From NCBI GenBank assembly GCA_016839605.1, contig JAEOTX010000039.1, forward strand, positions 32,001-96,000: a DNA stretch of 64,000 nt. Reading direction: 5' to 3'. A program made the translations under genes and the position numbers. Numbering within the stretch: position 1 is the stretch's first letter; each line of letters begins with the position of its first letter. Source of the stretch: Candidatus Thorarchaeota archaeon (GTDB taxonomy: Archaea; Asgardarchaeota; Thorarchaeia; Thorarchaeales; Thorarchaeaceae). Shown in pieces: positions 1 through 64,000 of this stretch. Under the pieces are notes generated by a model, which was not told where the DNA came from, did not search any database, and saw only the letters and a program-made list of their open reading frames with translations.

Positions 1-21
1 GTAGCTCGAATGGCCTCAATC

Positions 22-966
22 CTATTTAGGCGACCATACTCCCTTGTCATCTGTCCTGACTAAGCCAGCTCTCTGGAAACCCTGAAGCACGGCCGTGATT
101 GTTGTGACTAGCAGAAATTCGTAGCTCTGTGGGACAGGTATGCTTCGTGACTGCCTGATATCAAAGACCAGTTGCTCAACATCTGCTTCATTCCTGGCTT
201 CGAGATGCTGAAGAATGCTGTCTTGAAAATGAATGACACCATCTCCGACTTGTTCAATAAGAAGACGGACGTCTTCAAAGAGATGAGGAATATCATGAGC
301 TGGAAGAAGGTAATCAGCTCCAAGCGACTTCATTGTCGACAAGGCGGTGCTTCTTGCAGACATACTCCCGCTTAGATCCAGGTAGAACTTCCGGGGATCA
401 TTAGGAAAGTTGCTAGCTTCATCTCCTGTAAACAGAACCTTGTTTGCTCTGTCATGGAATACACAATGCCCTGCACTATGGCCTCCTGTATGAATTACAT
501 GCAGAGTGACATCTCCTACATTTACAGTGTTACCATCACGGAGCAGCCTGAAAGGTTCTACACCCTTATAATTCACTCTAAGAGGTCCCCTGTCGACCTT
601 CATTGTCATCCGCTCCGCGACATCAAGAAACATCCGCTCTTTCAGAAAGAGCTGAGGGTCTTCAAGAATGGGACCATCCTTTTCACCTATGAGCACGGGT
701 GCGCCTGTAGTTTTCTTTAATCTATGTGCGCCTCCAACATGATCTGGATGGCCGTGAGTACAGAGGATGCCTACGACATCACCAGGACCAAGACCTATGT
801 CGCGAAGGAGTTGAATAATGTTATCTCCGGGATCTCCCGCAGTTCCAGGATCGATTACCAGTGCACTCTCGTCGCTCACCACAACGTACGATGAGATGAA
901 ACCGAACTCGTCTGCGAATTTTCCCCTAATCATGTAGACTCCCGGAATGATCTCTGAGGCTGCCAT
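22..966 (-). CDS. MBL-fold metallo-hydrolase (glyoxalase II-like) with C-terminal winged-helix-like extension
   Basis: THGHPDHVGG (HxHxDH), GHSAGH, FTGD and PAH motifs. Confidence 0.9.
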   Translation of the reverse strand: MAASEIIPGVYMIRGKFADEFGFISSYVVVSDESALVIDPGTAGDPGDNIIQLLRDIGLGPGDVVGILCTHGHPDHVGGAHRLKKTTGAPVLIGEKDGPILEDPQLFLKERMFLDVAERMTMKVDRGPLRVNYKGVEPFRLLRDGNTVNVGDVTLHVIHTGGHSAGHCVFHDRANKVLFTGDEASNFPNDPRKFYLDLSGSMSARSTALSTMKSLGADYLLPAHDIPHLFEDVRLLIEQVGDGVIHFQDSILQHLEARNEADVEQLVFDIRQSRSIPVPQSYEFLLVTTITAVLQGFQRAGLVRTDDKGVWSPK

Positions 967-1081
967 CGTTGTGGTGGTAAAGGGACCATTCCTTATGATG
1001 ATATCGTAGGTCAGTGACGCTTATCAGCCGAAGTGTTGAGGCTATCATCAATGTAAACGAACTACTTGAGGAACCTACTCA

Positions 1082-1534
1082 ATGAAAGGAGTCTATGCGC
1101 TTGTCATCTTCATTCCAGATGACATTGATGTACGAATTGGTGCGCTTGGAACACAAAGGTTCGAAGCAAGCATATGGGTCTATGTCGGATCAGCATTTGG
1201 GAATGGATCAACCAGTCTTGAACATCGCATACGAAGACACTTCTCTCAGGAGAAGAAGATACATTGGCACATTGACCTGCTAATGGAGGTCACCGGACCA
1301 CCTACCCGCGTTATTTGGTCGGAATCTGATAGGAAGAGAGAATGCGAGATTGCCAATAAGCTGGGACAACATGCAGATTTCATTGAGGGGCCTAAAGGAT
1401 TTGGTTCGTCTGACTGCAAAGCAAAATGCGGAACTCATCTTTTCAGACATAATGGAAGGAATACATTGATGGCTATGGAGCAGCTGTTTGAAGAGATAGG
1501 TCTTGAGCCTCGGTCATTAGAGGACTTGTCCTGA
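1082..1534 (+). CDS. GIY-YIG nuclease family protein (DUF123-like)
   Basis: KGVYAL...YVGSA...RIRRH...HWHID...EC...GFGSSDC..C.THL pattern. Confidence 0.85.
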   Translation: MKGVYALVIFIPDDIDVRIGALGTQRFEASIWVYVGSAFGNGSTSLEHRIRRHFSQEKKIHWHIDLLMEVTGPPTRVIWSESDRKRECEIANKLGQHADFIEGPKGFGSSDCKAKCGTHLFRHNGRNTLMAMEQLFEEIGLEPRSLEDLS

Positions 1535-1608
1535 GGGTGAAGCATTACACAGGTGGCAAGTGTTAAATGGCTCAAACATGATGGACAGTATCCACTGGAG
1601 GAAATGCC

Positions 1609-1821
1609 TTGCCAAACTGGAAGGAAATATTCACAAACCTCAATGAAACCCAGCAGACCTTCACAGTGTATCTGCGCTACACACAGAAAGATACACTGGC
1701 GAAGATTCTGAACGTTCGAGTCTTTGAAGTCCATGATGACTACGTGAAGCTAGAGAATCCTAGCGGGTTTGGAATCCTTGCCTACGAGGATGTACTCTAC
1801 ATCGTGATACCAAAAACCTAG
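1609..1821 (+). CDS. small beta-rich hypothetical protein (possible Sm-like fold)
   Basis: 70 aa ORF; TTG start after GGAGG; fills the gap between neighbours. Confidence 0.65.
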   Translation: MPNWKEIFTNLNETQQTFTVYLRYTQKDTLAKILNVRVFEVHDDYVKLENPSGFGILAYEDVLYIVIPKT

Positions 1822-1911
1822 GCCATTGTGGCGGAGCATAAATCCATATACGGTGAACCTTTTTAACAACGCAATTCAGAGAAGGTTCAGACAAGAAGTA
1901 TCGTCTGATAG

Positions 1912-2883
1912 GTGACAATTCCTATGTCAGCTCCAGTATTCATCCCAATAGAAGGAGAGCGTGTTGTAGCACAAGCTGCGGAGTCCGTAATCAGCAATTA
2001 CAGATTTGCTCAGTTTGATAGAGGCTCCAACACAACTGTCAGTGTTCCACTTCACATTATCAAAGAATACAAGCTCACACCGAGATCTGCTATGTTCAAA
2101 GTTGTGAATGGAATAATCAACGTAATTGGAGCTTTGCCCCAAAGAGAGGAACTGCGCGGTGCGCTGGGGCTTGGAGAGTTCGAGCATCTAAATGCTGGCG
2201 ACCAGAGAAAGCTCTGTGAAGTCTGCGGTGTACCATTCGTTCATCCAGACCACCCGTATAATAGATGGACAAGCACCGGTTACCATCGCAGATTCTCAAG
2301 GCACTTCTACCAGACATTTGCATGGCTAAGAGGAGAGTCTGTCTTCACATATTGGCCAGACGCGTTCATTCTAACTAACTATCGCCTCTACATCTTCGAT
2401 GATAGGAAGAAGAAGATGTACATGTTTCCTCTCCACATGGTAGAAACCTTCGAAGCTCGGAAGAATAGATTGAAGATTAAGGCAACTTCGGGTGAGTTCG
2501 ATATTAGAGGAAAGGTCCCAAGACAAGATCATCTTGTGCAGATGTGGCAGCAAAGAGGCTGGGACGATCTTGCTAAGGACTATCTTGACTGGTTAATCAG
2601 GCCATTCAACTATATCAATCCAAGACATCCACTGTCACAATACACTTACAGTGATTCCGCTTCAGTAGCAACTCAGATTGCACAGGAAACAAAAGAAGAG
2701 GCTCAAGTCAGCTCGGCACAGGCAGGTGCTGCTGGGACAGTCTTTGTCAAACCAATCATTAAGAATCGGTGTGACCATTGCAACGCACCTATGTCGTGGG
2801 AGTCTATTGATTGGACAGGTCCTGATCAATATGCATGTCCAAGCTGTGGCAATACTCATAGAGTGGACTACGTTCGCATGTGA
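1912..2883 (+). CDS. hypothetical protein with PH-like segment and C-terminal zinc ribbon
   Basis: FILTNYRLYIFD...FPLHMVETFE PH-like strands; CDHC...CPSC; additional CEVC. Confidence 0.7.
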   Translation: MTIPMSAPVFIPIEGERVVAQAAESVISNYRFAQFDRGSNTTVSVPLHIIKEYKLTPRSAMFKVVNGIINVIGALPQREELRGALGLGEFEHLNAGDQRKLCEVCGVPFVHPDHPYNRWTSTGYHRRFSRHFYQTFAWLRGESVFTYWPDAFILTNYRLYIFDDRKKKMYMFPLHMVETFEARKNRLKIKATSGEFDIRGKVPRQDHLVQMWQQRGWDDLAKDYLDWLIRPFNYINPRHPLSQYTYSDSASVATQIAQETKEEAQVSSAQAGAAGTVFVKPIIKNRCDHCNAPMSWESIDWTGPDQYACPSCGNTHRVDYVRM

Positions 2884-2894
2884 TGTCAGACCAG

Positions 2895-4787
2895 CTATGG
2901 ATACTTAGCTGTCCACTCCAAGGACAGTCTACGAATGGTCTCATTAGTGGGAAGCCCTGTTTCCAAGTCCCAACCTCTAAGTCTGTAATAGTCATCAAGC
3001 ATCGGTTCTAGGTCCACCACTTGCCCCTTTCCGGGGCCTTCAGGCATCGGTTCGTCAGTGAAACGAGAGGGGAGGTTATCATCCTTACGTGAAATACCTT
3101 CACGCGCATTGAATATCCGTTTTAGATTGACTTGTCTTTCAGCAATCTCAGTGAGAGTGTCTACACTACCAAACTCTTTGACACCAGTTGCCAAAGGCAG
3201 CATGTCGGCAAAGTCCTGCATCCAGAATATCGGTGGCCACGAGACCGAATACCAACAGACAATCAGTGTGTCACGGATACAATAGCTGTTCTCTGACTCA
3301 AAGACAGCATTTGCTTTGTGTTTCTCGGTGTATGGGTCAATAATCTCGGGTAGCTTATCAGCGCCCCAGCGTTCTGCAGCTATGTCTTCATATCCCAGCT
3401 GATCCACGACTACGAGGCTTCTGAGATGATCAGCTCCACGAGCGCCCGTCGCATGCCCTAGACCAATACTCCGATGAGTTCGTCCATCCTGACCTGAAAT
3501 CTCCATCCCTTTCACATGAAGAGCATATTGTTCTGCGCCCTTACCGATCTTTGCTGCAGCCTTTGCACTCCCTTCTGCAAGAATATCGCCAAATCCTTCA
3601 CGTCGCCCCATCATCTCTAGCAGACGGATGGTCATCTCACGATCGCCCCATTCCAGACGAAGTCCACCAGTGTCTTTCTCGTCGATTATTCCGTTTTCAA
3701 ATGCCTCCATGGCAAAACCAATTGTTGCACCAGCCGAAATTATGTCCATTCCATATCTATTGCATACCTGATTGGCCTTGAGCGTAGTTGGATAATCATC
3801 AATGCCAAGAGAGCTGCCAAATGCCATGAGTCCTTCATACTCGGGGCCTTCCTCGAGGGTGCCTGCAAAAAGTCCCTCGCGCACATAGTTCATCTTCTTA
3901 CAGCCAAGACTGCATCCAAAACAGGCTCTGTCAGAGATAGTGTATCGTGGACGAATATAACCTGCTGAAAGCTTTTCCCATCCAGAGAATACCCCAGTTC
4001 TATGATTATACGTGGGTAGTTCTCCTATCTCTTGCTTCACAGCGGTTAGAATCCACGTACCCCAACGGCCCATTTCCTGGGCTTGTGGATTTTCTCTGAC
4101 TCTCTGATGTGCCCTTTTCGCCAATTCAGTAAAACCCTCGTGGTCATGCACCTCTACAGAGCCAGTTCCTCTAATCGCAATGGCTTTTACGTTCTTAGAG
4201 CCTAGAACAGCTCCCATTCCTGTTCTGCCTGCAGCTCTAGCATTATTCACGATGACGGCAGCGAATCGGACTTTGTACTCCCCCGCTGGGCCGATAGCAG
4301 CTACCTGAATTTCAGGGTCCTTGTGCCTATCCTTTATTGCTGCTGTGACATCGTTGGTCGTCATTCCCCAGAGATCACTAGCATCAATAATCTGAAGGTC
4401 ATTGTCTTCTATGAGAATGTACACAGGCTTTTCAGCCGCACCCTCGACGACTAGCATATCATATCCCGCATATTTCAGCTCAGGTCCAAGAAATCCTCCC
4501 ACATGAGATTCACCCCAAATGCCAGTAAGAGCCGCTTTTGACACAAATACAGTCCTGCCACTCATTGGCCATAATGTACCAGTAATGGGACCTGTTGCAA
4601 TCAGGAGCTTGTTCTCAGGACTGAGTGCATCAATCTGTCCAGGTACTTCCTCGTATAAGAGCCGGGCTGCAAAGCCGTCACCTCCAATGTATTCACGAAT
4701 CCATTCTGTAGGGAGCGATTCAGTCCTAAAATCGCCGGCATCAAGAAGCACACGGAGAATCTTACCAGTATAGCCTCCATATTTCAT
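2895..4787 (-). CDS. aor: tungsten-dependent aldehyde:ferredoxin oxidoreductase family protein
   Basis: GYTGKILRV, AGRTGMGAVLGSKNVKAI, CFGCSLGC, EYE, GMD.IS motifs; ATG at 4787 after GGAGAG chosen over the upstream GTG. Confidence 0.93.
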   Translation of the reverse strand: MKYGGYTGKILRVLLDAGDFRTESLPTEWIREYIGGDGFAARLLYEEVPGQIDALSPENKLLIATGPITGTLWPMSGRTVFVSKAALTGIWGESHVGGFLGPELKYAGYDMLVVEGAAEKPVYILIEDNDLQIIDASDLWGMTTNDVTAAIKDRHKDPEIQVAAIGPAGEYKVRFAAVIVNNARAAGRTGMGAVLGSKNVKAIAIRGTGSVEVHDHEGFTELAKRAHQRVRENPQAQEMGRWGTWILTAVKQEIGELPTYNHRTGVFSGWEKLSAGYIRPRYTISDRACFGCSLGCKKMNYVREGLFAGTLEEGPEYEGLMAFGSSLGIDDYPTTLKANQVCNRYGMDIISAGATIGFAMEAFENGIIDEKDTGGLRLEWGDREMTIRLLEMMGRREGFGDILAEGSAKAAAKIGKGAEQYALHVKGMEISGQDGRTHRSIGLGHATGARGADHLRSLVVVDQLGYEDIAAERWGADKLPEIIDPYTEKHKANAVFESENSYCIRDTLIVCWYSVSWPPIFWMQDFADMLPLATGVKEFGSVDTLTEIAERQVNLKRIFNAREGISRKDDNLPSRFTDEPMPEGPGKGQVVDLEPMLDDYYRLRGWDLETGLPTNETIRRLSLEWTAKYP

Positions 4788-4788
4788 T

Positions 4789-5319
4789 TCAGCTCTCTCC
4801 GCTGGCACTAGATGCCTCAGCTGTGCGCTGGATCTCTTTGAGGTAGCTTAGAATCTTGGAGTGGCGGTCAACTGCTTGAACTTTTGATGCAGGACCGTAT
4901 ATTATAGCACCAGTTGGACATACCTTGGCACATTCAGGGTCTCCATCGCAATGATTACACTTGATAATCCTCATGCGTTCGGTATCCAAGAGAATCACCC
5001 CATTGACACATGCACCAACACAAGACTTGCAAAGAATGCATTTGTCCTCCTCGAGGAATGTCATCTTCGAAATAGGATCGCGCCGCATGGCATAGACCGG
5101 ACAGATATCAACACAGGGTGCAGTCTCACATGGACCACAGACGTTGGGAATATCAACGCCAATATCGTCATATTTGATGATCTTGAGCCGTGCTAAGCTA
5201 GGCTGGAATTTGCCTTCGTGTTTTGCGGAGCAAGCCAACTCACACATTCGGCACCCAGTACATTTGGTGAAGTCAACAGATAATTGTGATGTCAGACAGG
5301 CCACCTCAGGAGTCAACAT
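4789..5319 (-). CDS. 4Fe-4S dicluster electron-transfer subunit (DmsB/HybA-like), partner of AOR
   Basis: Four Cys clusters: CTGCRMCELAC, CGPC..APCVDICP, CILCKSCVGAC, KCNHC..PECAKVCP. Confidence 0.92.
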   Translation of the reverse strand: MLTPEVACLTSQLSVDFTKCTGCRMCELACSAKHEGKFQPSLARLKIIKYDDIGVDIPNVCGPCETAPCVDICPVYAMRRDPISKMTFLEEDKCILCKSCVGACVNGVILLDTERMRIIKCNHCDGDPECAKVCPTGAIIYGPASKVQAVDRHSKILSYLKEIQRTAEASSASGES

Positions 5320-5366
5320 GACTGCATAGTAGCGGAAAAAGCTTCCTGATTGACTTTTTGTAACGG

Positions 5367-6434
5367 CTAAACCTCAATTACCCATCCATATGGGTCTTCT
5401 CGCTCTCCTGACTGTATACCAACAATTTCATCATAGAACTTCTGAGTTGTTGGACCAATTCCACCGGCCCCAACAGTATAGGGAGTGTCTTTATAGTGAA
5501 GGGTTCCGATAGGCGCAATTATCGCCGCAGTACCACACCCAAAAATCTCCTTGACTTTCCCATCTTTCAGACCGCTCATTACCTCATCGATTGAAATTCT
5601 ACGCTCTTTTACGTTCAATCCCCAGTCGGATGCGATTTGTAACACTGAGTCGCGTGTGATGCCAGAAAGGATTGTACCACCTAGGGGAGGCGTTGCTATT
5701 TCGTCATCAAACATCACAAAGATGTTCATAGTGCCAACTTCCTCCAAATACTTCCGCTCATGAGCATCAAGCCACAAGACCTGCGAGTAACCTGCACGAT
5801 TAGCTTCTGTCCCAGCCAGCAATCCTGCTGCATAGTTCCCCATTGTCTTTGCAGTTCCTATGCCACCCTGCGCCGCTCTAACATGTCTGTCAGCAATCAT
5901 TATGCTAACTGGGTTGAATCCTTCTTTGAAGTAGGGACCAACAGGACTCAGAATGACATAGTATAGGTACTCCGTGGAGGGTCTGACACCAAGCTTTGGT
6001 TCTACACCAATCAGAGTTGGGCGAATATATAATGAACTTCCGGGCACTTGAGGAACCCAATCACGCTCAATATGGATGAGTTTCTTCAGCGACTGCAAAG
6101 CAAAGTCATTGTCCAGTGTGGGCATCACCATTCGCTCAGCTGACAAGTTCAGCCGCTCGATGTTCTTGTCAGGCCGAAACAGAAACACCCTCTCTCCTCG
6201 TCTATAGGCCTTGAGGCCTTCGAAGACTCCTTGACCATAATGGAGAACCAGAGCTGCCGGGCTGAGCGATAGGGACTGGAAAGCACCAATCATAGGATTT
6301 TTCCATTTTCCGTTTGAGTAATTCATTGAAAACATATGGTCCGTGAACACTGTGCCAAAGGCTACACTCAGAACATCAGCTGGCTTGGATTTGCGTTTCT
6401 CCACTGGAACAAGATCAATCCCCAAATCCATCAT
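5367..6434 (-). CDS. ilvE: branched-chain amino acid aminotransferase
   Basis: FGTVFTDHM, LHYGQGVFEGLKAY, LYIRP, AKTMGNYA, EEVGTMN, ILSGITR, GTAA; start may be 6434 or 6431. Confidence 0.95.
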   Translation of the reverse strand: MMDLGIDLVPVEKRKSKPADVLSVAFGTVFTDHMFSMNYSNGKWKNPMIGAFQSLSLSPAALVLHYGQGVFEGLKAYRRGERVFLFRPDKNIERLNLSAERMVMPTLDNDFALQSLKKLIHIERDWVPQVPGSSLYIRPTLIGVEPKLGVRPSTEYLYYVILSPVGPYFKEGFNPVSIMIADRHVRAAQGGIGTAKTMGNYAAGLLAGTEANRAGYSQVLWLDAHERKYLEEVGTMNIFVMFDDEIATPPLGGTILSGITRDSVLQIASDWGLNVKERRISIDEVMSGLKDGKVKEIFGCGTAAIIAPIGTLHYKDTPYTVGAGGIGPTTQKFYDEIVGIQSGEREDPYGWVIEV

Positions 6435-6522
6435 TGTTCCCTCAATCCATGCTCTATTCAACCTCCTCATAAAGTCTAGGTATTATCCAGATGTGTGAAT
6501 CATTTATTAGTAAAACTCGGAA

Positions 6523-6930
6523 TTGGCCAGTAAGGTGCATCCAATGGGCGAGGATGAGGAGAAACCTAAGAAATCGAAGAAGAAGAAAGCTGACGACTAC
6601 ACGGAGCTTGAATTTGAGCTTGGAGAATTGGAGTTCGAAGCTAAAGGCAAATCGAAAGTAGTAGAGCGTATGTTCTACACACTTCTAGAAAAGCTTGAAA
6701 CTGGAAAGCTGAAAGCTATCACAGCTGCTGTCAAGGAGCTTGAAGACGCTGTAGATATGGAGGAAGAAGAAGAGGAGGAGGAAGAGGAAGAGGAGGAGGA
6801 AGAGGAAACAGAAGAGGAAGAGGAATCCGACTCAGAAAGTGAGCCACCTCCGAAATGGGAATCGCTTGATACTGAAACACCTCCCGAGTCAGAACCTGAG
6901 AAAGAAGCTCGTGAATCAGAATCAGAGTAA
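6523..6930 (+). CDS. acidic low-complexity hypothetical protein
   Basis: Short ordered N-terminal region followed by a poly-Glu tract; start may be the ATG at 6543. Confidence 0.7.
   Translation: MASKVHPMGEDEEKPKKSKKKKADDYTELEFELGELEFEAKGKSKVVERMFYTLLEKLETGKLKAITAAVKELEDAVDMEEEEEEEEEEEEEEEETEEEEESDSESEPPPKWESLDTETPPESEPEKEARESESE
6759..6825 (+). repeat. GAG/GAA low-complexity tract encoding poly-Glu
   Basis: Run of GAG/GAA codons read directly in the sequence. Confidence 0.8.
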
Positions 6931-7004
6931 GGTTGACAGTGCTTAAGAAAATCCTTAAGCCTGATTGAATGATACGTGAAATGCGATTATAGGGAGAACT
7001 GCAA

Positions 7005-7607
7005 ATGAGTCACCATGAGGGAGGACCAGGAGATGAATACTACCTTGACCCCAAGGACGTACTCGCACAATATAGTGTAGAATGGGTTTCACTCCGGAAA
7101 TCCTACAGTGAACTCAACGCTCAGTTAGACCAGGTGAAAGCTGAACTCTCAGATCTTGATAGCAAATTGGAGAAAGGAGAGATAACTGAAGGAGAGCACA
7201 TTCAGGAATATCGAGAGAAGTGGCGTGTATCAACCCAAATGGTCCAAGTCAAGCGAGAAGTAGAAGGCCGACTTTATGAGATACAGAAAGAAATCCGCAC
7301 TGCAAATAGGCAGTTGAAGCAACTCGAAGAAGAAAAGCATCGAAGAGAACGCTTGGAACAAGAAAAAAGCAATGCCATGATTGAGTGGATGTCGCTGAAA
7401 CAGGGCTTTGAGTTAGTGGAACAGAAACGCCGTGAGATTACCGCGGAAATGGACAGGATTGAGGTTCAAAGACGAAAGGGCACCATCTCAGAAGAAGACT
7501 ATAGAAGCCAACGTGTTGAGCAAATCGGCCAACTGGCTCAGTTGATAACTGTTGAGTCGGATGTAAAGAGAAGACTAGCCGAGCTTCTAGAGATAATAAG
7601 AAAATGA
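7005..7607 (+). CDS. coiled-coil protein with internal duplication (KG-I-E-E motifs)
   Basis: Heptad-rich; two repeats EWxSL(R/K)...KG(E/T)I(T/S)E; GGAG upstream. Confidence 0.8.
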   Translation: MSHHEGGPGDEYYLDPKDVLAQYSVEWVSLRKSYSELNAQLDQVKAELSDLDSKLEKGEITEGEHIQEYREKWRVSTQMVQVKREVEGRLYEIQKEIRTANRQLKQLEEEKHRRERLEQEKSNAMIEWMSLKQGFELVEQKRREITAEMDRIEVQRRKGTISEEDYRSQRVEQIGQLAQLITVESDVKRRLAELLEIIRK

Positions 7608-7647
7608 GAAGAGCAGACCCCTGTGGCGGGGCCCGCTAATCTAAGAA

Positions 7648-8994
7648 TTAAGCATAGAATCCTTGAATGATCATTGCATCAGCTACTTTCAGGAAGCCCG
7701 CAATGTTTGCACCGAGGACATAATTGCCTTTGGCACCGAATTTCTCGGAGGTCTTGTATGCATTTTCATGAATGGCAACCATGATGCCATGCAATCTCTT
7801 GTCCACCTCCTCTCGGGTCCAGAAGTATCGCTGACTGTTCTGTGCCATCTCAAGCCCAGATACTGAAACACCGCCCGCGTTGGCAGCCTTTCCGGGACCA
7901 TAGAGCACCTTACCCTCTAGGAAAATCTCAACTGCCTTAGGCACACATGGCATATTAGCGCCCTCACCGACTGCAAGTACGCCATTGTCGACAAGTGCTT
8001 TTGCTTCGTTAGCATCTACTTCGTTTTGAGTTGCACTTGGCAGAGCAATGTCACACTTCAGTTCCCAAGGACTGCCCCCTGCAGTGTAGTCCACCTTGAA
8101 GTGTTCAGCATACTCCTTTATGCGGCCTCTGCGTACGTTCTTTAAATCCATGACCCACGCAAGCTTTTCTCGGTCAATGCCATCCGGGTCATGAATCCAG
8201 CCGCTTGAGTCACTTAGAGCAATGACTTTCGCACCGAGATCAATGCACTTCTCGGTCGCAAATTGAGCAACATTTCCAGAGCCTGAAACGACTGCGGTCT
8301 TGCCCTTCAGATCTTCGCCCTTAGTCTTCAGCATCTCTTCGACGAAGTAAACGGTGCCATATCCAGTTGCTTCAGGCCGAATAAGTGACCCACCATAAGT
8401 GGGACCTTTGCCGGTTAGCACGCAGGTTCCATGGACGTTTGTAGCCTTTCTGTATGCACCGTAGAGGTAGCCAATTTCTCGAGCACCTACGCCGATGTCA
8501 CCAGCGGGGATATCAATGAACTGCCCAATATGCCTGTATAACTCAAGCATGAAACTGGTACAGAAATTCTCCACTTCCGCATCTGTTTTGCCCTTGGGAT
8601 CAAAATCAGAGCCGCCCTTGCCACCACCCATAGGAAGTGTTGTCAAGCTGTTCTTGAAGACCTGCTCAAAACCGAGGAATTTCAAAACACCTTGAGTCAC
8701 CGTGGGGTGGAGCCTAAGCCCGCCTTTGTATGGACCAATGGCACTGTTGAATTGAATCCTGAAGCCCCTATTAACCTGAATCTTGTTATCTCTATCCTTC
8801 CAGGGGATTCGGAACTGGATTATACGCTCCGGCTCGGTAATCCTCTCGAGAATCGAGAATTCCTTATACTTCGGGTATTTCTTTACGGCAGGTTCAAGAG
8901 ATTCCAAGACCTCGAGAACTGCTTGATGAAAGACCTTCTGATGTGGGTCTTTCTCAACGACCTTGTTGTATACACTCTCTATGTAGCTATCCAA
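7648..8994 (-). CDS. gdhA: NADP-specific glutamate dehydrogenase
   Basis: GPYKGGLR, FKNSLT, GGGKGGSDFDPKG, PAGDIGVG, RPEATGYG, GSGNVAQ, GKAANAGGV; TTG start after AGGTGAG. Confidence 0.97.
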   Translation of the reverse strand: MDSYIESVYNKVVEKDPHQKVFHQAVLEVLESLEPAVKKYPKYKEFSILERITEPERIIQFRIPWKDRDNKIQVNRGFRIQFNSAIGPYKGGLRLHPTVTQGVLKFLGFEQVFKNSLTTLPMGGGKGGSDFDPKGKTDAEVENFCTSFMLELYRHIGQFIDIPAGDIGVGAREIGYLYGAYRKATNVHGTCVLTGKGPTYGGSLIRPEATGYGTVYFVEEMLKTKGEDLKGKTAVVSGSGNVAQFATEKCIDLGAKVIALSDSSGWIHDPDGIDREKLAWVMDLKNVRRGRIKEYAEHFKVDYTAGGSPWELKCDIALPSATQNEVDANEAKALVDNGVLAVGEGANMPCVPKAVEIFLEGKVLYGPGKAANAGGVSVSGLEMAQNSQRYFWTREEVDKRLHGIMVAIHENAYKTSEKFGAKGNYVLGANIAGFLKVADAMIIQGFYA

Positions 8995-9168
8995 CAGACC
9001 TCACTCACCTATATTGATTGACGAGGCGGGCCGCGTCATGGCTTCCACATAAATGAATCGGATGTGGCTCAATGTTTCAATAATACTCCATGAGCACAAT
9101 TCATCTGATTTTCTTGCTCAATGTAATGATAAGAACAGTCATTAGCCAAGGGCTATCGTGTGTAAGTC

Positions 9169-9837
9169 ATGGTTGATTTCGAGCAGGAATGGATTTCTCC
9201 GATTCTTGAGGTATACAAGAAGGATGCTCAGATTAATGAAGTGAGTATCATCCTAGGCTTGAATCCGATAGGGCAGTCAATTTGTCGTCGGCTCTATGAA
9301 CATAACACGTTTGAAACTGTTCTTGTCTTCAATTCCCCCTCGTTCTCAACATGGACTAGATATCCGACAGAAATGAAACCTCCTGTTGTTCCAGTCCAAG
9401 CGATGATTTCTGATGACTTGATGCTGATATTTGGTGATGTCATAATACGAGAGTATGAATGGGCAACAGACATGCTGTTCTACCTGCGAGGGAAAGTCCC
9501 AACGAGATTCATCATCGCTCTAATGACACACGATGCAGCAACATGTGGCCAAGTGATGTCATCAAAAGGTAATCGCCTTCTGAAGAGAATAGGAGTCCCT
9601 CTAGGTAAATCCGACTTCTATGATGGTCTGACAGCGCCACTACTAGGCATAGGGCCAGTTGCAGGCCTAGATCCGGTTGTACTGTTTCTGGAGAGATCAG
9701 CTGATACTGATTCTATCCTTCAGGTGGATGACATGACAATCCATCAAGGAGATGTGGAAAAAGGGCTAGCTCTTCTTGACAAAGGACTCGATCTCAATAT
9801 GCCAGGCGTCCCAGGGTATGGGTCCGAATCTAGCTAA
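9169..9837 (+). CDS. hypothetical protein (weak resemblance to PAC2 proteasome-assembly chaperone fold)
   Basis: 222 aa alpha/beta ORF; G...IG...CRRLYE and DGLTAPLLG segments resemble PAC2. Confidence 0.55.
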   Translation: MVDFEQEWISPILEVYKKDAQINEVSIILGLNPIGQSICRRLYEHNTFETVLVFNSPSFSTWTRYPTEMKPPVVPVQAMISDDLMLIFGDVIIREYEWATDMLFYLRGKVPTRFIIALMTHDAATCGQVMSSKGNRLLKRIGVPLGKSDFYDGLTAPLLGIGPVAGLDPVVLFLERSADTDSILQVDDMTIHQGDVEKGLALLDKGLDLNMPGVPGYGSESS

Positions 9838-10559
9838 TTCTGCTCATCCGACTTACTCGTCTGACCATAACCCGTACGATCGCGAGCATGTCTTGATGAG
9901 TCAGCTCGAGTGACTGGATCATTGCCCATCTTGATATCACAGTCCTCACACATCAGCGCTCTGGTGCTCTTTGCATCTACAATTCTCCCGCAAGAGATGC
10001 ATGCCCATAGTCCTGACTGAAGCATCATCGTTTTGCGAAATACAAGCCGAGCTAGTTCCTTCAAATCTGGCGGACAGTCCTTTGCTACACCAATCACTCC
10101 CTCTTCAGACCATTCACAGATTACTGAAACTAGTGTAGTGGTTAGCTCGATTATTCTGGTTGTGAGGTCCTCAATCTCGGTGGAGGTCTCTGACTTAACA
10201 TCCTTTGGAGCTTGAGGAACAGAAGATAGAACCTCGAGGAATGCAAAAAAGGCAGGAGCTGGGAATCGATCCTTTCCCTTCGCTTCAACCATTTGACCCA
10301 GAACTGCGGAGATCATCAGTGTTTGCGTATAATCTTCCTTCAAGATTTTCTCAATCTCACTCATTGTCTTTCGCGCGTTGATTTGGTATTCCTTAGAATC
10401 AAGGCCATGTTTCTTTGCCAGCGCTTCCACAGCTTCAATAAGTCCCTCACCCTTCATCATAGCCTCATTCACCCTCTTGGCTATGGTCTTGTAAGGTAGC
10501 CCTGTATCATGGGCAATCTTCTGTAGGAGGTCTCTAGCTGTCAGACTCAACAGATACAC
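9834..10559 (-). CDS. hypothetical helical protein with C-terminal zinc ribbon
   Basis: CISC...CEDC near C-terminus; 241 aa ORF. Confidence 0.7.
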   Translation of the reverse strand: MYLLSLTARDLLQKIAHDTGLPYKTIAKRVNEAMMKGEGLIEAVEALAKKHGLDSKEYQINARKTMSEIEKILKEDYTQTLMISAVLGQMVEAKGKDRFPAPAFFAFLEVLSSVPQAPKDVKSETSTEIEDLTTRIIELTTTLVSVICEWSEEGVIGVAKDCPPDLKELARLVFRKTMMLQSGLWACISCGRIVDAKSTRALMCEDCDIKMGNDPVTRADSSRHARDRTGYGQTSKSDEQN

Positions 10560-10639
10560 ATACCTAATGATGACAGACTTAAGCGAGGGTACAATCTTTT
10601 AGTGAGTTTGTAAGACATTTGTGGGCGAGTGAACTATAG

Positions 10640-11185
10640 ATGATGTTATCGGATGTCGACATTGAGAAGGCGATGGAAAAGGGCTCAATAGTCATTGATC
10701 CCTTCACGCCCGATTCGCTGGGTCCTTGTAGTATAGATCTCAAGCTAGACAGCATTTTTCGAATTTATAATCCAGGCGCACCAATTGATGTGGAGAATAG
10801 GGACGCGTTGGATAGAGACACGAAGCTTGTGGACACAGAAGGCGAGCCGTTTATGATCCTCCCAGGACAATTCATTCTTGGGCAGACGGTTGAACGAATC
10901 AGAATAGGCTCCAATTATGCAGCACTCCTTGAAGGGAGGTCCAGCGTTGCAAGGCTAGGAATCATTGTCCACGCAGCAGGATTAGTGAACCCAGGAACAG
11001 GACTGAAGAAACCAGGTAGGCTTACCCTGGAGATCTATTGTGAAAACCTCAGTCCTGTTCTCCTTCGACCCGGAATGCTAATTGTACAGATTATGTTCGT
11101 CCCTCTAAGTAGTCCCGCAAGACGTGGATACGATGAACGATCTGAGAGTCGGTACATAGGACAGGACCGTCCTGATGTTGCGTAG
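10640..11185 (+). CDS. dcd: dCTP deaminase
   Basis: LSDVDI, SIDLKL, EGRSSVARLG, AGLVNPG, LTLE, PGMLIVQ. Confidence 0.92.
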   Translation: MMLSDVDIEKAMEKGSIVIDPFTPDSLGPCSIDLKLDSIFRIYNPGAPIDVENRDALDRDTKLVDTEGEPFMILPGQFILGQTVERIRIGSNYAALLEGRSSVARLGIIVHAAGLVNPGTGLKKPGRLTLEIYCENLSPVLLRPGMLIVQIMFVPLSSPARRGYDERSESRYIGQDRPDVA

Positions 11186-11238
11186 AAAGGCAAAGTATCT
11201 TAAAGGGACGAAGTCCGCCACAAGGTCGGCGGTCGAAC

Positions 11239-12249
11239 ATGAAGGATTACGACGTGGTCCTTGCAAGTGGAGCTGAACATCTTAGAGAGCGCTTCGAAGA
11301 ACATGGTTTCCGCGTGTTTACTTCGAATCTCAACTATGACAGCAGGCGCCTTTTCCCCAATACTGATATCTATGCGAGAATTAGCAGAGTTTCTGAGCTG
11401 TCTAATCGCAAAGTAGTTGTCGTCCAAAGCTGTACTGGTGCGGGGCCTGCTGAATTTGAACGCTACACTACATCAGACCGAGTTCTTGAATTGCTGCTGC
11501 TTCTTGACATCCTAGCACAGCCTGTAGAGGTTGAGAAGATAGGACACAAGAAGTTCAAGGAAACTCCAATTGATCCTCCTTCTAGGATAGAAGTAGTCCT
11601 AACGTTTCAACCATTTGCACTTCAGGACAAGTCGTTCTTGACTGGCGAAGCTTCTGCTGGAAGATGGGCCACTCGACAAATAGCAAATGCCTGCGATAAG
11701 ATATGGGTTGTAAATCCACATGCACCTGATAATCTACCATGGGTGAAAGACCTTACTGACAAGGGAATATACCAAGAAATTGACATTATTCCGGATCTCA
11801 TAGATTTCGGTCGTGAGAAATTTGGTTTTACAGATTGCCTCGTGGTCACCCCCGACGAAGGTGCCAAGCAGCGCTATGACATTGAGGGATTTGGCAAGAA
11901 ACGAACCAATTCGTACTGTGTAGAGCTCCATGGAGATCTTGATGTGAAAGGAAAGCAAGTCATTGTTATTGACGACCTCACCAAGAGTGGTAGCACCTTG
12001 TTGAAAGCTGCAGAACGACTCTATTCCCTTGGTGCATCTGATGTAGGAATGGTTGTGGCACACGTTGTTCCACTTAGAGATAGAGGAGAGAAACTCCTAA
12101 GCGCCTTGATAGACAAGAGCAAGGAGAGAATCGTGACAACCAACACAGTTAGAACTCATGCATTTTGTGAGGATGAACCTAGTTTCACTTACAATATAGT
12201 AGACACACTTGTCAAAGAACTACAAACTCACGGGCTAAAACCTACTTAA
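11239..12249 (+). CDS. divergent ribose-phosphate pyrophosphokinase-like phosphoribosyltransferase
   Basis: VVQS, VNPH, VTPDEGA and PRPP loop VIVIDDLTKSGSTL; several PRS catalytic motifs altered. Confidence 0.75.
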   Translation: MKDYDVVLASGAEHLRERFEEHGFRVFTSNLNYDSRRLFPNTDIYARISRVSELSNRKVVVVQSCTGAGPAEFERYTTSDRVLELLLLLDILAQPVEVEKIGHKKFKETPIDPPSRIEVVLTFQPFALQDKSFLTGEASAGRWATRQIANACDKIWVVNPHAPDNLPWVKDLTDKGIYQEIDIIPDLIDFGREKFGFTDCLVVTPDEGAKQRYDIEGFGKKRTNSYCVELHGDLDVKGKQVIVIDDLTKSGSTLLKAAERLYSLGASDVGMVVAHVVPLRDRGEKLLSALIDKSKERIVTTNTVRTHAFCEDEPSFTYNIVDTLVKELQTHGLKPT

Positions 12250-12470
12250 TCGACATAGTCTTCAGCGTTGGATTTTGCGGCCCAGGCTTTTTCTGTGGCT
12301 CGTTCAACTAAGTCGCGCGTTTCCAGGTCATTGAGGGCCATGATGACCTCGTTTTGATTGCATTCTATGTGTCGTCTTTGAAGAGTCCTTGTTATTGCGG
12401 CCGCTCTATGATTGTCTTCTAGAATGAGTGCAAGTATTTCACGCTGCAGTTCAGTAATCTCTTCACTCAT
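12246..12470 (-). CDS. small winged-helix protein
   Basis: ITELQREILALI...VIMALNDLETRDLVE...W wHTH pattern. Confidence 0.7.
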   Translation of the reverse strand: MSEEITELQREILALILEDNHRAAAITRTLQRRHIECNQNEVIMALNDLETRDLVERATEKAWAAKSNAEDYVD

Positions 12471-12593
12471 ATTCAACACTGAACCACGCCCTCCGCAGGG
12501 CTCTTTTAAGGCTATCTCTAGACAAAATCATTTCTCCTGCCATCGAAATGCTTTTCTTGTATACAGACAGGGCGCCTGTGGGTTGGTAGATGG

Positions 12594-13337
12594 ATGGAAA
12601 ATGACAAGGAATACCACATTGATATCGCACCTGGAGAAATACCTGAACTCGTACTACTACCTGGAGACCCAGACAGATCACGTCTAATCGCTGAGCAGTT
12701 CTTCGACAAGCCAGTTGAGGTTGCAAAGAAACGTGAATACTGGAGCTTCAAAGGCACTTACAAGGGAGTGCCTGTCGGAGTCTGCTCGACGGGAATAGGT
12801 TGTCCTTCTGCTGCTATTGCTATTGAAGAGCTAGTGAAAGTTGGATGCAAGGTTTTCGTTCGAGTAGGAACAGCTGGTGCGATAAACCCGAACCTAAAAG
12901 CAGGAGATGTAATCATTTTCACAGGGGCCGTCAGAGATGATGGAACATCAAGACAGTACGTTCCCCTTGAGTTTCCAGCGATCGCAGACCCGGAGGTTGT
13001 AATAGCACTCACGCGGGCTGCGGATAAGCGGGGTACGAAATACTATGCAGGGATTGGGCATAGTAAGGACTCATTCTATAGTGAGTACCCAGACCTAGTT
13101 GCTAATCCTGAAGCAATGAGAGAGCATTGGGAGTCAATGAAGAGAGCAAATGTCCTAGCCACTGAGATGGAGTCGGCGGCACTCTTTGTTATCGGTCACC
13201 TTCGTGGAGTAAAGGTGGGAACAATCTGTGTTATTGTAGGTGAGAATATCGAGAAGGAAGCCAAGATTGTTGGAAAGCCACCCCTTGACGACCTTGTAAC
13301 AATTGCACTTGATGCAATGATAGGACTGAAGCAATAG
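12594..13337 (+). CDS. udp: uridine/nucleoside phosphorylase
   Basis: LLPGDPDR, KRE, STGIGCPSAAIAIEEL, RVGTAG, D.FY, EMESA. Confidence 0.93.
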   Translation: MENDKEYHIDIAPGEIPELVLLPGDPDRSRLIAEQFFDKPVEVAKKREYWSFKGTYKGVPVGVCSTGIGCPSAAIAIEELVKVGCKVFVRVGTAGAINPNLKAGDVIIFTGAVRDDGTSRQYVPLEFPAIADPEVVIALTRAADKRGTKYYAGIGHSKDSFYSEYPDLVANPEAMREHWESMKRANVLATEMESAALFVIGHLRGVKVGTICVIVGENIEKEAKIVGKPPLDDLVTIALDAMIGLKQ

Positions 13338-13363
13338 AAGAGCCCAGATGAGGCGCTTCTGCT

Positions 13364-14152
13364 TTAGATTCCGCCGAACCACACTTTCTTCTGCACAGCC
13401 ATATGGAGATTCTCAGCTGTAGCCTTGTCAAGCCCAGTCGTAAGCGCGAGCTGTTCCGCGCTTGTAGCTACGATGTCAGTCACATTTGCATAGCCAGCAT
13501 TGAATATTGCAGTTATAGTGGGATCGGGGATTCCTAGCTCCATGAGTAGGCTGCGAAGTTCCACTTTGCTGGTTTCGTCTGAGGCAGGCGGCTTTACTCC
13601 AGGCAGTTCTTGTTCGAGTGGATCCTCAGTCATAGGTGGGATTTCAGCTCCAGGGGGACCTTCGGATGGTGCAGGTGCATCCGGTGTAGTCGGAGCAGTT
13701 GGCTTTCGTACTGCGACTCCGCTATGATCTGCAATAAATGATGGTCGCAGCAGTACGAGGCCAGTTATGACCATTACAATGAGTAAGGGAACAAACAAAA
13801 TGCTGTCTATGTCTAAACCAATCAATGTGCCACCAGGACCAGGTGCCAGCAATCCATTCACTATCCCTTCGAAAATGAGATCTGTCCAAGAGTCACCGGA
13901 TAGATCTGTGGCTAAGAAGAGCCAGAGTGGAGAGAAGAGAGCGAACCCTCCTGTTTCGAATATGATGAACTCTCGAAATTGGTCCCTTCGTCTAGCGTAG
14001 ACAATCAAGGGAGGAATAAGTGCAATGCCCAAGGAAATGAAAAACCAAGTAACATACAATGACCAATCTCCTGTTACTTTGGGGATTATACTACCAATGA
14101 AGATGATGCCGGGGAGAAGCGCACCTATGAAGACACCGAAGCCATATCGCAT
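13364..14152 (-). CDS. membrane protein with Pro-rich linker and C-terminal helix-hairpin-helix-like domain
   Basis: About 4 hydrophobic segments; P/A/T linker; AGYANVTDIVATSAEQLALTTGLDKATAENL resembles HhH (RadA-N/NusA-AR type). Confidence 0.75.
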   Translation of the reverse strand: MRYGFGVFIGALLPGIIFIGSIIPKVTGDWSLYVTWFFISLGIALIPPLIVYARRRDQFREFIIFETGGFALFSPLWLFLATDLSGDSWTDLIFEGIVNGLLAPGPGGTLIGLDIDSILFVPLLIVMVITGLVLLRPSFIADHSGVAVRKPTAPTTPDAPAPSEGPPGAEIPPMTEDPLEQELPGVKPPASDETSKVELRSLLMELGIPDPTITAIFNAGYANVTDIVATSAEQLALTTGLDKATAENLHMAVQKKVWFGGI

Positions 14153-14314
14153 GGTCCTAACTCACCTCTGTCACGCTGGAACGAATCAGAATACTGTCCT
14201 CGTTCTTTTAGGTGTTTTGAGAATGTATGTCCCAATGTAAATTGCATACATAAGAGGGCCAAGGAGCATCATCCTTATGAGCTATTAGCAGCCATTTTTG
14301 GCTGGATGATCTGA

Positions 14315-15400
14315 TTGAGACCTTTCATCATTGTGGGTACACGGCCAGAGATTGTCAAGATGGCACCCATTATTTATGAGTGTGAGTCTCGAGGAATCGA
14401 CTATTATTTCCTTCATACCGGACAGCACTATTCAGAGTCAATGAGCGGCTTGTTTCTTGATGAGATGGACCTGCGTACACCGGACAGGAATCTAGACGTT
14501 GGTTCTGGGTCTCAGTCGGAGCAAACTGCTCAAGCGCTTGTAGGCATTGAGAAAGAACTTCTCAGAGAAAAGCCGGATGTAGTTCTGGTTCAAGGTGACA
14601 CAAACACAGTTCTTTCAGCTACTCTCGCTGCTGCGAAACTGAGGATACCAGTAGCCCATATTGAGGCAGGTCTCAGAAGCTACGATACACGAATGCCAGA
14701 GGAACATAACAGGCGCCTGACTGACCATGCGTCTGATTATCTCTTTGCTCCAACAGAGAACTCGGCAGAAATACTCAGGAAGGAGAATGTGTGGGGTAGA
14801 ATCTTTGTCACGGGTAATACTGTGATTGACGCCCTTGAAAACCGACTCCCTGTAGCTTTGAAGCGAATGAACCGAGCTCTCACCAAGGGACTTGATTCTT
14901 TTGCATTACTAACTCTGCATAGAGCAGAGAACGTGGATGATAAGAATGTACTAGAGGGTTTGATAGAGGGTCTAATCTCCCTTGAAATGTCCATTCTGTT
15001 CCCTGCGCATCCGAGGAGTATAAAACAGCTGACTAAGTTTGGACTCATGTCCAGAATCAAGAGTGGCGGATTGATACGAATAATTGAGCCTGTTGGCTAT
15101 CTGGACTTCCTCTCATTGCAGAAAAGATGCTCCTTCATATTGACCGATTCTGGTGGAATTCAAGAAGAAGCAACCGCTCCGTCAATTAACAAGAAAGTCT
15201 TCGTTCTAAGAACTTCCACAGAAAGACCTGAAGCGGTAGATTCGGGACATGCTGTTGTTGTTGGTGTGAATCCTGAGAAGTTTCCGAACATGATCAGAAA
15301 TGGCATTAAAGAGGGCTTGGATGAAGAGAGACGGTGTCCATATGGTGAAGGTGATGCCTCAAAGAAGATCATGAATATCCTCGGCAAAGACTTTGATTAA
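14315..15400 (+). CDS. wecB: UDP-N-acetylglucosamine 2-epimerase (non-hydrolysing)
   Basis: GTRPEIVKMAP, HTGQH, VQGDT, HIEAGLRS, PEEHNR, LHRAEN, TDSGGIQEEA, TERPE. Confidence 0.97.
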   Translation: MRPFIIVGTRPEIVKMAPIIYECESRGIDYYFLHTGQHYSESMSGLFLDEMDLRTPDRNLDVGSGSQSEQTAQALVGIEKELLREKPDVVLVQGDTNTVLSATLAAAKLRIPVAHIEAGLRSYDTRMPEEHNRRLTDHASDYLFAPTENSAEILRKENVWGRIFVTGNTVIDALENRLPVALKRMNRALTKGLDSFALLTLHRAENVDDKNVLEGLIEGLISLEMSILFPAHPRSIKQLTKFGLMSRIKSGGLIRIIEPVGYLDFLSLQKRCSFILTDSGGIQEEATAPSINKKVFVLRTSTERPEAVDSGHAVVVGVNPEKFPNMIRNGIKEGLDEERRCPYGEGDASKKIMNILGKDFD

Positions 15401-15475
15401 CAAAGACATGTTTGTTCCGTCAGTCTTATCTTCAAACAAAGTTACGCCAACAAGGCATCCATGGAGAGATAGATC

Positions 15476-16255
15476 TTGCGAAAAGTCTGCCTTACAAACG
15501 ATGACGGTCCGTACAGTAGCGGTTTACTGATGCTTGCTGAAACGCTAGCGTCCCATGTAGATGTGGTGATAGTAGTGCCAGACGGCGAACGCAGCGCGTC
15601 AGGTAAGGCACTGACTCTGAATAGGCCCTTGCGTGTAAAGAAGGTGAAGAGTGCAAATGGTTTTGAGATGATCACTCACGACGGATCACCAGCGGATTCA
15701 GTTGTACTTGCAAGATGCCTTATTGACGAGATAGACCTCTTTGTTTCTGGAATCAATGCGGGAGCCAATCTAGGATACCAGAGCATGTTCACTAGTGGAA
15801 CAGTGGGCGCTGCGATGGAAGCAGCCTTAATGGGATTCCCGGCAATTGCAGCATCTCTTGTTGTTGAGCCCAATGAATGGTTCAACAGTGCAGACAAAGA
15901 GCGAGACTACTCTAGGATTTGCGAAGTGATTCGGGATATAGTCCTTAGAGTGCTGAACAAGGGGCTTCCGAAAGGGATTGATGCACTCAATCTGAACTTT
16001 CCATTATCCATATCTGAAACGAGCAAAGTAGTCGTGGCAAAGCCAGCAAGAGTTAGGATAAGTAACGAGCTGGATAAGAGAGTAGATCCTAACCAGAGCC
16101 CGTACTATTGGCTTAAGGGAATTCACAATGACCCATCAGATGGTTCGGATGCAGATGTTGTTTTGAATAATGGGAACATCTCTTTATCACCTATCATCAT
16201 CGAAGCTGTCGCAGAAAATGACATTGAGAGGCTCAGTGACTTTATGTCCGATTGA
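15476..16255 (+). CDS. surE: 5'/3'-nucleotidase SurE
   Basis: LTNDDG, GSPADSV, SGINAGANLG, SGTVGAAMEA. Confidence 0.96.
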   Translation: MRKVCLTNDDGPYSSGLLMLAETLASHVDVVIVVPDGERSASGKALTLNRPLRVKKVKSANGFEMITHDGSPADSVVLARCLIDEIDLFVSGINAGANLGYQSMFTSGTVGAAMEAALMGFPAIAASLVVEPNEWFNSADKERDYSRICEVIRDIVLRVLNKGLPKGIDALNLNFPLSISETSKVVVAKPARVRISNELDKRVDPNQSPYYWLKGIHNDPSDGSDADVVLNNGNISLSPIIIEAVAENDIERLSDFMSD

Positions 16256-17270
16256 TTTGTTTCAGAGCACTCCATATCGCGTCACTCTTGGGTCTAGGCA
16301 TCTCTTTTGAAACGGTTCCAGCAATACCTCTTCTTTCTGAGATTTTGGGAACGATTTTTCCAATGATTGTTGCCATTATCCCTCTGTCGCGCAGCGCTGA
16401 AATAACATCGTCAGAACCTTCAGGGGTACTGGTCATCACCATACATCCACTGCTAATCAACTCCAGAGCATTCACAGAGAGTGTATCACAGATAGCTAAT
16501 GTTGAATCATGGAACGGAATCGAGTTCAGGTCGATTTCAAATCCTACCTGACTTGCATCGCATATCTCATGAATACCTCCCAGGAGGCCACCCTCAGTTG
16601 GATCATGCATCGCTGTGATATGTCCTGTTCCAAATGCCACAACTCCATCCTCGACTACACTGATCTTACTCCGTAGATTGAGTGCCTTTTCGATTACATC
16701 TACTCCTACCCTCTTAGAAAGAAAAGATGCTCCTTCAGCTGCAAGAATTGCAGTGCCTTCTATTGCCGCTGTCTTTGACATTATTAGATAGTCACCTGGT
16801 CTTGCTCCAGCTGAAGTCACATAGTGGCCTTCTGGTGCTATGCCCATCATGAATCCAGCAATGATTGGCCTGTCGATGCCCTCAGTAATCTCAGTGTGCC
16901 CACCAGCCACGGTGATATCAAGTGATAAAGCGGCTTTATGAATCTGTTCCATTATTCGCTCCAAATCGGACTCTTCACAGCCTGATGGAAGCATGATAGA
17001 TGCGAGGAACCAACGGGGTTTGACTCCGAAAGTTGCTACATCGTTTGCATTGATGTGAACAGCAAGCCATCCAATATCTTCAACAGATCCAGTGATAGGG
17101 TCGGTTGCTGCGACGATGACCGATTCACCCACACGAATCAATGAGGCATCCTCACCGATACCGGGGCCTAGAATGAGATCCTTGTCCTTCTTGCCCAGAT
17201 GAGCAAATACAATCCGACTCAATACATCTGGAGGGACTTTCCCTGGTAGCAATATCAAGTACTCCTGCAT
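16242..17270 (-). CDS. AIR synthase/HypE-like family protein
   Basis: GPGIGEDA, TDPIT, NANDV, GGHTE, MHDPTEGGL motifs. Confidence 0.9.
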   Translation of the reverse strand: MQEYLILLPGKVPPDVLSRIVFAHLGKKDKDLILGPGIGEDASLIRVGESVIVAATDPITGSVEDIGWLAVHINANDVATFGVKPRWFLASIMLPSGCEESDLERIMEQIHKAALSLDITVAGGHTEITEGIDRPIIAGFMMGIAPEGHYVTSAGARPGDYLIMSKTAAIEGTAILAAEGASFLSKRVGVDVIEKALNLRSKISVVEDGVVAFGTGHITAMHDPTEGGLLGGIHEICDASQVGFEIDLNSIPFHDSTLAICDTLSVNALELISSGCMVMTSTPEGSDDVISALRDRGIMATIIGKIVPKISERRGIAGTVSKEMPRPKSDAIWSALKQINRT

Positions 17271-17442
17271 ATTCTAGGTGCGCATCAGTCCTGTGCCTAT
17301 TGCATGAAAAGGAAATTCATCGAAACCCCATTCGGGGCTCTCCTAACTCACTATGACAACAGACGTTTCTCAGACATGATGCGCAACTTAGGAAGAGAGA
17401 GGATACGGTATAAACTAATCGAGATGGCCTAAGTATGATGAA

Positions 17443-20112
17443 CTAATCAGGGATGTAGGCTTCGGCCTCTTGGAGATCCTCAGACCTGATTCGTGTTCTT
17501 GTCTTGCTCCCACTCAAGAATTCGCCAAGAACGGAGATTTCACGTAATAGCTCCTTCCATAAGAATGCCCTGCCGCCTCCTGTACGAGCCACCAAAAAGG
17601 CTCCGAACGTCTTCCTAAACTCCGGAACAGCGAGAATCGTTTCAACGGGATTATTGTACCCCTCCTTCCTCATTCGAAGATTAGCAGCTAGCTCCAAGGC
17701 ATCATGGTATGGGCGTTGCAGGAACTTTGACCAATTTGCATGTTCAGGATTTACGTCTACAGCTGCAATTCGAACCTTTGCCTTTCGAATAAGACGAGAT
17801 GCCCTAACAAGATCTCTGATTGGAGTGTATCTTGCATGACCAGGACCCACGGATTGGGCCAGAGGAATGTTAGGTGCAAAGTCAGAGATTAGTACAATCA
17901 GAGGCTCAATGTCCCGATTCCTCATTCTTTCTCTCCGCACAGTTTCTAATGCTTTCATCAATGCTTCTGCAAGTGGAGTCAGGCCAGATACACGGAGTTT
18001 GCCTAATGCTCTGTAGATCTTGTTCCAGTTGCTTGTAGGAGCTTGAACCTCGATGGCCCCGCTATCCTTGAATGCTATAATACCTGTTCTATCCTTTGAG
18101 CCTCTAGTCTCACGCTCAATAGCTTCAAGAATGTCGCGCACTTCTTTCATTGATCCTTTCATTGACATACTCACATCAATAACTAGCAGCACTGTCAGAG
18201 GTGTACGACCAGTAAACACAGACTCACGGACATCTTCCTTTGAGATTTCAATCCTCTGAGAGGGCCGAAGCCTCCCGAGTCGTGAGACCGCTGCCGCAAT
18301 TGTAGCAGGAATGTTGATGCTCCTTGTTTCACCTTGAGGTTTCCGTGACCTGACAGGGCGCCCATATTGACTAGAGTCTGACGTCTTCAGAGACCCCATT
18401 GAGCGAGATGTGACGCGCTTCTGAATCCATCCGCCTGAGGATACAACGGACTTTCTCATAATCTTGGTCTGGAGTTCCTCCATGTCGAATAGCTCTTCAC
18501 CAGTGTCTAGATCAGGAAGCTTGACAAAAAACCCTGAATCTAAACCAATTGGCTCTCTGACTTCGGACTTTGAACCAATGATCCTTGTTTCTTTCTTTGC
18601 ACTGTACGGTCTCGTAGCAACTCCCCATTCATCTCCAGCTTCTGGAATGCCTTTTCCAGGCTCGACTGTGTCAATGCCTGCTGTAGGCCCGCTTCCTCGT
18701 TTCGTCATAATACTGAGCCACTTTCTGACCAAGAGGTATATGAGAGGTGCGAAAATAATGGTGTCAACAATTAGTGCAGGTACGGATGGAAACTCACCAG
18801 GGAAAAGCCCGAAGAGAATATTGATCGGAGTCCAGTAAATCCACGCAATGTATGCAAAAGCAACAACCATCATTATAGCACAGATGGTCCCCTTGATTGG
18901 GTCGCCCAGAGGATTTCTTACTCCTTCAGCTTTTTTTTTTTGACCTTCCTGCTTTCCGCCAGTTGCGAATTTTCCACCACGGCCGAACCGACCACCACTC
19001 ATGCGCTTGCCAGACTCATCTTTTTCAGAAGGTGGCACCTCGGTTGGAGACGCACGTTTGTCACTCTTCTTGGTAATCTGTGCAGCTTTTGTGATTGCCA
19101 TGTCTATGTCGTTGGTTGATGGTGGTTCCAGAAGACCGCCTCTGCGAGTTCTATGACTCAAGGTAAGCTGCGCAGCAAGCTTCATGTCATCCAATGTGAC
19201 TTCAGTACGACCTTCGTAAGCTGCGTTTGCTATAGCGGCCTTGCTGATTATAATATCCGGTCTGACACCATCCACCTCAAGTGCGTCAGTAGCCATGGCG
19301 ATTGCACGAAGACTGTGATCCGGTAGGTGCACTTCATGAAGGATGGATTTAGCGTGGACAATCTTCTCTCTAAGCTCAGTCTGTTGTTGCGACCAGTCTT
19401 CCTCGAACTGCTCAGGGTCATCCTCAAACGCCAAGTTCCTTCTTACAAGCTGCATTCGCTCTTCCACAGTATGTTCAGCACCCACTGCAACATGCAATGG
19501 AAAGCGGTCCAACAGCTGAGGTCTAAGTTCACCTTCTTCAGGATTCATCGTACCTATTAGAACGAAATCCGAAGGATGAGCAATTGAGATTCCTTCTCGT
19601 TCTATTACATTGATTTTTGTGGCTGCTGCATCAAGCAGGTCATCGACCAAATGATCTGGGAGAAGGTTGACCTCATCAACATAGAGCACATTCTGATGGG
19701 ACTCCGCGAGAATACCAGGTCTCAGTGCCTGAATACCTTCCTGAAGGACACGTTCGATGTCAAGTGCTCCAATCAGTCGGTCTTCAGTTGTGGAGAGGGG
19801 GAGATTTACTACGCGCATCTTTCGTGTGACGCTCTTCAGAGTCTTCTTTTGGGCTAGGAGATCCAAGCAATCTTGGCACAGGAACTCCTCTCGATGAGGA
19901 TTGCATCCAAATCGACACGCTTCTACCACATCAACTTCAGGCAAGAGGTCAGCGAGTGCTCTTACAACAGTAGTCTTTCCAGTCCCCTTGGCTCCTGATA
20001 TTAGGACTCCGCCGATCCGTGGATTGACACCATTCAGAATCAGAGCTAGCTTTAGCTTTGTGAGTCCGACAATAGATGTGAATGGTAACACGGATCTTTT
20101 CAGTTCACCCAA
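17443..20112 (-). CDS. chlD: ChlD/BchD-like chelatase subunit: ChlI-type AAA+ domain, A11 run, transmembrane hairpin, vWA domain
   Basis: GAKGTGKT Walker A, LYVDE Walker B, NPEEGELRPQLLDRF; vWA DVSMSM, GLTPL, ISD; two hydrophobic helices at about aa 409-462. Confidence 0.85.
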   Translation of the reverse strand: MGELKRSVLPFTSIVGLTKLKLALILNGVNPRIGGVLISGAKGTGKTTVVRALADLLPEVDVVEACRFGCNPHREEFLCQDCLDLLAQKKTLKSVTRKMRVVNLPLSTTEDRLIGALDIERVLQEGIQALRPGILAESHQNVLYVDEVNLLPDHLVDDLLDAAATKINVIEREGISIAHPSDFVLIGTMNPEEGELRPQLLDRFPLHVAVGAEHTVEERMQLVRRNLAFEDDPEQFEEDWSQQQTELREKIVHAKSILHEVHLPDHSLRAIAMATDALEVDGVRPDIIISKAAIANAAYEGRTEVTLDDMKLAAQLTLSHRTRRGGLLEPPSTNDIDMAITKAAQITKKSDKRASPTEVPPSEKDESGKRMSGGRFGRGGKFATGGKQEGQKKKAEGVRNPLGDPIKGTICAIMMVVAFAYIAWIYWTPINILFGLFPGEFPSVPALIVDTIIFAPLIYLLVRKWLSIMTKRGSGPTAGIDTVEPGKGIPEAGDEWGVATRPYSAKKETRIIGSKSEVREPIGLDSGFFVKLPDLDTGEELFDMEELQTKIMRKSVVSSGGWIQKRVTSRSMGSLKTSDSSQYGRPVRSRKPQGETRSINIPATIAAAVSRLGRLRPSQRIEISKEDVRESVFTGRTPLTVLLVIDVSMSMKGSMKEVRDILEAIERETRGSKDRTGIIAFKDSGAIEVQAPTSNWNKIYRALGKLRVSGLTPLAEALMKALETVRRERMRNRDIEPLIVLISDFAPNIPLAQSVGPGHARYTPIRDLVRASRLIRKAKVRIAAVDVNPEHANWSKFLQRPYHDALELAANLRMRKEGYNNPVETILAVPEFRKTFGAFLVARTGGGRAFLWKELLREISVLGEFLSGSKTRTRIRSEDLQEAEAYIPD
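18931..18941 (-). repeat. A11 homopolymer, candidate programmed slippage/frameshift site
   Basis: 11 T on + strand; minus-strand CAA AAA AAA AAA GCT GAA GGA GTA A gives TGA and TAA within a few codons in the two shifted frames. Confidence 0.75.
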
Positions 20113-20186
20113 GTTTACTACAGCCCATGCAGAAAAAGTAACACACTCAAATAAGGGTGCGCGTCTATGTAAGTGTGGGATTGTTT

Positions 20187-21383
20187 ATGATTTCTCACCT
20201 TCTCCATCTCGAATGTCCTCAATGTAGTAGAAGTCATTCAGCTGAAACTCATGCCACTTTCTGTGTATGTGGGTCACCACTCTTTGCCGTGTACGATCTA
20301 TTCAGTGTAATCGAGGACATTCAGAGGGAGCAATTTCCCACAGAAGTTAATTCCATGTGGAGATACTCACAACTTCTTCCAGTGAAGTCACCATCTTTCA
20401 TTTACAGCCTAGGAGAAGGATGGACTCCACTAACCAGCACTAGACGCCTTGGGAAGCATCTTGGCCTGAGATTCCTCAGTATCAAGGATGAGGCCCAAAA
20501 TCCAACTGGCTCTTTCAAAGACAGGGGTTTGTGTGTTGCTATATCCAAGCACCTAGAGCTGGGATCCACATCATTCGCGTTGCCCTCGGCAGGTAATGCA
20601 GCAGTTTCAACGAGTGCCTATAGTGCCGCTGGAGGAGCCGAATGTCATATCTTTATGCCATCAGATACACCTGAGCCGTTCTTCCACGATTGCATTATCT
20701 ACGGTGCTGAAACTGCTCGAGTGAATGGCAACATATCTGATTGTGGCAAAGCCATGAGAAAAGCAGAAGGTGAATGGACTGACCTGTCAACAACAAAAGA
20801 ACCCTATAGAGTTGAGGGGAAAAAAACTCTAGCTTTTGAGATTGCTGAGCAGATGGGATGGAAAGTTCCCGATGCAATAATCTGCCCCACAGGAGGAGGC
20901 ACTGCTCTAATCGGAATCTGGAAAGGCCTTGATGAGCTAGAAGCACTAGGTCTAATTGAAAGCAAAAGGCCGAGAATGTATGCAGCTCAAAGCGCGGGTT
21001 GCGCACCCATTGTGAGGGCAATCGAACAGAGAAGCGAAGAAATACAGCCCTGGCAGATTAGTGAAACAGAAGCCTTAGGATTGAGGGTTCCTAGTCCATT
21101 TGCTGGAAGACTGATTCTCGCCGCGATTCGACAATCAGGGGGTGGAGCTGTAGCTGTGGCTGAACAGGAAATTGAGCCCTGCCACAGAATGGCGGCACGT
21201 ATGGAGGGGATGGACTTCTGTCCAGAAGCTGCTGTTGGACTCGCAGGCATCCGGAATCTTGTGGAGATGGGAGAGATTGATTTTGACGAAGAGATAGTGC
21301 TCTTGAACACGGGTTCGGGAGCAAGATACTACTATGGAAATCAGAATCAGACAAAGCCAGAATCTTCTGAAAAAGAGCCATAG
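20187..21383 (+). CDS. thrC: threonine synthase
   Basis: N-terminal CPQC..CVC, SMWRY, LGEGWTPL, NPTGSFKDRG, SAGNA, EGKKT, PTGGG, NTGSG; ATG at 20187 chosen. Confidence 0.92.
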   Translation: MISHLLHLECPQCSRSHSAETHATFCVCGSPLFAVYDLFSVIEDIQREQFPTEVNSMWRYSQLLPVKSPSFIYSLGEGWTPLTSTRRLGKHLGLRFLSIKDEAQNPTGSFKDRGLCVAISKHLELGSTSFALPSAGNAAVSTSAYSAAGGAECHIFMPSDTPEPFFHDCIIYGAETARVNGNISDCGKAMRKAEGEWTDLSTTKEPYRVEGKKTLAFEIAEQMGWKVPDAIICPTGGGTALIGIWKGLDELEALGLIESKRPRMYAAQSAGCAPIVRAIEQRSEEIQPWQISETEALGLRVPSPFAGRLILAAIRQSGGGAVAVAEQEIEPCHRMAARMEGMDFCPEAAVGLAGIRNLVEMGEIDFDEEIVLLNTGSGARYYYGNQNQTKPESSEKEP

Positions 21384-21450
21384 CGTTAATAGGATGGTAT
21401 TAGTGGAAATAATCTAAGGCTGCAATAGGATTGAGCCTTGAGCAACAGCT

Positions 21451-22635
21451 GTGCGCTCCGGAGGAAACCAGTTGACTAGTTCAACCGCCCCTGATACAAA
21501 TGACGAAACTCATTTTCGTAATGTTAGAGAATCGTTGGGTATTGGAAAACTGGAAGCTGGGATTGCAATTCTGATTGTCTTTGCATTCTTCTGGTCCGAA
21601 TTCACACATTTCGATCCACTAGTTATAATACTTCTAGGAATCATAGGTGGAATTTGGCTTGCCTTCAGGCCCTCGGAGTGGGCTGTAGAAGGCATTGAAA
21701 GCGTTTCGGGGCACATGGGATATACAACCTACATTGCTGGACTGCTATCAAGTCTGGCCAGCAACATGCCAGAAGCAGTAATCAGCGGCTTGACGGCTTT
21801 CAATGGTTTCACGCAGAATCGACCAGAGCTTCTGACAATCGCCATACTCTCAGTCCTAATAGCAGGCGGTTTCAACATGCTCTTGCTTGGGATCACTATA
21901 GTAATCGCAACTCGCAAGAAAGACGACTTGCCAGTACCCGAGGAAGCTATCAAGAAGGACTCGGTCCTCATTCGTTGGACTATTGTAGCCCTTGCCAGTA
22001 TGTTTGCACTTGGAATTGTTGATGTGACGTTCTCTGGAGGAACTGGCAATCCGCTCTTTCCATGGGAGGCGTCTCTCATCCTGTTCCTTTCGTATATCCT
22101 CTATTCTATTGACCTCATGAGAGGAGAAGAAGTAGAAAATGCAGAGCGCTCACATCCGCACCATTCAAAGCGATCTGCATCAATCCTCTGTGCAGCAGGT
22201 TTCCTGGGAATTTTCCTTGCAGGTGATCTTCTCACTACTTCGGTTGATATTTTGCTAACAACATATGATACGCAAATTAGCAGTGTGGCCAATCCCATCA
22301 CAATAGCTGCATTGATTCTTGGTGCTGCAGGTGCATTGCCCGAACATGGAATTGCAATTGTTGCTGCTTTGAAAGGAAAAGTTGGCATTGCTGTAGGGAA
22401 TCTTGTTGGAGGGATTCTTCAGATTCTGCTTCTTGTTATGGGTGGAATTGGGATTTTCGTACCGATACCTATGAACCGCTATGTACTGTTCCAGATAGTG
22501 GTTATTGCAGGCAGCCTATGGTTCCTCGCGCGTGCCATATCTGATGATCATAAACTGGACACGTTCGAGGGTATGATGATAATATTGTTACAAGCCTATG
22601 TGTTTGCGCTCCTTATCTGGGGCACGCCTATATGA
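21451..22635 (+). CDS. Ca2+/cation antiporter (CaCA, sodium/calcium exchanger family)
   Basis: Two alpha-repeats SNMPEA and GALPEH, GNLVG; about 11 TM segments; start may be the TTG at 21472. Confidence 0.85.
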   Translation: MRSGGNQLTSSTAPDTNDETHFRNVRESLGIGKLEAGIAILIVFAFFWSEFTHFDPLVIILLGIIGGIWLAFRPSEWAVEGIESVSGHMGYTTYIAGLLSSLASNMPEAVISGLTAFNGFTQNRPELLTIAILSVLIAGGFNMLLLGITIVIATRKKDDLPVPEEAIKKDSVLIRWTIVALASMFALGIVDVTFSGGTGNPLFPWEASLILFLSYILYSIDLMRGEEVENAERSHPHHSKRSASILCAAGFLGIFLAGDLLTTSVDILLTTYDTQISSVANPITIAALILGAAGALPEHGIAIVAALKGKVGIAVGNLVGGILQILLLVMGGIGIFVPIPMNRYVLFQIVVIAGSLWFLARAISDDHKLDTFEGMMIILLQAYVFALLIWGTPI

Positions 22636-23260
22636 CGTGCGGGAGAATTGACCGCAGGTCGTTCTCCTTGATTGTCAGCATCGCGGAATCAGCAACTTCT
22701 TCATCCTCGGGTCTGAACGCAATCGAGAGACCCACCACTCCAAAAGCCGAGATATCATTTCTGCCGTCGCCCACAAATGCCGTTTCAGACAGTGGGACCT
22801 TGAAATGATTACAGATGTGTTTCAGTTCTTGCACTTTCTCGCCCCATCCAACACGGACCTCAACTTCTCCGGTCAGCAGCCCATTCTTGTGAATCAAGCG
22901 ATTAGTAAGAACGTATTCAATTCCAAGACGTCTGGCGATGTTCTCTGCTAGAACATCCAAACCTCCTGAGAGGATTGCCACATTGATCCCGTGCTCCCTA
23001 AGACTGGTCACTGTTTCAGCCGCTCCTGGCACCAACTCAGTCGCTTCGACTAGCTTGACAACTTCATCAAGGGGTTGACCCTTCCAAAGACCGGCATCAA
23101 AGTCAGCCCAATCGTTGTATGAAATCTGACCTGAGAAGTACTGGTCAAAGAAATTCTTTCCTTCCTTCTCCGTATTGAAATGCTCATGTAGCCTCCACCA
23201 AATGGATGAATGGCTAGTCAATGTTCCATCGACATCGAAGACAACAAGTTTGACAACCAT
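22628..23260 (-). CDS. serB: HAD-IB phosphatase, phosphoserine phosphatase-like
   Basis: FDVDGTL, LSGG, K, VGDGRND. Confidence 0.8.
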   Translation of the reverse strand: MVVKLVVFDVDGTLTSHSSIWWRLHEHFNTEKEGKNFFDQYFSGQISYNDWADFDAGLWKGQPLDEVVKLVEATELVPGAAETVTSLREHGINVAILSGGLDVLAENIARRLGIEYVLTNRLIHKNGLLTGEVEVRVGWGEKVQELKHICNHFKVPLSETAFVGDGRNDISAFGVVGLSIAFRPEDEEVADSAMLTIKENDLRSILPHVI

Positions 23261-23294
23261 CTATAGATATCTCCGGTGAAAAGAATGAATTAGC

Positions 23295-23963
23295 TTAGCT
23301 TTGTGCCTCACGCTCTCGTTCTTCCTGAGCTTCCTTCTCAAGGTCAGCAAGAAGCTCATCAATGCGCTTCTCTTCGGTCTTGACTTGCTCCACGGGTTTT
23401 TTGCCAATAGGAGTCTCCAATGATGGAAGAACTCCCTCCTTTTCTAGAAGGACTTCAGCCTCCATGGACTCCAACTGTCGCTCAATCCGCTCATCTGATT
23501 CTACAGTCGAGTCACCTGTGGAGAGATCTTCAGAAAGAAGCTCCCCTGCAATGGTGATATGTTCAAAGGACTCAGAGAGCTTGTCTAGTTGCATTTGTAT
23601 CTCAGCCGGTCTAAGCATAGCACGAGCATCTGTAAGTGCATCATTAGCGATTGTAAATGCCCTCAGGACTTCAGCCTGGTCCTTTGCTTCCTCTATGTTC
23701 AGTAAGGCGGTCTCAAGAGTCAGGTATTGCTGCTGATATCGACCGCGTCTGCTCTCCAATTCAACAACGATTGAGAGATGCGAGCGTGCCACGTCGCGAT
23801 CCCCTTGCGACATGGCCTCCTTGGCTTTCTTCTGCTCCTCCGATCTTCGAGTATCCAATCTTCGAATTCGTAGAGTCAGAGCATTCATAGTACCCTTGAT
23901 CTCAAGCATGCCCCGTTCGGCATCAACCTTTTTCTTTCCGCTCAGGAAGCCCATAACGTCCAC
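23295..23963 (-). CDS. Snf7-family ESCRT-III protein (Vps20/32/60-like)
   Basis: MGFLSGKKK N-terminus, helical hairpin AKEAMSQGDRDVARSHL, LETALLNIEEA..QAEVLRAF...NDAL, acidic tail with LPS..TP; start may be the ATG at 23954. Confidence 0.85.
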   Translation of the reverse strand: MDVMGFLSGKKKVDAERGMLEIKGTMNALTLRIRRLDTRRSEEQKKAKEAMSQGDRDVARSHLSIVVELESRRGRYQQQYLTLETALLNIEEAKDQAEVLRAFTIANDALTDARAMLRPAEIQMQLDKLSESFEHITIAGELLSEDLSTGDSTVESDERIERQLESMEAEVLLEKEGVLPSLETPIGKKPVEQVKTEEKRIDELLADLEKEAQEEREREAQS

Positions 23964-24109
23964 CGAGGATAGACCTTGTTCTGTTGTGATGTCATCACTT
24001 TGCCCATTTAAACGATTTGAATACAGTTTGAAGCTTATGTGATGAGATACCGCAGGAGGACCATAGGGTTTTAGAGCTGTTCACCGGAGATGAAGATGAG
24101 GCCCGGATC

Positions 24110-24919
24110 ATGTCATTGACAAAAGACCTAACCAAAGCTGTGGATTGTGCAAGAACAGCCATTTTGAATAATCTCGCAGAAGCTGCGGAGCTGACTGGTG
24201 AAACCAATCAGTATGGAGATAAGACGCTCCTTCTTGACAAAAAAGCCGAAGATGCAATCATCGAAATAATACTCCAACTAGACACACCTATGATTATTCT
24301 AAGTGAAGAAAGCGGCCTCATTGTACCTGAGAGTAGACCTGAATACGTTGCAGTTATAGATCCAATAGACGGCTCAGCCAACCTTGAGAGAGGGATTCCA
24401 CTTTGTTCGACTGGCATATCTGCGGTCAGGCACTCGGAGATTATGACAACTGATGATGCGGAAATCAGCATAATTGAATCCGTTTTTTCGGAAGAGACCT
24501 TCATCGCTGAGAAGGGACAAGGAGTCCGAAGAAATGGAAAGACCATCAGAGTCGCAGATCCAATACCTTTGGAGAAATCCATAATCTCCTATGACACTAA
24601 GAAATCTGGAGATGATGCGTTTCTGACGAGCTCCATGAGGGTGTTAGAGGGAGTCCATGACATTCGCCGATCTGCGAGCAATCTGTTGGACCTGTGTTGG
24701 GTAGCCTCTGGTGCACTAAATGCGATGGTAGATTTGAGGGGGATGCTCCCAATCGTCCATGTATCAGGAACACACATGGTTTTCGAGGCGGGAGGTTATG
24801 TGATAGGGAAAGATGGAATGAGGCTAAATCTGCCCATTGTTGCAGAACAGATGATGAGCTTTGTAGCTGCATCAGATGAAACTACAGCTAATAGGATACT
24901 GGCGCTCTTTAGGGGCTAA
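24110..24919 (+). CDS. inositol monophosphatase / FBPase family protein
   Basis: LSEE, IDPIDGSAN, DLCWVASG motifs. Confidence 0.88.
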   Translation: MSLTKDLTKAVDCARTAILNNLAEAAELTGETNQYGDKTLLLDKKAEDAIIEIILQLDTPMIILSEESGLIVPESRPEYVAVIDPIDGSANLERGIPLCSTGISAVRHSEIMTTDDAEISIIESVFSEETFIAEKGQGVRRNGKTIRVADPIPLEKSIISYDTKKSGDDAFLTSSMRVLEGVHDIRRSASNLLDLCWVASGALNAMVDLRGMLPIVHVSGTHMVFEAGGYVIGKDGMRLNLPIVAEQMMSFVAASDETTANRILALFRG

Positions 24920-24981
24920 TAAGGGGAGTGTCATTGTAACGGAGGAATCGCTAAGCAACTGGGTCTGAAGATAGGGCTCAG

Positions 24982-25419
24982 CTAATCAGACTCATCCTCC
25001 GAAGTATCAGCGACGACTTCATCTTCGGGTTCTTCAGTCTCTTCGTCTTCCTCTGTTTCTTCCTCGCCGGCTTCCTCCTCATCCTCCTGTTCTGCTACTT
25101 CTTCCTCTTCCTCTTCTTCCTCCTCATCAGAAACGGCAGAAGGAACAAGTCTGTAGACATAGAAATAGCCAATGAAGACGCTCACTAAGGAGAGTAGAAG
25201 TGTTATCCAGAAAGCACCACCTGTGCCAAACCATGTCACAGGATTGATTACGAGTTCACTTCTTGCTGCTCCGAAGACAACAGTCTGGAACCATATTGGA
25301 ACTCCAAAAGCAAAAGGTATGCAAATCACAACCAGTAGGATAATCGACATGATAATCTCAGCTGTGTAAATCAGGATTTTTCGTAGTGTGCTATCTACCG
25401 CTTTCTTTGCAGCCGACAT
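24982..25419 (-). CDS. small membrane protein with acidic C-terminal tail
   Basis: Two hydrophobic helices then a Glu/Asp-rich tail. Confidence 0.75.
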   Translation of the reverse strand: MSAAKKAVDSTLRKILIYTAEIIMSIILLVVICIPFAFGVPIWFQTVVFGAARSELVINPVTWFGTGGAFWITLLLSLVSVFIGYFYVYRLVPSAVSDEEEEEEEEEVAEQEDEEEAGEEETEEDEETEEPEDEVVADTSEDESD

Positions 25420-25479
25420 TTCGTTCGCCTTGGATTGCCGACTTGGGCTTGCCTTTAAAACCTGCCGTCAATGGGATTG

Positions 25480-25577
25480 CCTGGAGAAGAAAGGGATTCG
25501 TACAGGGAGTCCGAGAAAGAGTTGTGATTGAGAGGAGGGAGAGGGAGGAGAGGAGATTTGTTCGGACTCCCTGTTCA
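25480..25577 (-). ncRNA. candidate small RNA 1: 13-bp stem with CU-rich loop and U-rich tail
   Basis: Perfect IR ACAGGGAGTCCGA 25502-25514 / TCGGACTCCCTGT 25562-25574; minus-strand TTTATATA at 25607-25600. Confidence 0.5.
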
Positions 25578-25599
25578 ATATTAAGTAGGGTAAGATTAC

Positions 25600-25609
25600 T
25601 ATATAAAAG
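25600..25609 (-). promoter_or_regulatory. TATA box for candidate sRNA 1
   Basis: CTTTTATATA on minus strand, ending about 25 nt before the hairpin's 5' arm. Confidence 0.5.
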
Positions 25610-25699
25610 TATATCATATATCATATTAGCATCTATGAGGGGACTGCAGCCTCTCAGGTAATCTAGATGATCATGTTTCTTGCCAGCAGCTTTAGTCCT

Positions 25700-25790
25700 G
25701 AGAGAATAAGAAGAAGGGAAAAGCGGGGCCGGAGAACGCTTGAAGGAGGAGAGAGAGAGAGATATGAGAGAGAACGGCCCCTAGCCCTTC
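25700..25790 (-). ncRNA. candidate small RNA 2: interrupted stem with CU-rich loop and U-rich tail
   Basis: GAAGGG 25713-18 / CCCTTC 25785-90 and GGGGCCG 25725-31 / CGGCCCC 25775-81; minus-strand TTAAATAT at 25820-25813. Confidence 0.5.
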
Positions 25791-25811
25791 ACCATTTACT
25801 AGCCATTAATA

Positions 25812-25821
25812 CATATTTAAG
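25812..25821 (-). promoter_or_regulatory. TATA box for candidate sRNA 2
   Basis: CTTAAATATG on minus strand, about 23 nt before the stem start at 25790. Confidence 0.45.
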
Positions 25822-25908
25822 CAAATCTTGTTTGAGGATAAATTTACCAGATATTTGGCGCTGTATAGCGAAGGAATTCATAATGCAGAATCGATATGCG
25901 TATGCAAT

Positions 25909-26583
25909 TTATGCAAGTCTTGATTTGACTACGTCTAGTATTTGTAGTAAAGAGTCGAAGACTTGAGAAGCACCCGCTTTGATCAAGTCATCCCTGGTGG
26001 TTTCTCCGGTGGTCACTCCCCAAAACTCAATCCCAGCTCTAGTTGCGGCTGCTCCATCGATTCTTGCATCACCGATGTACACGACCTCATTGGGTTGCAC
26101 GCCTATATGAGCCACCAGTTGCCTGAGGCCATCGGGATAAGGTTTGGGACTAGGAGACTCATTTCGAGTCTGGATCACATCGAATAATTCCTCCAATGGA
26201 AGCTGCTCGAGTATGACATCAACAGCAGTTCTACCATTGTTTGTGAGAATTGCAGTCTTCAGGCCAAGAATCTTCAGCTCTCGCACAACATCCATCGAAC
26301 CATCGATAAGCTCTGCATCAGTGGCAGCCCATCCTTCGTGTCCACTGAGCGTTTTGTCGACATCGTGTTCCATTCGCTTCCATTCACTAGATGAAATCCC
26401 TTTAGAGTGGAAGTATTCCCTAGCCTTCACTCTGGTGCTCGAGATACCATCAGCTGAATCGAAGAGGTCAGCAGGTGCACCTTGACTCTTAAAATATTCC
26501 TTCGTGTCTCGTCTCATGGCATCTAGAGGGAGAGCCAGAACAGTGAGGGTACCATCAAGATCAAAGAGGACCGCCTTCAACAT
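25909..26583 (-). CDS. HAD-IA hydrolase (phosphoglycolate phosphatase-like)
   Basis: FDLDGTL, LTNN, KPYP, IGDARID. Confidence 0.9.
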   Translation of the reverse strand: MLKAVLFDLDGTLTVLALPLDAMRRDTKEYFKSQGAPADLFDSADGISSTRVKAREYFHSKGISSSEWKRMEHDVDKTLSGHEGWAATDAELIDGSMDVVRELKILGLKTAILTNNGRTAVDVILEQLPLEELFDVIQTRNESPSPKPYPDGLRQLVAHIGVQPNEVVYIGDARIDGAAATRAGIEFWGVTTGETTRDDLIKAGASQVFDSLLQILDVVKSRLA

Positions 26584-26625
26584 TCTCGACCGCCAGTTTT
26601 CACGCTCCGTGTCAGCCTCTTAAGG

Positions 26626-27270
26626 TTAGCCATCTGCCATTTGCTCTAGGAATTCGGACAGATGGGACTCGGCTGAACTCAGGTGGTTCATATAGAAATG
26701 ACCTTCTCCCTCGAGTGCTATAGTTCGAACTTTTTTGCTGCCCAGCCTCTTTGCCAAAACCTGCATGTCATTGAAAGAGACCATGGTATCGTGGCTTCCA
26801 TGGAACATCAACGTTGGACAGTGAACATCAGCTAGAGAATCAAGGCGCTCATCCTCCTCTTGAGCCAAGTCAAACGACGCGCTGAATGTGACCAAGAAGG
26901 CTGCTTCAGTCTCTGATGCGAGATGAAGAGCCACAGAACCGCCAAATGAGTAACCCAAAATTCCTATGCGCTTCTGTTGTGTTTCACCAAGAAGCGTACG
27001 AGCTGCTGCTCGAGCATCTTGGATGGCACCTGGAATGCCCTGATAATCATGTGGTGATTTGGCACCACGGAAGTCAAATCGCATTGTAACATAGTCACGG
27101 TCCAGTAGAATTCGATCAATGTGCCTAACGACGCGGTCCTCTCTACTACCCCCGTATAGAGGGTGAGGATGAAGGATGAGAGCTGCTTTATGAGATTCCG
27201 GAGTAGGTGTGCTTAAAATTCCGACAAGTCGATCATCATCTACGGCAAATTCTATCTCATCATAGCGCAT
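26626..27270 (-). CDS. alpha/beta hydrolase (COG2945-like)
   Basis: HPHPLYGG, RFDFRG, GYSFG nucleophile elbow, HGSHD, GHF. Confidence 0.9.
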   Translation of the reverse strand: MRYDEIEFAVDDDRLVGILSTPTPESHKAALILHPHPLYGGSREDRVVRHIDRILLDRDYVTMRFDFRGAKSPHDYQGIPGAIQDARAAARTLLGETQQKRIGILGYSFGGSVALHLASETEAAFLVTFSASFDLAQEEDERLDSLADVHCPTLMFHGSHDTMVSFNDMQVLAKRLGSKKVRTIALEGEGHFYMNHLSSAESHLSEFLEQMADG

Positions 27271-27476
27271 TCTGATTTCTCCGCATATTAGAAGTGCTAG
27301 GCTTCAAAGACGAAACGGGTCGCGTTATATATTGCTTGGGAGCAATGAGATTTGCGATACTTGTCGTAGCTTTGCTGAGCCAAAAACTGACTGAACTTGA
27401 GAGTCGAATCTTTTGAAATACCTACGTAGGTCAAGTTTAAGACTCACATAAATCAACCATTCACCGGCGATTTGGA

Positions 27477-28493
27477 ATGAAGACTCTTGACAGTATCGAC
27501 AAAACAAGCATGCGTGACATGACAGCTAAATTCCCATCCATGCTCAGACTCGATGTATTTCCTGAGTCCATACGTTACGAAGCTGAGAAAGTCAAGCTCA
27601 AAGGTGTTGGAGGCATCTGCATAACCGGAATGGGAGGGAGCGGGATTGCTGGGGAGATATGCAAAGCCCTAATGGCAGATGTATCGGAAATTCCAATCGT
27701 CAGTAATCGAGAGTACTCGCTGCCTCGCCACGTCACCAAGGAGTGGGTAGTGATTGCCGTTAGCTACTCTGGTGAAACTGAAGAAACACTCTCCGCATTT
27801 GACGTAGCTAGACATCGGGGTTGCAGGACCTTTGCACTGACAACAGGAGGCAGACTTGCAGTTAAGGCAGATGTGAAGAAGACAACAACGCTTCCAGCTG
27901 GTCTACAGCCTCGTGCAGCACTTCCTGTGATCTTTTCAGGTCTGCTCCCTCTTCTGGAACTCCTGATTGGAACTGAAAGGTCGGACTTGATTAGCATTGC
28001 AGATGCACTCGAACGACTTCAACCAGACTGGAATGGAGCGTCTTTGATGCCAGAGGAGTTGGCGGCCGAGCTCCAGAACAAGATTCCATGGTTCATAGGA
28101 TGGAAACATCTAGTTCCAGTTGCCTATCGGGCAAAATGTCAATTCAATGAGAACTCAAAGATTTTTGCGTCAAGCTCTGAGATTCCAGAGATTTATCATA
28201 ATGAAATCGAAGGTACGCTCTCCTGCAGAAATCATCCCGTTTCACCAGTTTTCCTGAGAAGCAGAGAAGAGGATGAGAAAACGAGAAATGGGTTCGAATC
28301 CGCAGCCGCAATCTTCGAGGAGAATGGCTGCCATCCGGAACATCTGAATTTCAGATTTGACTCAAGAATCGAGGAGGCCCTTGGATTCACCATGTACTTG
28401 GACAGGGTATCAGTGATGTTAGCAGAAATCCTTGGAGTTGATCCATTATCTGTTGAGAGAATTGCACAGCTGAAGAGAAGGCTTAGGGACTGA
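27477..28493 (+). CDS. bifunctional phosphoglucose/phosphomannose isomerase (SIS domain)
   Basis: GMGGSG, SYSGETEET, QPRAA, QFNENSK, PE..HNEI. Confidence 0.92.
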   Translation: MKTLDSIDKTSMRDMTAKFPSMLRLDVFPESIRYEAEKVKLKGVGGICITGMGGSGIAGEICKALMADVSEIPIVSNREYSLPRHVTKEWVVIAVSYSGETEETLSAFDVARHRGCRTFALTTGGRLAVKADVKKTTTLPAGLQPRAALPVIFSGLLPLLELLIGTERSDLISIADALERLQPDWNGASLMPEELAAELQNKIPWFIGWKHLVPVAYRAKCQFNENSKIFASSSEIPEIYHNEIEGTLSCRNHPVSPVFLRSREEDEKTRNGFESAAAIFEENGCHPEHLNFRFDSRIEEALGFTMYLDRVSVMLAEILGVDPLSVERIAQLKRRLRD

Positions 28494-28601
28494 CTTGCTG
28501 TACATTCTGAAGAAGAGGCACAACAGAGTGGGAGAATCCCAGAGTTACCCAGCGATTTAATATAACTGCAGAAATATCCGAAATGAAGGCAAAACTGAGA
28601 G

Positions 28602-29204
28602 TTAGAGAAGAGTAACTCCTTCATAGACGAAACCGATTGTGCGTCTATACGTGGATGATGAACTCATCACAGAATAGGTGTAGCGTACTGTAAGACTCCA
28701 AGTCCAGTTTGCTGAATTGTACGCACCAAATAATACGTCTTTGTCATTATCATTTGTGATATCACTTCTTATTGTGTGATTCTTATCGTAGCCTGCGTCC
28801 AAAGGCTCTTGTTCAAAACGAAATTCCCTTAGGAATGTGCCGTATGTTATTGATTGTTGGTTCAATAGCACTAAGATCCGAATAGAAGCAAGATGTGCGT
28901 CCCCATTTACATTATCTGGAGCTTTGAAATTAAGGACAAATGAGATGCGGGGATTCATGCTATAATTAGTCGGATCAAAATTGGAAACACTAGTATCAGC
29001 AACATCGACTTCCAGGAATTCTGCAAGTGCGACGCTGTCGCCGTAATATCTTGCATTGCCTGCCAGAAGAGCTGCGCTGAACAGACCTGCAGCTATGACT
29101 GTAATTATAATCAAGTCTTGGATTCTTCGACTCTTAAGCATCTGGCTGCACCGTTCCTCCCGAGCGTTCAGCTCAATATCTCCCTTGCGCTTCAGGCATA
29201 TCAA
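28602..29204 (-). CDS. membrane-anchored beta-rich hypothetical protein
   Basis: One N-terminal TM helix then a beta-rich region; start uncertain (ATG at 29141 possible). Confidence 0.65.
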   Translation of the reverse strand: MICLKRKGDIELNAREERCSQMLKSRRIQDLIIITVIAAGLFSAALLAGNARYYGDSVALAEFLEVDVADTSVSNFDPTNYSMNPRISFVLNFKAPDNVNGDAHLASIRILVLLNQQSITYGTFLREFRFEQEPLDAGYDKNHTIRSDITNDNDKDVLFGAYNSANWTWSLTVRYTYSVMSSSSTYRRTIGFVYEGVTLL

Positions 29205-29210
29205 ATCTAC

Positions 29211-30086
29211 CTATCCAACAGATGGAAGATAGGCCAATATATGAATCAACCAAGGATAGATAGCCAACAGCGCAGGAATAGTAATGCCAGGGAGTGGCTC
29301 ATGCTCATTTAGAAATACTGTTACATTAATAATCACGACTAAAACAGCAAGAGCAACGGACGCTGCCCAAACATATAACGGAAAATATAGCAAGGCGTGA
29401 GTAGATATCATGGAGAAAGCAACAAAGTCACCTGCTCCGACTGCAATGCTTTGAGATTGGATTCTGGTATAGTCGAAAGGATCTGAACCTACCCTCTCAC
29501 TCATCTGGTTGGCCTTTGCGGCAGGTGAGAACCTTATGAGCAAGTAGTCCTCGACTACGAGAGATAAAATCAATACCATCATGCTTGAGGTGACAAAAGC
29601 GACTCCGAGAAAGGTTCCAAAGGTACTTCCATAGAATGCAGCAAAAAGATTCCTCATGAGTGGCGGTATTGCATCTATCAGAATGAACACAATGGAAAAC
29701 ATGAACACGGCGAGTGAGCCTAATGAAATGATGCTTGGTAAGATTGTGTTTGATGTACCCTTGAAAAGGATGAGAAGCAGAGACTGCCCCAAGACGAAGA
29801 ACACTAGCGAGAGAATGGGGGAAACAATGAAGGCAACCATGAGTCTCCGGCCTCGAGCTGATCTTCTCTCTAGCATCCAGAAAAGTGATAGAACTATTAA
29901 AGACCCTAGGCAAATGGAGATGAGTGCCTGAATAACCAGCTCAGCTGCTGTGTAGCTTCTGGCAGCGCTCGAGATAACATCACTGAAGAGGGAGTTCCCA
30001 AGAATAGTAAATCCCATGATTGACCCGATTAAAAGAGGCAAAATCGAAACTACTATGAGCATTCCTCGAGATCTATCAAGCTTCAT
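29211..30086 (-). CDS. presenilin/SPP-like GxGD intramembrane protease homolog
   Basis: About 9 TM; TM Asp in VVEDYLL; GAGD (GxGD); PLPG (PAL-like) near C-terminus. Confidence 0.65.
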   Translation of the reverse strand: MKLDRSRGMLIVVSILPLLIGSIMGFTILGNSLFSDVISSAARSYTAAELVIQALISICLGSLIVLSLFWMLERRSARGRRLMVAFIVSPILSLVFFVLGQSLLLILFKGTSNTILPSIISLGSLAVFMFSIVFILIDAIPPLMRNLFAAFYGSTFGTFLGVAFVTSSMMVLILSLVVEDYLLIRFSPAAKANQMSERVGSDPFDYTRIQSQSIAVGAGDFVAFSMISTHALLYFPLYVWAASVALAVLVVIINVTVFLNEHEPLPGITIPALLAIYPWLIHILAYLPSVG

Positions 30087-30173
30087 CAGAGATTCTGGTC
30101 AAGCAAGGAGTCCTCTTTTAAATGGAGTCTGATTCGCGCAAATCCAAATCGGACTTGAGTATCGAGTCATGTC

Positions 30174-30206
30174 AAAAAAAGAGGGGGGTGGGGACAGTTG
30201 TCCCCA
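30174..30206 (-). terminator. hairpin plus poly-U terminator after the solute-binding protein gene
   Basis: TGGGGACA-gt-TGTCCCCA (30189-30206), then C6-TC-T7 on the minus strand. Confidence 0.7.
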
Positions 30207-30216
30207 ATTGATTAGA

Positions 30217-32115
30217 TTACTTCTGCCTGAGAAGCACGAAGCCACCGACTAGGATGACCACTGCAGCACCAACAGCGCCTCCAACAATCGCCAGTGTAGG
30301 ATCGAATGGCGGCGGGGGTGGAGGTGCAGTTGTGGTAGTAGTAGGCTCTGTCGTTGTGGTAGGCTCTGGATGATCAATCCCATATGCCCAATCCCTGCGG
30401 GTCAGCTCGGTGAACTCAGCGTCGATGTATTCCGTCACAGTGAACGGACCTGGTACGACGTACGGATCACCACCCTTGATTGGGTCCCATTCATTCCATC
30501 CTTCCAAGCCATAGGGCTCAATGACATGCTGTGGCAGTGGGAATGTCCTAAATGCTACATTCTCAAAGTTCCAGAATGACTCAGTGTCCAACTCAACTAC
30601 GAACTGGAATGGTGCGGCTGCGTATGCAGCTGTCATGGACTGAATAGTGGCGCTAGCGCCATTGGGATTGCCGTATGCTAGACCGTCCTTGAAGTAGTTG
30701 AAAGTAAAGGCGAAGTCTTCAGCAGTGATTAGATGGCCGTCACTAAAGGTTGCATTCTGTATTAAGTTGAATACAAACCTGTGGTTGCCCACTGGTACTA
30801 CGTCAGGATGGGTATCGTGGGTTTGAATCTCCCAAGACTCTGCCCAAACTCCGACATACTCGGCGTTCTCATCCTTTTCAACCAGACCTGGCCACATCTC
30901 GAAGAGAATGGCCCAGGTGTAGTAACCAACACCCGACATTGTGTTGAAGCTGTCAATGTCTATGGAGGAACTCACATAGAAGGTACCGCCATAAGGTCCG
31001 CCCTGGGATTCCTTCAGGTGTACTTTCATGCTGGTCCAGAAGTTTGGAACGTTTGCACCTAGCTGTGCAACGTGGCCCTCCCACTTGTCTGTTCTGATGG
31101 CAGAAAAGGCCTTGTTGTTGTAGGCAGTGACTCTAGGACATTCGTAATGGAGAATCTCCTGCATCTGATGAGCTGTGGAAAGCACCGTTGCCTCATCTTT
31201 GGCAGTAAGGAAAGTGTCCATTAGAGCGTCGAAAGTGGCGTTTCTGAAATTCGGTGAGTTGTAATAGTCTACACCATAATACCCACCGTAGAAGTCGCCG
31301 TACAGGTGATACACAGCGTTGAAGAAGTCCTCTCTAAAGCTGTATCCATAGAAGGTCACCCACCAATCTGGATCATGGAAGTTCAGACGACTCACATACT
31401 GATAGAAGTCGGTCATTAAGGGTTCAGCCTCAATGCCGATAGCACTGAAAGCACCGGCACCGATTATTGCAGCCTGACTTGACTGGAAATCTGCGCCGTG
31501 ACCAGCAACCTGGACAATACCGATTTCTGAACCATCAGGATTCTCACGCCAACCATCAGCATCGACATCAAGAAGTCCCGCTGCATCTAGTAGGTCGTTA
31601 GCAATGTCTAGATTCTCTTCATAGTAGTAATATGTGAATTCTTCTTCAGCAGTCCAAGGTCCTGGGGGAACATTAGCGTCCCATGGCCGCGACTCACCGG
31701 CCCAGAGCACCTCAGAAATCTCGTACTTATCCAATGCATATGCATAGGCCCTTCGTACACTGGTTATATTGAGGGGGTACCTGTCACAGTTGAATTCATA
31801 GAAGCCAAAACCATTTCTCCAGTCGCCAAATGCTTCCACGTCTTCCGCCGCTGTGAGCTGAGGCAAATAGGTTGTATCAATTGATGACTCCCAGATCATA
31901 TCTACCTCACCATTGATAAGCGCCAACATCTGTTGCTCGGTATTTGGTTGTACCTTGAACACCATTTTATCAATATATGGACCATTCTTGGCTTCGCTTG
32001 GAAGTCCAGAATATGGTAATGTTTGCGCTGTAGCAAAAATCGGCGAAATAGACATGAAAAGAAAGGATCCAACAAAGAAAATAGCAAAAGCTACTCTTAT
32101 TCGATTACTTAACAT
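30217..32115 (-). CDS. oppA: ABC peptide/nickel transporter substrate-binding protein (family 5) with Pro/Thr linker and C-terminal TM anchor
   Basis: Signal peptide, VRRAYAYALD, FSDG.LITAEDF.FT, PEPTTTT...PPPPPP and TM; ATG at 32115 after GGAG. Confidence 0.85.
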   Translation of the reverse strand: MLSNRIRVAFAIFFVGSFLFMSISPIFATAQTLPYSGLPSEAKNGPYIDKMVFKVQPNTEQQMLALINGEVDMIWESSIDTTYLPQLTAAEDVEAFGDWRNGFGFYEFNCDRYPLNITSVRRAYAYALDKYEISEVLWAGESRPWDANVPPGPWTAEEEFTYYYYEENLDIANDLLDAAGLLDVDADGWRENPDGSEIGIVQVAGHGADFQSSQAAIIGAGAFSAIGIEAEPLMTDFYQYVSRLNFHDPDWWVTFYGYSFREDFFNAVYHLYGDFYGGYYGVDYYNSPNFRNATFDALMDTFLTAKDEATVLSTAHQMQEILHYECPRVTAYNNKAFSAIRTDKWEGHVAQLGANVPNFWTSMKVHLKESQGGPYGGTFYVSSSIDIDSFNTMSGVGYYTWAILFEMWPGLVEKDENAEYVGVWAESWEIQTHDTHPDVVPVGNHRFVFNLIQNATFSDGHLITAEDFAFTFNYFKDGLAYGNPNGASATIQSMTAAYAAAPFQFVVELDTESFWNFENVAFRTFPLPQHVIEPYGLEGWNEWDPIKGGDPYVVPGPFTVTEYIDAEFTELTRRDWAYGIDHPEPTTTTEPTTTTTAPPPPPPFDPTLAIVGGAVGAAVVILVGGFVLLRQK

Positions 32116-32303
32116 GTTATCTCTATCTCCTATCTCCGAGTCGAAATCGGATGGCTCTGGCACTCAAAATGCTGATAAAAGTGTTATGATGTGATGAGTA
32201 ACACTATTAACCTGCAACAGAAATATCAACTAGAATTGTCAAGAGTAATAAAGGATGACACTGCATATCATCCATCCAACTTCTTGATTCGCAGGTCATG
32301 ACC

Positions 32304-33380
32304 CTAGCCGTATTTAATGCGCGGGTCTAGGAACCCATACAAGAGGTCAGCAATAAAGTTCGCCAACACCGCCGTAATTGCGACTATCATGAAGATGGCC
32401 TGAACGACGGGATAGTCCAATAATAATAGGCTGTCGAAGATATACCGTCCAAGGCCAAACCAGTTGAAGACGGTTTCCGTCAGTGTTGCTCCATTAATTA
32501 GGAATCCGAAAGTAATTGCAATTGCTGTTACCATAGGAAGCATTGCGTTCTTCATACCATGCTTGTACAGGACTTGGTTCTCGTCAAGTCCCTTTGCCCT
32601 TGCCGTCAGTATGTAGTCTTCAGTCATTACGTCTATCAGGTTATTTCTCATGTAGAGGAAATATCCACCATAACCGCCTATTCCCAAGGCAATCATCGGG
32701 AGTAGCAGATGGAGAAGGATATCGCCAGCGATTGCTAGAGCACCAAACGGCTGGTCCTTAAAGGCAATCCAGACCTCGTAGCTTATCGTTCCTCCCGAAG
32801 GAAGTCCAATGCCGCCATCGATTAATGTCGAGGTCAAGGCTGGCAGCATATACGCGAAGAAGAATAGTAGTATCATTCCCAGCCAGAAGACGGGAAGGGA
32901 AAAGGTGAACAAGGCCATTGTGACAGCCCCGACGTCCTTCCGTGAGCCAGGATCTCCCGCTGCTTTGACACCAGTCCAAATCCCTAGAATAATTGCAACT
33001 ATCGAGGACGTACCCATTAGAAGTAGTGTATTGGGCAAACGAGCCATAATCTCATCTATCACAGGCCTCTGACTTTGAAATGAAAAACCGAAGTCTCCGC
33101 TGAACATGTTCACAATATACCGCCAGAACATGTAGATCCAATCAAAGATGTCTGGATCTGGAACTAGTCCATAGTTCTGATAGAGCAATTGAAGCGATTC
33201 ATATGGCATTGTAGCCCTTTGCTCCGGGGCTATCATGAGGTCCAGCGGGCTAACACCAAACAGAAAGGTTGGAAGTCTGAATATGAAGAAATTGAAGCAG
33301 ATAACAGCTACTATGAGAAGAAACACGTAGATAGTTCTTCTAATCACGTACTCTCGTAGGCCCATCGGTAGACTCTCCAC
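32304..33380 (-). CDS. oppB: ABC peptide transporter permease B
   Basis: GDFGFSF, RLPNTL, SLPVFWLG, EDYILTARAKGL, ETVFNWFGLG, LDPRI. Confidence 0.92.
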   Translation of the reverse strand: MESLPMGLREYVIRRTIYVFLLIVAVICFNFFIFRLPTFLFGVSPLDLMIAPEQRATMPYESLQLLYQNYGLVPDPDIFDWIYMFWRYIVNMFSGDFGFSFQSQRPVIDEIMARLPNTLLLMGTSSIVAIILGIWTGVKAAGDPGSRKDVGAVTMALFTFSLPVFWLGMILLFFFAYMLPALTSTLIDGGIGLPSGGTISYEVWIAFKDQPFGALAIAGDILLHLLLPMIALGIGGYGGYFLYMRNNLIDVMTEDYILTARAKGLDENQVLYKHGMKNAMLPMVTAIAITFGFLINGATLTETVFNWFGLGRYIFDSLLLLDYPVVQAIFMIVAITAVLANFIADLLYGFLDPRIKYG

Positions 33381-33479
33381 AGTCCTGTTTGGTAGTACCT
33401 AGCTTCACTAAGTACTAGGCTGCTTGGTAGTACAGAACTCGCTTCCTAATAAAGATGATGTTCAAAGAGTTCTGAAAAG

Positions 33480-33512
33480 GATGAGAGAAAGAGGCTTAGG
33501 TGCCTCTTCCTC
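33480..33512 (-). terminator. possible hairpin terminator after oppC
   Basis: AAGAGGC-ttaggt-GCCTCTT (33489-33508), followed by a pyrimidine-rich tract on the minus strand. Confidence 0.4.
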
Positions 33513-33520
33513 AATATTGT

Positions 33521-35101
33521 TTATCTCTCTCGTAATCTTGGATTTAACACCTGATCCAATGTGTGGCCAATGAAGGTGAATGCTAGACTAATTGCGGTTA
33601 TCATCAGTCCCGGAAATATCACCACCCACCATGCACCATTTCCGAAGGCACCGCCGATCTGAGCATCTGCCAACATCCGACCCCAGCTTGGTTCACTAGG
33701 ATCAGTCAGGCCAAGGAACGAAAGCGCAGACTCGGACAGAATAGCTGCTACTACGCCCAAAGTAACATCAGCGAATAGGAGCGGTGTCACATTAGGCAGA
33801 ATGTGCTTGAAGATGATATACGTGTCTGTGGCTCCAATCGCACGTGCAGCCTCCACGTAGCTCTTGTTCTTCTCGGCCAATACTTGAGACCGGATTAGTC
33901 GCGAGGTTCCTGTCCATCCTAGAATCACTATCACTATAATTATGGTGTCTACTGATGGACCCAAGAACGCCGCGAGGACCATAAGAAGTGGTAAGCGCGG
34001 TATGACCAAAAGGAAGTCCACTACACGCATGGTGACTTCGTCAACCTTCCCACCAAAGTAACCTGATATCATCCCAACGGCAACGCCTACTGCAGTGGAC
34101 AGGGAAGCGGCAACAAGACCAATGTACAATGAGATTCTTGAACCAAATAGCAACTGACTCCAAGCGTCAGCCCCTTTGTCTGTTGTGCCAAGTATTCCAA
34201 AGTAATCGCCGAAAGCTACACACTCCATATGTGTGATGGTCGCCGTCACCGAACCGTTGTAGTATGTCCATGGCTCTGGACCTGATGCGGAGCTTGTAAA
34301 CAAATATGTAGGTGCGATGCCAACAGCGACTGTAAGGCGGTCAGTTGGATCCTCCTGCCCATCACCTTCATCTATCATGCCGTCCCAGCCCTCCACTATA
34401 TCAAGGAAACCGAGGTCAACGGGCCTATCAACGTGACTTCCCGTATAGGGGGGCACAGAGTCGAAGATTCTTGTCCAATTGCCAGAAGAATCAATTACCC
34501 AGAGCATTAACTCGAACATCTTGCCACCATACTCGTTAGTAAGAAAGTCCCCTGTTGTCACTATATTGTAGCTAACAGTAATGTTCACATCTTTTGGAAG
34601 ACGCTCATATTCCCACGTAAACGTCTGGGCGTAGTAGATAAAGTCCAGTGTGTCGGGTAAATCCCCGTTGGGATCTGGAGGCGATCGGAATTCAATGCTT
34701 GTGTTAGCAATATGTGTCCATTCGAAGGTCACATTGCTATTCTCAGCCGGTGAAGCCGCAAAGTTCCGTGCACCAGTGAATTCTCCTGAGCTGCCCTCAA
34801 CGACTATCTCACCAATTGAATCAGAGTCCAGATTCGGATCTAGCAGATAGTTCTTAGTGACTACTCCCGTGGGGTCGAAGATTTCCGTCCACTGTGGCGC
34901 CATGAATCTTGGGCCAACCTTGATAGACGGGGATGGGTCGTGAGTGGCAAAGATTGGAGCTCCAACTGCCATGACTACAAATAGGACCAGTGCAAGGACT
35001 CCAATTACTCCTATTCTGTGCTTGCGAAATTCCCGCCAAAATCCAGTGATGCTAATATACCAGCCTGTACCTCTCAAACGTCCTTCTTTTACATCTGACA
35101 A
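33521..35101 (-). CDS. oppC: ABC peptide transporter permease C with large extracytoplasmic insertion
   Basis: LGTTDKGAD.WSQL.FGSRISL, YVEAARAIGA, HILPN, ESALSFLGL, LNPRL; TTG at 35101 after GGAGG preferred over 35164. Confidence 0.9.
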   Translation of the reverse strand: MSDVKEGRLRGTGWYISITGFWREFRKHRIGVIGVLALVLFVVMAVGAPIFATHDPSPSIKVGPRFMAPQWTEIFDPTGVVTKNYLLDPNLDSDSIGEIVVEGSSGEFTGARNFAASPAENSNVTFEWTHIANTSIEFRSPPDPNGDLPDTLDFIYYAQTFTWEYERLPKDVNITVSYNIVTTGDFLTNEYGGKMFELMLWVIDSSGNWTRIFDSVPPYTGSHVDRPVDLGFLDIVEGWDGMIDEGDGQEDPTDRLTVAVGIAPTYLFTSSASGPEPWTYYNGSVTATITHMECVAFGDYFGILGTTDKGADAWSQLLFGSRISLYIGLVAASLSTAVGVAVGMISGYFGGKVDEVTMRVVDFLLVIPRLPLLMVLAAFLGPSVDTIIIVIVILGWTGTSRLIRSQVLAEKNKSYVEAARAIGATDTYIIFKHILPNVTPLLFADVTLGVVAAILSESALSFLGLTDPSEPSWGRMLADAQIGGAFGNGAWWVVIFPGLMITAISLAFTFIGHTLDQVLNPRLRER

Positions 35102-35277
35102 AGGGCAACCTCCGTTACAGGGGCTCAGGAGATACCAGCAATAGAACTGGTGCTCTTGAGTCATTTAATGACTTTGAGGTGCGCTAACGGACCTATAAAA
35201 AAGGCTTCGCTTTCTAGTATATGTTATTAGTTTAACGGAACCAGCAAGAAATAACTCTGGACAAATGACCATAATCG

Positions 35278-35634
35278 CTAGTTGGTTTCATCAAAGGACT
35301 CGCTGAAGGGATCAGGACCAACAATATCATCTTCATCAATCCCCTCCTCGGATATTGTGTCGCCTTGGTCATTCAACCTTGCCTCTCGTTCCTTCATGAT
35401 TTGTTTTGTACGTCTTGCAGAAACCCAGAGATCAGCAAAGACCATTCCCACTAGGAACACTGTGAGTGAGCCAGTAAGAGCGATGACTGTCCCTATGAAT
35501 CTAAAATAGGGATGCGTCAAGTTCAGAAGCAGACCCCCGACCATGAGAATTATCGGAATGAGTAGTATTCGCTTTTTTGGCTCCCTTTTAGTTCTTGGAA
35601 ATGCTTTTACTTCCATAGCGACCATTGACTGCAA
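35278..35634 (-). CDS. small membrane protein
   Basis: Two TM helices and an acidic tail. Confidence 0.65.
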   Translation of the reverse strand: MQSMVAMEVKAFPRTKREPKKRILLIPIILMVGGLLLNLTHPYFRFIGTVIALTGSLTVFLVGMVFADLWVSARRTKQIMKEREARLNDQGDTISEEGIDEDDIVGPDPFSESFDETN

Positions 35635-35916
35635 TCAATTTGGCCCCTTTTACGGTTTTCGAACTATCCTCCCTTTTGAATCGTTTAGCTTCGCTAGGCC
35701 TTTTCTCATCGTATATGTAATAAAAATAAGAATAGTGAGGAAATTTAGTTCCCGGATGTGTTATGCTGGATTTGAGCTTGTGAATGTCATGTATTCATTT
35801 GTACTCTGGTGCTTTTGCCGTTAGGTATTTAAGATGTACACTTGACCCCCCTGATTTAGTAGGGATAGGATTAGATATCCGAGACAAGAATCCGACTCCC
35901 AGCGGAGATAGGAATC

Positions 35917-36906
35917 ATGCCGCTCCTTGACATTAGGAATCTACGGATGTATTATGAAACACAGCAAGGTCTAGTGAAGGCGGTAGATGACGTCTCTCTT
36001 ACCATTGAATTGGGCGAGTCTATTGGACTGGCTGGTGAGAGCGGCTGTGGGAAAAGCAGTCTTGCATACTCCATAATGCAGCTTCTCCCTGTAGCTGCGA
36101 ATATAGTGGGAGGCAACATCTACTTCAAGGGAGAAGACCTGTTGAGCAAGAGCGCAAAAGAAATGCGGGATGTCAGGTGGAAGAATGTCGCAATCGTTTT
36201 CCAAGGTGCGATGAACGCACTGAACCCAGTGTTTGAGATAGGTGAACAGATTGCAGAAGCGATTCTGATGCATGAGAACGTGACTGAAGAAGAGGCGCTC
36301 GATAGATGTGCCAAATTGTTTGAGATGGTTGGTCTTGATGCAAGTAGAATTCATAATTATCCTCATGAGTTCTCAGGTGGAATGCGGCAAAGAGCGATGA
36401 TTGCAATGGCTCTTGCTTGTAATCCGGATTTGGTGATCGCAGATGAGCCTACCACAGCCCTGGATGTTACGATTCAGGCACAGATTCTGAAATTGATGCA
36501 GAAACTGCAGAAAGACCTTGGACTCTCATTAATCCTAATCACTCATGATCTCAGTGTCATTGCGGAAACCTGTGATAAGACAGCTATCATGTACGCGGGT
36601 CAGATTGCTGAGCTAGCCGATGTCGTTTCTGTGTTTAAGGAGCCAATCCACCCATACGCCGCAGGCCTTGTGGGTGCAATTCCAAGTATGATTAAAGCTG
36701 AGAAGAAGAAACTAACATCTATTCCAGGATCGCCACCTAACCTGATAATTCCGCCTACAGGCTGCAGATTCCATCCGCGCTGTCCTTATGCTCAGGACAT
36801 CTGTTCCAGGGAGCAGCCATCATTTGATGAGATTGACCCTGGCAGGTTCGTTTCTTGTCACTTCGCTGAGCAGCTGAAGGGTGAGATCAAAGTAGAGTTG
36901 GAGTAA
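35917..36906 (+). CDS. oppD: ABC peptide transporter ATP-binding protein D
   Basis: [27 protein letters not shown]-terminal CRFHPRC. Confidence 0.95.
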
Positions 36907-36913
36907 TGCAAAG

Positions 36914-37969
36914 ATGACAGCCGATGAATCAAGCGTGTTTCAGCAATCAGCCAATGTACGAGAGGGCGAACCTCTAATAGAGGTTAGAAACCTGAGAAAA
37001 TGGTTTCCAGTGAACACAGGGTTTCTTTCATCTATTCTTTACAAGCAAGAGTTGTTTGTAAAGGCAGTAGACGGAATCAACTTTGATATTGTTAAAGGAG
37101 AGGTACTAGTACTAGCTGGCGAGTCAGGATGCGGAAAGACCACAACAGGGCGATGCATCCTCTATTTGGAGCTACCAAGTGATGGTCAGGTAGTCTATGC
37201 CGGTCGCGACTTGGCAACACTGGACAGAAACGAGATCAAGGAATTGCGCAGGAGAATGCAAATTACTTTCCAAGATCCTTATGAATCGCTCAATCCGAAA
37301 AAGAGCATCTACAGCATAGTTTCAGAGCCCTTGACAGTGCACAATATTCCACTTTCTCCTAGTCAAAAGAGACAGCGTGTGCTGGAAGCAATGGAGAGCG
37401 TTGCACTTGTCCCCGCAGAAGACTACATTGACAGATACCCACACGAGCTGTCAGGTGGGCAGCGTCAGAGAATATCTGTGGCACGAGCGCTTATCCTTCA
37501 TCCAGAGTTCATGGTAGCGGATGAGCCGGTATCAATGCTTGATGTGTCTATCCGAGCAGAAATCCTGAACCTTCTGCTGAATATTAGGGAGCAATTTTCT
37601 CTGACCTATCTATTCATCACCCACGATTTGGCTGTTGCCACTTACATTGCGGACAGAATTGGAATCATGTATCTCGGAAAAGTCATGGAGATTGGACCTT
37701 CTCACGAGGTCGCTTTCAATCCATTGCACCCATACACCCGAGCACTCATATCAGCAGTGCCATCTGGTGACCCCACAGTGAAACGGCGAATTGAATCACT
37801 GAAGGGCGAACCTCCAAGTCCCATCAATGTTCCGCCCGGCTGTAGGTTCCATCCTAGATGTCCTTATGCACAGGAGATATGTGTGCGCGAAATACCAGAA
37901 GACAGAGATATGGGGGAGGGCCATTTTGTTGCCTGCCACTTCGCCGGTGAATTGGGCGACGCTCCTTAG
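36914..37969 (+). CDS. oppF: ABC peptide transporter ATP-binding protein F
   Basis: GESGCGKTT, LSGGQRQR, ADEPVSMLD, CRFHPRC. Confidence 0.95.
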   Translation: MTADESSVFQQSANVREGEPLIEVRNLRKWFPVNTGFLSSILYKQELFVKAVDGINFDIVKGEVLVLAGESGCGKTTTGRCILYLELPSDGQVVYAGRDLATLDRNEIKELRRRMQITFQDPYESLNPKKSIYSIVSEPLTVHNIPLSPSQKRQRVLEAMESVALVPAEDYIDRYPHELSGGQRQRISVARALILHPEFMVADEPVSMLDVSIRAEILNLLLNIREQFSLTYLFITHDLAVATYIADRIGIMYLGKVMEIGPSHEVAFNPLHPYTRALISAVPSGDPTVKRRIESLKGEPPSPINVPPGCRFHPRCPYAQEICVREIPEDRDMGEGHFVACHFAGELGDAP

Positions 37970-38061
37970 TTCTGAGCCACCCAAAGGCCAATTAGCATTC
38001 AAGTCTCACTCAATACCTAAAGCACATATGCAACCATGGAATTGCTCCTCGAGGAGATGAA

Positions 38062-38499
38062 ATGAGGGATACAACTGATCGATCCAAGTTTCTCAAAGCT
38101 ATCAAGAAATGTCTCTCAGATGCTCATGGGTTCTTCCTAGATACGATGGATGCTCTTGATGACATAGGAAAAGCTTCATCTCGCACAGCTATGACTGGAA
38201 TCTTTGGGGGATTCGTATTGAAGAGTTCAGAAGAAAACTATAGAACTGCTATATTGAAACTAGATGCTGCTGAGAAAGCTCTATACCCCCTAGCAAGAAG
38301 GGTCCGTGATGGCAGGGTAAATGAGTCGCATTTCAACAATCCCGAAGCCTTGCTCCTGCTAAGAGATATTGTAGACTTCGACTACGGAATTTTAATCCAG
38401 TTCCTCTCAGAACGGAAAGGACGTGATTCCGTTTGGTATCGCCTAAGAGACTTGAGCAAGAAGATTGAGGAAATCTTCGATCTAGTTGTGGATGCATGA
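38062..38499 (+). CDS. hypothetical helical protein
   Basis: 145 aa ORF with GAGGAG upstream. Confidence 0.7.
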   Translation: MRDTTDRSKFLKAIKKCLSDAHGFFLDTMDALDDIGKASSRTAMTGIFGGFVLKSSEENYRTAILKLDAAEKALYPLARRVRDGRVNESHFNNPEALLLLRDIVDFDYGILIQFLSERKGRDSVWYRLRDLSKKIEEIFDLVVDA

Positions 38500-38609
38500 T
38501 TACTGACTGACTAGACTGTCTAGCCAACAAGAATAATAACATATCATGAACAGTCAGTATTGTAGGGCAAAGACTCGAGAGCTGTCAAAGTTCGGAGAGA
38601 GTAGCACAC

Positions 38610-39311
38610 GTGACTATGCAATTATCCGAAGAACTGGAAAAAACGGTTGAAGTCATTCGAGGAATCTTGAGAAGGCTTTCCGACCTCAACAAGGCATTAG
38701 AACCACTTGAGAGTGAGCTCAGTGCAGCGGACTTTGCTCAGAGTGGGATTTATGTTATTGGGGCGTCAGCAGGAGTGGTCTGCTTTCCAACAGTACTCCT
38801 TGAGGGGGACCCATTGAAGCCAATCCTTGAACATGCCAGAGCACGAGAAGCAAAGATGCCATCAATCGTTGAGGCGGGTGACCCTGAAGAATCGAGGAGC
38901 ACCTGCGATCGAGTGATTAGGATGCTAAAGAGAGAGATTTGGAACAAAAGGGAATCTATCCTAAAGCCCAGCTTCTTGATTGTGATCAGATGGGACCATT
39001 TGTTTGAAGACTTGGAAATGAACAAGACTGTCATTATTGGACGTCGCTATTATTCAGGATCAGAAGATAGCTTAAGGAGACTGATCAAGAATCTGAAGAA
39101 AATCGGACTGTCTGTAATTGAAGACTCCGGCCAGTATGGCGGAGGACCCATGACGTATGAATTCGTGCAAGAATTCTCCAAATCAAGGTCTTTGGTAGTT
39201 GTGCAGCTCACATTTTCAAAAAGCGTTGCAACAGATGAGACGAAGATTTTGGCAATGCTAGAGATGTTGTCATCTTTCCAGGTGCAATCCCATGACAGAT
39301 ATAGTTCCTGA
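38610..39311 (+). CDS. degenerate N-formylglutamate amidohydrolase-like protein
   Basis: VIIG...GLSV...YGGGPMTYE...VVQLTFS resembles the FGase C-terminal half; catalytic Glu/His appear lost. Confidence 0.55.
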   Translation: MTMQLSEELEKTVEVIRGILRRLSDLNKALEPLESELSAADFAQSGIYVIGASAGVVCFPTVLLEGDPLKPILEHARAREAKMPSIVEAGDPEESRSTCDRVIRMLKREIWNKRESILKPSFLIVIRWDHLFEDLEMNKTVIIGRRYYSGSEDSLRRLIKNLKKIGLSVIEDSGQYGGGPMTYEFVQEFSKSRSLVVVQLTFSKSVATDETKILAMLEMLSSFQVQSHDRYSS

Positions 39312-42300
39312 AAAGAATGAGATGCACCTGCCATTTGTGCACGGCATAGAGGTAGAGCTTCAAGTCATTAAGAAAGATGGTTCATGGATTAGGGGAGAAG
39401 AAATACTTACAATCTTTGACAAGCTCATTTCGAATGCCAAAGCATTGCTTGACAAGAGAATCCAAACAGCCAGAGTAGAGTCAGTAAAGAGGAAGTATAA
39501 ACATTCAAGCCAGACAGAGGAAGGTGAACGTGGCTCTAGAGTTGTAGCTCTCTATGACAATCCTAAGGGAAAACCTACCGAGTTCACACTTCTTGGACAT
39601 GACCCCAACGTAACGAGTCTAACTTGGATATTAGAAATTGCGACACCTCCATGCACATCAATTGAAGAGTTGGCATGGTGGATTCAGACGCTCATTGCCA
39701 TCTCTTATGAGTCGCTTCCTAAAGAGGCCAGAGCAATTCTCGTCTCAACCGGACTGAATCCCGCTCAGGAGTATCTAAAGAATCTCTCATTTGGAGAACA
39801 TCATCACATTCTCGGTCCAGACGTTGATGATCATGTCCGCCTAGCTGTTTACAATATGTTCCGAAACTTCATCCCGCATCTCATTGCTCTTTCTGTTAAC
39901 TCTCCCTTTGAGAATAAGAAGCCTACTGACACTGTAGAGATTGACGAAGAGGGTAGGACCAGAGCACCAAGATGTAAGCGATCAATCAGACTCGTTAGAA
40001 ACACGACACAGCTGGGGCCAACAAATGAGTTTGAATTCATACCATACATGGTACAGCCTGATAAGGAAGCTTTTGCTAGGCATGTAAACCGCAGCTACGC
40101 CAGAATGGTTGACATGTATCCGTTTCATCGATTAGGAACGGTAGAGCTTAGAGTCTTTGACACGCAATTGTCGATACCCAGGAGAGTGGGCATAGCACTA
40201 ATACTGCAAGCTCTTGCATTGAAAGCAAAGAGAATGGTCGAACAAGGAGAGAAGATACCTGATGCGGGGGCAAAGTCACTGGCAGCGAATCGAGCGTCTG
40301 CTGTATCGGCTGGTCTCTGGGGCCCTTTTCGATCAGGTAGTGAAACTGATAATCCCGAGTTCATGCGCCTCTATAACTTCAAGGTCGATGATGACGGCGA
40401 AACGGACGACAGAAAAAGAAACAGATTCTTGGGTGACGCAGTCATATCAATGCTCTACTTGATTCGGGATGAGCTGGAAGAACTGGATGTTGTTGATAAT
40501 CCGTTTATGCAACCAATCCTTGTTTCGGTGTTTGGGAGTGAAGTCGTCCCTCCAAGGACCACTGGCGCAGACTTCCAGTTGGATGTATATGCCAAATCGG
40601 ACATGAATATGGTTGTACTATTGAAAAGCCTCGCTGACATCACAAGGGAATGCTGTACCAATTGGGTATATGATCCACTTGAAGGCACGCCGAAACTACC
40701 AACATGGTTGTGCTGGTGGACAGGACTTGAGCCAGAGATACTGACTGACATAGAACAACTTTTCGCAGGGCAGGAAGCAGAATTCATTGTTTCTCTGAGG
40801 AATACTGGTGACCGTCCCCTTTTCAATCTAGGAGTAGATTTCACCATTGAAGACTCAGCTAGAAATGTTGTACATGAGGGCGTCCGGGGAGTTCCTGAGA
40901 TTAGTTCCGGGCAGATCCATTCAGAGCGAATAGTATTCCAGACCAGCAAAGAAGTTACAGCCTATAACATCATAGTAGCAATTGGACTTGCTGGAAAACA
41001 AATTCACCTGACAGGGACCTTGAACACCTACTGGATGAAGGCGAATATCAGACCAGGAACCACAACTCAGTTCTCAGATGGAAAGACACCAGTTCTTTAC
41101 AAAGGCGACATTGAGACCAACTTCCCTGAATCAACCGATGTAACTGTTGATATTGCGGTCATCGCTCCAAACAAAGAAAGAGTTCTAGCTATAGTGACAG
41201 ATAAGCTAAGAGTTGAGAGTCTGGATACGATATTGTTTGACCAAACGAGTCTCCCGGCAATCGTAGTTCCTACCGATGCCTCTCATGGCGTTGAACGATG
41301 CATTTTACGCCTCAATCTTGTTGATGCTGAAGATGAGCTCATAACATCAGTCACATCAAAGCCGTTCTATATTGGATTCGCTAGGAAAGGCCCACAACTT
41401 CTTTTCGATGCAGAACTAAAGGGAGTCTACTATCCAGGGGATTTGATTGTTGGCGAGATTGAGCTCGCATCAAAGAAGCATTCTATGAGCAAAAATGCAT
41501 TTCTACTTGTAGAGTTCCGTTCAGACTCAGGGGAACATGTTGAGATAGCCCGGTTTGGTGTAAAAGAAGTAGTTGAGGCGCCCGTGAGATTTACCTGGCG
41601 TGTGCCCCCTATCGAATCTGAAGAGCTCTCTCATCGCGCAGGTGTGATTGTATCATCGATGGTGGATAAGGGAAAGGAAGTTGCATCTACTGAGACCGTT
41701 CGCTTCAGAATAGACCGCCTTGGAGTTCTCCTAAATATTGACTCACTTCGTGCACCAGACACAGCGCACATTGGGGGGAAGATTTCGGGATGGTTGAGAG
41801 TAAGGCGCAACACCGAACTGGGAGGCCCAGCTGGGTTGATTGTGGCCTTGAAGTTCCCGGATGAGGAGGAACAAGTTCTCGTTGAACAAGGCGTCAAGCA
41901 AAGCAGGAATCTCTCTTTGGCCTTTGGACCAGTCACCATTCCTCAACCAAAACAGAAAAAGAAACCGTCTAGTGTGACTCTCACGGCCAAGCTGACATAT
42001 GAAGGCACAGTTATAGACCAGAGATCTACAGAGATTGCGCTATCTGATGGACCGGAGGGGCAAATCGCAAGTGTGAGCTTTGCAGGGGTCCCGGCATATG
42101 TGTTACCAGATGAAGAAATTAGACCAGTTCTTCAGGTGACAAATATCACTGGTAAGAAATTGAAGTATGATATTAGGATAGAATTGGAGTCGGTTGGAGG
42201 AACAGACAAACTGGTCAAGAGCTCTCGAACTATGGACCCAGGCCAGAGCAAGATTCTGCCGATACAACTGCGTGTGCCCTTGAGTGCAGAAATGAGCACT

Positions 42301-42732
42301 GCACACCTAAAGGCCATAGTGAAGTGCGGCAGATTAACTATGGAAAGGAAGGAACGATTCAAGGTTAAAGCAATTGAAAGCCCCGTGTTTGATGTGGATT
42401 TCTGGATTCGAAAGAAGTCAGGTGAAGAAATACCAGGACTTGTGGCAAGGCTCACAAAAGTGGAGTTAAGAGCGAGGATAGGTGGTCTCAAAGAAGGAAT
42501 GAGCGACCTGGAAGTGATTCTTAGGGTAATGTCAAGAAGAGAGATAGTGAAACAGTTTAAAGCTTCACTCTCTGAAGTTGAGGCAGGCGAGAAAGAGATC
42601 ACTTTCCAGTGGACGACGCCCCCTGTTGACATGGTCACCGGGTATTATTTGGATGCTGTAATCACTCAGGATGGAAAGACTCTTCCAGATAGAGCCATTC
42701 GACAGAATCGGAAGCAATTCACAGTGTACTAG
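39292..42732 (+). CDS. GCS2/YbdK-type carboxylate-amine ligase fused to multiple Ig-like beta-sandwich domains
   Basis: GIEVELQ, EIATP, GEHHH, LIALSVNSPF, GTVELRVFD in the first ~310 aa; repeated beta-rich CARDB-like units after about aa 480. Confidence 0.8.
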   Translation: MTDIVPEKNEMHLPFVHGIEVELQVIKKDGSWIRGEEILTIFDKLISNAKALLDKRIQTARVESVKRKYKHSSQTEEGERGSRVVALYDNPKGKPTEFTLLGHDPNVTSLTWILEIATPPCTSIEELAWWIQTLIAISYESLPKEARAILVSTGLNPAQEYLKNLSFGEHHHILGPDVDDHVRLAVYNMFRNFIPHLIALSVNSPFENKKPTDTVEIDEEGRTRAPRCKRSIRLVRNTTQLGPTNEFEFIPYMVQPDKEAFARHVNRSYARMVDMYPFHRLGTVELRVFDTQLSIPRRVGIALILQALALKAKRMVEQGEKIPDAGAKSLAANRASAVSAGLWGPFRSGSETDNPEFMRLYNFKVDDDGETDDRKRNRFLGDAVISMLYLIRDELEELDVVDNPFMQPILVSVFGSEVVPPRTTGADFQLDVYAKSDMNMVVLLKSLADITRECCTNWVYDPLEGTPKLPTWLCWWTGLEPEILTDIEQLFAGQEAEFIVSLRNTGDRPLFNLGVDFTIEDSARNVVHEGVRGVPEISSGQIHSERIVFQTSKEVTAYNIIVAIGLAGKQIHLTGTLNTYWMKANIRPGTTTQFSDGKTPVLYKGDIETNFPESTDVTVDIAVIAPNKERVLAIVTDKLRVESLDTILFDQTSLPAIVVPTDASHGVERCILRLNLVDAEDELITSVTSKPFYIGFARKGPQLLFDAELKGVYYPGDLIVGEIELASKKHSMSKNAFLLVEFRSDSGEHVEIARFGVKEVVEAPVRFTWRVPPIESEELSHRAGVIVSSMVDKGKEVASTETVRFRIDRLGVLLNIDSLRAPDTAHIGGKISGWLRVRRNTELGGPAGLIVALKFPDEEEQVLVEQGVKQSRNLSLAFGPVTIPQPKQKKKPSSVTLTAKLTYEGTVIDQRSTEIALSDGPEGQIASVSFAGVPAYVLPDEEIRPVLQVTNITGKKLKYDIRIELESVGGTDKLVKSSRTMDPGQSKILPIQLRVPLSAEMSTAHLKAIVKCGRLTMERKERFKVKAIESPVFDVDFWIRKKSGEEIPGLVARLTKVELRARIGGLKEGMSDLEVILRVMSRREIVKQFKASLSEVEAGEKEITFQWTTPPVDMVTGYYLDAVITQDGKTLPDRAIRQNRKQFTVY

Positions 42733-42981
42733 GTGTGTGGATTGGATTACATCATAAAAGTGTCTAACTCTTCTAGGACTATATAATAATCCTCGAAGAA
42801 GAACGATGCAGAGTTCGACATTTGACTGTTCAGTTTGCAAAGGTATAATAGGGACAGCACGGCCGCCGTTTGTTAATCGGATTAGTTTGCTGATAGCAGG
42901 TATATGGTCATAGAACTGTATTGATAGTTTATGGATTGGCGTCTACAATCAACTGAATGACTGATATGACAATTTACGGAT

Positions 42982-43920
42982 GTGAATGTGATGCAGGAAC
43001 TATTGACCCACCCGGTCGTTTCCGGGCTTCTTGTGATGACGCTAGTGGGCGTTCTCGCATACAAGGCAGGATTCCTTGACATCTCAGGAATGATCAGCGC
43101 ATTCCTAGTAGGATTCGTAGTATGGTATACTGGAGGCCCGCCTGCTTTTACAATTCTGCTATTCTTCTTCTTTACTTCTGGTTTAGCGACCAAGTTCAAA
43201 TACAAGGCCAAGGCAAAGCAAGGACTTGCTCAAGAGGGCAGGGGTAGGCGATCATTCAGGAATGTTCTTGCAAGTGGTATAATTCCACTCTTCTTCTCAG
43301 TAGCGTGGTACATTACACGAACCTATCCATCCCTGGGAATAGACCCATTCTGGATGTTTGGAGGATTTGTTGGGGCCGTGGCAACAACTGCTGCTGATAC
43401 ATTGGCGTCAGAGATAGGAGTCTTTAGCAAAGCAAAACCCAGACTCATAACCAATCTAAGGAGGAAAGTTCCAAGAGGCACAATAGGAGCGGTCTCGCTA
43501 TTGGGTGAGGCCGTGGCTGCTGCAGCTGGTTTGGCTATAGGAATCATCGCAGTGGTCTTTGCATTATTCTCTTCAGGAACTGAGTGGGGATCGGTCCCAG
43601 TTGCGAATGCAGCACAGTTCATGTTCATCATTCCTTTGGCTATCCTGACAGGATTCATAGGCTGCAATCTTGACAGTCTGATTGGTGCTATTGCACAGAA
43701 CAGATTCGTTTGCGAGATTTGTGGAGCCATCACAGACAGAGAATTTCACTGCAGCTATGAAACGAAGTATGTGGGTGGCTTCAAGCGGTTTACAAATGTC
43801 CATGTCAATCTTGGATCGTCAACCATGGGTGCAACTTTGGGCATTGTCTTAGGTGCAGGATTGTTTGTATGGATTTTGGGCGGCTTGTTCTTCTGGATTG
43901 CTGCATCATCGAGTAGCTAG
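42982..43920 (+). CDS. DUF92 (TMEM19-like) membrane protein
   Basis: R...NVLASG, ADTLASEIG, G.VSLLG, DSLIGA..Q, CEIC, N..VN. Confidence 0.9.
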   Translation: MNVMQELLTHPVVSGLLVMTLVGVLAYKAGFLDISGMISAFLVGFVVWYTGGPPAFTILLFFFFTSGLATKFKYKAKAKQGLAQEGRGRRSFRNVLASGIIPLFFSVAWYITRTYPSLGIDPFWMFGGFVGAVATTAADTLASEIGVFSKAKPRLITNLRRKVPRGTIGAVSLLGEAVAAAAGLAIGIIAVVFALFSSGTEWGSVPVANAAQFMFIIPLAILTGFIGCNLDSLIGAIAQNRFVCEICGAITDREFHCSYETKYVGGFKRFTNVHVNLGSSTMGATLGIVLGAGLFVWILGGLFFWIAASSSS

Positions 43921-45272
43921 TTCTTGGAGATGTGTTTCTGCTCATATTTCATTGCTGCTTCGAAAGCTTTTGAAGGTCGGACTCCAGCCGCAAGTGATTG
44001 AAGAAATTTAGCCATGAACCATGGTGTGATGTCATCAGTTGAATATTCACGGATGTGCCAAATGGCTTTAGAAGTCTTATCAGGGAAAACCTTGAAGGCA
44101 TCCTTACCTTGCATGACGACGAGGGCAGCATCTGTCAAATCTTGCAAAGAGGGAATGGGATTCGACCCCAATTGATTCTTGATTTCTTGCCACTCGAGAT
44201 CTGATACTACAAGTACATCAATCTGACTGAGAATGGGCTCAAGCTCGTGAACACCTCGCTTCCAGAAATGAGGCGAGCATCTGTATACCAAGGGCACAGC
44301 ATTCGCCTTGGCATAAGCAGCAATAGAAACTGCGACTTCAAGGAACACCTCGCCTAGATAGACCACCTTGGCGCTGGCGATGACGTCCCATGGTACTTGA
44401 GAGGGAGAAGTAAGAGAGAGAGCAGATACATCTCCAATTCCTACCAAAGTTCGTGAACCTTCCTCCTCATCCAAGATGATTGTTTCATTCGTATGCTTTT
44501 CATCCTCCACCACAAAATGAGAGACATCAACGTTCCTGTTTACTAGACTTGATATCACAGACCACCCATCTTGATCGTTACCAACAGAGGACACCAATGC
44601 AATAGGCAATCCCAAATTAGCAAGAGAGAGAGCCAGCTCCACTGTAGAGCCGCCAGGCTCTCTATAGGGAACGCTACAGCCCATCTCGCCTCCAACTGGA
44701 GGAATCTCCGTACAACTGATTTTGGTAAAATATGCGCATGCGCCGAATAGAACATACTCTGGCTTCTCATAGACTTGTGAGCCCTGCAGTATTGCCCTTG
44801 CCCGTGTACGTGTAAACACATCGAATATCGTGGATGAATCAAGGCCTCGCTCACGATACAGAGAAACAAGACTGGAAAGATAATCTTCGAGAAGGGATGC
44901 TGTGAGGTCACCAAGGTCCGAAGGAAGTCCTGCTGAAAACAGACGCGTGACACCCCATCCGCTTTTCGTAAGCTCATGATAGACAACCCGCTTTCCTCCA
45001 TCAACAGATGAAGACGTGGTGATGAGCCCAAACTCCTTGAGCGCTTTTAGATATGCGAGTATACTCTTGTTTGAATGGGGGAGAGTTTTTACAAGATCAC
45101 GCTGCAAGGCTCGTCCATCTTCTTCGAATGCGCCGAGTACTCCAGAAGCAACCTTCGACGCAAGCACCGTCTTGATGAACTGACGTTTTCGGTCCAATTC
45201 CTCTGGTAGAAACATGACATAAGGCCAGAGATTATCCTGCGGGTCCATTCTTCTTGTCTCCAACATGTTCAT
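43917..45272 (-). CDS. winged-helix / PfkB-family kinase-like fusion (probably catalytically degenerate)
   Basis: N-terminal wHTH; PGG...A..LANLG, VGNDQDG PfkB motifs; C-terminal GAGD absent. Confidence 0.8.
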   Translation of the reverse strand: MNMLETRRMDPQDNLWPYVMFLPEELDRKRQFIKTVLASKVASGVLGAFEEDGRALQRDLVKTLPHSNKSILAYLKALKEFGLITTSSSVDGGKRVVYHELTKSGWGVTRLFSAGLPSDLGDLTASLLEDYLSSLVSLYRERGLDSSTIFDVFTRTRARAILQGSQVYEKPEYVLFGACAYFTKISCTEIPPVGGEMGCSVPYREPGGSTVELALSLANLGLPIALVSSVGNDQDGWSVISSLVNRNVDVSHFVVEDEKHTNETIILDEEEGSRTLVGIGDVSALSLTSPSQVPWDVIASAKVVYLGEVFLEVAVSIAAYAKANAVPLVYRCSPHFWKRGVHELEPILSQIDVLVVSDLEWQEIKNQLGSNPIPSLQDLTDAALVVMQGKDAFKVFPDKTSKAIWHIREYSTDDITPWFMAKFLQSLAAGVRPSKAFEAAMKYEQKHISKN

Positions 45273-45355
45273 ATAGTGGTTTAGGGCAGCGATTTAGTGT
45301 ACATAACTGCCTATGTAGTTTACTAAACTACATAAAATAAGAGCGAGGTAGTAGT

Positions 45356-46144
45356 ATGTCGAACTTCACAAGATCAGGCGCGTATCCGTGGGCCTTAGTC
45401 GGAATCTTTGCAGCGGTTCAACTCGTGATGACTGCCTTTCCAATCACCTTTTCTATTGGAATCGGAGGAATTCTATCACTGGGATTAGTAGCTGCACCAA
45501 TCATAGGATATCTATTGGGACCGTTCTTCGGAACTATATCTGTACTCATTGGATCATTTCTGGGAGTTTCAATCAATGTGGCTCTGCACCCACTTGCAAT
45601 GTTCACACCGATAGCTCCTGCAGCTAGCGCATTGGTGGCAGGGTCGCTGAGAGTGAAGAAACCGATTGTTGTTCCACTCGTCTATATCGCATCCATAGGA
45701 ATATTCCTAGTGAGTCCAATCGCAGGACTCTCGTATGCCTTCCTATGGTTCCATATCATAGCCCTGATTCTGTCACTCCTGTTCTTGATGCCTCTCTTCA
45801 GGGAAAAGCTGTCGAGCGGCCTAGAAATGGATGCAAATGTTGGATATGGAATTGGTGTCGTGTCAATATGGCTGCTCAGCTTGATCTCAGTGTTAGCTGA
45901 CCAGTTGGTTGGATCTACTATTGGAGCGTTTTATTTCGTCACTCTGGGATTGGATGCCCCCACAGTTGCCGGATTCTATGCTACTGCCATTTTCATATAT
46001 CCCATTGAAAGGACTCTAGCATCAATCATTGCTGCCTTTGTAATCGTGGCTCTTGCCAAATTCCTTGCAAAGACATACTTTGACCTTCCAACCACACCAC
46101 TGGAATCTGGAATCCAAGAACTGCCCGAGGAAGAGATACAGTAG
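45356..46144 (+). CDS. ECF transporter S-component-like membrane protein
   Basis: APIIGYLLGPFFG...IGSFLG pattern, YPIER, multiple TM. Confidence 0.7.
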   Translation: MSNFTRSGAYPWALVGIFAAVQLVMTAFPITFSIGIGGILSLGLVAAPIIGYLLGPFFGTISVLIGSFLGVSINVALHPLAMFTPIAPAASALVAGSLRVKKPIVVPLVYIASIGIFLVSPIAGLSYAFLWFHIIALILSLLFLMPLFREKLSSGLEMDANVGYGIGVVSIWLLSLISVLADQLVGSTIGAFYFVTLGLDAPTVAGFYATAIFIYPIERTLASIIAAFVIVALAKFLAKTYFDLPTTPLESGIQELPEEEIQ

Positions 46145-46288
46145 ACCTTATGGATGAAATCAATCAGAATTGGAGCGGCATCGAGACGAAGCTTCATATG
46201 CGTTCCCGTGAATTGACACACAGAACGGGGGATTCACATCCGTTTCGTCCAACTTGATAGATTGGACTAGGACAGGAGAAATAATAGA

Positions 46289-47122
46289 TTGCAGTTTATT
46301 GATCCATATTGGGGAACGATACTCCTCCTTGGATTCGTGTTCCTCTTCATCTTGATGTTTGTAGCTAGTGGAATCAAGGTCCTCAGAGAATGGGAACGCA
46401 TTGCGATTCTTCGACTCGGTAAGTTTCAGGGCATCAAGGGCCCCGGAATAACATGGGTCACACCTATACTTGACAAGATTGCAATGAAGGTCTCTCTTAG
46501 GCTGTTGACCTATGCTTTCAAGACAGAGAGGTCTCTGACGAAAGACAACGTTCCAGTGGTTGTAGACGCGGTCATGTATTTCAGGGTGATTGACCCTGAG
46601 AAAGCGATTCTGAGTGTAGAAAGATACACAATTGCCGTAGAACTCGCTGCCCAGACCACGCTGCGTGAGACCACAGGTAAAGTCACTCTTGACGAGCTTC
46701 TCGCAGAACGTGATAAGATTGCGGAACATCTCCAGGAGCTTATTGACGAGAAGACAGAGCACTGGGGTGTTAAGGTCACATCAGTCGAGATCAGAGACGT
46801 CGTGATTCCTGCTGCACTTCAGGACGCCATGAGCAGAGAGGCTCAGGCTGAGAGAGAGCGTCGTGCTAGAATCACTCTGGCTACAGCAGAACTTGAAGCA
46901 GCAGAGAACATGATGAAGGCTGCAAGGATGTATGAGGAATCTCAAGTAGGGTATAACTTGCGAACCTGGAACATCATGCAGGAGATATCTAAGAATGCGA
47001 ACCTCATCATCATGATACCAACAAATCTGCCAGAAGTAGGTACAGTCGTTGGAACAGCAGCCGCTCTATCTGCAGGAACAGGTGGATTGCGGATGCCCAA
47101 GGATAAGGGGACCCAGGAGTAA
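46289..47122 (+). CDS. SPFH/stomatin (slipin) family protein
   Basis: WERIAILRLG, GPGI, TKDNV.V.VDAV, AQTTLR, WGVKV.SVEIRDV, AQAERERRA. Confidence 0.95.
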   Translation: MQFIDPYWGTILLLGFVFLFILMFVASGIKVLREWERIAILRLGKFQGIKGPGITWVTPILDKIAMKVSLRLLTYAFKTERSLTKDNVPVVVDAVMYFRVIDPEKAILSVERYTIAVELAAQTTLRETTGKVTLDELLAERDKIAEHLQELIDEKTEHWGVKVTSVEIRDVVIPAALQDAMSREAQAERERRARITLATAELEAAENMMKAARMYEESQVGYNLRTWNIMQEISKNANLIIMIPTNLPEVGTVVGTAAALSAGTGGLRMPKDKGTQE

Positions 47123-47151
47123 ATTTCGTGTGACATTGGGAGGTTGACATA

Positions 47152-47850
47152 ATGGATGCTTGGATTAAGATCTTCGTCGTGCTTATGCTGATGTCATTGC
47201 TCAGTGTCCTCATAGGCTACGTGCTCTTTGATCCATTCGTCGGATTAATCCTAGTAGCAATTGTACTCACTTTAATGGTAGTAGCGGTGGAACCTGCTAG
47301 CGGAAAAGCAATGGCCCAGGTCGTGGTGCCCATTGTTCTCATTCTCTTCGCAATGCAGGTCTTCTTCACGCCTGGTTTCTCTTTTGATGTTGTCCAACTC
47401 ATCATCATTGCAGGGATGCTCTTCCTGATGCTCGCCATATTCACAGGTGGCGGGGGATTCGTTGATGGAGGGTTCATAGATGCGAAGGTTACATGCAAGC
47501 TCTTCCCATTCTACGGAGTGGCAATTCTGATATCAGTACTCATCGATCCGACGAGGACAATCACCGTCTACCTCATGGTTGGAACTGTCATGGGATTAAT
47601 GGTGCTCTATGGCATATTCCTTAGAGGCTATGATAAATGGCCTGAATACTCAAAATATGGGAAAATGCGTAACGTCATCGCCATGTCAGACATCAATCCA
47701 ACCGGGAAGGTGAAGGCAGGTGCAGCTATTTGGAGAGCCAGAACTGACGGCCCCCCTATCCGCGAGGGAGAAAGAGTGTCTGTTCGAGGAATCTCTGGCT
47801 TGACAATGATTGTAGGCCATGAGGTCAGTGGGGAAACTGACCAGCAATAG
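47152..47850 (+). CDS. NfeD-family membrane protein
   Basis: TM N-terminus; OB-fold P.GKVK....WRA......I..GERV.V..I.GLT; downstream of SPFH. Confidence 0.85.
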   Translation: MDAWIKIFVVLMLMSLLSVLIGYVLFDPFVGLILVAIVLTLMVVAVEPASGKAMAQVVVPIVLILFAMQVFFTPGFSFDVVQLIIIAGMLFLMLAIFTGGGGFVDGGFIDAKVTCKLFPFYGVAILISVLIDPTRTITVYLMVGTVMGLMVLYGIFLRGYDKWPEYSKYGKMRNVIAMSDINPTGKVKAGAAIWRARTDGPPIREGERVSVRGISGLTMIVGHEVSGETDQQ

Positions 47851-47883
47851 TATTTTCTAGAAAGGGTCGGTTCCATCCGACCC

Positions 47884-48735
47884 TCACTTATTCTTCAGTA
47901 CCTCTTTCAGAAGCACCCAGACAAGGGACAATCCAAATAGGAAGCCAAATACCGTTGTAATGCCCCATTCAATCTGGAATATCTCCACCATATTCACAGG
48001 TTCTATGGGATAGACTGGAAACATGACGAATGCTACTATATTCCAGGCATAATGGAACGCGATTGGAACCCAGAGTCGCTTCCCCGACCAATAATAGCTA
48101 TAGCTCAGAACCACTCCTCCAAGAAAGAGGTTGAAATTAAATATCAGAATCAAATGAAATGGAATAGAGCCCAGTGGAAGCCACCAGCTAAAGTGGAGCA
48201 AAGCAAACAGGGTCGATGTTCCAAGAATTGCGAAAGTTCGTCCTATAACCTTCTCCATTCTAGTGGTGAGATAGCCACGGTATACAATCTCCTCAAAGAG
48301 CGCCACAGGGATGGTGAATATGATCTGATTTGCAATCAAATCGCCGGTTACTTCACTCGCAGGACGGATGTCACCTCCAAATAACAGTGCAACTATATAG
48401 ACTAGAGCTGCAGCCACTGTGCCAGCTACCAAACCAATAATGAGATGATGTATTGTTTTGTCATCAGTCTGGAGACCCAGACTTGTTACATCACCACTAC
48501 GCTCCCAACGCATGAACAGAATCACAGCCAAATACATCAAGAGGTAAAGACCAAAGAATTGGACTGTGCCAATGAGACTTCTTGTCATAGCATCCATCGA
48601 AGATGTCATAATCGATATTGTTTCATGAAGGAGGTGGATTAGTAAGAGCGCCAAGGAAAAAAGCAGAACTCGTATTGGACCCAGATTATTCGTTTGTATA
48701 CTATTGGCTCCCATATGTCGCCCAACGCTTTTCAC
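47884..48735 (-). CDS. CPBP (Abi/CAAX protease) family intramembrane metalloprotease
   Basis: EEIVYRG, FALLH, HYAWN; start uncertain. Confidence 0.9.
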   Translation of the reverse strand: MKSVGRHMGANSIQTNNLGPIRVLLFSLALLLIHLLHETISIMTSSMDAMTRSLIGTVQFFGLYLLMYLAVILFMRWERSGDVTSLGLQTDDKTIHHLIIGLVAGTVAAALVYIVALLFGGDIRPASEVTGDLIANQIIFTIPVALFEEIVYRGYLTTRMEKVIGRTFAILGTSTLFALLHFSWWLPLGSIPFHLILIFNFNLFLGGVVLSYSYYWSGKRLWVPIAFHYAWNIVAFVMFPVYPIEPVNMVEIFQIEWGITTVFGFLFGLSLVWVLLKEVLKNK

Positions 48736-48891
48736 ACCTAAATCTCATCCGGTAAGACCCGGTAGGACACACAAGAAGGGTATACATATTGCGAAATTTA
48801 ATAACTAGGCGTGGCTCTTCGAACTTAATGGTGGAAACTAGGCATTGCAAATGACTAGTGCTCATCCTATGATGATTCGCGCCACGGAGGA

Positions 48892-50190
48892 TTGCTCTTG
48901 TCAGAAACAAGACGTCTGTTGCTGGAGTTTGAAACGGAAGAAGTTGGAATCCGTGCTTCAAAGGACAAAAGAGTGAAAAAAGCACTCGTAGGTGCTTTTT
49001 CCGATGCCTCAGACGTCGTGAGAGAACGGGCGCTGTTGGCGGCTATTGATGTTGGCGACCCAACTATTGTCATAGACATAATCAAAGCCATGACGGACGA
49101 GGAGGAGAGTGTGAGAATCGCCGCCGCCCAAGCCCTAGCATTCTACCACCAGCCAAGAACAATTCCGGACTTGCTGAAGGGACTGCAAGATATCAATACA
49201 TGGGTTAGATCTCATTGTGCAGCAGGACTCTCGAAACTTCTGAATGGACCAATATGGGCAAGAATTGAGTCAAGTGATATCGAGGAACTTGTTGCAGGCT
49301 TTCCAGAAATGGATGATGGCGCCATTCGATCAAAGCTGAAGAAGATAAGCGTGGACTCTGACGCAGTTGACAGATACATGAATTGGCGATCAAAGGACTT
49401 CGACATAGAGATTGATGTTACTGATTTCGTCAGGGAATTGGAGGAAACAGCAATAGTAATGGAAGGCGTCGCTGAAGCCTCAGCAATAGCACCACCAGAT
49501 GAGGCTGCGAGAAAAACTACAGGCCTCTCAGCTGAGGTCGAAGAGATTCTGAGTGAACTGCCGGAGGACCTCCGTGAAACCCTTCCTGAAGAGGACCTTA
49601 GAAGACTTACTCCTGAAACTGCAAGAGAACTCGTCACATCATTGACGACCGCTGTGCCTTCGAAGAAGCCCGATGAGAAGCCGAAGAAGAAAGCAGTAAA
49701 GGTCAGGAAAGTGAAAAAGGTTCGAAGGAAGAAGAAAGGACCAAGCAGACAAGAACTTATCGAGAAGATTCCAGACGAGGTCAGGGAATCAGTTTCCGAT
49801 GATGTTCTAAAGACACTGACCTATGAAGAGCTTGAAGCTCTGATAGCATCCACAACTGAGGCCGCAGCTCCTGATGTCGAGGAGCCGCCCAAGAAGCTGA
49901 CGAAGAAGGAAGAGATAATTGAAACGCTTCCGCCAGAAGTGCGAGAATCAGTTGGCGATGGAAAATTAAAGAGGATGACTATCAAAGAGATTGAGGAGCT
50001 TGCCACTACAGCTAGTATGAGTGATAAGGAACGCCGACTTCAGGAGTTCACTGAAAAATACGGCGAAGAGAAAGCAAATGTTCTCGCGGGTGTACCTGAT
50101 GAAATGCTGACAGGCATCCCCGAAGAACAGATCCATGAAATGGACCTTGATACCCTAAAGGCGCTTGTACAGGCTCTGGAACACACCTAG
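48892..50190 (+). CDS. HEAT-repeat protein with four C-terminal ~32-aa helical repeats and a Lys-rich linker
   Basis: D....VR..A HEAT_PBS-like units; repeated LP.EVRES.....L..LT..E...L. Confidence 0.85.
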   Translation: MLLSETRRLLLEFETEEVGIRASKDKRVKKALVGAFSDASDVVRERALLAAIDVGDPTIVIDIIKAMTDEEESVRIAAAQALAFYHQPRTIPDLLKGLQDINTWVRSHCAAGLSKLLNGPIWARIESSDIEELVAGFPEMDDGAIRSKLKKISVDSDAVDRYMNWRSKDFDIEIDVTDFVRELEETAIVMEGVAEASAIAPPDEAARKTTGLSAEVEEILSELPEDLRETLPEEDLRRLTPETARELVTSLTTAVPSKKPDEKPKKKAVKVRKVKKVRRKKKGPSRQELIEKIPDEVRESVSDDVLKTLTYEELEALIASTTEAAAPDVEEPPKKLTKKEEIIETLPPEVRESVGDGKLKRMTIKEIEELATTASMSDKERRLQEFTEKYGEEKANVLAGVPDEMLTGIPEEQIHEMDLDTLKALVQALEHT

Positions 50191-50197
50191 TCTATAG

Positions 50198-51478
50198 CTA
50201 CTCCGACCCTCGAATGACAATCGCAAACTCACTAGCCAGCTTGCCATACCATTCCAAAAGATCTCTCATATTGTCTACATGACGATAGGTTCCATTTCCG
50301 TACTGTGCCATAGCAAGCATTAATTCTTCGTCTATCTCGCTTCGCTCTCCTAGACCGATAGTGTATATCACTAGACTGGCGGTGTTCTTGAATCGCTCTT
50401 TCAAAATCTTGAGTGGAGCAGGTCCGGATGTGGTCATACCATCGGTCATCATAATGAGCATCGTCGGCTTAGTCGGGTCTCCAAATGCATCAATGATGTC
50501 CGCAGCTCGAATGAGAGCAGTACCCATGTCAGTAAGAGTACCTCCTTCTTCGATTTTGTCCACTACATGTGTGCTAATGATTTGAAGACCAAGAGCCTTT
50601 TCTCTTCCTGTACACTCAACGAATGGCTGGACTTCACCGGTTTCCGAACTCAAGAAAGTCATCTCAGTAACTTCCTTCTCGAAAGTCACGACACCAACTT
50701 TCTCACCATAACCTCTGCCAACCTTTTCAGCTAGGTAAAGAAGAACAGCCATGGCTGCAGCCTCACCTCTACTTACGTTTGTCCCTTCCTTGAAACGATC
50801 TAGAAATGCTTGGACCTCGGGATTATCTCCGGCAAGGTCTTTGAGTCCCTCACGTGCATGAGCTATGTCCTGAACGGGGACATCAGTCGTTTTCATAGAT
50901 CCGCTTGTGTCAATGCATAATACAGCATTAAAAGGAGTGGCAATGCCTATAGTTTTGAATTGATATCCAGTCCTTTCCTTGAGTGCCTCAAACGCTAGCT
51001 TGGCAAACCTCTTTCCTGAGAGAGCAGGACGAGTTGTCATAATCTCGACTTTCACATTCAACTCTGGCCAGATGAATGACATGCCCGGATATACGAGACG
51101 TCCACCAATGAGCTTCTCCAAAGACTCGACTTGTTCAGCAGCCCGCGTGACAAGATCTTCGGTACTTGCATCCTCAGTCAGTGGTTTAAGGCCAAATTCC
51201 ACATACTCGAGCGCAGTCATGTCCTCATCATACAGTGTCACTTCTATGCCGGAGTCGCCTTCCATTAGTAGTGAAGCCTCAAGGACCAATGTATCAATCC
51301 TAATTCTATCATCTGGAACTCCATCGTTGATTCTTATTTGAGCCGCACCCCAAAACGAAGAGGCAGGGTCCTCAAACACAACAATCGATCCCAGTTCAGC
51401 ATTCAGCTTTTTAGCAGTCTTGGGATTGAGTACTGCGTAGCCTCGGAGGTCTCCGCCATCATCAATCTCCAGTTTCAC
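50198..51478 (-). CDS. Cdc48-N-like domain + vWA domain protein (intact MIDAS)
   Basis: GYAVLNP..AKKL..ELGSIV...DRIRID (double-psi barrel), GRLVYPG..VEIMTTRP (second N-subdomain); DTSGS, T, MTDG. Confidence 0.8.
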   Translation of the reverse strand: MKLEIDDGGDLRGYAVLNPKTAKKLNAELGSIVVFEDPASSFWGAAQIRINDGVPDDRIRIDTLVLEASLLMEGDSGIEVTLYDEDMTALEYVEFGLKPLTEDASTEDLVTRAAEQVESLEKLIGGRLVYPGMSFIWPELNVKVEIMTTRPALSGKRFAKLAFEALKERTGYQFKTIGIATPFNAVLCIDTSGSMKTTDVPVQDIAHAREGLKDLAGDNPEVQAFLDRFKEGTNVSRGEAAAMAVLLYLAEKVGRGYGEKVGVVTFEKEVTEMTFLSSETGEVQPFVECTGREKALGLQIISTHVVDKIEEGGTLTDMGTALIRAADIIDAFGDPTKPTMLIMMTDGMTTSGPAPLKILKERFKNTASLVIYTIGLGERSEIDEELMLAMAQYGNGTYRHVDNMRDLLEWYGKLASEFAIVIRGSE

Positions 51479-51563
51479 CGTCTTGGTGATATCATTCTCC
51501 TCCTATTGTAAGATGTTTAACTCTTCTTCAGATTCATTATAAAGAATTGTGCCGGATGGTTTG

Positions 51564-53072
51564 CTACGCTAGTAGCTTCAATACCTCTCTAGTTAGGTCT
51601 AGCGCCGTCTTGCTCTTAATAGGATTTGTATTGATTGCTTTAGAGAACGTGGAGTTAATCTTTTGAGTCCCAAACTCAAGGCTATCTAGAGCATCTTCAC
51701 CCTTTGTACCAAGCACTGTACAACTCGTTATGGTCCCAGGTCCCCTTTTGACCCAAAGGTGTACTTCTGTGACACCTCTCCGAACACCAAGAGAAATAAT
51801 GTACGAGTCAAAGTAAATGCCGTTGTGTCCACCAGAACTCATAGATTCCATTTTTGGCCAAGTATGCTTTGGTGGTATCATATAGTCAACAGAAGTGATA
51901 TCCCATCCTTCGCCGGCAATCAATTTCATTAAAGTATCCTCAAGCGTAGCAATAGCGTCGCTCTCGCAACCTATACATACTACTGCTTGTGGAGCACGCT
52001 CTGTAGCCCTTTTTGTCCCAAAAGGACGATTCACCAGGGATAGCGCATTTCCACCGAGTATTCTTTGAGCATCCTCTAGTCCTCCAGGAAAATCGCGTGA
52101 TAGAAGATGGAGAATTAGTTCTGCAGCTTGCACTGAAAGAAAGGTGTAGTCAGATCCGAAGAGCAGGTTTTCTGACCAACTCCCCAGAGTTGTCTTCAAC
52201 CGATCGCTCGACATCTTCAAGAGAACCGGCACATCCTTGTCATGGAGAGTAGAGGTTTCTCCGTAGATAGCAGGGTCTCTCAAGATGTCATAGAGCTTTG
52301 TACTTCCTGGACTCATGGCGCAGTGTGCAAGGATCACACTCAATCCCCGCATGGCATTCTCGTATTTTTCATCTTGCCTCATAGAGACCACGAGGTCTCT
52401 GATCCTCTCAGCTGTCCGAATGTTCCTAGTATCCAATATCACTGGAATGCCTAGTTCTCCTGCTCTAGCAACGACATCCTTCACATAATCGGCCTCGATA
52501 TCCTCCAAAAACAGTTGGGCAAGAGGGTGGAGCTTCAGCCCTCTAAGTCCTAGCTCTCCTATTGCTCGATCTAGTTCCCGAATTGGCCGGTTCGGCGATC
52601 CCTCGAGGGCATCCTTTGGATCTACCCTCGCGAAACCAATAAGTCTAGAGGAATGCGGCGCGCGAGATGTCCATGCCGCTATCTTGTCATTTGAAACGTA
52701 GAACGAAGGTTCATCAGGAGACCTACTCTTCGAGTAGTCATCAGTATAAGGAAACACGATCGTTCGGTCCACAAGCCATCCGTGATTCATTCGCGACCAC
52801 TTATCTTTGGTCGTGAATATTCTCTCAGGCAATTCGGGCGCAACAATCCTGATAGGCTCATAGAGCAGGCTGTCTTCATTCATCATTTTTTCAGTCATTC
52901 GCTGCATCTCAAACCACAGCAGCGCGTAGAATTCGTAGGCTCCAGAAGGGGTGTTCCGATGGCTCTTCTCTTTGCCCATGTGGTGATGAGCATCAACAAT
53001 GTAAAGCCTGAACTCCTCTCCCTTAGCAATTCCTTTCTCCGGAATGTCTTGAAGTGCACGAACAACCAACAT
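51564..53072 (-). CDS. amidohydrolase_2 family metal-dependent hydrolase with C-terminal extra domain
   Basis: DAHHH, GLKLHP, ILAH, FGSD, ILGGNA. Confidence 0.88.
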   Translation of the reverse strand: MLVVRALQDIPEKGIAKGEEFRLYIVDAHHHMGKEKSHRNTPSGAYEFYALLWFEMQRMTEKMMNEDSLLYEPIRIVAPELPERIFTTKDKWSRMNHGWLVDRTIVFPYTDDYSKSRSPDEPSFYVSNDKIAAWTSRAPHSSRLIGFARVDPKDALEGSPNRPIRELDRAIGELGLRGLKLHPLAQLFLEDIEADYVKDVVARAGELGIPVILDTRNIRTAERIRDLVVSMRQDEKYENAMRGLSVILAHCAMSPGSTKLYDILRDPAIYGETSTLHDKDVPVLLKMSSDRLKTTLGSWSENLLFGSDYTFLSVQAAELILHLLSRDFPGGLEDAQRILGGNALSLVNRPFGTKRATERAPQAVVCIGCESDAIATLEDTLMKLIAGEGWDITSVDYMIPPKHTWPKMESMSSGGHNGIYFDSYIISLGVRRGVTEVHLWVKRGPGTITSCTVLGTKGEDALDSLEFGTQKINSTFSKAINTNPIKSKTALDLTREVLKLLA

Positions 53073-53216
53073 CTAAATGCGGCCTCGGATAATGGAGCCT
53101 ACTGCCTTGTGAGAGATAAAGTATTCCTTCATAGACAGAGGCAACAAGTGCCTCTACGTCAGGCATATATCCTAACATGAGATGAAGGAGAATAGAGTCG
53201 CTGGGAGCATGAATCA

Positions 53217-55877
53217 ATGCTAGTTGTCGAAGACACTGCAGAGGGCGAAGTGAAGCGCTTTCTATTGGTAGATGCGCTCATACAGCTAGGTGAGGTTCAA
53301 GCAGGTTCACAAAGCAGAGTCTTTGATCCAAACAGGGTTCTCTCGTTCTATAACATGGTTGAGAATCAGCTACACGACTACTCAAGCAAATATCCTGAAG
53401 CTTTCAAATATATCCCAAGAAGAGCCTATGTATACCTCAAGAGACCTCCTATTCTTAGTGAGCTATATCATGATGTCTCTTCTTCAGACACAGGCTGGTT
53501 TGTAGATCTTTTTGCAGTTAGGCCACTCTTAGGTGTGGGAGAAACGAAACTGCCTCTCGACCAGCGTAAGAACAACATCATTCGCACAGAGAACTGGAGT
53601 GTCACACCACCCTTCAGCTCAAGGCTATATCGACTTCAGGATATGAGATATGGGAGTCGAGCTCGGAAAGGGTGGGGCGCTGTAATGAGTGCATTGGATC
53701 TTAAAGAGACTTTGAGAAACGATAATCGACCAGATCTCTTGAGGTATTTTAAATCTCAATTGCCGCTGCTAATCGAGATGGAGCAGAAAGAAGATCTTGA
53801 CTTATTGATGGAATGGCTGGTTTTTCTAAAAGATGCGGGACTTGAGGCGCCTCCCACACTTTTCTCTGTCCGGAATCATAAGTCTTGGAACTCGGAGATT
53901 ATGCGGCTTCTACAAATTCCCAACTCCAGATTGCTACTTGCTGGTGCTACAATCACATCATTATCAGCATTAGTGAAGCACTTTCGAAACTCATCGGGCG
54001 GTCCTGAGTGGTCCAAGAAGTTTGTCTTTGGAAGTGCATATCCTGAAACCCAAAAAGGAGATAGCATATCGGAGATTCTCAGCTATCTTTTGAGTAATAA
54101 CCTTGGAGCAACTCCTGAAGAAGTGCAAAGGATTCTTGGAGGTAATCTTCTCAACATGTTTCCTCCTAGACCGCCATACTACGAGTATGTGGACAACACC
54201 TCCAGCGTAATTGCAGAAGGACTGATTGGAAAGGCAGCACTAAGTGAGCTGTCAAGAATCTTCAGAATCCTGGCAGCACGAAAACTCCAGATAATTGAGT
54301 CCTTTGATTATATGATAACCAACGAAGGTGGTGAAGTTCACCTTAATGATTCGATTTTGACTGTCCGAAATCCAATATCAACGACTGCTAACACTATCGT
54401 GCTGCTAAACGATCCGGATGAATCACTTGTTGTTACCGGTTGGAGAAAATCTCTCACTAAGAAATCAATGGGGAGAAGAGCAGATCCGCTCACATCTCTA
54501 GCTCAAGCCGCCGCTAGATCAGATGGCTCGATACTGGACTCGCCATCAGACATAAACCGATTCAACTACGCCCTCTTAGACTGTCTCAAAGTAAAGAACA
54601 TCCAGGAGATTCTTTCAGCTCTTCATTTCAAGCTTAATATGTCGGGCACAAAGAACGGAGTCCTGTTGATGTCAGAAGATGACATGAAAGCTGTGGGTGT
54701 AGCAAATGGCGATTTAGTATTGGGTATGGATGCTAAGGAGGGGCAATGGTGGGCAGGGCATTCAGAACTAGATGCCGATTGCCCTCAACGAACAGTCTGC
54801 GTTTCACAGGATGATGCCCACTTTCTTGGACTCTCTGAAGAATCAGTAGTGGACATTGTCAAGAGTGAAGGCAAAATCAAGAATTTGGATAGAGCGGTCT
54901 TTGCACTGGAATCAACAGGGGGATTCTCAAGGGCGGAACTTCTATCATATGCATACCTGCATGCGGACAGACTGCAAGAAACTCTAGATGGTCAAATCCT
55001 AGGCAAGGGAACCTCTATCTGGATCAATGGCCGGGATGCAGGCGCTTGCATGACACTCACACATTCAGTCCCATCCCTAGAATCGGGTGAACTAGCGAGG
55101 CTCCCAGGCGACTCATTGGAGTTCAGACCCTCTCAGATGTTCAGACCATTTAACATGATTTTAGCCATATCAACAGATAGTGGGATGCGTGTGCAAGACA
55201 TTGAACTCAAGACTATCCAGTCTTTGAAGCGCAGGCTAAGTACACTTGTTTCAGTAGTTCCGGAGATTGATGAGCTGCTATCTGGTCTGGGAACTTCGAT
55301 AACTAGAATGGATATGGCAACGCTTGCCGCTTTGCTATTGATTCAGAGTCTGTCTGGAAATCGGTCTGAGGGATCACTAGGCATTGTCACAGTTTCCGAG
55401 TCGCCCACTAAGTTTTCAATTCAAAAAGGAGAGATTATTCAGACTAGCATGCGGTTCTCTAATGACTTTGCGTCTGAAGATGTGCTAGTGTCAATCCTCT
55501 ATTCATTGTTGGATAGCTCTCGTGATTTTGGAGGTTCAGCTAGACTATCTGGGGCATTCAGGGTCATAGCTGAATTCCTAGAAGACTTTGGATCCGAAAT
55601 GCCAACTCTAGTTGTGTTGATGGCCAATCTAGGCAACGAAACCTTTGAAGATGTGAAACCTTTCCTCCAAGCAATAGGGCCCAGAGATAGATACCAAATA
55701 GAAATCCTCAACCTTGGACAAGAAGCTCATAAGCTTGGTCCTGAATTTAAAGACATCAATGTCAAAGTTCACCAAATGACTAGTTTTGCGGCCGATGTTT
55801 TTGAGGGATACTTGGCTAATGTCATTGAAAATCTAGTACCCGGAAATCTTGACCGTTCTACTTCTGACGAATTCTGA
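53217..55877 (+). CDS. fusion of inactive amidohydrolase + linker domain + Cdc48-N-like + degenerate vWA
   Basis: Collinear similarity to 51564-53072 (LVDA, WS..FGS.Y, QRILGGN, S.DYMI) and then to 50198-51478 (PFN.VL....S.M...D); metal ligands lost. Confidence 0.75.
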   Translation: MLVVEDTAEGEVKRFLLVDALIQLGEVQAGSQSRVFDPNRVLSFYNMVENQLHDYSSKYPEAFKYIPRRAYVYLKRPPILSELYHDVSSSDTGWFVDLFAVRPLLGVGETKLPLDQRKNNIIRTENWSVTPPFSSRLYRLQDMRYGSRARKGWGAVMSALDLKETLRNDNRPDLLRYFKSQLPLLIEMEQKEDLDLLMEWLVFLKDAGLEAPPTLFSVRNHKSWNSEIMRLLQIPNSRLLLAGATITSLSALVKHFRNSSGGPEWSKKFVFGSAYPETQKGDSISEILSYLLSNNLGATPEEVQRILGGNLLNMFPPRPPYYEYVDNTSSVIAEGLIGKAALSELSRIFRILAARKLQIIESFDYMITNEGGEVHLNDSILTVRNPISTTANTIVLLNDPDESLVVTGWRKSLTKKSMGRRADPLTSLAQAAARSDGSILDSPSDINRFNYALLDCLKVKNIQEILSALHFKLNMSGTKNGVLLMSEDDMKAVGVANGDLVLGMDAKEGQWWAGHSELDADCPQRTVCVSQDDAHFLGLSEESVVDIVKSEGKIKNLDRAVFALESTGGFSRAELLSYAYLHADRLQETLDGQILGKGTSIWINGRDAGACMTLTHSVPSLESGELARLPGDSLEFRPSQMFRPFNMILAISTDSGMRVQDIELKTIQSLKRRLSTLVSVVPEIDELLSGLGTSITRMDMATLAALLLIQSLSGNRSEGSLGIVTVSESPTKFSIQKGEIIQTSMRFSNDFASEDVLVSILYSLLDSSRDFGGSARLSGAFRVIAEFLEDFGSEMPTLVVLMANLGNETFEDVKPFLQAIGPRDRYQIEILNLGQEAHKLGPEFKDINVKVHQMTSFAADVFEGYLANVIENLVPGNLDRSTSDEF

Positions 55878-56148
55878 TAGACTCTATTGTGGAGATTCGT
55901 GTTTCTAAGACATCAACCTCCACTTCAGCTGCGTCTATCACATGGCCGATTTCTTCTATCGCATTAAAGAGATCACGAATACTTGAGCCGTCTATCCGTT
56001 CTGCCTCAGCAGCTGCAATAGACAGAGCCTCTTTAACTCCCCGTAGCCGTGTATCAATCTCCTCGATGATACACAGTGCTTCCTCCAATCTACCTATTGC
56101 AGGGGGAGTTTTTAGACCCTCTGACATTAACCCCACATCCAAATTCAT
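55858..56148 (-). CDS. small coiled-coil / helical-hairpin protein
   Basis: Heptad pattern; ATGA overlap with the upstream gene. Confidence 0.65.
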   Translation of the reverse strand: MNLDVGLMSEGLKTPPAIGRLEEALCIIEEIDTRLRGVKEALSIAAAEAERIDGSSIRDLFNAIEEIGHVIDAAEVEVDVLETRISTIESIRIRQK

Positions 56149-57389
56149 TCAAGTAGCTGAGTAGCACGTTCCTCAATCTTTCCGAGTCGCGAAGATAGTT
56201 CTTCAAGTCTGTCAAGCATATGACCAAGCTTGTTGCGCAGCATCCCAACAGCTGCGCCCTCATCTCCACCAAAATCACCTGTCATCATTTCTGACTTCTG
56301 CTGTTCTGCTAGAATTTGAGCTTGGTTCTCAACCAACTCAAGTCTCTCGATAATATCCTCAACTGGAAATTTCTCCATACGAATTCTAAGATCATCAACC
56401 AATTTAGTAAGAGCCTCGGCCGCTATTCGCTCTTCCTCGCTCACAATCGGTCTGACTGGTTCTGTGAGAGAGAAGGATTGCTTCACTCCCTCCATTATGC
56501 CTCCACGGGGTTTGCTCACAATTACCTCGCGCGTTCTTGCTGGAGGGTGAATTCTATCACCTCTCTCGAACCAAGCTGGCACTATGAACTTCCGAGTGAT
56601 ATCTTCTAGGTCTGTGTCCAAGAGTATCGCGAAAGTAGCTAATTCTCGCGAATTATCCCATATTGCTAGTTCAACCAAATCTTCTTTCCTGAAAATCGCT
56701 GTGGCTACTCCTAGATTCAAATCCTCGAACACAGGTAGGTCAATCAACCAACGACTGAATAAAAGAGCAAAAGCTGGAATCTGCCTTAGCTTGCCACAGC
56801 GAAGGGCAATTTGGTATTCATCTTCCGGCTGCTGAACAGCCTGCTTTATCCATATCGATGTGTTGAATTTTCTACCTGGAATGCTCAGACTGAGAACCTC
56901 CGCGGCCTCCCATTCAATGGCATCAATTCTCAGTTGCTCAATGTAATCCAGATTGGGCTCCTCGAATTCGGGAGAGAGTTTCTCTCCAAGGAGATACTTC
57001 AGCACAAGACGAATGATATCCTGTGGAGTGTAGTCACGCAGCCAAATCGTTGTTGCAAGCTTAGCTCGGCCCGGAGCACGTGCATCATCTGAGAGTACAA
57101 CAACTAGCTTCGATGATTCCAAGCCCGGCTCTCCAAGAATGAAAATGCCTGTTCTCCCAGGAGCATCCATGGCACGGTCAGCCATCAAATGTACAGCTTC
57201 ATGGGTGGGTTCAATGTAATTCTCCTGATTGAATTTCGAACTTGATGACTCTTGGAGCCCCTTAACCAATAGCCCCTCCTCAACCCAGCCTGATTTCAGG
57301 CCCTTCTCTGGCAGCTGAGAAATTAGATATCCTAGGACCTCGCTGCTGCTATACATTGCCTGAAGTCTGGTTATTGCTTCTTCGTTCAC
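56145..57389 (-). CDS. hypothetical protein with C-terminal coiled coil
   Basis: 414 aa; 4-nt overlaps with both neighbours; C-terminal heptads. Confidence 0.75.
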   Translation of the reverse strand: MNEEAITRLQAMYSSSEVLGYLISQLPEKGLKSGWVEEGLLVKGLQESSSSKFNQENYIEPTHEAVHLMADRAMDAPGRTGIFILGEPGLESSKLVVVLSDDARAPGRAKLATTIWLRDYTPQDIIRLVLKYLLGEKLSPEFEEPNLDYIEQLRIDAIEWEAAEVLSLSIPGRKFNTSIWIKQAVQQPEDEYQIALRCGKLRQIPAFALLFSRWLIDLPVFEDLNLGVATAIFRKEDLVELAIWDNSRELATFAILLDTDLEDITRKFIVPAWFERGDRIHPPARTREVIVSKPRGGIMEGVKQSFSLTEPVRPIVSEEERIAAEALTKLVDDLRIRMEKFPVEDIIERLELVENQAQILAEQQKSEMMTGDFGGDEGAAVGMLRNKLGHMLDRLEELSSRLGKIEERATQLLE

Positions 57390-58513
57390 TTGCCAACAGC
57401 CTCGCTACGAATCCTTTCGAAAATACGCTCAATCACTAGTTTAACATCTTTGTATTGGCCTATATGAATCAGACTCCCAGACCCTGCATCGGCTGTTGCC
57501 TGCATCAAAACCAAATCTGATTCGGTCCCCAATGCCACGCATGAAACTGAAACTCCATCAGTTGCACCAATTGTCCGTGCCACACTCACTGGATTGCGAC
57601 CTGATGTAAAAGCCCCTCCAGATATGAGCAAAACAACAGTGGGAAGATGATTCTGCGATCTTAATTCGTTTGCAATTTGAAGAGACATCTCCAAGGCTTT
57701 TCCGGGATTTGATGGTTCATCTTTTCGGTCATCATTTTGTGCGGAGAGCCATTCATGGATCTGGTTAAATGATTTTGAATTAAGCTCCAGTGCCATGTCC
57801 TCAACACTCTCTATTTGCTGGGGAGACTCACCAAAAGCGATGGCTGAAACCAAGGCGTTTGGACACGCACGAGCTGAGGATAATGTGGATTGAATTACGC
57901 TTAAGCCAGCTTCTAATCGAGTCTTTCTATGAGATTCATCATCCACTTCAACATCATCAATCTCAGATGACGCTCCGACATCGATTGCATAGCATATATT
58001 GAAGCAACTGGGCACATCTGCAAGAGCGGTGAGATTGACCTTCAGCAGCTGGTTCCATATGATTCTCGAAGCCTGCAATCCCTTAGCGACAGGGTTTGAT
58101 TTGTCAACTACCAGTCTTAGGCCAAGGCCAGCAATATCAATCCGTTGCCCAAGTTTAACAATCAGACCGTCAAGATGTTCCTTGAGATCTTCAACTTTCT
58201 TAGACACTTCATCTACAACTTTCTTGTTATCCAATCCTTTCAATGAATCCACAAGAAGAGCAAGTTCATTGCAATCGGGAATCTCCTCTGGAACTGCAGC
58301 CAAAGAAATCTCACAGTGTTCTTCGCATGCTAATTCATCGAATATTCGAGAATCGATTATTAAGGAGCCAGAATCTACTTGTTCTGATGTACGAATATCC
58401 GTATAGACTTCTACTCCTTGATAACTTAATAGTGCCGTTCTTACAGCAGTCACAGATGGATGCACAAATGATATGCCTCTCTGGTTTCGTCCTTTGACAG
58501 CTTCAAGCTCCAA
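57386..58513 (-). CDS. Cdc48-N-like + degenerate vWA protein (paralog of 50198-51478)
   Basis: GISFVHP...GSLIIDSR, LDGLIVKLGQ, FNICYAIDVGAS, TRLEA, ISGG...SG.NP, VALG. Confidence 0.75.
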   Translation of the reverse strand: MELEAVKGRNQRGISFVHPSVTAVRTALLSYQGVEVYTDIRTSEQVDSGSLIIDSRIFDELACEEHCEISLAAVPEEIPDCNELALLVDSLKGLDNKKVVDEVSKKVEDLKEHLDGLIVKLGQRIDIAGLGLRLVVDKSNPVAKGLQASRIIWNQLLKVNLTALADVPSCFNICYAIDVGASSEIDDVEVDDESHRKTRLEAGLSVIQSTLSSARACPNALVSAIAFGESPQQIESVEDMALELNSKSFNQIHEWLSAQNDDRKDEPSNPGKALEMSLQIANELRSQNHLPTVVLLISGGAFTSGRNPVSVARTIGATDGVSVSCVALGTESDLVLMQATADAGSGSLIHIGQYKDVKLVIERIFERIRSEAVGK

Positions 58514-58527
58514 AGCCTGCCACTCAC

Positions 58528-59670
58528 CTAATATAGACGCGTATTGTATATCGCAGTTGCGAGGGATTTGGAACCGTACATGACCTCAACACGCATGCTC
58601 GCTTTGCCCTTTTCATCTGACATTGGTGTGAGCTGCGATTCAATGTGTCGTTCAGAGTTGGGTCCAATTTCATGCTTCTCATTAGTAACCTCTGATACTC
58701 CTTCAGGAGTAATCAAGGTAACAACAAGCCTGATTCCAATAACGGCACGACTTGGATTCTTCACCCTCAAGTCAAACATGAATGGCCTTCCTGCAATTAG
58801 AGCATCAGGAACGTCTCCAAGTTCAACACTCATACCCATTTTTGATGCTGCAAGTGGACGTCCCTTTGGCCATCTAGCAATCTTACTAAGCTCAAGAAGC
58901 CGCGAGAGTGATGTCTTCACATCCCTGAGTTCCAATTCAAGCTGCACAGCTGCTTCCCCAATATCAAATGTCCCATCATTTGCCTCATAATATGCGAGGA
59001 CTCTGCGATCTGATTCAATTAGATCACTCACTCCCTCGAGGATTTGAAGAATAGCCTCTGGCAATTCGTGTGCCTCCTGAAGGGAATAGTATCGCCCTCC
59101 ATCAACTGAATCAGCGATGCCCTTGAATGACTCCCGAACAAGGGGGTTGCATCCGCAGATGAATATGAAGACGGTCTCTCCGTAGCGGCTCTTGAGGGCT
59201 TGCACTTCTCTACGAGGATCGTGTCCCTTTGGACACCCATCAGGGAAATAGTCATCGCCCAAGGTATTGTACGCTCTGCCATGAGGCGGCGCATCACCTA
59301 CAAGAAGCAGTGCTTTGTAGGCCTGCTCATCCCAGGAGAGCTTGGTCCGTGCATCATATAATCCATCAGCGACAGCCTCAGGTGTGTCACCACCCTGAGA
59401 AGGATTAAGATTTGATATCTCTCTGTGTACGTTCTTGAGACGATCCGAGAAATCGAATATGCGTGTCACATAGGAATGGTCCTGAGGCGGATGATCACGA
59501 TATGACACTATTGCGAAACGTATACTGAGACTCTTTGTTCGTGTAGTGATTTTGTCTACGATATCAAATAGACTATCTTTCACTGCACGAATGTCATCTT
59601 TCATTGAACCAGTCGTATCTACAACAAAGGCAACGTCAAGTTTGGCTCTATGCAGCCCAATCCTCTCCAT
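58528..59670 (-). CDS. vWA domain protein with wHTH and C-terminal Ig-like domain
   Basis: DTTGSM, YRDH, GGDTPEA, GDAPPHG; FDIGEAA..L.....DVKTSLSRL.EL wHTH; beta-sandwich C-terminus. Confidence 0.85.
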   Translation of the reverse strand: MERIGLHRAKLDVAFVVDTTGSMKDDIRAVKDSLFDIVDKITTRTKSLSIRFAIVSYRDHPPQDHSYVTRIFDFSDRLKNVHREISNLNPSQGGDTPEAVADGLYDARTKLSWDEQAYKALLLVGDAPPHGRAYNTLGDDYFPDGCPKGHDPRREVQALKSRYGETVFIFICGCNPLVRESFKGIADSVDGGRYYSLQEAHELPEAILQILEGVSDLIESDRRVLAYYEANDGTFDIGEAAVQLELELRDVKTSLSRLLELSKIARWPKGRPLAASKMGMSVELGDVPDALIAGRPFMFDLRVKNPSRAVIGIRLVVTLITPEGVSEVTNEKHEIGPNSERHIESQLTPMSDEKGKASMRVEVMYGSKSLATAIYNTRLY

Positions 59671-59744
59671 ATGAACCTAGAATATGCCACAATTAAGCCT
59701 TTGCTGACAGAGCAGACGTAGGAGATTTTAGTTGGTAAGGTTGG

Positions 59745-60143
59745 ATGAATGACAGTGTGTTTCGCATGAGTGAGAGCAACCTACTATTGGATTTGGAATT
59801 CGAAGGAGAACTCGTTCTGAATGTGGTTCTAGAGAGGATCAAGGCGCCCCTCATTGTCGAGGACATCAAATCAATGCTCCCTCTTGAAGGAAGAGCCGCG
59901 TTAATGCGAGATGAGATGCAAATAACTCTCGGCATCAGAAGAGGAAATATTAAACCAACCAAGGAAGTCAAGCGCGGAGACATAGCATACATGCCTTTAG
60001 GAGGAAACCTTTGCATCTACGTCACTGACAAAACCACGTTTAGCCCAGTTACAATCATTGGACATGTAGAATCCAAAGGTGATGAGCTGGATGGATTGAA
60101 GAACATCAGACGAGGAAGCAAAGCGGTACTCAAGACTAATTGA
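59745..60143 (+). CDS. cyclophilin-like fold protein (TM1367/DUF369-like)
   Basis: LPLEG, V.RGDIAY.P.G..LCIY, SPV.IIG. Confidence 0.8.
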   Translation: MNDSVFRMSESNLLLDLEFEGELVLNVVLERIKAPLIVEDIKSMLPLEGRAALMRDEMQITLGIRRGNIKPTKEVKRGDIAYMPLGGNLCIYVTDKTTFSPVTIIGHVESKGDELDGLKNIRRGSKAVLKTN

Positions 60144-60149
60144 CTTGCT

Positions 60150-60704
60150 CTAAAGACCCTGCTGCAAGTTGCGAAGAAGAAGCTCATTTTCATCAGGCTC
60201 TATCACGGTGGGATCTACGACTATACCTGGCTCATTAGCCTCAATGACTACATCAATACCAGATTGACTGACTTTCTTTATTCCTGAGTGCGATAGTGCT
60301 CTTACGCGTAGTTGTGTGGTGTCAAACTCGGTTCTATCTGCCGCTTCAACCGCCTTTACATCTCTGCGCAGTTTCGTCTTTGTTATTCTGAGCTGTTCCT
60401 TTAATTGAACCAGTTGGAGCTGAAGATCGATTCGCTCCCGATCTGCCTCTTCGAATTTTGCTACCACATCATCATACTGGGTCTTTGAAACCAATTTCTG
60501 ACTCTGATCAATCCAAGTTATGGTGGTGCCATCAAACCGACGTTTTGTCGACACTTGTCCTAAAGCTTTGAGTACAGCAATCACATCATAGATTCGACGC
60601 TTAGGAGTGGCGAGCTGTTCAGCTAAAACATCGCTTCTAACGCCTTCCTCCCCACATTCCTGAATTATTCTAACCGCAGTCTTCGCCAAATCTACAAGTT
60701 TCAA
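60150..60704 (-). CDS. E2F/DP-family winged-helix transcription factor homolog with coiled coil
   Basis: L..L.K..V.IIQE...LA..L...KRRIYDV..VL..LG.V......I.W matches the E2F DNA-binding domain; heptads follow. Confidence 0.85.
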   Translation of the reverse strand: MKLVDLAKTAVRIIQECGEEGVRSDVLAEQLATPKRRIYDVIAVLKALGQVSTKRRFDGTTITWIDQSQKLVSKTQYDDVVAKFEEADRERIDLQLQLVQLKEQLRITKTKLRRDVKAVEAADRTEFDTTQLRVRALSHSGIKKVSQSGIDVVIEANEPGIVVDPTVIEPDENELLLRNLQQGL

Positions 60705-60961
60705 AGTCGCACCCCACTGACAAGCCGGCGAGAGTCTCCACAGAGCACTCTTCCTCTATAGGATTCATCTACTCTATTTAAAGGTAGGTGTTATCTCTGC
60801 GATTTTCCGAACTAATTAACTGATAACCTTAATTATAATTATCGGACGGGTTCGTCGAAAAATCGACGGTTTCGTATTACTTACACCTACCGCTAATTAC
60901 TTAACTCGCGTCTTTGGCAAAAGAACGCAGGTTTCATACAAGTTTCTGCGGAGAGATTGCT

Positions 60962-62296
60962 ATGACCAGAAAAAAAGTTATCATCATGGGTGCAGCAGGC
61001 CGGGACTTCCACAACTTCAATGTGTTCTTTCGAAACAACGAAGACTATGAGGTTGTTGCGTTCACTGCTGAGCAAATACCGGGTATTGGGGATAGATTGT
61101 ATCCTCCAGAGCTATCTGGAGATCTCTATCCTGACGGCATCAAAATCTACCCAGAAGAGAAGCTACCAGAACTAGTCGAGAAATTTGAAGCTGAACAGTG
61201 CATTCTGGCATATTCTGACCTGTCCTATGATACGGTGGGTCACAAGATTGCTTGGGTGAATAGTATTGGTGCAGACATTAGACTCATGGGCACTAACACT
61301 ACGATGTTGAAAAGCAAGAAGCCACTTGTAGCAATCTGTGCCGTAAGAACTGGATGCGGAAAGAGCCAGACCTCTCGACGAGTGAATCAGATTCTTGTTG
61401 ATATGGGACTTAAGCCTGTTAACATACGCCATCCGATGCCATACGACCCCGACCTTACGACCCAGATAGCACAGCGCTACGAGGTTCTGGGAGACTTGGA
61501 CAAGTATAATTGCACGATTGAAGAACGTGAAGAGTACGAACCCATGATCAACATGGGCGTGATCCTCTATGCTGGGGTTGACTACGGTGAAATTCTGAGC
61601 CAAGCTGAGGAGGAAGCAGATGTAATAACTTGGGATGGAGGGAACAATGACTTTTCCTTCTATCGCCCAGACCTGTTCATCGTAATCGCAGATCCACACA
61701 GACCAGGGCATGAAGTGTCCTACTATCCAGGAGAAACCAACCTCATAATGGCGGATGTTGTCATCATCAATAAGGTTGAAACTGCGGACTATGATTTCGT
61801 GGAAGAAGTTAGGGATAACATCATGCGTGTCAATCCAGGTGCGGTCATCATAGAAGCTGCCTCACCTGTCACTGTAGAAGACATGAGTGTGATTCGTGGA
61901 AAGAGAGTGCTTATTGTGGAGGATGGACCCACAGTCACACATGGAGATATGCCATATGGAGCGGGATACATCGCAGCAAGAAAGGCAGGGGCTGAAATTG
62001 TAGACCCAAGGCCATTCGCGGTAGGCTCTATTAAGGACACTTTTGAGAAGTACTATCATCTTGAGGATGTCCTACCAGCAATGGGATACGGTAAGACGCA
62101 GATGAAAGAGCTTGAAGATACAATCAACAAAGCAGACGTGGATGCTGTAGTAATTGGCACTCCGATTGATCTGGGGCGACTCATCAAGATCAATAAACCA
62201 AGTGTTAGAATCAGATATGACCTACAGGAGATTGGTAGGCCTAATCTCGAAGACATTCTTGCTGAGTTTGTTGAGAAAAAGGGCTTGAAGAAATAG
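60962..62296 (+). CDS. COG2403 P-loop NTPase (cyclic 2,3-DPG synthetase-related; ArcE arginine synthetase-like)
   Basis: MGAAGRDFHNFN, AVRTGCGKS, RHPMPY, TIEEREEYE, WDGGNND, EDGPT.THG, LPAMGY; ATG at 60962 after GGAG. Confidence 0.85.
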   Translation: MTRKKVIIMGAAGRDFHNFNVFFRNNEDYEVVAFTAEQIPGIGDRLYPPELSGDLYPDGIKIYPEEKLPELVEKFEAEQCILAYSDLSYDTVGHKIAWVNSIGADIRLMGTNTTMLKSKKPLVAICAVRTGCGKSQTSRRVNQILVDMGLKPVNIRHPMPYDPDLTTQIAQRYEVLGDLDKYNCTIEEREEYEPMINMGVILYAGVDYGEILSQAEEEADVITWDGGNNDFSFYRPDLFIVIADPHRPGHEVSYYPGETNLIMADVVIINKVETADYDFVEEVRDNIMRVNPGAVIIEAASPVTVEDMSVIRGKRVLIVEDGPTVTHGDMPYGAGYIAARKAGAEIVDPRPFAVGSIKDTFEKYYHLEDVLPAMGYGKTQMKELEDTINKADVDAVVIGTPIDLGRLIKINKPSVRIRYDLQEIGRPNLEDILAEFVEKKGLKK

Positions 62297-62303
62297 AGAA
62301 TTA

Positions 62304-62325
62304 CACCCGGGAAGCTTCCCGGGTG
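62304..62325. terminator. perfect 22-bp palindrome between convergent genes (possible bidirectional terminator)
   Basis: CACCCGGGAAGCTTCCCGGGTG equals its own reverse complement. Confidence 0.6.
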
Positions 62326-62334
62326 AGAAGCTCT

Positions 62335-63261
62335 TTACCAATACTCCTGCTCTGTCTGAACAGTTCTTGCCGCTAGGTCCTTGTACAAAACAGCTTGGTA
62401 AATGTAAGTCAGGGGAGTTATTAGCAACGTAGCTGTAAAAGGAGTAATGAGCAAAGTAAGATCGCTTCCTAGGAACATTATAAGCCCAAACTCAATTGCC
62501 AGTGTGATAACCATCAAGATGATGTGGAAAAGAACGATTCCTCCTAGAGTATGCATGAAGTTGCTCTTTGTTAGACTCACTGTTCTACTGATCGACCCAC
62601 CGACACTCTTGTCTTCTTCCATTACTACAGCTGCATTCGGATAGAATATTGTCACGACAAGGATGTACACAATTGCCATTACCAGAAGCATTCCAGATGC
62701 TTGCGTCATCGCATCAAGGTCCATGATCAGCATTGCATCCAGCATCGCAAGAAGCGATTGCTGAATCGGTATCATAATCACGGCATATATCGAGCCAATA
62801 ATCAGAATGACAGATAGGAGAGTTGGGAATCGTTCCAGTGCAGAGGAAACTCCGGATCCCATAGCGGAATCCTGGCCAGTATATGTTCTCAGCGCAATGT
62901 TGATTGCCGCACCGAGTATGAGTATATTCAGGACGAAACCAATCAGCATCAAGACGCCGCCTACACCCACAAAAGGACCATAGACTCCAGGAGGAATTGG
63001 TTCATCTAGGAGTAAGAATGTGCCCCAAATGAAAGAAACCGGTTCTGAGCCTAGATATCCAATGTATAGAAGCATCGTAGGGAAAATAAAGTACATAATT
63101 GAGCTGAACACGAAGCTATAGATTACAGGTATTATCATGAGGCCTACGTAAGCAGAGATTCTCTTTCCATACAGGCTTAAGACTGTTGAAATCTGAGTGC
63201 TCACTCCAATTGCATATTGGTCCTCGGTAGAAATCGGTTTCTGATCATCCTCGATTGCCAA
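62335..63261 (-). CDS. multi-pass membrane protein
   Basis: About 6 TM helices; E..S...SI.R..SL.K and LY.DL patterns typical of DUF975/GPDPase-membrane-like proteins. Confidence 0.75.
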   Translation of the reverse strand: MAIEDDQKPISTEDQYAIGVSTQISTVLSLYGKRISAYVGLMIIPVIYSFVFSSIMYFIFPTMLLYIGYLGSEPVSFIWGTFLLLDEPIPPGVYGPFVGVGGVLMLIGFVLNILILGAAINIALRTYTGQDSAMGSGVSSALERFPTLLSVILIIGSIYAVIMIPIQQSLLAMLDAMLIMDLDAMTQASGMLLVMAIVYILVVTIFYPNAAVVMEEDKSVGGSISRTVSLTKSNFMHTLGGIVLFHIILMVITLAIEFGLIMFLGSDLTLLITPFTATLLITPLTYIYQAVLYKDLAARTVQTEQEYW

Positions 63262-63320
63262 TTAATCCACCTTTACGGCGGAGCACTTCCTGTCTCTTAT
63301 AATATCTCCGGACATGACAT

Positions 63321-64000
63321 CTATGCTGGCTTCGGACGAGCATCAAAAATCTCCATGAACTTCATCCCGCCTGCTCTCTCAAGTAATTCCTCAAATGACA
63401 CAATGAATACAGTTGGTGTTACTTCCGTGCTAGTTTTCGTAACCTTCTGAATCTCAAGGATGAGCGATTCATAGTTACCTTTTGGTCCTGATTTTGGAGC
63501 CACATAGAGGTTCAGTACGTCCATACTGTATGGGTCACTCATATCTTCCTTAGCAACTTCAATCTGCATCTCCTCAATCTCTGCAAGCTTGAGCAGATCT
63601 GTCCTCAACGCAGTGAGATTAACTGTAGCACCCTTAATCTTCTTCTCAGCTAGACCCATTACTTCAATCTGAGCCTGCGCATCATTTGTGCGTCCAATGT
63701 CCCAGAAGAAGGGACCATCTATTCCGCAGCATGGGCATTTTCCACGTTCATGCTTTGAAGCCACATCTCCCAATAGAAAGCCTTCAAAGACAGTGCCAGT
63801 ACTGTCCAGATGAAAGAGCAATGTATGACCTGGCTCATCCTCTCCTACAAACTCGTAACTACCATCGTCATTCAGTCTGACAAATTCCCAAGACATCATG
63901 AGAGGTGATAGGTTGTGATAAGGCCCATTGTATTCACACTGAACTGCAAACGAAATCTTGCTCTCTGAGGATGCATACCCGCCTACAATTCGTACTTCTT
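63321..64000 (-). CDS. hypothetical protein, 5'-truncated by the window edge
   Basis: Frame stays open from 63899 to the window end (EVRIVGGYASS...LMMSW); contains CPCCG. Confidence 0.65.
   Translation of the reverse strand, partial: EVRIVGGYASSESKISFAVQCEYNGPYHNLSPLMMSWEFVRLNDDGSYEFVGEDEPGHTLLFHLDSTGTVFEGFLLGDVASKHERGKCPCCGIDGPFFWDIGRTNDAQAQIEVMGLAEKKIKGATVNLTALRTDLLKLAEIEEMQIEVAKEDMSDPYSMDVLNLYVAPKSGPKGNYESLILEIQKVTKTSTEVTPTVFIVSFEELLERAGGMKFMEIFDARPKPA

Follow-up and report, generated by a model that had tools for sequence, protein, structure and literature searches.

Which genes of this thorarchaeotal locus form a functional set, and what might that set do? The window, i.e. the whole stretch of DNA analysed, comprises 64,000 nt from a Candidatus Thorarchaeota archaeon. 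A sequence-only reading had singled out eight contiguous genes at 48892-59670, and all eight open reading frames (g1 to g8) were confirmed there. Their strand order (g1 forward, g2 and g3 reverse, g4 forward, g5 to g8 reverse) implies that they are not one operon. The boundaries originally drawn are wrong: g1 lies outside the set, and a ligase gene 6 kb upstream of the block and u7, directly before the ligase, had been missed. The features considered here are:

38610..39311, + strand: u7, putative FGase-like pseudoenzyme (N-formylglutamate amidohydrolase fold), core; runs 20 nt into the ligase gene
39292..42732, + strand: GCS2/YbdK-type ATP-dependent carboxylate-amine ligase (residues ~10-465) with Ig-like tail, core
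48892..50190, + strand: g1, HEAT-repeat protein whose helical repeats are acidic, bystander
50198..51478, - strand: g2, Cdc48-N-like domain and vWA with intact MIDAS, 426 aa, core adaptor
51564..53072, - strand: g3, metallohydrolase of the Amidohydro_2 TIM-barrel type, metal ligands intact, with a C-terminal domain of ~150 aa, core
53217..55877, + strand: g4, dead amidohydrolase, g3-like C-terminal domain, Cdc48-N and MIDAS-less vWA
55858..56148, - strand: g5, small, fast-evolving helical/coiled-coil protein without family match, accessory
56145..57389, - strand: g6, 414 aa, probable tandem roadblock/profilin-like domains and C-terminal coiled coil, accessory
57386..58513, - strand: g7, Cdc48-N and vWA, g2 paralogue with lost MIDAS, accessory
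58528..59670, - strand: g8, VWA_4-type vWA, probable wHTH and Ig-like domain; member in Thorarchaeia and family f6
59745-60143: cyclophilin-like gene, bystander
60150..60704, - strand: E2F/DP-like wHTH regulator, bystander

No GC anomaly was seen at the locus. A promoter/terminator scan, whose promoter type is wrong for archaea, gave numbers close to those of shuffled sequences (21 vs 15.0 +/- 3.5 and 11 vs 8.4 +/- 3.1). A Walker A motif is absent from all eight proteins g1-g8, in agreement with the earlier statement that the cluster contains no AAA+ ATPase.

Co-inheritance of the module genes

The phyletic profile covered 251 Asgard genomes from 29 families (f1 to f29). We found g2 in 166 and g3 in 172 genomes, and the ligase, g3 and g2 share one family profile: they occur in the same 12 families, and none of the three was found in the other 17. 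Roughly two in three of the Asgard genomes sampled carry the module, among them genomes of Lokiarchaeia type and genomes labelled as Heimdallarchaeota. Since kin share genes, the profile reflects only a small number of independent losses (a few lineages, counted without a species tree). The ligase and g3 are both doubled in f7 and f19. All three genes lie next to each other or no more than about 10 kb apart in f6, f7, f19, f21, f22, f25, f27 and f28; f29 has the ligase next to a Cdc48N-vWA gene, f9 the ligase next to the hydrolase. The trio is found again at L115, L148 and L151, loci that are either non-Asgard or unplaced, and ligase, amidohydrolase and Cdc48N-vWA genes were also found in Thermoplasmatota. 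The trees of ligase, g3 and g2 are largely congruent, with 14-16 of 20 splits in common and the duplicated cassettes A and B pairing identically in all three. A homologue of u7 lies directly upstream of the ligase in f1, f2, f6, f7 and f19, and a u7-like sequence forms a C-terminal domain in f9, f22, f27 and f28.

Two Thorarchaeota genomes that are 98-99% complete (G054 and G063) lack both u7 plus ligase and g2-g8, which are separate segments, the flanking regions being intact. Such near-complete genomes without the module still carry the genes for the HEAT protein, the cyclophilin-like protein and the E2F-like regulator, which are therefore bystanders. This removes g1 from the proposed system, although its HEAT repeats were correctly recognised, and likewise the suggested link to the E2F-like regulator. 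Indeed, g1 is present in 57 of 58 f1 genomes, module-less ones included, and beyond f1 only in f2. A reading of its repeats as ubiquitin-binding UBM was dropped (1 of 16 members, E 0.02).

Natural fusions join the same partners: N-vWA-ligase (once), dead hydrolase-N-vWA (g4), and N-vWA with a g8-type vWA. We are highly confident that the module genes are inherited, duplicated and lost as one functional unit, with ligase, g3, g2 and u7 as the core; seven of the eight reported genes (g2-g8) belong to the set. The genes are not scattered, synteny of the block being conserved across Thorarchaeota, and the view of an undescribed co-inherited system with active/inactive pairs, in which a hydrolase is coupled to adaptor modules, stands. 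Databases label the module genes as hypothetical, and a description of the module was not found in the literature searched, the scope of which did not extend to the 2009 amidoligase survey.

At two non-Asgard loci, genes with ubiquitin-like domains lie within the module, the neighbour scoring below the Pfam cut-off; a two-sequence profile, a weak test, found no such neighbour in the Asgard loci or in this genome.

Protein families and the predicted ligase-adaptor complex

The ligase, present as one copy in this genome, matches Pfam GCS2 (at the gathering score) and NCBIfam YbdK, and finds YbdK in the PDB with E 5e-14. All sequence hallmarks of the GCS2-like superfamily are present (GhExE, the strand-3 Glu, HxH, the Arg before strand 5, and Ex[RK]xxD), and ten residues are invariant among 17 sequences: G18, E20, E22, E115, H170, H172, R233, E285, R287 and D290. 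With YbdK/GCS2 (PF04107; PDB 1r8g, 1tt4) the protein thus shares the GS fold and aligned, invariant GhExE, second Glu, HxH and ExRxxD. By curated family score it nevertheless does not class as a YbdK or glutamate-cysteine ligase proper: it reaches 57 bits with TIGR02050 against a cut-off of 176.4, and its scores with the PRK13515-18 models remain far below theirs. Unlike YbdK, the module ligase has an aromatic residue in place of the Arg of the D-I-R-P motif, carries Ig-like tails or N-terminal extensions, and comes with its own vWA adaptor, hydrolase and pseudo-FGase.

G3 is an Amidohydro_2 protein (Pfam 50.2 bits, gathering score 26.4). Its metal-ligand set H29, H31, K180, H182, D214, H250 and D308 is invariant, which supports the earlier assignment as an active-type enzyme, as judged from its residues. 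Asp214 occupies a position that is His in many Amidohydro_2 members. Amidohydro_2 families act on small molecules. With PF04909 members such as gamma-resorcylate decarboxylase and LigW, g3 shares the TIM barrel and the HxH, LKLH, H and D metal ligands, but it is distant from these, has an extra C-terminal domain and is accompanied by the dead fused paralogue g4. Among the closest solved structures (best PDB E 3e-4) there are decarboxylases and uncharacterised hydrolases but no amide eraser.

For u7 there was neither a Pfam match nor a relevant sequence match in the PDB. An FGase relationship was first predicted from a motif; in the Atlas comparison made afterwards, its features matched FGase clusters (0.91, 181 shared), where the FGase label stands on 15-31% of cluster members. 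None of its residues is invariant among 24 sequences, and the metal-binding/catalytic His/Asp/Glu of FGase (PF05013) are not conserved. By these sequence traits, u7 appears to be an FGase-like pseudoenzyme.

The adaptor g2 was correctly described as a Cdc48N-vWA protein with intact MIDAS. The profile of its N-domain matches Cdc48 N (E 6.5e-6), the fold resembles p97 N, and D190/S192/S194/T316/D346 of the MIDAS are invariant among 26 Asgard homologues. Within Thorarchaeota its identity is 76-97%. The protein ends after the vWA; homologues add only N-domains, the ligase or a second vWA, and no SHEN, DEP or CTD. Lineage-specific N-domain repeats occur among the homologues, and loci L110 and L113 hold three to four Cdc48N-vWA paralogues. 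A vWA with MIDAS and a Cdc48-type N domain recall MoxR/RavA-ViaA AAA+/vWA pairs and Cdc48/p97 N-domain adaptors, but an AAA+ domain is absent from the cluster, and no AAA+ ATPase was found among the conserved Asgard neighbours of the module.

As the sequence-only reading had it, g4 is a dead amidohydrolase-Cdc48N-vWA fusion: the amidohydrolase part lacks HxH and the last Asp, and the vWA lacks the MIDAS. It is a fused dead copy of g3 and g2, transcribed divergently from g3, and is present in f1, f2, f6, f7 and f19; a remnant persists in some genomes otherwise without the module. G7, likewise rightly said to have lost its MIDAS, matches both g2 domains in hhalign at 98-99%. In the same comparisons, run on chosen pairs, the vWA of g8 reached a probability of only 0.9 with those of g2, g4 and g7. 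Of the four vWA domains counted earlier, three are therefore paralogues, and one is an unrelated vWA of a different family.

This g8 domain is of the VWA_4 type with the MIDAS variant DxTxS. The Ig-like domain of g8 was also confirmed, and the wHTH remains plausible from sequence, with no supporting family match. G8 is present in 48 of 58 f1 genomes and also in f2 and f6, and is absent from genera without the core; in P0158/P0281 its type of vWA is naturally fused to a Cdc48N-vWA, and in L111 the two lie side by side.

Both g5 and g6 had been taken for coiled-coil proteins. G6 does contain a coil, but residues 1-275 model (pLDDT 79.6) as two roadblock/profilin-like domains (1-135 and 148-274), and its secondary structure fits the profilin-like alpha-beta-beta-alpha-beta-beta-beta-alpha pattern twice. 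The best non-coil VIA matches are Asgard roadblocks, with middling scores (Z 6.2/6.1/5.9, 103-109 aligned residues, rmsd 3.6-4.1, 11-15% identity), and the Atlas Roadblock/LC7 cluster superimposes with an rmsd of 4.1 over 104 residues. Although g6 has no Pfam match, its model thus probably represents tandem roadblock-like domains plus a coil. A reading as degenerate P-loop NTPase (Atlas features 0.75-0.78) was dropped because the model is roadblock-like and lacks the P-loop fold. G6 is full-length only in f1; compared with a candidate orthologue, the coiled-coil gene that precedes the ligase in f7/f19, it reaches an hhalign probability of 10 only. G5-g7 are Thorarchaeota-specific accessory genes, lost from several genera that retain the core.

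Ligase and g2, the single pair modelled, gave a complex prediction of 0.78 against 0.00 for the best control; runs agreed in at least 52% of contacts, and partner pLDDT was at least 81. Of solved pairs, 58 of 80 attain the mark applied; of mismatched ones, 2 of 110 do. We therefore predict that g2 binds the ligase. The MIDAS residues lie outside the predicted interface, conservation of which is not higher than elsewhere on the ligase (0.42 vs 0.52) and slightly higher on g2 (0.56 vs 0.49).

Possible functions of the module

We propose that the module, guided by its adaptor, reversibly modifies proteins through an amide linkage, probably a gamma-glutamyl one, and put the chances of this reading at about even. 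G2 would dock on the ligase domain mainly via its Cdc48-N lobe and leave the MIDAS free, as supported by modelling, the natural fusion and co-inheritance; in keeping with the biology of vWA and Cdc48-N domains, this MIDAS may then, together with the N-domain groove, capture and present a protein target. With ATP, the ligase, whose GS-fold site is intact, would phosphorylate a carboxylate, most likely the glutamate gamma-carboxylate, and join it to an amine, leaving a gamma-glutamyl or isopeptide mark. G3 would hydrolyse this amide or ready the substrate by deamidation, and the dead u7 could be a reader that binds the glutamyl group. The Thorarchaeota additions, i.e. the dead copies g4 and g7, the second vWA of g8 and the roadblock-like coil of g6, may be regulators or alternative adaptors. 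Hints at protein targets come from the Ig-like ligase tails, the vWA/Cdc48-N adaptors and the ubiquitin-like-domain genes in two non-Asgard loci. If the module modifies proteins, it would add a protein-tagging chemistry to the eukaryote-ancestral lineage, beside ubiquitin-like tags and pupylation.

Pupylation of the Actinobacteria (PafA, Dop deamidase/depupylase, Pup, Mpa) likewise combines a GCS2-related GS-fold ligase with an erasing activity, and PafA is a precedent for isopeptide ligation by such a ligase (PMC2588565). It would be a functional analogue of the proposed module, with the difference that a TIM-barrel metallohydrolase, rather than a paralogue of GS fold, is presumed to do the erasing. 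Genes for a Dop-type GS-fold eraser, a proteasome or an ATPase are absent from the module neighbourhoods, and among neighbours at the compared loci (ORFs of at least 60 aa) we found no Pup-like small protein or conserved C-terminal Glu/Gln tag.

Against protein modification speaks that YbdK, the closest solved ligase, makes small molecules. The ligase might instead form a gamma-glutamyl amide (thiol buffer, amine storage or signal) that g3 degrades, with g2, u7, g4 and g7 as regulatory subunits. We regard this small-molecule cycle as the less probable reading, albeit one to be taken seriously. It would agree with YbdK being a gamma-glutamyl:cysteine ligase, with the small-molecule substrates of FGase and Amidohydro_2 families and with the missing tag protein; however, in a metabolic pair there is no obvious need for a vWA/Cdc48-N adaptor conserved at 80% and present in up to three to four paralogues, for Ig tails or for lineage-specific N-domain repeats, and no biosynthetic or transport gene travels with the module.

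A further question is raised by DEPDC5/Iml1 (Sea1) of GATOR1/SEACIT, whose NTD and SABA (PDB 9v0j, 9o5a, 8fw5, 8ae6) are a Cdc48/NSF-N-like domain followed by a vWA-like domain (PMC8534245), as in g2. DEPDC5 chains are the top five Foldseek matches to g2 (~430 columns, E 4e-12, 14% identity, TMq 0.37), joined by a weak sequence match to the DEPDC5 NTD (E 0.047). In domain order and best whole-chain fold match, though not necessarily by descent, g2 has the layout of the DEPDC5 front end, and it is structurally the strongest candidate for a DEPDC5 counterpart in Asgard; the Asgard papers searched name none, and the main text of those on structures and GAPs does not mention DEPDC5. It seems improbable to us that both proposals hold together, i.e. 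that a reversible protein-modification system, with a writer of gamma-glutamyl/isopeptide type, a TIM barrel as eraser and a pseudo-FGase as reader, is ancestral to much of Asgard and its Cdc48N-vWA adaptor is the ancestor of the DEPDC5/Iml1 scaffold. Should both hold, the origin of GATOR1 amino-acid signalling would be tied to an enzyme module that uses glutamate and has roadblock proteins as partners.

We give still less credit to the alternative that the module itself, with g2 as ancestor of NTD-SABA, senses glutamate or amines and controls small GTPases via roadblock proteins. G6 is roadblock-like, a Lokiarchaeia g2 homologue adjoins a Roadblock/LC7 gene, and Asgard NPRL2-like proteins have been published, in a passage that names no DEPDC5 homologue (10.1101/2020.10.19.343400). 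Yet Cdc48 N heads the matches of a broader N-domain profile, with DEPDC5 absent from the best 60, and the g2 vWA alone matches generic vWAs first, with DEPDC5 not among the matches listed. Unlike DEPDC5, g2 has an invariant MIDAS, lacks SHEN/DEP/CTD and has the ligase, not NPRL2/3, as modelled partner; no NPRL2-like or Rag-type gene was recognised among the co-inherited neighbours. The parts list, the predicted interface and the natural deletion strains make both questions, protein modification and DEPDC5 ancestry, testable with four purified proteins.

Very doubtful is a conflict/defence or surface system, in which the ligase would modify surface proteins, either those of an invader or those of the cell itself, with the vWA/N domains as sensors. 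Some distant copies lie in defence islands, behind TGT/OGG/QueC/TIR/SLATT genes (L109, L149) or a BrxL ATPase, close to SMODS and ThiF genes (L148), others adjoin pilus or giant surface-protein genes (L114, L115, L150, L151), and paralogue expansions and clean deletions would also be compatible. In Asgard, however, the module is vertically inherited, mostly single-copy and at a fixed locus, with g2 ~80% identical across Thorarchaeota and normal GC; PADLOC 2.0 had no matches for g2, g3, g4, g6, g8 or the ligase.

Least probable of all is the eight-gene heteromeric scaffold, HEAT included, that would adapt a Cdc48/VAT or MoxR AAA+ ATPase and be linked to the E2F-like regulator: the Cdc48-N-like domains are real, the genes are syntenic and two Cdc48 paralogues are encoded elsewhere in the same genome, but the HEAT and E2F genes are kept where the module is gone, g5-g7 are dispensable, no ATPase travels with the Asgard module, and it is the ligase that is co-deleted with g2-g8. 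As a minor observation, the BrxL ATPase gene at L148 lies two genes upstream of the hydrolase gene.

Extent and inheritance of the module

The module is real and undescribed, but its boundaries had been wrongly drawn by a sequence-only reading, which confined it to eight contiguous genes. The genes concerned lie in the window as follows.

38610-39311: u7, a pseudoenzyme, directly upstream of the ligase
39292-42732: ligase
48892-59670: g1 (+), HEAT; g2 (-), Cdc48N-vWA; g3 (-), amidohydrolase; g4 (+), dead amidohydrolase-Cdc48N-vWA fusion; g5 (-) and g6 (-), reported as coiled-coil proteins; g7 (-), Cdc48N-vWA; g8 (-), vWA-Ig

All eight open reading frames proposed were present, and their order is kept across nine genera of the family and its sister family. 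The strands are mixed (g3 and g4 are divergent, with 144 nt between them), so that at least three transcription units are required. Farther afield in Asgard, no HEAT, E2F or g5-g7 genes were found, and g8 was found in family f6 only; in these more distant families the g2 and g3 homologues adjoin a homologue of the ligase, a GCS2/YbdK-type protein with every catalytic motif intact. Of 251 Asgard genomes that are at least 85% complete, 166 have g2, 169 the ligase and 172 g3. The three share the same 12 families, and none of them was found in the remaining 17. Their trees have 14-16 of 20 splits in common, and the A and B copies of cassettes duplicated in families f7 and f19 pair identically in all three. 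Much of this congruence is due to shared ancestry, which does not, however, account for the pairing of the paralogues. In ten Asgard lineages the ligase is immediately preceded by a u7 homologue, which is either a gene of its own or a C-terminal domain; u7 resembles N-formylglutamate amidohydrolase (Atlas 0.91), and no conserved catalytic residue was found in it. Ligase and u7, the latter a fourth member of the module, lie outside the cluster as first delimited.

Natural deletions separate members from bystanders. Two nearly complete genomes, G054 (98%) and G063 (99%), lack both u7 plus ligase and g2-g8, segments that are 7 kb apart in the window, and retain the transporter, DUF92, ECF, CAAX protease, g1 HEAT, cyclophilin-like, E2F and GTPase genes around them. 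The same g1-cyclophilin junction is present in G099, and in G041 and G044 g4 alone is left. Because g1 and the E2F-like regulator, the one counted as a member and the other noted as lying one gene away in the earlier proposal, are both kept despite loss of the module, they are bystanders. The range of g8 is nested within that of the core (ligase, g2, g3 and u7), with which it is lost, and a g8-type vWA domain is fused to Cdc48N-vWA in P0158/P0281. The g6 gene occurs only in family f1, and g6 and g7 are absent from several genera that retain the core; g5-g7 are accessory.

Some further observations concern this neighbourhood. A decaying module in G019 (L042/L143) lacks g2, g3 and g5-g8, has a diverged, apparently truncated ligase and keeps g4. 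The HEAT protein g1 (48892-50190) has three to four acidic helical repeats, variable in number, and a conserved Lys/Val/Arg-rich linker; it is specific to, and near-universal among, Thorarchaeia. The gene at 60150-60704 encodes an E2F/DP-family winged helix plus coiled coil (Pfam E 1e-8) and is conserved across Thorarchaeota together with the cyclophilin-like gene and with 60914-62296, which probably encodes a P-loop GTPase. Genes for stomatin (SPFH)-like, NfeD-like and CAAX-protease-like proteins (46289-48735), named from sequence, are syntenic in Thorarchaeota and retained where the module is deleted; in family f7, too, a stomatin gene adjoins the g4 homologue. Between ligase and cluster, a winged-helix/PfkB-like sugar kinase fusion (43917-45272; likewise named from sequence) is patchy in relatives.

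Domains and the predicted ligase-adaptor link

The module is inherited as a single unit, which combines intact ligase, hydrolase and MIDAS sites with dead copies. Pfam identified g1 as HEAT, g2 and g8 as vWA and g3 as Amidohydro_2, and gave nothing useful for g4-g7. By profile comparison, both domains of g2 recur in g4 and g7 (probability 98-100%), and the C-terminal domain of g3 recurs in g4 (93%). Of the four vWA domains originally counted, those of g2, g4 and g7 are therefore related, but that of g8 is unrelated to g2's (profile probability 0.9%); two tandem paralogues of the g8-type domain are encoded elsewhere in the same genome (C88:17346-19231). The N domain of g2 is Cdc48-like by sequence (E 6.5e-6) and by fold, matching p97 N (model pLDDT 88). 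Neither the g2 MIDAS nor the set of g3 metal ligands varies across Asgard, whereas g4 lacks both kinds of site and g7 lacks the MIDAS, in agreement with the proposed active/inactive pairs. The g6 model does contain a coil, but the coil is accompanied by two alpha/beta domains with a roadblock topology. Coils apart, the model is most similar to Asgard roadblocks (Z 6.2, rmsd 3.6, 104 aligned), and a Roadblock/LC7 cluster is matched as well. Tandem roadblock-type domains plus coil are thus probable for g6, and not certain, as the match scores are middling.

Both a natural Cdc48N-vWA-ligase fusion (P0187/P0274) and modelling support binding of the adaptor g2 to the ligase. The predicted complex of g2 with the window's ligase domain scored 0.78 versus 0.00 for the best control, with at least 52% of contacts common to runs and partner pLDDT of at least 81; this mark is attained by 58 out of 80 solved pairs and by 2 of the 110 mismatched ones. 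On g2, the modelled contacts fall for the most part in the N lobe (40-43, 70-72, 154-155) and in a conserved patch of the vWA domain (E210, 254-257), outside the MIDAS; on the ligase side, conservation of the interface columns is not above average.

Proposed mechanism and alternatives

According to our proposal, g2 would capture a protein target and the ligase would use ATP to form an amide at the gamma-carboxylate of a glutamate, a step that g3 may reverse or prime; u7 might read the glutamyl group, and g4, g7, g8 and g6 could tune or retarget the system. We give this scheme as a whole an even chance. Named homologues come from Thor-, Loki/Promethe-, Jord-, Hel-, Sigyn- and Heimdallarchaeota and also from Thermoplasmatota. 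Ligase, hydrolase and Cdc48N-vWA occur together again in loci L115, L148 and L151, and two Heimdallarchaeota-type loci (L110, L113) carry three to four Cdc48N-vWA paralogues and one to two ligases. Cdc48 N domains bind ubiquitin-like folds, and in two non-Asgard loci, probably of Thermoplasmata, module genes have neighbours that encode a ubiquitin-like N-terminal domain:

L151:9411-9971 (-), ubiquitin-like N-domain gene
L151:8897-9388 (-), ubiquitin-like N-domain gene
L114:11319-12107 (+), ubiquitin-like N-domain gene

The two L151 genes match Pfam ubiquitin below cut-off (E 8e-4 and 6e-3), and two of the three genes have a small C-terminal domain in common. They are candidate substrates or adaptors of the module; a search for an Asgard counterpart with a two-sequence profile found none. 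With the activities proposed here, the module would work like pupylation, in which a GS-fold writer is paired with an eraser (PMC2588565). Since neither tag nor Dop nor proteasome genes were found, it is not a member of that system. We regard it as a variant of ligase/eraser modification systems whose novelty is the adaptor architecture, the like of which we did not find described elsewhere; nor was a description of the module found in the freely accessible papers searched.

A small-molecule gamma-glutamyl cycle is possible, at clearly lower probability than the protein-directed mechanism. The ligase is GCS2-like, yet scores below YbdK cut-offs. We consider a proto-GATOR1 sensor unlikely. DEPDC5, in which an NTD is followed by SABA (PMC8534245), shares this layout with g2 and is its best whole-chain fold match, but the single domains are matched better by generic relatives, which makes common descent no more than a possibility. 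NPRL2-like proteins have been reported by an Asgard survey seeking GATOR1 parts (10.1101/2020.10.19.343400). A conflict or surface system is slightly less likely again. Among distant copies of the module, two are found in defence islands, and four adjoin genes for pili or surface proteins. The least probable explanation is the eight-gene complex adapting an AAA+ ATPase. The cluster itself has no AAA+ ATPase (no Walker A motif in g1-g8), and two Cdc48 paralogues are encoded on other contigs of the genome.

The distant loci show some additional features. In L109 (4143-10889) and L149, a Cdc48N-vWA-ligase fusion with an altered DxSxS motif follows SLATT, TGT, OGG, QueC, TIR and QueF genes and DNA methylases; the genes from SLATT to QueF resemble type IV CBASS ancillary genes. 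L148 (124-15804) has BrxL ATPase, coiled-coil, amidohydrolase, two Cdc48N-vWA and ligase genes on a single strand, near SMODS and ThiF genes, and represents a defence-island copy. In L114, L115, L150 and L151 the module adjoins T2SSE/T2SSF pilus genes, pilin-like genes and surface proteins of 1,000-3,900 aa, and in L115 the ligase makes up the C-terminal portion of a protein longer than 2,170 aa. In families f9 and f22 (L054-L057, L063-L068), a Cdc48N-vWA gene with additional tandem N domains is part of a conserved gene string that also includes Roadblock/LC7 and YjeF genes, and in several genomes actin-family and CHAT-domain genes lie on its opposite side.

Follow-up and report, generated by a model that had tools for sequence, protein, structure and literature searches.

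A Thorarchaeotal homologue of E2F/DP transcription factors with a coiled coil and a conserved C-terminal tail, and candidate E2F-type sites at thyA/nrdD and at a gene for a lysine-rich protein

The window analyzed here is the whole stretch of 64,000 nucleotides from a Candidatus Thorarchaeota contig, and the gene under study encodes an E2F-like protein on its reverse strand (Table 1). The open reading frame and its KRRIYD motif (codons aag-cgt-cga-atc-tat-gat) lie exactly where a preliminary description, made from the sequence, had placed them. The start codon is TTG (60704-60702), with GGGGTG ahead of it at 60715-60710 and an in-frame stop upstream. The order of genes in 11 Thorarchaeota loci is a 192-aa gene, a DUF7847 gene and a 460-aa P-loop gene, then the divergent E2F-like gene, a convergent cyclophilin-like gene and a cluster of vWA genes; NCBIfam gives no match for the E2F-like protein or its neighbours. 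The cyclophilin-like gene is adjacent in all 11 of these loci and in all four long-form loci of other Asgard families, the only neighbour that is kept beyond Thorarchaeota, and its product may be a functional partner of the E2F-like protein. The 460-aa P-loop gene (60914-62296, forward strand) is 80-87% identical across Thorarchaeota genera, and its product gives only weak matches, to cyclic 2,3-diphosphoglycerate synthetase (9sxb, E=1e-3) and to cobW.

Table 1. Location of the features discussed; positions are those of the window unless a contig is named.
Feature	Position	Strand	Basis and remarks
E2F-like protein gene	60150..60704	-	184 aa, TTG start; full-length conservation in ~120 orthologue clusters
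E2F/DP-type winged-helix DNA-binding domain (residues 1-65)	60510..60704	-	PF02319, hhalign, 1cf7_A
KRRIYD recognition-helix motif (residues 35-40)	60585..60602	-	Sequence; invariant positions in 30 Asgard sequences
Coiled-coil / leucine-zipper-like helix (residues 74-123)	60336..60485	-	AlphaFold2, heptad phase, in-register alignment
Conserved four-strand beta module (residues 124-170)	60195..60335	-	AlphaFold2 of the tail alone; Asgard conservation
C-terminal amphipathic helix (residues 172-183)	60156..60191	-	AlphaFold2; in Thorarchaeota, variable elsewhere
TATA-like box TTTAAATA	60775..60782	-	~75 nt upstream of start; putative promoter element
Conserved upstream element TCGGAAAATCG	60800..60810	-	Conservation in Thorarchaeota upstream regions
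Second copy of the element, inside a palindrome, GTCGAAAAATCGAC	60855..60865	+	Sequence match
Cyclophilin-like gene (PF04126)	59745..60143	+	Pfam; convergent with the E2F-like gene
252-aa Lys-rich protein gene	G000:C221:11969-12724 (L062:169-924)	-	KKKKKK N-terminus

The N-terminal domain is a winged helix of true E2F/DP type, as the preliminary description had proposed. Residues 6-65 match Pfam E2F_TDP (PF02319) over profile positions 8-64 of 65 with E=1.1e-8 and 35.1 bits, above the curated cut-off of 25.7 bits, and this cut-off is passed in none of 14 control prokaryote genomes. E2F_TDP matches are obtained for all 30 family members (best E 6.5e-11), and R36, R37, Y39, D40 and W64, which include the RRxYD signature, are invariant in 30 Asgard sequences. 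AlphaFold2 predicts helices at residues 3-17, 24-31 and 35-48 and strands at 51-56 and 59-64, a winged helix that Foldseek superimposes on PDB entry 1cf7_A with a TM score of 0.80, an rmsd of 1.6 and 31% identity; the top PDB sequence matches are E2F8 (4yo2) and E2F4 (1cf7), in single-sequence and family-profile searches alike.

Beyond the winged helix, both the coiled coil and the beta-rich C-terminal segment that had been anticipated are borne out. For the full protein AlphaFold2 predicts one long helix spanning residues 74-123 (pLDDT >90 mid-helix), in which conserved aliphatic/hydrophobic positions follow a heptad phase (0.44 at a/d vs 0.13 elsewhere). When the Asgard alignment was compared by hhalign with 10, then 46, eukaryotic E2Fs, 102-104 columns were aligned with Prob 98.7-98.9 and E about 1e-16 (Prob 98.7 and E=1.5e-16 for the set of 46), along a path that starts at helix 1, crosses the wing and continues for ~40 residues of the coiled coil with no shift in register; the coiled coil by itself reaches only Prob 31-46. 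The tail has pLDDT <50 in the full-length monomer model; modelled alone (58 sequences, mean pLDDT 81) it forms four strands (residues 133-136, 142-148, 151-156 and 161-164, pLDDT 83-94) and a terminal helix, and its pattern kF.t..lrIr....kI.rV..sGiEvvIEa...GivV.P is common to all Asgard long forms and conserved across Asgard groups. The further proposal that this tail is an E2F marked box found no support from profile comparison or fold comparison. It is suggested by a language-model lead: an ESM Atlas feature search with residues 112-184 only places two E2F_CC-MB clusters on top (0.79 and 0.77), as does the tail of a 31%-identical orthologue (0.80 and 0.77), scores of 0.77-0.80 that the tool itself treats as no more than a lead. 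The marked box forms as a sandwich between two molecules, and a monomer model may therefore fail to show it; we consider the assignment possible rather than probable.

The E2F-like gene is a well-conserved member of the published Asgard family of E2F/DP homologues. Clusters at 90% identity that align along the whole protein number about 120, almost all Thorarchaeotal with proteins of 183 aa, and named orthologues come from Thor-, Hel-, Loki-, Odin-, Baldr- and 'Ran'-archaeia, a Helarchaeota orthologue bearing the NCBI name 'E2F family transcription factor'. An exhaustive profile search with a limit of E 0.001 yielded no more than 66 representatives, comprising full-length relatives of 160-185 aa, shorter forms that are mainly winged helix, and eukaryotic E2F and E2F7/8 (the eukaryotic proteins at E of 2e-7 or weaker), with no DP-type sequence among the matches. 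Matches occur in 140 of 400 genomes of the phylum; within Thorarchaeaceae 76 of 85 genomes have a match, mostly one copy each, and several large Asgard families have none (0/135, 0/31 and 0/22 genomes).

It had been suspected that Asgard E2F-domain matches were already catalogued, and this is so: Eme et al. (2023, Nature 618:992, PMC10307638, Supplementary 4.1.5) describe E2F/DP homologues (arCOG02749) in most Asgard groups, and a 2024 review counts E2F among the cell-cycle regulators present in Asgard genomes. The domain match itself is thus not new. Eme et al. [quoted passage not shown] The protein described here belongs to the same family and differs from the homologues as published in that its alignment extends into the coiled coil and is followed by a conserved C-terminal module.

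Comparison with eukaryotic proteins shows both likeness and difference. With typical E2F1-6 (DNA-binding domain in 1cf7, coiled coil plus marked box in 2aze) the Asgard protein has in common the RRxYD winged helix, which leads straight into a coiled coil of matching register and then a strand-rich region; unlike them it has no DP partner, no Rb-binding transactivation tail (the protein stops at residue 184) and no N-terminal arm, and its own tail is shorter (~60 aa), with marked-box homology only putative. The atypical E2F7 and E2F8, one of which (4yo2) is the best PDB sequence match, resemble it in acting without DP, but carry two winged helices per chain and no coiled coil, whereas the Asgard protein has one winged helix and a coiled coil. 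The genome from which the window comes (80% complete) has one E2F_TDP gene, and in it DP (PF08781), E2F_CC-MB (PF16421) and RB_A give nothing over cut-off, the best RB_A score being only 13.6 bits. Because the gene is single-copy and the genome has no DP, a homodimer is the most likely state, and self-pairing of the E2F-like protein is plausible on these sequence grounds, where typical E2F1-6 form heterodimers. Of the earlier idea of a homodimeric ancestor-like E2F, the homodimer part therefore stands as plausible.

Candidate sites for such a protein were found in the same genome and its relatives, and those of Thorarchaeaceae fit the consensus TTTSGCGC(SAAA) of typical E2Fs. In the window's genome 19 of 99 TTTSGCGC sites (19%) are intergenic, vs 7.4% for controls (40 shuffled motifs). 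A perfect TTTGGCGCCAAA at G000:C221:12931 (L062:1131-1142) lies ~200 nt upstream of the gene for a 252-aa Lys-rich protein that has no Pfam or PDB match, and TTTGGCGCCAAA or a one-off variant occurs 167-273 nt upstream of this gene in 30 of 30 Thorarchaeaceae loci, the window's genome included, with an exact TTTSGCGC in 29 of the 30. A second E2F-type site occupies a fixed position relative to the nrdD start, -574 to -645, in 26 of 29 Thorarchaeaceae loci (18 exact; for example TTTCGCGCCAAA and TTTCGCGCGAAA), and the other 134 kb of those loci contain only five exact E2F-type sites. On one side of this site lies a thymidylate synthase gene (thyA, PF00303), adjacent in 29 of 31 loci, and on the other, pointing away from it, a thioredoxin-like gene with nrdD behind it. 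In the window's genome nrdD lies at the end of a contig and thyA is missing from the assembly, and the thyA-nrdD site is consequently not visible there; genomes of the same genus have GTTTGGCGCCAC or GATTGGCGCCAC at this position. Classic targets of E2F include thymidylate synthase and ribonucleotide reductase.

Several observations define the range of these sites. E2F-type sites upstream of nrdD are absent from 20 loci of E2F-less Asgard genomes and from 23-24 of 25 loci of E2F-positive families other than Thorarchaeaceae, and the site ahead of the 252-aa homologue is absent from 11 loci outside Thorarchaeaceae (six E2F-positive and five E2F-less). The 252-aa protein family itself extends beyond Thorarchaeaceae, to the E2F-positive families f2 and f16 and to E2F-less genomes of f13 (11/12) and f8 (1/31). 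Restriction of the sites to Thorarchaeaceae means that they represent one evolutionary event and one clade-level feature, and the putative link from protein to sites comes from the conserved RRxYD head and not from co-occurrence. None of the papers searched ties Asgard E2F to the thyA/nrdD or 252-aa-gene promoters.

Three further observations concern the surroundings of such sites. A recurrent TTTACTAGAA / TTCTAG element flanks the thyA-nrdD site ~50 nt to either side (L073-L101), and one genus group has it ahead of the E2F-like gene as well (e.g. L002, L014); it could represent either a Thorarchaeota promoter element or a site for some other factor. The genes beside other E2F-type sites in the window's genome are mostly without Pfam names. 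A MutS2-like gene (G000:C17:2-1921, L060, reverse strand; 640 aa here) is preceded at a distance of 115 nt by CGCGCCAAA, a site kept only within the window's genus; the protein, of ~770 aa and highly conserved (63-91% identity between genera), carries an HHH motif at its N-terminus.

The reading that we favor, and hold to be moderately probable, is that this Thorarchaeotal E2F/DP homologue is a sequence-specific regulator, probably a homodimer, that reads TTTSGCGCSAAA sites at the 252-aa gene and at thyA/trx-nrdD. The RRxYD recognition helix of the E2F-type winged helix would contact DNA, the coiled coil of ~50 residues, placed as in E2F, would together with the tail pair two copies, and the resulting homodimer would read the symmetric E2F-type sites. 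Its probable targets would be the Lys-rich 252-aa protein gene and the divergent thyA / thioredoxin-nrdD promoter region, the latter serving dNTP synthesis, and the outcome at these promoters could be activation or repression. Several points weigh against this reading: the GCGC palindromes could belong to a different factor; the sites occur in Thorarchaeaceae only; one Thorarchaeaceae genome (G324, 91% complete) with no detected E2F-like gene retains the 252-aa-gene palindrome, without the nrdD site; and none of 35 orthologous regions upstream of the E2F-like gene itself contains an E2F-type site, so that autoregulation through a site of this type was rejected.

What the gene's own upstream region does contain is a different element. 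A TAAATA-type box is placed similarly to the TATA-like box of Table 1 in most orthologous upstream regions. Of 35 non-identical Thorarchaeota upstream regions, 20 carry the TCGGAAAATCG element at -104 to -116 and a further two carry it at -83 and -128; it has no exact match elsewhere in the window or in the 16-kb orthologous loci. In the form TTCGRAAAATCG its conservation across Thorarchaeota genera is confined to the stretch that separates the divergent E2F-like and 460-aa genes. The 14-mer TTCGAAAAATCGAA, allowing up to one mismatch, has five genomic sites, of which four are intergenic (0.13 with shuffled motifs). Archaeal regulators commonly control their own genes, and these observations together would fit an E2F-fold regulator that reads its own-promoter element TTCGRAAAATCG/TTCGGAAAATCG, combining autoregulation with a small mixed regulon, in which case the GCGC palindromes would be the sites of another factor. 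We nevertheless judge this unlikely: in eukaryotic E2F/DP the RRxYD motif contacts a GCGC core, which the element does not have, the element is not seen outside Thorarchaeota, and the genes beside its other sites share no theme. A common regulon for TTCGAAAAATCGAA was indeed rejected on this account, the neighbours being a methyltransferase, a geranylgeranyl-reductase-like protein, a NosD-like protein, an ABC ATPase, FG-GAP and WD40 proteins and Ile-tRNA synthetase.

The same leader region also contains a small upstream open reading frame (60670-60768, reverse strand; MNPIEEECSVETLAGLSVGCDF..., 32 codons from an ATG at 60768) that overlaps the main TTG start in a different frame. Leader peptides of the type M..E(E/V)CS.E..AG(L/F) turn up ahead of many orthologues, in each of the three frames with respect to the main start, and this recurrence indicates a conserved leader ORF or RNA element and not an N-terminal extension.

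That the protein is instead a structural or otherwise non-transcriptional DNA-binding protein, combining winged helix and coiled coil as do Sso10a, ScpB and Hop2-Mnd1, and not a gene-specific regulator, appears improbable. Foldseek with the whole model does also return ScpB, Hop2-Mnd1 and generic winged-helix proteins, all with comparably weak scores, and one source calls an orthologue 'regulator of replication initiation timing'; the sequence homology, however, is specific to E2F_TDP, Pfam returned no match to Sso10a-, ScpB- or Hop2-Mnd1-type families, and specific fixed-position sites are kept in Thorarchaeaceae.

The linkage to the vWA cluster that the preliminary description had singled out holds as synteny, the order E2F-like, cyclophilin-like, vWA-375-414 being present in 9 of 11 Thorarchaeota loci, and this order could suggest that the E2F-like protein regulates the adjacent vWA genes. 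Several observations speak against such regulation: vWA genes are missing beside the E2F-like gene in the two remaining Thorarchaeota loci (L037 and L040) and in all non-Thorarchaeota loci examined, the opposite-strand cyclophilin-like gene lies between, and neither conserved motif was found upstream of the vWA genes. Since the vWA genes are next door only in Thorarchaeota, the linkage is lineage-specific synteny, and regulation of the cluster is very improbable.

Least credible, to the point of being nearly negligible, is a TrmB-type sugar regulator merely resembling E2F: TrmB proteins do share an N-terminal winged helix followed by a coiled-coil helix, PF01978 gives weaker matches in 25 of 30 family members and one JGI record labels an orthologue TrmB, but E2F_TDP outscores TrmB across the family (30 of 30 members, best E 6.5e-11 vs 5e-6), so that the comparison that had been proposed as the means of refutation favors E2F, the window protein has no TrmB match in Pfam even at E up to 10, RRxYD is invariant, and there is no C-terminal sugar-binding domain, for which 184 aa would leave no space.

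Returning to the E2F-type regulator that we favor, the analysis adds several leads to what is published for the family: the E2F-register coiled coil with a conserved pairing-type tail, of putative common ancestry with E2F, the conserved cyclophilin-like neighbour, and the clade-wide candidate E2F-type sites at thyA/nrdD and at the 252-aa gene. A bolder version, in which the complete E2F core, made up of winged helix, coiled coil and marked-box-like pairing module, already existed in Asgard archaea as a homodimer and controls thymidylate synthase and ribonucleotide reductase of Thorarchaeaceae through TTTSGCGCSAAA, is tentative, and we think it somewhat doubtful. E2F is the master switch for eukaryotic entry into DNA synthesis, and the origin of its network is an open question, the published view being that what the Asgard homologues have in common with it ends with the DNA-binding domain. 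Since the sites are known from a single Asgard family, caution about deep ancestry is advisable. If the bolder version is true, the link between E2F and DNA-precursor synthesis either predates eukaryotes or arose in parallel, and if both the pairing module and the thyA/nrdD sites hold, the molecular design of E2F and part of its regulatory logic would be older than eukaryotes, or would have been convergently recruited.
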